From Pseudomonadota bacterium (GTDB taxonomy: Bacteria > UBA10199 > 2-02-FULL-44-16 > JAAZCA01), in contig JAZDOG010000080.1 of NCBI GenBank assembly GCA_043798915.1, positions 1-25,498 of the forward strand: DNA of 25,498 nucleotides, written 5' to 3'. Position 1 is the first letter of the stretch. Each line of letters starts with the position of its first letter. This document shows, one piece after another, positions 1 to 25,498 of this stretch. The position numbers and the translations under genes are program-made. A model generated the notes under the pieces. It did not search any database. It saw only the letters and a list, made by a program, of their open reading frames with translations, and was not told where the DNA came from.

Positions 1-53
1 TGGCTGTCAATTGGTCTAAAGATTATCTCAAGAAAACTTCAAAAGGGGAGGAA

Positions 54-113
54 GTCAAAAAGAAGTCAAACGGACGTCAAGGGAGTATCAAGCGCTTGTC
101 AAAATCATGTCAA
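54..113. repeat. Six short direct repeats (G/A)TCAA at an exact 11-bp period; probable protein-binding array
   Basis: TCAA starts at 55, 66, 77, 88, 99 and 110, five of them as GTCAA; further TCAA at 28 and 39 are also 11 bp apart. Non-coding, downstream of the ATPase stop. Confidence 0.6.
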
Positions 114-198
114 AAACTGCGATTGCAGAAATTGCTATCAAAACTGATATTTGGCGGTTGAAAAAAAAGGAACTGACATAATTTAGAGCGCTTTAACT

Positions 199-1311
199 TC
201 AGTAATTTTTCCACATCAGCCACGATTTGAAGAACGGATTGACGAACTTGTATTCCCCTTGATGGCGGTAGACGATCTTGAGTTGTATCAGTCTGTTCAG
301 CGCTTTTTTCACGGAGGCTGGTAGCGTAAGGCCCGCGCCATGCACAAAGGCCGACGATTGAGGCGATTTCCCCCCCATCCGCGCCAGGGCTACGAGGCAT
401 TTCATCTGTTGCCCGGAGAGCTGCACAAGCCCCGCTTCATAACCCTTCGCTTCGCGTGAATAGATCAGCTCCAGTGCAGGTCCGATATTCGCATCGCTTA
501 TGCCGTCCTTGTGTGAAGTGGTCTCCCAGATTGCTCCGCACAACTCCTGGACGTCTCCGGGAATATTTTCAGCGATACTCAAGATTTTCAATATAAGCTT
601 TTTTTCGATAGTCCTTTTTCCGAGCGCAAATTTGCCGGCAATGAACCCGCTGAACGCAGAAGTGTCAAGCGGGCCCACATCCATCGTGACGGCGGACTTG
701 AAGAACGGGCTTTCAGGGTCGGTGAAGATATCCGCCATCTGGTTCCGGACGCTTCCGGCAAATATGTATGGAAGCGTCTTGTGAAATTGAATTTTGCTTC
801 GGAGCAAGGCCAGAATTTCCTGTGAATCCGGCAGGTTGAGGATATCCTGAAATTCATCAAAGACGACCACCAGAGGTTTGTGTTTGTGGATGCCGCCGAC
901 AAGATCGAGCATGCCGTCGATTGAGTCCGGCTTCAAACTGACCGCTGTGTCGAGCGTTATGGAAGGGTGCCCTGTCAGCGGGTCGACAGATACCACGGGC
1001 CTCAATTGAGAGAGTGACTTGAAGATTTTCTCCAGAAGGCCGGCTTTTTGCTCCATGGATATAAGCGACTTGACCATGCGCCTGCACAGGTCGTCCGTCG
1101 TCTTGATCTCAAGAAGATCCACGTAGAGCGTGCGACGGTTTTTTAAGAGCCTCGCGGCTTCGTGGATGAGTGAAGTCTTGCCAATCCGGCGCTCTCCCTG
1201 AAGCACGACGTTCTGCCCGGATTTGATAAAAGCAATAAGCTGTTTGATGAGAACTGGCCGCGGGCAGAAATCGCCGGCGCTGACAACCCTCCCGTATTTA
1301 AATGGATTCAT
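199..1311 (-). CDS. AAA+ P-loop ATPase (archaeal ATPase / ATPase_2-like) with probable C-terminal winged helix
   Basis: 370 aa; N-terminal MNPFKYG; Walker A GERRIGKTS; Walker B VVVFDEFQ; FAGS sensor; C-terminal 'SVKKALNRLIQLKIV...YKFVNPFFKSWL' typical of this family. Confidence 0.85.
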   Translation of the reverse strand: MNPFKYGRVVSAGDFCPRPVLIKQLIAFIKSGQNVVLQGERRIGKTSLIHEAARLLKNRRTLYVDLLEIKTTDDLCRRMVKSLISMEQKAGLLEKIFKSLSQLRPVVSVDPLTGHPSITLDTAVSLKPDSIDGMLDLVGGIHKHKPLVVVFDEFQDILNLPDSQEILALLRSKIQFHKTLPYIFAGSVRNQMADIFTDPESPFFKSAVTMDVGPLDTSAFSGFIAGKFALGKRTIEKKLILKILSIAENIPGDVQELCGAIWETTSHKDGISDANIGPALELIYSREAKGYEAGLVQLSGQQMKCLVALARMGGKSPQSSAFVHGAGLTLPASVKKALNRLIQLKIVYRHQGEYKFVNPFFKSWLMWKNY

Positions 1312-1336
1312 GCCCCCCCCTGCTCAATGAGCCTAT

Positions 1337-1366
1337 ATGGTATGATACTAATTGGTATCATGTCAA
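1337..1366 (-). promoter_or_regulatory. sigma70-type promoter of the ATPase gene with an inverted-repeat operator in the spacer
   Basis: Minus strand TTGACA (1366-1361), 18 bp, TACCAT (1342-1337); palindrome ATGATAC-N6-GTATCAT at 1342-1361. Confidence 0.6.
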
Positions 1367-1400
1367 ATGGTTTTAGGGGGGGTGCCTGCGCATCTTTTCC

Positions 1401-1524
1401 CTCTCCCTTGATGGGAGAGTTTCCGAAATCATCCTCCCCCTTTGTAAGGGGGAGTTAGAGGGGGTAGATCATGCGAAATGCCCACGGTCTACCCTCCCCA
1501 TCCCTCCCTTACAAAGGGAGGGAG
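1401..1524. repeat. REP/REPIN-like cluster of GC-rich hairpins
   Basis: Hairpin CTCTCCC-TTGAT-GGGAGAG (1401-1419), then an imperfect inverted pair of about 36 bp (1433-1468 and 1488-1524), each arm holding its own CTCCC...GGGAG hairpin. Confidence 0.7.
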
Positions 1525-1551
1525 CGCTTCAGATTGCGCGACTGCTGTTAG

Positions 1552-2046
1552 TCAGCGCACGAGCGAACATCCAAACCAGCCCTTGGAGGCGGAGGCGGGA
1601 GCCGAGCCGGAATCGGCCGACGCTGCTGATTCTGCAGCGGCTTCTTCTTTCGGGACCGGGCTCCCCGTTATGGCGTATTTAAGGGTCTTCCCATCCAGTT
1701 GTTTCCAAATCAGAGTTCCGGTCATGGCATCGCCCTGCAGTTCACCCTGCCATTCAATTTTGCCGCTTTCGTCGCTCTGCTGCTTTGCAGCCCAGACCGT
1801 AAGATTGTCTCCTTTTTCCCGGGAGTCGTAGGAAGATGACAGAAATTTTTTGCGCTCAAAGATCGCCGAATTAATTTTTCCGTCATTAAAAGTAACTCGA
1901 TCGATGAATTGAGGAACCTGCGTGCCCTCTTCCGCCAGTTCAACCCGCCACAGGTTTTTCTCCAGCGGAGAGGCTGCGAAAACGGAATTGCCGACACCCA
2001 GAACAACCACTATTGCGATGAAGAAACGAATTAAATACGAATACAT
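1552..2046 (-). CDS. Secreted hypothetical protein with Ala/Ser linker and C-terminal GCSLVR tail
   Basis: Start placed at ATG 2046 (MYSYLIRFFIAIVVVLGVGNSVFA/AS, Sec signal peptide; AAGGGG upstream); beta-rich core; ends ...SASKGWFGCSLVR. Confidence 0.65.
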   Translation of the reverse strand: MYSYLIRFFIAIVVVLGVGNSVFAASPLEKNLWRVELAEEGTQVPQFIDRVTFNDGKINSAIFERKKFLSSSYDSREKGDNLTVWAAKQQSDESGKIEWQGELQGDAMTGTLIWKQLDGKTLKYAITGSPVPKEEAAAESAASADSGSAPASASKGWFGCSLVR

Positions 2047-2143
2047 AGGCGCCCCCTTATTGTAGGACCCCTTATTGCCATGTTTCAAAAAGCATTGCAA
2101 CAATTTCTTGGCCCGGGTGGCGTCGATATCGGTATAATTCGGG

Positions 2144-2623
2144 ATGTTATATAGACATGTGAAGTTTCCTATGCTAAATTTCCACGCTGAAAATATGAGG
2201 AACCTCTTTAAAGCATCAAAAATTGCCCGGGCCTTGCTCGTTGTTTATGCAGTGACGCTCACGGGGGCGGTGGTCTTTGCGTTGACCGCAGGCCCTTTTC
2301 AAGAGACCTTTCGCCTTTGGTCAAAGACCAGGCTCGCGGAGACGAAACTCGAAGAGAGCGAGCAGGGCCGAGAAAAACTCGAGGCAGAGAGAGGCCGGCT
2401 CCTGGATACGATCAAAAATCTGCAGACCGACTGGACCGGCGCGCAGGAGACGATTCGGGCGCTCCGCGAGTTGACACAGGACCCGGACAAAGAACGGCGC
2501 CTCGTGGAACTGAACCGGCAAGTGGGAAGGCTCGACCAGGAAAAGGCCGTTCTGATCTTGAAATTAAAGGAGCTCCGGCAGGCGATCCAGGCCGCTCCCG
2601 GCAATAAACCCGGTTCGCAATGA
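2144..2623 (+). CDS. Membrane-anchored coiled-coil protein, first gene of the two-component operon (start uncertain, 2144-2195)
   Basis: One hydrophobic segment (ALLVVYAVTLTGAVVFALTA) followed by a heptad-rich region; stop overlaps the kinase start (ATGA 2620-2623). Confidence 0.65.
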   Translation: MLYRHVKFPMLNFHAENMRNLFKASKIARALLVVYAVTLTGAVVFALTAGPFQETFRLWSKTRLAETKLEESEQGREKLEAERGRLLDTIKNLQTDWTGAQETIRALRELTQDPDKERRLVELNRQVGRLDQEKAVLILKLKELRQAIQAAPGNKPGSQ

Positions 2624-3825
2624 AACTCAAACTATTCCTCGTATTTCTCCTGACCGTTCTGATCCCGACGTTTCTGCTGGTCTATTTCAGCCTGCTGGCA
2701 GTCAAGGGTGAGAGGGATTTTCTGGAAAAAAGCATGTTGCAGAAGTACCAGGCGATGGCCCAGATCATTGCGGAGGAGATAAGGACCTCGCTGAATAAAG
2801 TTCCCAAGGCATCGCGCGACGACCCCGCGGCGATCGAACCGCTCCTTTTCAAGAATACCCGCCTCTTCAAAGACGAGGTGATGATCTTTGACCGCGAAGG
2901 GCGGGCCGTAGACGGGGTTCGCTGGAAAGAAGGCTTTGGAACCCCCGCCTATCAGACAGACGTTGCCGATCTTCCCTACCAGATCGCCATCTATGAACGG
3001 TATCCTGCGCTCTTGGCGGAGATCAAGACCATCAAGAAACGAATATCACAACATTTCGGAATCGTCGGATTGTCCGCCCTCGCCATCCTTCTGGGGGGGT
3101 TGCTTACCCTGGGAGAGCTGTTCCGCGGGTGGCGCAAGACAGAGGTCAAGGAGATGTTTATTTCACACCTGGTTCACGATCTGAAGAGGCCGCTGACCTC
3201 CATCCGAATGTTCTCGGAGATGCTGGAAAGCAATCGGGTCCTGAACGAGGAGAAAAGACAAGAGTACTATCGGATTATATCGGTGGAGAGCGAAAAACTG
3301 GATCAGATGGCCTGCAATGTCCTCGATTTTTCTCGCATCAAAAAGCGGGGGCGAAGCTATCAAAAAAACCCCGAGGACCTTGTGGTGTTGGCTCAGGAGA
3401 CTGTCGAGCGATTTCGATCCACTCTGGTGGGCAAGACGCATCAGATCACGCTGGACGTCCTTGACCCCCCCATACCGATGCTCGAGATTGATGCGGCCTC
3501 GATCTCTCAGGCCCTCATGAACCTCCTCTCCAACGCCGTCAAATATTCTCCTGTGGGGTCAGAGATCAGGGTCGTTCTCTCCAGGATAAAAAATAAGGTG
3601 TCTCTTTCGGTCTGCGACCAGGGAATCGGGATTCCGAAAAAAGAAATGACGGCTATATTTCAGGAGTATTACCGAGGCAAGCGTCCGGAGGTCATAAATC
3701 GGGAAGGGATCGGGTTGGGGCTGGCCCTCGTCCGGCATGCGGTCCTGGCCCACGACGGTCACGTCAAAGTTAACAGTGAGGAGGGGAAGGGGAGCGAGTT
3801 TCAAATTACGCTTCCTGTCAACTGA
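2620..3825 (+). CDS. Membrane sensor histidine kinase (HisKA + HATPase_c)
   Basis: Two TM segments; H-box LVHDLKRPLTSIR; N-box NLLSNAVKYS; G1 DQGIGIP; G2 GIGLGLALV. Confidence 0.95.
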   Translation: MKLKLFLVFLLTVLIPTFLLVYFSLLAVKGERDFLEKSMLQKYQAMAQIIAEEIRTSLNKVPKASRDDPAAIEPLLFKNTRLFKDEVMIFDREGRAVDGVRWKEGFGTPAYQTDVADLPYQIAIYERYPALLAEIKTIKKRISQHFGIVGLSALAILLGGLLTLGELFRGWRKTEVKEMFISHLVHDLKRPLTSIRMFSEMLESNRVLNEEKRQEYYRIISVESEKLDQMACNVLDFSRIKKRGRSYQKNPEDLVVLAQETVERFRSTLVGKTHQITLDVLDPPIPMLEIDAASISQALMNLLSNAVKYSPVGSEIRVVLSRIKNKVSLSVCDQGIGIPKKEMTAIFQEYYRGKRPEVINREGIGLGLALVRHAVLAHDGHVKVNSEEGKGSEFQITLPVN

Positions 3826-3826
3826 T

Positions 3827-4498
3827 ATGACAACGATGCTCGTTATCGAGGATGATCTAAATATTCTCACCGGGTTGGTGGACAACCTGACCATGGATGG
3901 GTATCAGGTGAAAACCGCGTGCGACGGCATAACCGGCCTGAAATTAGCGGAAGAAGGGGGAATAGATCTCATCATCCTGGACATCATGATGCCTGGGATG
4001 GACGGTTTTAATGTTTGCCGCCGTCTCAAGGAAAAGAAAAGCACGGTTCCCATCATCATTTTGAGCGCCCGTGTCCAGGAAAGCGATAAGGTGTTGGGCC
4101 TGGAGCTTGGAGCCGACGACTATGTCAGCAAACCGTTCAGTCCCCGAGAGCTTATGATGAGGATCAAGGCGGTGCTGAGAAGGACCGCAGCCCCCCCGCT
4201 GGAGGCTGCGATGACATTTGGGGATATCAAGATTGATTTTCAAAAATACGAGGCGGCCAAAAACGGGAAGTTGTTGAAGTTTACCGCAAACGAATTCACG
4301 ATCCTGAAACTGCTGCTTCGGTGCCCGGGCATTCCGGTCAGCCGGCACCATATCCTTGCGGAAATCTGGGGGGAGGGAATCACATCGCGAACCGTCGACA
4401 CCCATATTTGGAGCCTGCGGACCAAACTCGAAGATGATCCGTCAAAGCCAATTCACATCGTCACGGTCCATCGGATCGGCTATAAATTCGTTCCTTGA
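3827..4498 (+). CDS. OmpR/PhoB-family response regulator
   Basis: Start placed at ATG 3827, right after the kinase stop; receiver motifs VIEDD, ILDIMMPG, ILSAR, GADDYVSKPF; winged helix SRTVDTHIWSLRTKLE...IGYKF. Confidence 0.95.
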   Translation: MTTMLVIEDDLNILTGLVDNLTMDGYQVKTACDGITGLKLAEEGGIDLIILDIMMPGMDGFNVCRRLKEKKSTVPIIILSARVQESDKVLGLELGADDYVSKPFSPRELMMRIKAVLRRTAAPPLEAAMTFGDIKIDFQKYEAAKNGKLLKFTANEFTILKLLLRCPGIPVSRHHILAEIWGEGITSRTVDTHIWSLRTKLEDDPSKPIHIVTVHRIGYKFVP

Positions 4499-4513
4499 CC
4501 AGGAGCCTCTAAC

Positions 4514-4816
4514 TCACATGCCGAAGGTAAGGGCGGGGTCGTTCCGGATCCTTTCCCTCCTTTTGTTTTTTTTCGGTTTCTCGCTCTTCGTCAGGTACTT
4601 TTGCGCCTCTACGGCATAATCGGTCTCCGGGTAATACTGGACAACCTTTTGACAGTAATACCGGAGTGTGGGGTAATCCCCGACTTTCCAGAGAACTCTG
4701 ATGGTCGTCATCCACCATTCCGCCTGGACCCTGTCCACATTGCTTAACTCCTGGGCAGAGGCTTGAAAGGCCAGCATCATAAGAAAAAGAAAAAGGATTA
4801 TTTTCATTTTCTTCAT
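4514..4816 (-). CDS. Small secreted helical (TPR/BamD-like hairpin) protein at the end of the secretin operon
   Basis: Signal peptide MKKMKIILFLFLMMLAFQASA; motif VVQYYPETDYAVEAQKYL; ATGA overlap with the secretin stop. Confidence 0.6.
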   Translation of the reverse strand: MKKMKIILFLFLMMLAFQASAQELSNVDRVQAEWWMTTIRVLWKVGDYPTLRYYCQKVVQYYPETDYAVEAQKYLTKSEKPKKNKRRERIRNDPALTFGM

Positions 4817-6969
4817 TCGCGAAACCTCCGCTTCCTTTTTGTCGGGGTTTCCTCCACATCTTCCGGAGTCGTTCCGTATTCCGACGCCGGGACGTCGGAA
4901 GACTTTATTTTCTCCGGGGCCTGTTTGTAAGAAGGGAGAGTGACGCTGGCCAGAGAAGACGGGTGCGTGCCCGGAAGGGTCTCTTCGCCGGTCATGATAT
5001 GGGGAGTCAGCAAGACGACCAATTCCGAGTTTTTTACCTGGTCGTTTGTTGAACGGAACAAAAGCCCCAGCACCGGAATTCGGGAAAGAAGCGGGAGTCC
5101 CTTGTGCATCTTGACCCTGCTGCTGTTCATGAGCCCGCCGATCAACACCGTCGACCCGTCTCTGACCATGACCGTGGTCTCCGCGTTCGTGCTCTCTACG
5201 ATCGGGATCTCGTCCCCTTGAGACGTCTTCAGGAAGCGCGTGACCGAACTCACTTCCGGCTTGATCTTCATCGTGATCATGCCGTCGGAGTTGATTGTCG
5301 GAGTCACGTGCAGCGTCACCCCGACGTCGACGAAGGTGACCTGTTGAGCGGTGGTCGTGGTCGCCTGGCTTTGGGTGACGCTGGAAGTGGTGTAGGCCTC
5401 TTTGCTTCCCACCATGATCTTGGCCTCCTGGCCGTCAATTGCGGCGATCTGAGGCGTCGAGAGGATGTTGGACCTTCCAAAGGTCTCCAATAGTTTAATG
5501 ATAGCCCCGGAGCCGCTATAGGTGGTGGTTTTGTTGCCGGAGGAGTCCGTGGAGGTATGGGGGGTGATCGAGCCGCCCGTCATCTGGGCGAAATCGGTCA
5601 AGACCAGGGGGAAGGTCCCCTGAACATGCCCGCTGACCAGTCTCCCCCAATCAATTCCCGATTGAAACTGATTGTTCAAGGCAACCTGAACGATCTTGGC
5701 CTCTATGAAAACTTCGCGGGTCTTGGTGTCAAAGGCATTCACCAGCGTTCGCAGATGGTCGATGTTGCTGGGGAGATCAGAGACGACCAGCCGATTGGAT
5801 CTTTCATCCACGTAAATCTTTCCGATGTCCTTGCTGAGAGAGGGCGTCAATTTTTCTCCGACCACCGGGGCCTTTGCGTATTTGAGATCGAATATCTCGG
5901 AGGTGACGGGAGGAAGGCGGACGATGGTCGGGAGTTCCTCAGTCTGGATGATCTCCTCCATCTGCGCGATTTTATCCGGCGTATCCATAAGCACTATTGT
6001 GCCTGTCGAGTCGTTGTAGACGATACGGCCCACTGAACTTTTGATGTTTTCGAGTATCGCGCCCACGTTTTTGGGCGAAGCGTATTTCAGGTGGAGGACT
6101 TTTGTCTCGCGCTGGTCATAGAATTCCTTGCCGTAGAGCCCTTTGTATTCCTCTTCGGTCAGCACCCGCAGGATGTTTCCCTTGATCATGTAGGCCAGAC
6201 GATTTGAGGAGAGAATGATGTAGATGGCGTCCCGAATGGTGATATCGTTCAACAGAAAAGAGACGGAACCGGTAATCCCCTGGCTGGCCACCAGATTGAG
6301 GTCTGCCTTGATCGCCAGGTATTTGATGGCGTCCAGAATATCAATGCTCCGCAAGTCGAGAGAAATCTTCGTGTCGAGGAGGGAAGAAGGAAGTTCTGAA
6401 AGAGGCGTCGACGGTTGCGAAGGATCCGGCGCCGGCTGCGGGGGTTCAAGGGTGCGTCCTTCTGAAGTCAAGCCATGGGACGACGGCTGGCCGGACGAAC
6501 TCGACGAACCGGACGATTGCGGCGAAGAGGGTTTTTCCGGCGGGCTCGCCCCTGTCTGGCCGGGCTTGGAGGGTTTTTCCGGCGGGCTTGTCTCTGTCTG
6601 ACCGGGCTTGGGTGGAAGCTTGGGTTCCTCACCTAGCGCTGCCCTGACGGCCGGTTCCGCCGGTGTGGTTGACGCCGGCTCCGGCGGTTTTGCGGGGGGT
6701 GCTCCTGTCGGCGCAGCCGGTTTAGCGGGGGGCGTCCCTGTTGTTGTAGACGAAGGAGTCCCCCCGGAGGTGGCCGTTGTAGCGGGGGGTGTCCCCGTTG
6801 TTGTAGACGAAGGCGGCGCACCAGGGGGGGCTGCGCTTCCCGGAGAAATCGTCGTTGTCGTTGATGATGCAGCGGCGGCAGTCTCCGGAATCGTAAGCGC
6901 CAGGGAGGGCAAAAAGAAGAGCAGAGCGACTAATGCGGATATCATAAGCCGCTTGGCGAATAGATTCAT
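4813..6969 (-). CDS. Outer-membrane secretin (PilQ/GspD type) with long Pro/Thr/Ser-rich N-terminal extension
   Basis: Signal peptide; STN-like KISLDLRSIDILDAIK; two Secretin_N domains (LKYA motifs, DERSNRLVV); secretin core EVFIEAKIV, ILSTPQI, DVGVTLHVTP, GGL...LLSRIPVLGLLF, ELVVLLTPHI. Confidence 0.92.
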   Translation of the reverse strand: MNLFAKRLMISALVALLFFLPSLALTIPETAAAASSTTTTISPGSAAPPGAPPSSTTTGTPPATTATSGGTPSSTTTGTPPAKPAAPTGAPPAKPPEPASTTPAEPAVRAALGEEPKLPPKPGQTETSPPEKPSKPGQTGASPPEKPSSPQSSGSSSSSGQPSSHGLTSEGRTLEPPQPAPDPSQPSTPLSELPSSLLDTKISLDLRSIDILDAIKYLAIKADLNLVASQGITGSVSFLLNDITIRDAIYIILSSNRLAYMIKGNILRVLTEEEYKGLYGKEFYDQRETKVLHLKYASPKNVGAILENIKSSVGRIVYNDSTGTIVLMDTPDKIAQMEEIIQTEELPTIVRLPPVTSEIFDLKYAKAPVVGEKLTPSLSKDIGKIYVDERSNRLVVSDLPSNIDHLRTLVNAFDTKTREVFIEAKIVQVALNNQFQSGIDWGRLVSGHVQGTFPLVLTDFAQMTGGSITPHTSTDSSGNKTTTYSGSGAIIKLLETFGRSNILSTPQIAAIDGQEAKIMVGSKEAYTTSSVTQSQATTTTAQQVTFVDVGVTLHVTPTINSDGMITMKIKPEVSSVTRFLKTSQGDEIPIVESTNAETTVMVRDGSTVLIGGLMNSSRVKMHKGLPLLSRIPVLGLLFRSTNDQVKNSELVVLLTPHIMTGEETLPGTHPSSLASVTLPSYKQAPEKIKSSDVPASEYGTTPEDVEETPTKRKRRFRE

Positions 6970-6972
6970 AGG

Positions 6973-7602
6973 CTATATGAATTCCTTGGTTTGTCCGTTA
7001 TACTCCATAATCACCCGATCCTTAAGAATCTGCTTTACTAATACCCCCTTTAATTTTTGCCCTTCTTTGAGAAAAAATGTCCGCCCTTCTTTGACCTCCC
7101 GGATCATCGCCTCTGGAGCGGCGCCCCACGCGATCCCGACCAGCTTGAAATTCTCCATAACTCCAGCCATGTCTGCGTCGGCGGGCGAGGGCTTCCTGGG
7201 CGCAGCTTCCCCCGCTGTTGGTTGAAATAAGCTGCGTCTGGCGAGGGAGGCCAGAAATTCATCCACCGGAGGCAGATTGAGACTGGGGCGATCTTGAGCC
7301 GGGAGGGCCTCTGCCACCCGGCTTTGCAACAGCCCGATTTTGGGTTGAAAGAAGAAGATGTTGATCCCCGAGAGAGCTATGACCAGCACACCGCTTGCAA
7401 TCAGGGCCTTGTTCAAGCGGACCAGAACTGAAGCCGCGTCCGGTTTCGGGCCGGAGGATGCCTCCCTGCGGTGAAACATCGAGCGAAGTTCCTGGTAGAA
7501 CTTATTCAAAAAACTTCTCTCTTCCGGAAAGGGCGATTCTCCCCCATTTTGGATCACCTGGAGCAGTTTTTCTTCCGCACTCAGATCTTCCTGCTTGATC
7601 AC
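6973..7602 (-). CDS. GspC/PilP-like inner-membrane assembly protein
   Basis: One TM segment; C-terminal HR-like domain FKLVGIAWG...AMIRE...FLKEGQKL...VKQILKDRVIMEYNG; GTG start overlapping the ExeA stop. Confidence 0.7.
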   Translation of the reverse strand: MIKQEDLSAEEKLLQVIQNGGESPFPEERSFLNKFYQELRSMFHRREASSGPKPDAASVLVRLNKALIASGVLVIALSGINIFFFQPKIGLLQSRVAEALPAQDRPSLNLPPVDEFLASLARRSLFQPTAGEAAPRKPSPADADMAGVMENFKLVGIAWGAAPEAMIREVKEGRTFFLKEGQKLKGVLVKQILKDRVIMEYNGQTKEFI

Positions 7603-8477
7603 GGCTTGAGCTCCTCCCAGTCCTCGATCTCGGAGATCTTTTGGGCAACATCCAGTATTGCGCGTTCGCTAAAGACCACCTGTTGGACGATTCTCCGGTC
7701 TACCACTTCCTTGTTATCCATCACGATCCGTTCCAGCAGGTTGTGGCAGAGTGCGGTGGTTCGGCGCGGGTATCCCTCCGAGTATGAATATATCTCTTCG
7801 TAGGCATCTTCCGTGAACAGGGAAAGCTTCGCCCTATACCCTGCCTCGCGCAAACGAAACTGGATCATCTCTTTCATCTCGAATTGATTTAAGGGGTTGA
7901 GCATGTATTTGAGGGAGATTCGATCCCAGAAATTTTTGAGACCGACGATCTTCGGAAGCAGCTCCAATTGCGACATGAGCACCAGTTGCACCAGTTTGTA
8001 TTCATTCGTTTCAAAATTCAGAAGCGTCCGGAGGATTTCCAGCGAGGGGCGATCCAGCTTTTGGGCCTCGTCGATCAGGATGACGACCGTCTTTTTCTCT
8101 CTTGCGTCCAATTCAAGGAGTTTTTTCTCGATGGCGTTCAGATAGTCGGCGACGGAAAAGTTCGTCTGGCTGGCCTGGGGATGAAACAGTTCCGCCAGCT
8201 TTGCCAAAAACGCCAGCTCGGATGGGAAGGTCGGATTGAGTATGATATGAAAATCAAATCCGTTGTCTGCCGAGAGGATCTGGTAGAGTTTGCGGGAGAG
8301 AGTCGTCTTGCCCGTTCCAACATCACCCAAAATCAGGTTCAACCCCCTTTTTAACCGCAGCGAGATCATCAGCCGATAAAGCGCGGCCTTATGATCTTTA
8401 GACTTGTAGAACAGGGATGGATCGGGACTCGTCGAAAACGGTTCTCTCTCAAGCCCCAATATCCTGTAATAACTCAT
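7599..8477 (-). CDS. ExeA/GspA-family AAA ATPase (general secretion pathway protein A, short form)
   Basis: YY..LGLEREPFSTSPDP N-terminus; Walker A GDVGTGKTT; Walker B ILIDEAQ; SEGYPRR motif; no C-terminal peptidoglycan-binding domain. Confidence 0.9.
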   Translation of the reverse strand: MSYYRILGLEREPFSTSPDPSLFYKSKDHKAALYRLMISLRLKRGLNLILGDVGTGKTTLSRKLYQILSADNGFDFHIILNPTFPSELAFLAKLAELFHPQASQTNFSVADYLNAIEKKLLELDAREKKTVVILIDEAQKLDRPSLEILRTLLNFETNEYKLVQLVLMSQLELLPKIVGLKNFWDRISLKYMLNPLNQFEMKEMIQFRLREAGYRAKLSLFTEDAYEEIYSYSEGYPRRTTALCHNLLERIVMDNKEVVDRRIVQQVVFSERAILDVAQKISEIEDWEELKP

Positions 8478-8634
8478 TTGCCACCTTCTCCCCCTCGTAT
8501 GTTGCTTACGGGAACAAAACGCGAAAACCGGGGTCTTTACGGGTGTTTATATATCATTTGCTGTGTTTTCACCAGCCTTATTTTGCCAAGCGAAGATGAC
8601 GCAGCAGATTAAGACATTTCTGAAGTGAGTCCTG

Positions 8635-9030
8635 CTATTCTCTCGGCAGTTTTTCGTAGAACCACCTGCGGTTGATGATGAGGCAGGGGAGGCACAGGAG
8701 CGACAGGAGGATTCCGAAGAGTTCCTGATGGAAGATCGAGTGGAAGAGCAGAAGCGCCATCGCCATCCCCCCGAACATCCTGGCGATGAGCCGCCTTCTC
8801 ACCAGCGCGATAAAAGCGGCAACGAGGATGGCCCATGTTGCGGCCCCATCCATGACCGGGAGCCTCGCGCGGCCGGATGCGTCGAGCAGAATAAGGAGTT
8901 TCCCTGAAAAGATGATCGCTGCATAGAGCAGGGCGCCCCAGGCAAACACAATTCCTGCGGGCCTTCCGAAGGCCTTCATGCGGGCAAGCGATGCCGCTGC
9001 ATCGAGAATGCTGTCGATAGGGTTGTTCAT
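8635..9030 (-). CDS. Hypothetical integral membrane protein
   Basis: About four hydrophobic segments; start uncertain (9030-9060). Confidence 0.55.
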   Translation of the reverse strand: MNNPIDSILDAAASLARMKAFGRPAGIVFAWGALLYAAIIFSGKLLILLDASGRARLPVMDGAATWAILVAAFIALVRRRLIARMFGGMAMALLLFHSIFHQELFGILLSLLCLPCLIINRRWFYEKLPRE

Positions 9031-9146
9031 CGGAGGCATAATATCGAGGCTGGCGGGCAAGACAACAGATTTTTGCGGGCCCGCGAACCATTGACAGGGA
9101 GCCGCCGGTGTGAATTATGGGCCAAACATCAAGATGTGGAGGATAT

Positions 9147-9632
9147 ATGCCGTCATTCGACATAGTATCGAAAATCGACCTCCAGGAGGTCGACAACGCG
9201 GTGAACCAGGCGCGCAAGGAAATCGCCACGCGCTACGATTTTCGCGGGAGCAAGAGCAAGATCGACTGGGACAAGGAGAAGATCGGGCTCGTCGCGGACG
9301 ACGATTTCAAGATGAGGGCGCTCATCGACATCGTCAAGGAGAAGGCGGTTCGCCGCGGCGTGGATGCGCGGGCCCTCGATATCGGCAAGGCGGAGGATGC
9401 CGGCGGCGGGTTCATGAAGTGCGAGATCAAGCTCAAACAGGGCGTTGCTGTGGAGAAGGCGCGCGAGATGGTGAAGGCGCTCAAGGACAGCAAGATCAAG
9501 GTCCAGGCGCAGATTCAGGATGAGCAGGTGCGCGTCTCCGGCAAGAAGAGGGACGACCTCCAGCAGGCGATCGCGCTCATCAAGGCAAAGGGATACGACA
9601 TCCCGGTGCAGTTCACGAATTTTAGAGAATGA
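9147..9632 (+). CDS. yajQ: YajQ family nucleotide / cyclic-di-GMP-binding protein
   Basis: MPSFDIVS...EVDNAVNQARKEI.TRYDFRGS and KVQAQIQDEQVRVSGKKRDDLQ...QFTNFRE; GGAGGA RBS before ATG 9147. Confidence 0.95.
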   Translation: MPSFDIVSKIDLQEVDNAVNQARKEIATRYDFRGSKSKIDWDKEKIGLVADDDFKMRALIDIVKEKAVRRGVDARALDIGKAEDAGGGFMKCEIKLKQGVAVEKAREMVKALKDSKIKVQAQIQDEQVRVSGKKRDDLQQAIALIKAKGYDIPVQFTNFRE

Positions 9633-9641
9633 GGCAGGGAG

Positions 9642-9893
9642 ATGAAGGCCTGGTGGGTCTATCTCGTCCGCTGCAGCGATGGGACGTTATACTGCGGAAC
9701 CACGAACGATCTGAAGGCCCGCATCGCAGCCCATAATTCGGGAAGGGGCGCGAAGTACACCCGCGGCCGCGCGCCCGTCTCGCTCGTGTTCAAGAAGCGC
9801 TGCGCCTCCAGATCCGGGGCGCAGAGGGAGGAGTGCCGGATCAAGCGCCTCCCGCGCAGCGAAAAACTGAAGGATATTTGCGATGTCCGTTAA
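9642..9893 (+). CDS. Small GIY-YIG nuclease (UPF0213, YhbQ/YazA family)
   Basis: VYLVRCSDGTLYCGTTNDL..RI..HNSGRGAKYTRGR motif. Confidence 0.9.
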   Translation: MKAWWVYLVRCSDGTLYCGTTNDLKARIAAHNSGRGAKYTRGRAPVSLVFKKRCASRSGAQREECRIKRLPRSEKLKDICDVR

Positions 9894-10776
9894 GAATTAC
9901 AGGCGCATGCACAACGAGGAGCTGATCGACATGCTCTTCACCGAGGAGGATCGCCTCCCGCGCGCCGCGGCCGACGAGATCATCCGCCGCGGCCAGGAGA
10001 TGGTCACCACCTTGGCCGAGATAGCCATGGACCGTCTCGTCTGGGCCGCCGAGGTCCCGGACTGGTGGGCCCCCGTGCATGCGACCTATCTCCTCGGATC
10101 GATCGGCGGTTCCGGCGCCATCACGCCCCTGATGGCTGCGCTCCGATGGTCGGACGCATACGACAACGAATGGGTCACCGAGGATCTGCCGTCTATGCTC
10201 GGCTCTCTGGGCGAGTTGTCATGGCCCCATATTGTTTCAGCAGCCAAAGAGGGGGCCGCTGGCTGGTCCGCCCGCTCGATCGCCATGGATGCGATGGGCT
10301 CCCAGTCGCTGCGCTTCCCGGCCCGCGAGGAGGAGGCGATGGGGCTTTTGGGTTCGATCCTCAAGGATTTGAGCGAGGAGCACGGCGCGAGGCGCAGCGC
10401 CGCCTTCGTCCTGCTTGACTTTCGCCGCGCCGATTTCCGGCGCGAGCTCATCTCCTTCGCAAAGGAAGAGGGCGACAGGCAGAAGCAGTATCCCGAATAC
10501 CGCGCGGCGTTCACGGCCGAGGACGTCGAGCAGGACCTCGCATCGCCGCGAATCGGCATGGACATCTACATAAGGGATTGGCTGGAGTTCTACGATCCGT
10601 CGGAGATAAGAAAGCGGCAGGAGCGGTGGGCCGGCGAAGACGGTCGCTCCCGCCCCGGAGAGGGGCCTCAGGTTTCGCGCATCGGCCGGCAGGCCTCGGT
10701 CATCGCGCTCGATGATCCATGCCCGTGCGGGAGCGGCAGGAGCTACAAGCGCTGCTGCCTGAGAAAGCTCCATTAA
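9883..10776 (+). CDS. DUF1186-like helical-repeat protein with C-terminal SEC-C zinc motif
   Basis: LPRAA..EII and HATYLLG motifs; ends DDPCPCGSGRSYKRCC. Confidence 0.8.
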   Translation: MSVKNYRRMHNEELIDMLFTEEDRLPRAAADEIIRRGQEMVTTLAEIAMDRLVWAAEVPDWWAPVHATYLLGSIGGSGAITPLMAALRWSDAYDNEWVTEDLPSMLGSLGELSWPHIVSAAKEGAAGWSARSIAMDAMGSQSLRFPAREEEAMGLLGSILKDLSEEHGARRSAAFVLLDFRRADFRRELISFAKEEGDRQKQYPEYRAAFTAEDVEQDLASPRIGMDIYIRDWLEFYDPSEIRKRQERWAGEDGRSRPGEGPQVSRIGRQASVIALDDPCPCGSGRSYKRCCLRKLH

Positions 10777-10876
10777 ATCTGCATCAGCAAAAGGTTGTCA
10801 GGAGTTTCAAACCCTGCTATAAAAGGCAATCGGTTGTCGTCTACAGTCGGCAGAATGAAACCATCAGGGGGGATTT

Positions 10877-11251
10877 ATGGATGCCCAGAAAAGGCCGGGT
10901 TGGGAGTTGTTGATCGTTGTGATTGTGTTCGTGGTGGCGGGAGTGCTGCTGGGGATGGGGTACAAACAGCAGGGGAAGCTCGAAAAGGAGAGGGCCCTTC
11001 ACTATCAGCTGCAGGTGCTGCGCACGGCCGAGCTTCTCTATGAGTCGGTCAACAAGGCGAAGCCCGAAAGCCTCACGCAGCTCTCCGAGGGAAGGTTCCA
11101 GGCGGAAGCCGATGGCCCGAAGCACCTTTACATCGATCCTCCGCCGGTGCTTATTGGCGGCAAGGCGGTCGATCCATTTGGCAATCCGTACGCCTATGAT
11201 GCCAGGACAGGCCGCATAAAGAGCACCACGCAAGGATTCGGTTCCTGGTAA
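10877..11251 (+). CDS. Pilin/pseudopilin (GspG)-like small protein with atypical prepilin site
   Basis: N-terminal hydrophobic helix ELLIVVIVFVV; helix then P.SL.QL; DPFGNPYAY resembles GspG DPWGNPY.Y. Confidence 0.55.
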   Translation: MDAQKRPGWELLIVVIVFVVAGVLLGMGYKQQGKLEKERALHYQLQVLRTAELLYESVNKAKPESLTQLSEGRFQAEADGPKHLYIDPPPVLIGGKAVDPFGNPYAYDARTGRIKSTTQGFGSW

Positions 11252-11275
11252 CGCCCGCAGAACCTTGAAACAAGG

Positions 11276-11302
11276 GGGCCACCCGTCGCGGTGGCCCTTT
11301 TT
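11276..11302 (+). terminator. Intrinsic terminator
   Basis: GGGCCACC-cgtcgc-GGTGGCCC followed by TTTTT. Confidence 0.75.
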
Positions 11303-11373
11303 ATTGCCTCTTGCATGTCGCCGGGTCTCGGGCTATAAAGAATCGGCTCTGTCGCAATTGGGCAATATTGTAT

Positions 11374-11504
11374 ATTTATCAAACAGTTCCTTTGCTTCGC
11401 AAACAACCGTGTCTTTTGGCTGAGATATTTCACTCTTACAAAAATTGAATAAAAACTGAAAAAAGTCGAAAAAAGGGCACAACTTTTTTCGGAATCAGAC
11501 GATA
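11374..11504 (+). promoter_or_regulatory. Conserved upstream element, copy 1 (putative alternative-sigma promoter/regulatory region)
   Basis: Aligns by eye with copies at 15431 and 16194; core GGGCACAACTTTTTT-N8-GACGATA at 11475-11504. Confidence 0.75.
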
Positions 11505-11567
11505 CAGACACCAGAGGGGTGAATGTATTTTTATCTGGAGTGATCGAGGAAGGATAAGGAGGATAAA

Positions 11568-12302
11568 ATGTATTCAGGTGGAGGCGGCATAGGAATGTTG
11601 ACGGAGGATTTATGCAAGCAAAACGAAATTTGGAACAAGGAATGCCAGGACCAATTCCAAATTTTTGTAGACGCAGTTAAATTTGGATGTTCAAAAAATT
11701 TCTCAGAAGCTGCCTTTCAATCGGACTGCGTTACAGAGCATCTGTCGTTCGATCTGAACAGCAAATTTGGCGAGGAATTTTTTAAGGACACCGAAGTCAC
11801 GGAAAAAATGTGGAACCGGTTTAAAAATCTGGCTCTGGGGATCCCATGGGAAAAAACATTATCTATTTCCCCCTCTGCGCCCATCCCCGCTGCTCAACCT
11901 CCAGCAGAACCGAAAAAAATAATTCCGCCATTGGGCAAATGGAGCACTCGTCAGAAGGTGGGACTGGGCGTTGGAATCGCCGGGCTGGCCCTCATCATAG
12001 GCGGCGGCGTGTGCCTGGGCATCGGACAGACGAGATACGACGAGGCCAGGTCATTGGCGAACACGGCCGGGACTTCACCAAATTACGACGAGGCCATTCA
12101 AGCCTATCGAGCCTTCCCTGGCACCTACGATCAGGCAAAGGATCTTGCAACTGCGGGATGGGCCCTGGCTGGAGTGGGGGTCGCCGCTGCGGTTGCGGGA
12201 ATCGCCCTCGTGGTGTCCGGCAGGCGCATGCAAAGTGAAAAAACAGTCTGGCTGATAACACCATTCGCATCAGGCGGCGCTGCGGTCTACGGCACTTTTT
12301 GA
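11568..12302 (+). CDS. Cys-patterned N-terminal domain + Pro linker + two Gly-rich hydrophobic helices + Phe-terminated tail (family A, copy 1)
   Basis: AAGGAGG RBS; no signal peptide; C-terminal architecture shared with 16359..17375 (TAGWA; W..P..GG...G.F). Confidence 0.75.
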   Translation: MYSGGGGIGMLTEDLCKQNEIWNKECQDQFQIFVDAVKFGCSKNFSEAAFQSDCVTEHLSFDLNSKFGEEFFKDTEVTEKMWNRFKNLALGIPWEKTLSISPSAPIPAAQPPAEPKKIIPPLGKWSTRQKVGLGVGIAGLALIIGGGVCLGIGQTRYDEARSLANTAGTSPNYDEAIQAYRAFPGTYDQAKDLATAGWALAGVGVAAAVAGIALVVSGRRMQSEKTVWLITPFASGGAAVYGTF

Positions 12303-12326
12303 TCAGTAAACAGGAGGAGAATCACC

Positions 12327-13463
12327 ATGATCTACGCAATTGCGGCTGTGGTTGTTTTCGCGGCAAGTTGTGTGTGGGATGAAATTTCTAAACCGCCCGA
12401 ACCCCAATCCCCGCCCGACGCAAAAAAACCGGACGGCGCCGGGCAGGACGAGTGGATAATGGAAGATATGACCATCCTCGATCTGGCCGAGTCCGATCTG
12501 GCCGAGTCCGATCTGGTCATGTCCAAGATGGACATGTCCAAGATGGACATGAGCGGTGTGGACGAGTTTGTGCAACCGGCTGACATGACCATGCCGTCCG
12601 GCGATGTGTTTGTTCCGCCAGGTGATATGACCAAACCGCCACAAGGCGACATTCCGCCCGGCGATATGACAATGCCGGGTGACATGTCCCAGATGCCGCC
12701 GCCGGATCTGTCGTCCAAGGCAGACATGACGCAGTATGTGGACATGACCCCCGTGCCGCCGGATATGACTCCAGCCCCTCCTGACATGTCGATTCCCATC
12801 CCTGATAAAGCGCACTGCTGGACGATGAACAACGTGACAGGTTCGACATCCCCCGATGAATGCGGGACGGGCCAGAATAAAATCGATTCGTACCTGAAGG
12901 GCTCTGTTGCTCCAACCGTAGTCGCCGGCAAAGTTGGAAGCGCCCTGGAGTTCAAGGCGTCCTCACGACAATTCACGTGGCTGAACGGCACCGGCGTCCC
13001 GGATATAAGCACCGGGGCCTTCTCCTTTTCCCTGTGGTTCTATGTAAAGGCCCTTCCGGGAGCGGGCAAATACAGCGGGATATTTGCCCAGAACCAGCTC
13101 GGGGTAGAAAATTTTACCCTGAAGGTTCTGGATACCGGTGAAGTGGAGTTCTCGGGCCCGCTCTGTTCACAGGCGCCGCAGAAGTCATCCTCTTTAGGCC
13201 TCAATGCATGGCACAGTGCGATCGTCGTGAGGGCTCAGGGCGGGTCCACAAGGCTTTATGTAAACGGTTCTGAGACGGCAGCTCCCGGGACATGCGCGGG
13301 TTCCCTGTCCGCCACGACTGACCTCGCCACGGGGAGTGATTATCCGGGGTCGTCTGCGGGGTATAATTACTTCACAGGCATCATCGATGAGGTGAAGATG
13401 TGGCCGGCGGCGCTTTCACCGGCGCAGGTGGGCCAGGTTTATATGAACCCTGACAAATATTAA
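12327..13463 (+). CDS. Lipoprotein with Asp-Met/Leu repeat stalk and LamG-like jellyroll (Laminin_G_3) domain
   Basis: AGGAGGAG RBS; lipobox FAAS-C; many DM/DL(S/T) repeats; GKVGSALEF, FSFSLWF, WHSAIV, FTGIIDEVKMW motifs. Confidence 0.8.
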   Translation: MIYAIAAVVVFAASCVWDEISKPPEPQSPPDAKKPDGAGQDEWIMEDMTILDLAESDLAESDLVMSKMDMSKMDMSGVDEFVQPADMTMPSGDVFVPPGDMTKPPQGDIPPGDMTMPGDMSQMPPPDLSSKADMTQYVDMTPVPPDMTPAPPDMSIPIPDKAHCWTMNNVTGSTSPDECGTGQNKIDSYLKGSVAPTVVAGKVGSALEFKASSRQFTWLNGTGVPDISTGAFSFSLWFYVKALPGAGKYSGIFAQNQLGVENFTLKVLDTGEVEFSGPLCSQAPQKSSSLGLNAWHSAIVVRAQGGSTRLYVNGSETAAPGTCAGSLSATTDLATGSDYPGSSAGYNYFTGIIDEVKMWPAALSPAQVGQVYMNPDKY

Positions 13464-13476
13464 GCCAGGTCCATAA

Positions 13477-15285
13477 TTAGAAGTTGATGAGGGTCGGTTG
13501 TTTTTCCTCTATCTGCGTCCCGTCACCCAGTTCTCCGCTGCCGTTTGCCCCCCAGCAATAGAAGGCGTTGCCCTGGCTCTTTATCGCGCAGCTCTGATCT
13601 CCTCCGACGACGATGCTCGCCCATCCGCTGGGATCGGTCGGCGCGGTGGGGGATGCCTGCTGCGTCGTTGCGTTGTCTCCCAGCCTTCCGTTCGTATCGT
13701 TTCCCCAGCAGTAGATGGAGCCGTCGGTCTTTATTCCGCAGGTGTGGACATTCTTCGCCGCAATCTTGCTCCATCCGGAAGCCACGGAGAGCGCCGTGGG
13801 CGAGGTCTTCTGGTCGGTGGTTCCGTTTCCAAGGCGGCCGTTGGTGCCAGCCCCCCAGCAATAGCCGTTTCCGTTCGACTTCACGGCGCAGGTGTAACTG
13901 GAACCGGCGCTCACGTGCGCCCAATCGGAATCCGTGCCGACACGCTGCGGCGTGGTGACGCTGCCGCCGAGGGCTGGATCGCCGCATTGCCCTGAGCTGT
14001 TGTCGCCCCAGCAATACAGCGCGCCGTTTGTCCTGATAGCGCAGGTATGATTCTCACCAGAGCTCACGATCACCCACGTGGTTTCAGCGCCGATCTGGAT
14101 GGGCGTGTTCTGTGGATTGCTCCCGCCGCCGAGCTGGTTATTTGTATTGTCGCCCCAGCAAAGGAGGGTCCCGTCTGTCTTGATGCCGCAGGTGTGCTGG
14201 TAGCCGGTCGAAACGAACGAATAGCCGCTGCCCGTAAGCACGGGGGTATCGTTTTCATTTGGCGCGTCCGTGCCCAGTTCACCGTCCGCGTTATATCCCC
14301 AGCAATAGAGGTCGCCGTTCGTCCTGATGGCGCAGGCATGCGCGTCGCCGGCAGACACGCTCGACCAGCTGGCGCCGGTGACCAGGCGCGGGGTCTTCTG
14401 CGGCGTCACCGTATCCCCCCTGCCCACCTGGCCGACGTCGTTTTTGCCCCAGCAATACAGCGTGCCGTCGGATTTGATCCCGCAGGTGAACACCGTTCCG
14501 CCGGTTACCTTTGAAGCGTCCGCCGTGACTCCCGTCGTCGTGAACGTCCAGGTGTAGTTGCTGGAGAATATGGCGTAGCCGTTTGAATCCTTGATCCCGG
14601 TCTTGAGCGCGGCAGTGTAGGTTGTGAGATAGCCGAGCACGCTTGTCGGCGTGAATGTGAGCGTCTTTGTCGCGGAGCTGTATGAGGTCGTCCCGGCTAT
14701 TGCCGTGCCGTTCCCGTCGGCCAGGGTCATATTTCCGTCGAACGAGGATTCCGTCATTGCAGAGGAGAAGACCACGCTCACTGTCGTATTCAGGGCGACT
14801 GCCGTGGCGCTGAGGGCCGGCGACACTGACGCGGGATCTGCTGCGCCGGTGGTTAAGCTCCAGGCATGATTGGCGGAGAGGGCCGTGCCGCCCGCATCCT
14901 TCACGCCTGTCGTGATCGTCGCCGTGTGCACGGTGTTTGTCGCTAACACATTTTGTGGTGTGAATGTGGCGGCGTGCGTGGAGGAGTCGTACGACACCGC
15001 CCCCGTCACAGAGGTCCCGTTGGCGTCGGCAAGAGTGAATGTGCTCGTCGTGAGGGTTGTCTCATCGGCCGCTGCTGAAAACGTGGCCGTCACGGCGCCG
15101 CCCACAGGGACCGCAGTGGCATCCGACGCCGGAGAGGTCGATGAGACGGAGAAGGTCGAAGAGGTGCTGCCGCTGGAGGAGCCGCCGCTGCTGCCTCCGC
15201 CTCCGCCGCAGGAGGGCAAAAGAGCCAAGCTCAAAACCAGGCCCAACAGAGCAAACAGCGCAAGCGTCTTTTCGAAGAACCTCAT
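13477..15285 (-). CDS. Lipoprotein with two Ig-like (Big_5/SbsA-type) domains and a 7-bladed RCC1 beta-propeller
   Basis: Start placed at ATG 15285 with GGAGGT RBS; lipobox LLPS-C + Gly/Ser linker; TFTP...L...T.YT Ig motifs twice; seven C-W-G RCC1 repeats. Confidence 0.88.
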   Translation of the reverse strand: MRFFEKTLALFALLGLVLSLALLPSCGGGGGSSGGSSSGSTSSTFSVSSTSPASDATAVPVGGAVTATFSAAADETTLTTSTFTLADANGTSVTGAVSYDSSTHAATFTPQNVLATNTVHTATITTGVKDAGGTALSANHAWSLTTGAADPASVSPALSATAVALNTTVSVVFSSAMTESSFDGNMTLADGNGTAIAGTTSYSSATKTLTFTPTSVLGYLTTYTAALKTGIKDSNGYAIFSSNYTWTFTTTGVTADASKVTGGTVFTCGIKSDGTLYCWGKNDVGQVGRGDTVTPQKTPRLVTGASWSSVSAGDAHACAIRTNGDLYCWGYNADGELGTDAPNENDTPVLTGSGYSFVSTGYQHTCGIKTDGTLLCWGDNTNNQLGGGSNPQNTPIQIGAETTWVIVSSGENHTCAIRTNGALYCWGDNSSGQCGDPALGGSVTTPQRVGTDSDWAHVSAGSSYTCAVKSNGNGYCWGAGTNGRLGNGTTDQKTSPTALSVASGWSKIAAKNVHTCGIKTDGSIYCWGNDTNGRLGDNATTQQASPTAPTDPSGWASIVVGGDQSCAIKSQGNAFYCWGANGSGELGDGTQIEEKQPTLINF

Positions 15286-15430
15286 CGCAAACCTCCCTGG
15301 TTGATGTGCCAGGACTCCTAGCATAATGCATAGAGGTAGTAAAGGGCGCTGTGGCAGGCAGGACATATGTTTACGGACTTCTTCACGTTGCGGCGTTTCT
15401 TCAGTGTTCGTATAGCTGATAAACCTCTCT

Positions 15431-15551
15431 ATTTATCAAGCAGTTCCTTCAAAAATCGAATAAAACCCGGATAAACCAAAAAAAGGGCACAACTTTTTTG
15501 AGGATCGGACGATAATAATATAGCAAAGGCGTAAAGGTTTCGGAGGGATGT
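15431..15551 (+). promoter_or_regulatory. Conserved upstream element, copy 2 (46-bp internal deletion)
   Basis: TTATCAA.CAGTTCCTT joined directly to CAAAAAT.GAATAAAA; core at 15485-15514. Confidence 0.75.
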
Positions 15552-16106
15552 ATGGGAAAGATCGAGAAATATATCAGGCTGCAGCTGTGCCGCAACGAGA
15601 CAAAGGCAGAGGACGATTCATCCTCCGTTGTGGCAGATGACGTGGCAAACGACGTCACATGTGTAAAATTTTTCAGACAATTTCGTGCCTACATCAGGGA
15701 GAACTGCAAGAAATTCGAAACTGCGCAAAACGAAAAGAAAACATTCGACGATGAAGATCAGAGGAAAATGCATTTGGATGAGAATATCGCCCAGTGTGTC
15801 CGCGACGCCTTTGTCAGCGGTGACTCGGAGGAGAGCAAGACAAAATGGGAAAATTTATTGGACAGCATGCTGGGTAAGAACACACAATTATATTGTGCCA
15901 CCAGGGTTTTAAGGAACTTGTCCATGCAGGAAGTTCCAAATTGGCAAAGGGAAGCGGGAAAGGTGGCAAAGAGCGAGCCCGCATGTGAAAAGCTTTTGCC
16001 AAGGCAGAAAAAAAGCAAACATCCTGTTGAGAACACCCCTGTCCCTGCAGGCGCGCCCGCCCCGGACAGGGCGACAACGCCGGACAAACCACCCAGGCGC
16101 CGGTAG
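15552..16106 (+). CDS. Family A copy 2: Cys-patterned domain only, no membrane hairpin
   Basis: Close paralog of the N-terminal half of 16359..17375 (MGKIE.YIRLQLCR; TCVKFF.QFR.YIRENC; KWENLL; QLYCA.RVLRNLSMQ); ends in a Pro-rich tail. Confidence 0.75.
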   Translation: MGKIEKYIRLQLCRNETKAEDDSSSVVADDVANDVTCVKFFRQFRAYIRENCKKFETAQNEKKTFDDEDQRKMHLDENIAQCVRDAFVSGDSEESKTKWENLLDSMLGKNTQLYCATRVLRNLSMQEVPNWQREAGKVAKSEPACEKLLPRQKKSKHPVENTPVPAGAPAPDRATTPDKPPRRR

Positions 16107-16193
16107 CGGAGAGGGGTTTTTGCTCCTTGCGCGGTTCCATGCCTTGGGCTATTTAAGATGTCATCGCTCTCATAGCTGAGAAATATCAGCTGG

Positions 16194-16358
16194 TTATCAA
16201 TCAGTTCCCTTGTTTTGCAAACAACCGTGTTTTTTGGCTTAGATATTTCACTTTTACAAAAATTGAATAAAAACCGAAAAAACTGAAAAAAGGGCACAAC
16301 TTTTTTTGGAGGCGGACGATAACAATACAGCAAAGGCGCAAAGATTCAGGAGAGGTGT
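16194..16358 (+). promoter_or_regulatory. Conserved upstream element, copy 3
   Basis: Full-length like copy 1; core at 16292-16321; leader down to the ATG similar to copy 2. Confidence 0.75.
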
Positions 16359-17375
16359 ATGGGGAAAATCGAAGGATACATAAGGCTGCAGCTGTGCCGC
16401 AGCGATATAAAAACGGCGAATGGTTTGTCTCCCGATGAGACGCTCGACGATACATGTGTAAAATTTTTCAAACAATTTCGCGGGTACATCAGGGAGAACT
16501 GCAGGAGATACGAAACCAGACGGAGTGAGAAGGCGATATTCGAAGATGAGAGTCTGAGGAAAGTGTTTTTGGATGAAAATATTTTCCAGTGCACCCGCGA
16601 CGCCTTTGTCAGCGATGACTCAGAGGAGAGCGCGGCGAAATGGGAAAATTTATTGGAAAGCATCCGGGATAAAAATATACAATTATATTGTGCTGCCAGG
16701 GTTTTGAGGAACTTGTCCATGCAGGACCCGCAGGATCAGAAAGACCCCCCAAACTGGGAAAAGGAAGCAAAAAAGCTGGAGAAAACCAGGCGCAAGTGCA
16801 AAAATTTTTTGGAAAATCAGCAGACGAGCGAAGCTCCCGCTGAGAGCAGACCGCCCGTTGCCAGCAGGCTTCCTGCCGGATCCAAACTCGACGAAAACGG
16901 CGGGCTGTTGCCGCCTGAATCCTATGAACGCAAGCCCGAATCTCCCGAACCGAAACAGGCGGACAAGCCGAAACAGGCGGACAACACGGTGAAGTGGGCC
17001 GGGGTGGGGGTGCTCGGCACAGGTCTGGTAGCCGGAGTTGTCGGCGCAGTTCTTTTGGTCCTGGCGTCATCGAATCATGACAAAGCGGCAAACCTTGCCG
17101 CCGACATGGGGGGCTTGTCCGGCGATGACTATGATGATAAAAAGACGCAGTTTCTGAACGCATATTCAAGCTACCAGAGCGAAAACACCGCGGGATGGGC
17201 GATGCTCGGTCTCGGCGCGGCAGCGCTCGCCACAGGGCTGGGCCTCTTTCTGTGGAAGACGCTCCGCAAGGACGATGGCGCGAAAAAAGATGAGGCGGAC
17301 CCGAATGCTGCGAAAAGAGCCGCCCTCTGGGTTGCGCCTTCGCTGGGCGGGCTTTCATTTGGCGGCGAGTTTTGA
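16359..17375 (+). CDS. Family A copy 3: Cys-patterned domain + Pro linker + two Gly-rich hydrophobic helices + Phe-terminated tail
   Basis: AGGAGAGG RBS; no signal peptide; ends ALWVAPSLGGLSFGGEF. Confidence 0.78.
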   Translation: MGKIEGYIRLQLCRSDIKTANGLSPDETLDDTCVKFFKQFRGYIRENCRRYETRRSEKAIFEDESLRKVFLDENIFQCTRDAFVSDDSEESAAKWENLLESIRDKNIQLYCAARVLRNLSMQDPQDQKDPPNWEKEAKKLEKTRRKCKNFLENQQTSEAPAESRPPVASRLPAGSKLDENGGLLPPESYERKPESPEPKQADKPKQADNTVKWAGVGVLGTGLVAGVVGAVLLVLASSNHDKAANLAADMGGLSGDDYDDKKTQFLNAYSSYQSENTAGWAMLGLGAAALATGLGLFLWKTLRKDDGAKKDEADPNAAKRAALWVAPSLGGLSFGGEF

Positions 17376-17403
17376 TAGGGATACATCAAGGATATAAGGA
17401 TAT

Positions 17404-18504
17404 ATGGCGATGATCAAAATCAACATCTGCGATCCGCGCGGCGATTACAGGCAGGAGATACAGGAAAAACATGCCGAGGCCGTCATTGGAGAGGCGGAGA
17501 GGCGTATCGCCGACGACCAGTCGCGCCGCGAAGAGATGGGATCGGGCTTTTTCATCTCCCCGCCTGATCGCAAGGATTTAATATATCTCCCGCTCCTTCT
17601 CAGTCCCCTTGGGCTGATTGGGCTGTTCGGGCTGGGGCTCGGCGGATGCGATGATATCAAGTTCCCAGCCCCCGCCGACCTCAGCGGGGCGGAAATGGGA
17701 GATATGTCCGGGAAGCCGGATATTAAGATGCTCGTGGATCAGGAGCCAGGCGATCTCTCCTCCTTGGATATGGGCGACGACATGACGCAGGGCGACGACA
17801 TATGCTGCGGGCCCGACCTCACCCAGCCGGAGCCGGACATGTCGGCGCAGCAGGATATTGCCCAGCCGCCCCTGCCGGATCTGGCCTCTGCGGACCTTTC
17901 GACGCCGCTGAAAAATGTCCTCCAGCTCCATTTCGATGAGGGTATCGGTTCTGCAACCAGGGACAGCAGCGGGATCGGCAACGATGGACAGCTCTCCGAT
18001 CCTCTTGCGCAGTGGGGCGCGGGCAAAATCGGGAAGGCGGTATACTTCAGCGGCGCGGACAACACCCAGAACGCGAAGGTCGGCATAACCAAACCGATAG
18101 GCCTGGGTTCCAATGCATTTACAATATCTTTCGACGTCTATCTGAATTCATTGGGAACGAAACAGACGGTCGCAATATATCTTGATGCGCAAAAGAACGA
18201 GGCGTTCAAGATATACGCGAAAGCCGATGGCACCCTGGCGTTCCATACCCCGGCGTGCAGCGATGCCGCCGTGACCCAAGCGAACCAGGCCCTGAAAACG
18301 GCGCAATGGTATTCCGTCAAAATCCAGCATGACGGAGGACAGCCAAGAATGTCTATAGACGGGAATGTCGCAGATTCCAGCGCGTGTGCCCTCAATATTC
18401 CGGATGGAGGCACGCTGATTTTTGGCGTCGAAACGCTGGTTGGAGGAAAAGATACGCTGAATGGCGGCGTGGACGAATGGGAAATCTGGCAGGGGTTGAA
18501 ATAA
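17404..18504 (+). CDS. Lipoprotein-like protein with Asp-Met/Leu repeat stalk and LamG-like domain (paralog of 12327..13463)
   Basis: Hydrophobic stretch + LGGC at Cys82; DLS/DMS/DMT repeats; LHFDEG.G..T.DSSG.GNDG, GKIGKAVYF, LNGGVDEWEIW motifs. Confidence 0.8.
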   Translation: MAMIKINICDPRGDYRQEIQEKHAEAVIGEAERRIADDQSRREEMGSGFFISPPDRKDLIYLPLLLSPLGLIGLFGLGLGGCDDIKFPAPADLSGAEMGDMSGKPDIKMLVDQEPGDLSSLDMGDDMTQGDDICCGPDLTQPEPDMSAQQDIAQPPLPDLASADLSTPLKNVLQLHFDEGIGSATRDSSGIGNDGQLSDPLAQWGAGKIGKAVYFSGADNTQNAKVGITKPIGLGSNAFTISFDVYLNSLGTKQTVAIYLDAQKNEAFKIYAKADGTLAFHTPACSDAAVTQANQALKTAQWYSVKIQHDGGQPRMSIDGNVADSSACALNIPDGGTLIFGVETLVGGKDTLNGGVDEWEIWQGLK

Positions 18505-18524
18505 TTTCCCCAAAGGGGCTGTCT

Positions 18525-20261
18525 ATGTATTCCAAAAAGCTGATAGTCATCGCATTCTCTTTGCTGATGCTGGCAAGCTGCGGCAGCGAAGGGGTAAGCG
18601 TCGATGCTGGAGAAGGCAACGTCACGCTGCCCCCCTCGACGTCGACAGCCGTTGCAGCGCCGACAGTCGCTTCCACAAAACTTGTGTTTCTCGACGGCAC
18701 CACAAAAGTGGATGCGTCGCTGACGCCGAGCCGTCCGATTCCGTTGAGCGCGGCCGTCGAAGTGGTGTTCTCGAAAGACATGAACGACCGGTCGTTTGTC
18801 GATGGCGTAGCCAGGCTCGTCTACGTGGCCGAAGGAACTGAAAAGACCGTGGCGGGTGCGGCGACATGGAGCGACAAAAGGACGCTGGTCTTCACCCCTC
18901 AATATCACAGGCTGAAGGCCGGGACCGCCTGCACCTTTGAGATCACGACGGCCGCAGAATCTGAGGATGAAGCCAAACTTGCAACCGCCTTCAGCCAGCA
19001 ATTCAAGACCATGACAGCCGGCGACGTCGACGGAGACGAGCATGCGGACGTCGTCGTCGGCGCGCCAAACGTCGGCGGCTCGGCAGGCAGGGCATATGTT
19101 TACAGCGGCAAAGACCTGACCGGCACGTTTGTTGCTGCATTGGCAGGAAGCAATAACAATGAACTGGTTGGCTATTCCGCAGCGGTGGGCGATGTGAATG
19201 GAGACGGTTATGCCGACGTCGTCATCGGAGCGCCGGGAGTTGGTGGAAAGGGCGCGGTCTATATTATAAACGGCGCCACCGGCGCCGCGGACTGGACGCT
19301 TACTGGCGAAGCGGCGGGCGGCCATCAGTTTGGCTATTCCGTGGCCGTGGGTGACGTAGACGGAGACGGAAAAGAAGATGTCATAGTCGGAGATAACATA
19401 TTCGATGACGGAGCTCTGACGGGCGCAGGCAAAGTATACGTATACAGCGGCGAGAGCCTCTCGGGCGCCGCGATTGCTGCGATAACAGGCGTGGCGGCCG
19501 GCGATAAAACAGGCAGCTCGGTTGCCGCCGGGGATATGGACGGCGACGGGCATTACGAAGTTGCAGCGGGCGCCCCCCTTCTGAATTCCCAAGCGGGCGC
19601 TGTATATGTGTTCAGCGGTGTAAAACTTGATTCCAATCTGTATACCAGCGATGCAGCGGGCGCTGTCGGCTGGACGCTTGCGGGGCCGGCTGCAAATACC
19701 CGCTTTGGGTGGGCATTATCAATGGGGGACATGGATGGTGACGGAAAGGCGGATTTGGCAGTCGGAGCACCACGGTGGAACAGCTATTTGGGCAAGGTTT
19801 ATATCTATAATGATAGCGGGTTGAACAGCGGAACCACAATTGCGACAGTGACAGGCACGCAGGCCGCAGGCAAATTTGGCAGTTCGGTTGCGGCTGTTGC
19901 GGATGCCGACGATGATGGAAGATCTGAGCTGGTGGTTGGAGCGCCAGGCGCGGATAAGGCATATTTTATGTATGGAAAACTTTTGACCGCCGACATAGAC
20001 GCTTCGCAGATAGCCGGCAGCATAGGCACGGGCTGGGTGGTGGCCGGCGGCGGTTCAGATTCATGCGGTTCCGCTGTCTCGGGAGGGGATGTCACCGCCG
20101 ATGGAACGGTCGAGTTTATTGTCGGCTGTCCGGCCTACAATGCCATGGGGGAAACGGTCATCTATAGCATCGCCGACGGCTACGATATCAACAACGGATC
20201 GCTGGTGAACCCCGCGGGGGCCAACGACATGTTTGGAACATCTGTGTCGGGGGGGAATTAA
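18525..20261 (+). CDS. Lipoprotein with Ig-like (Big_5-type) domain and seven FG-GAP / integrin-alpha repeats
   Basis: Start placed at ATG 18525 (MYSKKLIVIAFSLLMLAS-C); VVFSKDM...LVFTP Ig motif; seven GD.[DN]GD...D..VGAP-type repeats with FG.SV segments. Confidence 0.88.
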   Translation: MYSKKLIVIAFSLLMLASCGSEGVSVDAGEGNVTLPPSTSTAVAAPTVASTKLVFLDGTTKVDASLTPSRPIPLSAAVEVVFSKDMNDRSFVDGVARLVYVAEGTEKTVAGAATWSDKRTLVFTPQYHRLKAGTACTFEITTAAESEDEAKLATAFSQQFKTMTAGDVDGDEHADVVVGAPNVGGSAGRAYVYSGKDLTGTFVAALAGSNNNELVGYSAAVGDVNGDGYADVVIGAPGVGGKGAVYIINGATGAADWTLTGEAAGGHQFGYSVAVGDVDGDGKEDVIVGDNIFDDGALTGAGKVYVYSGESLSGAAIAAITGVAAGDKTGSSVAAGDMDGDGHYEVAAGAPLLNSQAGAVYVFSGVKLDSNLYTSDAAGAVGWTLAGPAANTRFGWALSMGDMDGDGKADLAVGAPRWNSYLGKVYIYNDSGLNSGTTIATVTGTQAAGKFGSSVAAVADADDDGRSELVVGAPGADKAYFMYGKLLTADIDASQIAGSIGTGWVVAGGGSDSCGSAVSGGDVTADGTVEFIVGCPAYNAMGETVIYSIADGYDINNGSLVNPAGANDMFGTSVSGGN

Positions 20262-20291
20262 ACATAAGCATAAGCCGTGACCGGCAGCCTC

Positions 20292-20324
20292 ATAAAACGG
20301 GATCCCTTCAGGATCCCGTTTTAT
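20292..20324. terminator. Bidirectional intrinsic terminator
   Basis: Perfect 14-bp inverted repeat ATAAAACGGGATCC-cttca-GGATCCCGTTTTAT. Confidence 0.8.
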
Positions 20325-20436
20325 TATTAAAATCAAGGGCGGTAGCCTCTGGGTCTTTTGGAAATTGAATAAGCGGCCTGTTGTGTTTTTCAACAGGGAT
20401 GTTAAACTTTGCCCCGAATTGACAGGGAGGTGGAAA

Positions 20437-21504
20437 ATGAAGAGAGGACGCATTGTATTCTGCGCCGTGGTTGCGGTCGCGGCTGGAGTCCTGCCTGCGG
20501 GATTTGCGCGCGCGCAGCAACCGCAGCCAGCAGTGCAGCCGTATGCGCCGCCGGTGGCGCTGCAGCCGCAGGCTCAAGCGCCGCAGCCCCTGCCAGCTCA
20601 ACTGGCCCAGCCGCAACCTTATGCACAGCCTGCAGCGCCAGTTCAACCGGCCAGGCCGCAGCCTTATGCACAGCCTGCAGCGCCAGTTCAACCGGCCCAG
20701 CCGCAACCTTATGCACAGCCTGCAGCGCCAGCTCAGCCGGCCCAGCCGCAGCCTTATGCACAGCCTGCAGCGCCAGCTCAACCGGCCCAGCCGCAACCTT
20801 ATGCACAGCCTGCTCCGGCGCCTTACGTACAGCAGCCTGTTCCGGCGCAGCTTGCGCCGCCCATGCAGTTTCAAGCGATTCCGGCGGCTCCGGCTCCGAC
20901 ACCAGCTCCAGCTCCTTCGCTCCCGGCTGTCCAGCCGGCCGCGCCAGCTGCTCCGGCGCCAGCCCCGCAGCCGGCGCCAGTTAAGCCGGCACCGGTGCAA
21001 AAACATGCGGCGCCACCGGTTCAAAAGCCAGCGCCGGCGCCCGCAGCTGTCAGTCCGGCGCCAGCAACACCACCGGCTGCAGCGCCGCAGGCCCAGCCGC
21101 CGAAACCACAACCTCCAACCACGCAGCCGCCACCAGCTGCTGCAGCGGCAGCACCCGAGGCCCCGAAGCCGCCGGTCAAAAAGAAACGCGTTTCTCGCCT
21201 TCCGCCGGTTACAGGGACAACTGCGGATGGCAAGAAATCCGATCTCCCGGCTGGATGGGAGGGCCCGGATAAGCTCCCGCCTGGCGCGGTCCGACTCGAA
21301 GATCTGAAGCCGGCCTATGGTGCGGGCGCATACAAACCCAAGGCGTCCCTGCCCAAAAAGCCCAGCGCAGCCGCTATGCCGGCGACTCCTGCTCCGCCCC
21401 CGGCGCCTGCGACGACTCCTCCGCCGAAACCCGAGAAGGATGTCATGGAGACAACGGGAGGGGGAGAGAAACCGTTGGTCCCGCCGTCGAGATGGGGCCA
21501 ATAG
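20437..21504 (+). CDS. Secreted Pro/Ala/Gln-rich low-complexity protein
   Basis: GGGAGG RBS before ATG 20437; signal peptide MKRGRIVFCAVVAVAAGVLPAGFARA; tandem AQPQPYAQPAAP(V/A)QP repeats. Confidence 0.75.
   Translation: MKRGRIVFCAVVAVAAGVLPAGFARAQQPQPAVQPYAPPVALQPQAQAPQPLPAQLAQPQPYAQPAAPVQPARPQPYAQPAAPVQPAQPQPYAQPAAPAQPAQPQPYAQPAAPAQPAQPQPYAQPAPAPYVQQPVPAQLAPPMQFQAIPAAPAPTPAPAPSLPAVQPAAPAAPAPAPQPAPVKPAPVQKHAAPPVQKPAPAPAAVSPAPATPPAAAPQAQPPKPQPPTTQPPPAAAAAAPEAPKPPVKKKRVSRLPPVTGTTADGKKSDLPAGWEGPDKLPPGAVRLEDLKPAYGAGAYKPKASLPKKPSAAAMPATPAPPPAPATTPPPKPEKDVMETTGGGEKPLVPPSRWGQ
20594..20813 (+). repeat. 45-bp coding tandem repeat, about 5 units
   Basis: CCTTATGCACAGCCTGC recurs at 20617, 20662, 20707, 20752 and 20797. 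Confidence 0.9.
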
Positions 21505-21529
21505 CTGCCGTCGATCTCAAAATGCATGT

Positions 21530-21559
21530 CAGGCCGGGGACGACCCCCGGCCTGTTTTT
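21530..21559 (+). terminator. Terminator-like hairpin + U-tract abutting the tRNA
   Basis: CAGGCCGGGG-acgac-CCCCGGCCTG followed by TTTTT. Confidence 0.6.
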
Positions 21560-21647
<88 letters not shown>

Positions 21648-21654
21648 AAGAGAA

Positions 21655-24126
21655 ATGAGACGGGGCGAAAGGATGATGTTCGGGCGCAAGAGGGAAAAAA
21701 AGAGATTCTTCAAGAAGAGCAGGACGGAGAAGAACGTCGGCCGTTTCTTCCGCCTCCGTCGTCTCTGGCGGATAGCCAAGTGGCTCGCCGTGGCGGCCGT
21801 CCTCGCCTTCCTCGCCCTCTCGTATCACTTCCGGAGCCTCGACCGCATGATCGAGGCGAAATTCGACCGGCCGCGCAAGTGGGACCTCCCGTCGCGCGTC
21901 TATTCGGACGCCGAATACATATATCCCGGCGTCGATGTAAAGGCGCGGGAAATAGTCGCCAAGCTCGACCGGCTGGGCTACCGCAACACGGGCGAGACGA
22001 TCTCCGGGCCCGGCGATTACTCGGTGGGCGCAGGCAGGCTCGACATCCATCTGCACGACTTTGACTACCCCGACGAAAAGTTCAACGGCTTCGCGGTGAG
22101 GTTCTCGCTCGATGGCAGCGCCGTGAAGAACATCACGGCCCTCAAGAGCGGCGAGCAGATGGAACTCATGCACCTGGAGCCGGAGGAGATATCGTCGATA
22201 TTCAACGAGGCGATGGAGGACAGGACCATCGTGAACCTCACGCAGATCCCCGAGCGCCTGATCGAGGCGATCATCCTCATCGAGGACGACAGATTCTTCC
22301 AGCACGGCGGGATTGATCCGCTGGGAATCGCGCGCGCCGCGGTGGTCAACATAATGTCGATGCGCGTGGTCCAGGGCGGATCGACGCTCACGCAGCAGCT
22401 GGTGAAAAACTTCTTCCTCTATCCCAAGCGGTCGTTCGTCAGAAAGATCAACGAGATGCTGATCGCCTACAGGATCGAGAAGAACCACACCAAGGCGCAG
22501 ATCCTCGAGGCCTATTTGAACGAGATATACCTCGGCCAGCGCGGCGCGTCATCCGTTTCGGGAGTCGAGGAGGCGAGCCGCCTCTATTTTGCGAAGGACG
22601 CGGGGCAGATTTCACTCGCCGAATCGGCGCTTCTGGCCGGCATGATCCGGTCGCCAAACGAATACAACCCGATCACGAAGCCGGACAAGGCGAAGGCCAG
22701 GCGCGATTTCGTGCTCAAGCGCATGCTGGAGAAGGGGCTGGTGCCGAAGGATGAATACGCCGCCGCGGTCGCCGAAAAGATAGTCACGCCCAAGCCCAAG
22801 ATGCGCGTCTCCACGGCCCCGTTCTTCATCGACTTCGTGAAGCGGCAGATCGCCGACCTCTATCCACAGGAGGTCTTGCAGACCGAGGGCCTGCGCATCT
22901 TCACCTAGCTCGATATGTTCTCCCAGATCGCCGCCGAGCGCGCGGTCTCCGAGGAGCTCGCGCTCCTTGAGAAGAACAACGCCAAGCTCCTGCCCAAGGA
23001 CCACCCGGGGCCGCTGGAGGCCTGCCTTGTGGCGATCCAGCCCTCAACCGGATATGTGCGCGCGCTGGTCGGCGGCCGCAGCTACGCGTCGAGCCAGTTC
23101 GACCGCTGCACGCAGGCTGCGCGCCAGCCGGGTTCGACCTTCAAGCCGTTCGTCTATCTGACAGCACTCGATCCCAGGCGTTCGAGCAGGCCCTTCACTC
23201 CAGCGTCGATCATCGACGACACGAGCTTCGAGATCGAGGCCGGCGGCAAGATGTGGAGCCCGAAGAACTACGAGAAGAACGAGCACGGCCCGGTGACGCT
23301 CTCGACCGCGCTCGAGCAGAGCATGAACATAGCGACGGCGAGGCTCGCGATCGAGGCGGGCCTCGAGAACGTGGTCAAGACCGCGCGAGACGCCGGGATC
23401 ACGAGCCCGCTCGATGCGGTGCCGTCGCTCGCTCTCGGCGCGTTTGAGGTGAGGCCGATGGAGATGGCCGCCGCCTACACGATATTTCCGAACGGCGGCA
23501 TACGGGCTGAGCCGCTCGCGATCATCAACGTGGTCACGAAGGAGGGCGAGATCCTCCAGAAGAAGTCGCTCCAGATGAAGAGGGCGTTCGACGCCGCTCC
23601 GGTCTACATCGCGACGACGATGCTCAAGGGCGTCATCGACCGCGGCACGGGCGCTGGCGCGCGCAGCCTGGGGTTCACCGCCACCGCGGCAGGCAAGACC
23701 GGCACGACATCCAACTACCGCGATGCATGGTTCTCGGGCTTCACGCCGTCGCTCCTCGCCCTCGCGTGGGTCGGCTACGACGACAACGCGGAGATAAAGA
23801 TGAGCGGCGCGAGGGCCGCCCTGCCGATCTGGGCTCACTTCATGAAGGAAGCGGCACCCTCCGGCGGCGGGGATTTCTCTGGTCCTTCCGGAGTGATTCT
23901 GGTAAAGATCGACCCCCGAACAGGGGGCCTCGCCGGCGGTTCTTGCCCCGGCGGTATCACCGAGGCCTTCATGGAGGGGACGGAACCAAGGCAGACATGC
24001 GACGAGATATCTATTCATCCTGCAGACCCCATCAGAACGCTGACGCTCACTGCGCCGAAGACGGCGGCCGCGCCGGAGGCCGTGCCAAAGGCAGCGCCCG
24101 AAAATTCGAAGCCGGGCGATTTCTGA
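21655..24126 (+). pseudogene. mrcB: Penicillin-binding protein 1B (TM + UB2H + GT51 transglycosylase + transpeptidase) interrupted by one in-frame TAG at 22906-22908
   Basis: ORFs 21655..22908 and 22915..24126 share a frame; EDDRF, GGSTLTQQLVKN, RKINE; GLRIFT*LD; SxxK QPGSTFKP, SMN, KTGT. Confidence 0.85.
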
Positions 24127-24629
24127 TCCTTCTGCTGTCGCTTTTCCTCGCTGCGGTGCTCGCTGGGTGCGCCTCAGCCCCCAAGAAACAGCCTCATAAA
24201 AAAATCCCGACGGAGACCCATAAACCGGCGTCTGAACCTCAAACGCCTGCGGTGAAGCCGCCGCCCGAGGCGGTGCGCACAAACGCGCGGCCGTCCACGG
24301 CGGAGACCGCGACGCCTCAGCGTCAGGCCTCCATGCGGCTCGTGGAGAAGGGGAAGGCGCTCATGGACGCGCAGAATTTCGATCGAGCCTCCGCCACCTT
24401 CAGGGACGCGATCAACGTCGATGCCTCAAACGGGCTGGCCTATTATTATCTGGCCGCGGCGGATGCGAAGACTGCTCAAGCCGCGGTCGCGCTCGGGCTC
24501 CTCGACAAGGCCGAGGCGCTGCTCGGCGCCGACGCGGAGTGGATGGACCGCATCAACGAGCTTCGCTCGGAACTCGGCGCGCCAGCCTCGAAACCCACGG
24601 TGCCGTCTCCCATAGACCAGGCATTTTAG
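23997..24629 (+). CDS. TPR lipoprotein, LpoP-like putative PBP1b activator (start uncertain, 23997-24123)
   Basis: Lipobox VLAG-C, Pro/Lys-rich linker, TPR helices (A.INVDASNGLAYYYLA); directly downstream of and overlapping mrcB, as in Pseudomonas ponB-lpoP. Confidence 0.7.
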   Translation: MRRDIYSSCRPHQNADAHCAEDGGRAGGRAKGSARKFEAGRFLILLLSLFLAAVLAGCASAPKKQPHKKIPTETHKPASEPQTPAVKPPPEAVRTNARPSTAETATPQRQASMRLVEKGKALMDAQNFDRASATFRDAINVDASNGLAYYYLAAADAKTAQAAVALGLLDKAEALLGADAEWMDRINELRSELGAPASKPTVPSPIDQAF

Positions 24630-24636
24630 AGATTCC

Positions 24637-25122
24637 CTACTGATATTTTTTGAACCGGGGAAACCATCTCGGCACCGCGTCGCGATATGCCCGATATTCC
24701 CTGCCGAAGCGCTCGAGGAGCGCCGGTTCCTCGAAGAAGACCACCCAGAAGTGCATGCACCACGTGAAGAGGAGGGAATAGGCGATCATGGCGATCCGCG
24801 ACGTGATGAGCGCCTCGCCCCAGAGCGTGAGGATTGCGCCCAGCATGAAGGGGTTTCGGACGCAGCGATAGGGGCCGGCGATCGTGAAGATGCCGCCGGC
24901 GTCATATGGCGCTGGGCGGCTCTTTCCCGGGATGAATACGGTCGCGGCGCAGTAGATGGCGAGCGGCACGCCGATTGCCATCAGCGCGATGCCGGCGTAG
25001 CGGAGCTTTCCCATCGCGATCGGCGGGAAGCTCGCGTCGAACTGCATGGCCAGCCACGGCCCCACGATGAGCGCGATCAGAAGAAACGCCGTACCCCACA
25101 GGATGGCTCGAAATACGAACAT
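24637..25122 (-). CDS. Isoprenylcysteine carboxyl methyltransferase (ICMT/PEMT) family membrane protein
   Basis: GPYRCVRNPFMLG and EEPALLERFGREYRAYRDAVPRWFP motifs; GGAG RBS. Confidence 0.9.
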   Translation of the reverse strand: MFVFRAILWGTAFLLIALIVGPWLAMQFDASFPPIAMGKLRYAGIALMAIGVPLAIYCAATVFIPGKSRPAPYDAGGIFTIAGPYRCVRNPFMLGAILTLWGEALITSRIAMIAYSLLFTWCMHFWVVFFEEPALLERFGREYRAYRDAVPRWFPRFKKYQ

Positions 25123-25208
25123 GGTTTGTCTCCTCGCCTTTGCATGATATATATCAGAGCGGTGGGATAACGTAAAAGGATTTTGGGCGACATGGAGGAG
25201 GAACCCAT

Positions 25209-25498
25209 ATGATAGAAGCTGCCGTTGCCATGACGACGACGAATTCGGAGCTGGAGGCGAAGAAGCTCGCAGGCGGGCTTGTGAAGGACAAACTCGCCGC
25301 GTGCGTCCAGATCCTGCCGAAGATGCACTCCATCTACGAATGGGATGGCGAGATACACGACGACCAGGAATACCTGCTCCTCATCAAGACGCGCAAGGAG
25401 CTCCTGAAGGATGTGAAGAAATTCATCGAGAAGAACCACAGCTACGAGGTCCCCGAGTTCGTGGCGCTGCCGGTCGTCGACGCCCTCGGCGCGTATCT
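25209..25498 (+). CDS. cutA: Divalent-cation tolerance protein CutA (3'-truncated by the window edge; not in the ORF track)
   Basis: Manual translation from ATG 25209: MIEAAVAMTTT...LVKDKLAACVQILPKMHSIYEWDGEI...EYLLLIKT...NHSYEVPEFVALPV; GGAGGAGG RBS. Confidence 0.93.
   Translation, partial: MIEAAVAMTTTNSELEAKKLAGGLVKDKLAACVQILPKMHSIYEWDGEIHDDQEYLLLIKTRKELLKDVKKFIEKNHSYEVPEFVALPVVDALGAY

Follow-up and report, generated by a model that had tools for sequence, protein, structure and literature searches.

A local expansion of envelope genes behind predicted sigma-28-type promoters in an uncultured bacterium

The repeated gene block in the window analysed here (25,498 nt of contig JAZDOG010000080.1, to which all coordinates refer, from a whole assembly of 2.34 Mb) is best interpreted as comprising three transcription units of sigma-28 type, A1-LamG1, A2 alone and A3-LamG2-FG-GAP, predicted to encode a helical-hairpin membrane protein and lipoproteins. 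This reading follows from a shared promoter class, from the sigma-28 -10 box and spacing of its members, and from a FliA/WhiG-like sigma gene located in a secretion cluster of the same genome. We assign a probability of roughly 60% to the proposal that the three paralogous units arose by local duplication, that each is transcribed from a sigma-28 (FliA/WhiG)-type promoter module, and that their products belong to the cell envelope. The three elements, the genes and the terminators described in the original prediction were all found where it had placed them:

11276..11305, forward strand: left-boundary intrinsic terminator, closing the upstream gene; stem 11276-11297, GGGCCACC/GGTGGCCC, then TTTTTATT
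11376..11567, forward strand: element copy 1; conserved upstream part 11376-11479 with three phased A-tracts
11479-11483 and 11498-11505, forward strand: copy 1 promoter boxes, -35-like ACAAC with a T-tract, and -10-like GACGATAC
11568-12302, forward strand: A1, 244 aa, no signal peptide
12327-13463, forward strand: LamG1, Laminin_G_3 at 65.5 bits; D-[ML]-[ST] repeat linker; AGGAGG ribosome site
13477-15366, reverse strand: lipoprotein gene with two Big_5 domains and an RCC1 beta-propeller, convergent on LamG1
15431..15551, forward strand: element copy 2, short form; ACAAC 15489-15493, GACGATAA 15508-15515
15552-16106, forward strand: A2, 184 aa, paralogue of the A3 N-domain only
16186..16358, forward strand: element copy 3; ACAAC 16296-16300, GACGATAA 16315-16322
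16359-17375, forward strand: A3, 338 aa; Cys-containing helical N-domain, Pro/Lys-rich linker
17404-18504, forward strand: LamG2, Laminin_G_3 at 54.0 bits; D-[ML]-[ST] linker
18525-20261, forward strand: lipoprotein gene with Big_5 and an FG-GAP beta-propeller; lipobox MLAS-C
20297..20331, forward strand: right-boundary intrinsic terminator; stem 20300-20321, CGGGATCC/GGATCCCG, then TTTTATTATT

Within the units, the intergenic gaps are 24 nt (A1-LamG1), 28 nt (A3-LamG2) and 20 nt (LamG2 to the FG-GAP gene), and no terminator-like sites are listed in these three gaps. The gene order had been described as occurring twice; this holds for the A-LamG pairs but not for the third position, where the RCC1 gene is convergent and an alignment of its product with the FG-GAP protein gave nothing significant (best E 2.5), so that the third-position genes are analogous rather than homologous. 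A matrix scan of the window found no member of the promoter class upstream of the RCC1 gene. Because this gene is convergent and lacks a promoter copy, the three-gene order would form an operon in unit 3 only.

When copy 3 (16186-16358) was used as the query against the 2.34-Mb assembly, it recovered itself and two strong matches, all on this contig: copy 1 (11376-11504, 89% over 128 nt, E 2e-42) and copy 2 (15450-15551, 83% over 102 nt, E 8e-23). The three remaining matches each had an E value of at least 0.19, and zero copies were present among the metagenome contigs searched. Every copy lies directly upstream of a paralogous gene and has the same core, reading 5' to 3' ACAAC with a T-tract, 14 nt and then the -10 box, some 8 nt beyond which transcription would start, near 11513, 15523 and 16330 in copies 1, 2 and 3, respectively. 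Copies 1 and 3 are alike only as far as the -10 box (11504), and the 5' leader of copy 1 is not conserved in copy 3 (whose leader is 29 nt and contains AGGAGAGG); this argues that the element works as DNA and not as RNA. As originally proposed, the element is conserved and the proteins are diverged (89% between copies 1 and 3 versus ~30% between the A1 and A3 proteins). Approximately 46 nt common to copies 1 and 3 are missing from copy 2, and copies 1 and 3 are more alike than copies 2 and 3 (79-83%), although A1 is much more distant from A3 than A2 is. Duplication followed by plain divergence therefore fails to account for the pattern, which needs either gene conversion or strong constraint combined with a deletion in copy 2.

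A predicted two-box promoter, a member of a phylum-wide class, occupies the 3' third of the element, which is hence no unexplained oddity. A pattern search first revealed the motif; a 40-nt weight matrix applied at a threshold of at least 18 bits then gave 62 sites in the genome, compared with 0 when the genome was reversed. Copies 1, 2 and 3 scored 37.9, 44.6 and 39.9 bits with the full matrix, and 31.5, 38.8 and 33.6 bits with a model built without this contig, by which no site elsewhere in the window exceeded 8.0 bits; the presence of the same predicted promoter in all three copies supports the earlier view that the units are co-regulated. Thirty-six of the 62 sites are followed within 300 nt by a proxy gene on the same strand, as against 3.8 expected for random positions, and 16 fall inside proxy genes, as against 52 expected. 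The strict pattern CGCAACTTT-N13-CGATA is present in 83 of 93 phylum genomes, and the reversed pattern gave four matches in total. Box spacing is identical in 39 of 47 seed matches and is 14 nt in all three element copies.

The E. coli sigma-28 consensus is TAAAGTTT-N11-GCCGATAA. The class consensus -10 box is GCCGATAA, located 14 nt past a 5-mer, and the same -10 consensus and spacing are given for sigma-28 and for fliC of P. aeruginosa (PMC12784957). The class thus resembles the class-3 flagellar promoters of sigma-28, such as fliC, in its extended -10 box, its 14-nt spacing and the T-run past the 5-mer. The -10 boxes of the three copies (GACGATAC, GACGATAA and GACGATAA) match GCCGATAA at 6-7 of 8 positions, with A replacing a consensus C. 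The -35 region reads GCAACTTT in the class and ACAACTTT in the element copies; where characterised sigma-28 (FliA/SigD/WhiG) promoters have TAAAG, the class has the 5-mer GCAAC and the copies have ACAAC, and agreement with TAAAG(TTT) is limited to AA and the T-run.

Three other identities for the element were weighed against a sigma-28-type promoter. It is unlikely that the primary sigma or another factor reads the 62-site motif with the help of a bound regulator, the sigma-28 likeness being coincidental: the -35 5-mer is indeed unlike TAAAG, GATAAT within the -10 box resembles TATAAT and the site in dnaG lies upstream of rpoD, but the CGCAAC found 17 nt upstream of GATAAT is dissimilar to TTGACA, the extended GCCGATAA box with 14-nt spacing is a sigma-28 signature, and few of the mostly orphan downstream genes are housekeeping genes. 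There is only a very slight chance of a structured RNA, be it a riboswitch, a leader or a small RNA, or of a mobile-element remnant, as the element's better conservation than the neighbouring coding sequence and a 7-9-nt A/T inverted repeat bracketing GGCACAA might suggest. That repeat is general to the promoter class, a search of the block against Rfam yielded nothing at E values up to 1, the leaders transcribed from copies 1 and 3 show no conservation, and only three copies exist, each before a paralogous gene and none in the metagenome contigs. That GGCAC-N5-TTTT marks a sigma-54 promoter served by an enhancer farther upstream is barely credible, even though GGGCAC is similar to a -24 box, the genome carries rpoN, and the A-rich bent region with conserved upstream DNA recalls enhancer architecture; the genome's 26 TGGCAC-N5-TTGC matches are nearly all TGGCACG-N4-TTGC followed by T/A, whereas the copies read GGGCAC-N5-TTTT, with TTTT in place of the -12 GC, and these bases are accommodated by the 62-member two-box class with its fixed spacing. 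Judged by the -24 GG and -12 GC of TGGCAC-N5-TTGC, to which the copies do not conform, a sigma-54 promoter is disfavoured.

A sigma-28-type promoter would be served by a factor that this genome may encode. Four sigma-70-family genes are present, one of which has FliA_WhiG (TIGR02479) as its best NCBIfam family, at 130 bits and under the NCBI cut-off of 189.6. It is flanked by FliF-like and by FliG/FliH/FliI-like genes, FliP follows another 4 kb on, and the sigma gene occurs in 91 of 93 phylum genomes; as in sigma-28 systems, the FliA/WhiG-like sigma gene is thus within a flagellar-type cluster, here one for type III secretion. FlhA, FlhB and FliP were found in the genome, which is 97% complete and gave 0 matches to flagellin (PF00669) or rod (PF00460) families. 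From these sequence relationships, the promoter class is most likely read by this single FliA/WhiG-like sigma. Unlike a flagellar regulon, the downstream genes examined here are non-flagellar (0 of 55 downstream proteins matched flagellar Pfam families): they encode mostly orphans rather than housekeeping proteins, as well as subtilases and lipoproteins. One class site lies inside dnaG. A comparable situation is described for the FliA-dependent attack-phase regulon of Bdellovibrio bacteriovorus, in which the FliA-type motif TTAAG-N16-CCGATA occurs in 92 of 140 attack-phase promoters and has spread to many non-flagellar genes, among them genes for cell-surface proteins, proteases and uncharacterised proteins (PMC3627812). 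The 62 sites here likewise precede mostly orphan proteins, subtilases and lipoproteins; unlike in that flagellated organism with its experimentally mapped starts, no flagellin was found here and the starts are predicted from sequence.

None of A1, A2 and A3 has a Pfam family or a hydrophobic N-terminus; no Pfam or NCBIfam family was found for A1, and none covers the hairpin. A1 has a 4-Cys N-domain, a Pro-rich linker, hydrophobic helices at ~130-155 and ~193-219 and a tail ending in YGTF; its predicted structure shows a helical hairpin at 127-217 (pLDDT about 80) and an N-domain with pLDDT below 50. A3 has a two-helix hairpin (~211-229 and ~279-299) and a tail ending in GGEF, and its alignment with A1 is confined to this C-terminal hairpin (33% over ~105 residues, E 1e-7). 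A2 is without a hairpin, and all six of its Cys residues align with A3, to which it is 59% identical over residues 1-174 and 57% identical at the amino-acid level over 171 codons. Full-length relatives of A1, A2 or A3 numbered 0 in 1.84 billion representatives, 5.8 billion clusters and 92 other phylum genomes, and no relative of the A N-domain was found besides A2. An unnamed TPR/PEGA hairpin-tail family (P0003-P0017, P0019) could be aligned to the hairpin, loop and tail of A1 and A3; A3 gave 15 matches to it (E 1.3e-8 to 9.6e-4), all from A3 residues ~81-208 onward, and 8 of the 15 hairpin relatives had TPR and/or PEGA at E <= 0.01. Both groups share Gly/Ala-rich helices, a Trp/Tyr before helix 2 and a C-terminal GG-x4-G-x-F, but the family has a signal peptide with TPR and/or PEGA, whereas the A proteins lack the signal peptide and, by Pfam, both domains. 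The charge distribution suggests that the N-domain and tail of A are cytoplasmic and an acidic loop of ~45 residues is periplasmic; because the distant relatives of the hairpin have Sec signal peptides, a cytoplasmic N-domain fits poorly.

The Big_5, FG-GAP, RCC1 and Laminin_G_3 matches exceed their curated Pfam cut-offs, LamG1 and LamG2 both being above the 27.6-bit gathering cut-off of Laminin_G_3 (PF13385), and the two are 28% identical over 267 residues (E 1e-13). Lipoboxes were judged by reading the sequences against [LVI][ASTG][GAS]C: LAS-C of the FG-GAP protein and LGG-C of LamG2 are canonical, and LPS-C is readable in the RCC1 protein, which likely starts at Met28 (15285). The LamG2 box is at residue 82, and a start at Met45 (17536) would leave an ordinary lipoprotein signal, otherwise an 80-residue N-terminus. 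LamG1 has a non-canonical AAS-C (FAAS-C) without a basic N-region and is probably a lipoprotein. The suggested cell-surface location is thus plausible, with readable boxes in three of the proteins and a non-canonical one in LamG1; the LamG and FG-GAP products are best explained as lectin- or adhesin-like lipoproteins, the LamG proteins on disordered D-M-S/T linkers, that may be surface exposed. Their nearest LamG relatives (22-37% identity) belong to archaea, Poribacteria and candidate phyla and have unrelated surroundings, and 79 loci of distant LamG relatives contained 0 hairpin proteins and 0 DM-repeat proteins. Across the genome and these 79 loci, D-[ML]-[ST] linkers were seen in this genome only. 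On contig C57, a solitary gene for a third DM-repeat lipoprotein follows a promoter of the same type, and no A gene accompanies it.

Whether the products act together bears on two further proposals. That each A binds or anchors its own LamG through the periplasmic loop or the N-domain, the pairs co-diversifying as a two-partner display, is doubtful; this proposal is compatible with the promoter reading and adds to it the claim of binding. A and LamG adjoin twice, 24 and 28 nt apart, and both pairs have diverged to ~30% identity, but these are two instances in one genome, A2 has no partner, the distant LamG loci (0 of 79) lack hairpin and DM-repeat proteins, and the C57 lipoprotein has the promoter without an A gene. 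Paired hydrophobic helices are known in type III translocators and chlamydial Inc proteins, of which the A1-A3 hairpin is reminiscent. A broader proposal, which we consider quite unlikely, is that the phylum has kept a filament-less, flagellum-derived type III exporter (FliF, FliG, FliH, FliI, FliP, FlhA, FlhB), with the FliA-like sigma as master switch of a secretion programme of ~60 promoters and many products, including A1-A3, as export clients; the cassette would then supply secreted membrane-inserting proteins and Sec-exported adhesin-like lipoproteins for cell contact. This draws on the observation that the products are mostly orphans, often without a signal peptide by crude inspection.

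In the preferred reading, local duplication would have produced the A1-LamG1, A2 and A3-LamG2-FG-GAP units with one promoter module each, its core being ACAAC with a T-tract, 14 nt and GACGATAA, with phased A-tracts upstream. The ~60 additional conserved upstream bases of copies 1 and 3 would probably serve activator binding or DNA bending, the three promoters would belong to the ~60-member class served by the FliA/WhiG-like sigma, and the products would be envelope proteins, A with a long helical membrane hairpin and the LamG and FG-GAP lipoproteins. The original prediction had also called the system diversifying: the identities of 28-33% and perfect short in-frame repeats agree with this, but A2 and A3 are under purifying, not positive, selection (dN/dS 0.35, dS 0.81, 171 codons). 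It had further held that a one-off recent duplication would speak against a system, and the layout proved largely a one-off but not a recent one. No other genome or metagenome searched holds full-length A homologues, the element or the pairing with a DM-repeat LamG protein. Since the genes occur only in this uncultured bacterium, the repeat represents a local gene-family expansion in a genome-wide regulon; by these comparisons, the layout is a local paralogous expansion, and a widespread new system is not supported.

The cassette alone, as a lineage-specific expansion of orphan envelope genes, is of modest interest. What is new is a sharply defined sigma-28-type promoter class, kept across a little-studied phylum, with mostly uncharacterised targets and tied to a flagellar-type secretion cluster in a genome without a detected flagellin or rod gene. 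If this reading is true, it would be the second case, after Bdellovibrio, of a flagellar sigma recruited as a global regulator, here perhaps entirely uncoupled from motility, and the motif would serve as a ready-made computational means of cataloguing which surface and secretion genes are co-regulated in the phylum's uncultured members.

The gene map of the original prediction was reproduced exactly by the open reading frames (ORFs) of the window and Pfam scans, and the terminators that it placed at either end of the block are both legible in the sequence. The genes of the block are the following.

11568-12302: A1, orphan protein (ORF map)
12327-13463: LamG1, Laminin_G_3 protein (ORF map and Pfam Laminin_G_3)
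13477-15366, convergent, on the strand opposite to the A1-LamG1 unit: gene with two Big_5 domains and RCC1 (ORF map and Pfam)
15552-16106: A2, paralogue of A3 (ORF map)
16359-17375: A3, orphan protein (ORF map)
17404-18504: LamG2, Laminin_G_3 protein (ORF map and Pfam Laminin_G_3)
18525-20261: gene with Big_5 and FG-GAP (ORF map and Pfam)

The repeat is real. The cassette had been proposed to consist of an A protein, a LamG protein and an Ig/beta-propeller protein in the same order in both full units; this order holds for the A and LamG slots, and in the third slot the first unit has its gene on the other strand. Because the RCC1 and FG-GAP proteins gave no alignment with each other, the third slot is analogous at best. 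A2 is a paralogue of A3 in the N-domain alone (59% over 174 residues), and the similarity of A1 to A3 is confined to the C-terminal pair of helices, or hairpin (33%, E about 1e-7), with their N-domains having a weak motif alone in common (E 0.076). LamG1 and LamG2 are 28% identical.

A1 and A3 lack an N-terminal hydrophobic segment, their ORFs cannot be extended upstream, and each contains two hydrophobic helices. In an AlphaFold2 model of A1 built without an alignment (mean pLDDT 57), residues 127-217 formed a long antiparallel helical hairpin with a pLDDT of about 80, and no usable model was obtained for the N-domain. The hairpin is covered by no Pfam or NCBIfam model, and the excerpts of the literature consulted contained nothing bearing on this family. 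As read from the sequence, the hairpin has basic flanks and an acidic loop of about 45 residues, suggesting that the N-domain and tail would be cytoplasmic and the loop periplasmic; this orientation is weakened by the distant hairpin relatives, which start with Sec signal peptides. TPR and/or PEGA domains occur in 8 of 15 distant relatives, and all have a C-terminus of the type GG-x4-G-x-F. The six cysteines of the A3 N-domain are all present in A2, and comparison of A2 with A3 over 171 codons yielded a dN/dS of 0.35 and a dS of 0.81, indicating purifying selection; A2 probably still functions, as a soluble paralogue, and is unlikely to be a dead fragment. LamG1, LamG2 and the FG-GAP and RCC1 proteins each have a sequence resembling a lipobox, though these vary in quality. 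Perfect short in-frame tandem repeats, typical of fast-changing spacers, occur in the linkers of LamG1 and A3.

The block had also been interpreted as a co-regulated, diversifying system for cell-surface recognition or display, in which each A protein would anchor or present a LamG partner. Searches for the A proteins, the LamG proteins and the element across databases, the phylum and metagenomes did not find such a system elsewhere, and the supposed system is a paralogous expansion limited to one genome. A3 matched only itself among 5.8 billion clusters, and a HMMER search of 1.84 billion representatives returned 17 proteins at E ≤ 1e-3; two of them are A3 and A2 (the latter from an internal start), and the other 15 are weak matches (1.3e-8 to 9.6e-4) that cover the linker, hairpin and tail only. 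In cluster searches, A1 (5.8 billion clusters) and LamG1 each gave a single match, a TPR protein at E 1.2e-4 for A1 and one at E 4.6e-4 for LamG1. No match to A3 was found in 60 related genomes, a profile of both hairpins gave two marginal matches (8.8e-5 and 4.2e-4) in the 92 other genomes of the phylum, and A-domain searches over all ORFs of the assembly revealed no additional paralogue. Metagenome contigs were scanned twice for exact patterns of the element, with no match either time. Likewise, no hairpin protein and no D-[ML]-[ST]-repeat protein was present at 79 loci coding distant LamG relatives, whose hosts are mostly archaea, Poribacteria and candidate phyla, and protein-atlas look-ups produced sub-threshold or unnamed leads only.

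Both flanks are syntenic in family relatives, the left one with DUF520, GIY-YIG and SEC-C genes and the right one with a Pro-rich gene, tRNA-Ser and PBP1A; in those genomes the two flanks are not adjacent but on separate contigs or replicons, and neither has an A or LamG homologue beside it. The block is an insertion or expansion specific to this lineage, at a point where synteny breaks down. In the right flank, the gene for a Pro/Gln-rich secreted protein (20365-21504), which contains 4.9 copies of a 45-nt unit at 92% identity (20592-20813), forms with tRNA-Ser(TGA) (21560-21647) and PBP1A a block that shows synteny across family relatives. An in-frame TAG at 22906-22908 divides the class A penicillin-binding protein (PBP) into two ORFs that share one frame, the first for the transglycosylase (21655-22908) and the second for the transpeptidase (22915-24126). 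In all 12 family relatives compared, the PBP frame runs uninterrupted for about 470-850 codons, and the shorter frames are truncated by contig ends; the TAG could be a sequencing error, a pseudogene mutation or a read-through codon. Elsewhere in the window, a small secretion-related operon on the minus strand (4813-8477) encodes a secretin (Secretin and Secretin_N), a weak T2SSC-like protein and an AAA_22 ATPase, and adjoins a histidine kinase/OmpR-type regulator pair (2620-4498).

The conserved element occurs upstream of A1 (copy 1, 11376-11567), A2 (copy 2, 15431-15551) and A3 (copy 3, 16186-16358). When copy 3 was searched against the whole assembly (2.34 Mb in 105 contigs), only these three copies were found (itself, one with 89% identity across 128 nt and one with 83% across 102 nt), and three other matches had E values of at least 0.19. 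Invariant in all three copies are GGGCACAACTTTTTT and GACGATA, at a fixed spacing and with variable bases between them. In copies 1 and 3 the -35 box is preceded by three A-tracts, which recur about every 10-11 nt, and by some 60 additional conserved bases; copy 2 lacks about 46 nt that copies 1 and 3 have in common. The element works as DNA, because the similarity of copies 1 and 3 stops at the -10 box and Rfam (E ≤ 1) found a match in the tRNA region only and none in the element. The identity of copies 1 and 3 (89%) is higher than that of copies 2 and 3 (79-83%), although A2 is far nearer to A3 than A1 is. Neutral decay cannot explain the 89% identity, since dS between A2 and A3 is already 0.81; either the upstream 130 nt is under strong constraint and the deletion in copy 2 is tolerated, or sequence has been exchanged between copies 1 and 3.

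The arrangement of the element is a variant of a sharp genome-wide motif, recovered by genome pattern search, in which an A/T-rich run is followed by CACGCAACTTTTTT and, after about 10 nt, by GCCGATAA. A 40-nt weight matrix found 62 sites of at least 18 bits in the genome and none in the reversed genome; 36 of the 62 lie no more than 300 nt upstream of a same-strand proxy gene (3.8 expected) and 16 lie inside proxy genes (52 expected). When the matrix was rebuilt without the window's contig, the three copies scored 38.8, 33.6 and 31.5 bits, and the rest of the window did not exceed 8.0 bits. The element copies very probably share one regulator. The strict pattern is present in 83 of 93 phylum genomes, and the reversed pattern gave essentially no matches. 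Example sites elsewhere in the assembly are C57:31880, C33:17899 and C83:12401. A sigma-54 promoter (GGGCAC-N5-TTTT) was considered and rejected, as the element has no -12 GC and the 26 genome matches to TGGCAC-N5-TTGC are canonical. A sigma-70 consensus scan gave 5 sites against 5.0 expected, none of them inside the elements. In the excerpts consulted of a published account of sigma-28 promoters, the -10 consensus is GCCGATAA, and the P. aeruginosa fliC promoter has its -35 5-mer 14 nt ahead of that box (PMC12784957). The promoter class described here has the same spacing between 5-mer and GCCGATAA, but its 5-mer is GCAAC or ACAAC, in contrast to TAAAG in sigma-28. Judged by its sequence, the conserved element is a member of a large putative promoter class of sigma-28 type.

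Sites outside the window have 55 first downstream ORFs, of which 37 had no Pfam family at E ≤ 1e-4 and none was flagellar; the remainder include two PilZ proteins, two subtilases, TSP3-repeat proteins, an S13 peptidase and four FGE-sulfatase paralogues, each behind a site of the promoter class.

C102:7251-8117: FGE-sulfatase-domain paralogue
C92:18832-19707: FGE-sulfatase-domain paralogue
C20:626-1255: FGE-sulfatase-domain paralogue
C71:23757-24629: FGE-sulfatase-domain paralogue

The best-scoring site in the genome (48 bits) is directly ahead of a third D-M-S/T-repeat gene (C57:31971-33446), whose product, a probable lipoprotein, lacks a LamG domain and carries D-M-S/T and P-D-M/L repeats at each end. 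Many of the downstream ORFs start with M-x-[AG]-[AG]-G-[ED] and then have cysteines, which may reflect either a genuine motif of the N-terminus or, as an artefact, starts that were called too far upstream and so take in a GGAGG ribosome site. Another site lies inside dnaG (C103:8765-8804), about 2.4 kb upstream of a Sigma70_r2 match in a 602-codon frame taken as rpoD, and recalls the internal rpoD promoters that occur in other bacteria. The closest situation described in the literature excerpts consulted is the FliA-type regulon of Bdellovibrio, in which 92 of the 140 promoters active in the attack phase have a FliA-type motif, among them promoters of surface proteins, proteases and uncharacterised proteins (PMC3627812).

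The genome contains rpoN and four sigma-70-family genes, which comprise one RpoH-like, one ECF-type and one FliA/WhiG-like gene and the gene downstream of dnaG on contig C103, presumably RpoD. The best family match of the FliA/WhiG-like gene is FliA_WhiG, at 130 bits and under the curated cut-off, and the gene was found in 91 of 93 phylum genomes. It belongs to the cluster given below, where it has a YscJ/FliF-family gene on one side and FliG-, FliH- and FliI-like genes on the other; FliP comes 4 kb later.

C20:55682-67995 (locus L194, 60000-68000): FliF-, FliG-, FliH-, FliI- and FliP-like genes with the FliA/WhiG-like sigma gene (63338-64264, minus strand)

The ORF directly after this sigma gene (164 residues) has no Pfam family and could code an anti-sigma factor. 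FlhA (C42) and FlhB (C13) are coded singly, away from the cluster, and neither flagellin (PF00669) nor the rod/hook N-terminal motif (PF00460) had a match in this 97%-complete genome. The more interesting lead is the wider regulon and its link with a secretion cluster of flagellar type that lacks a detectable filament.
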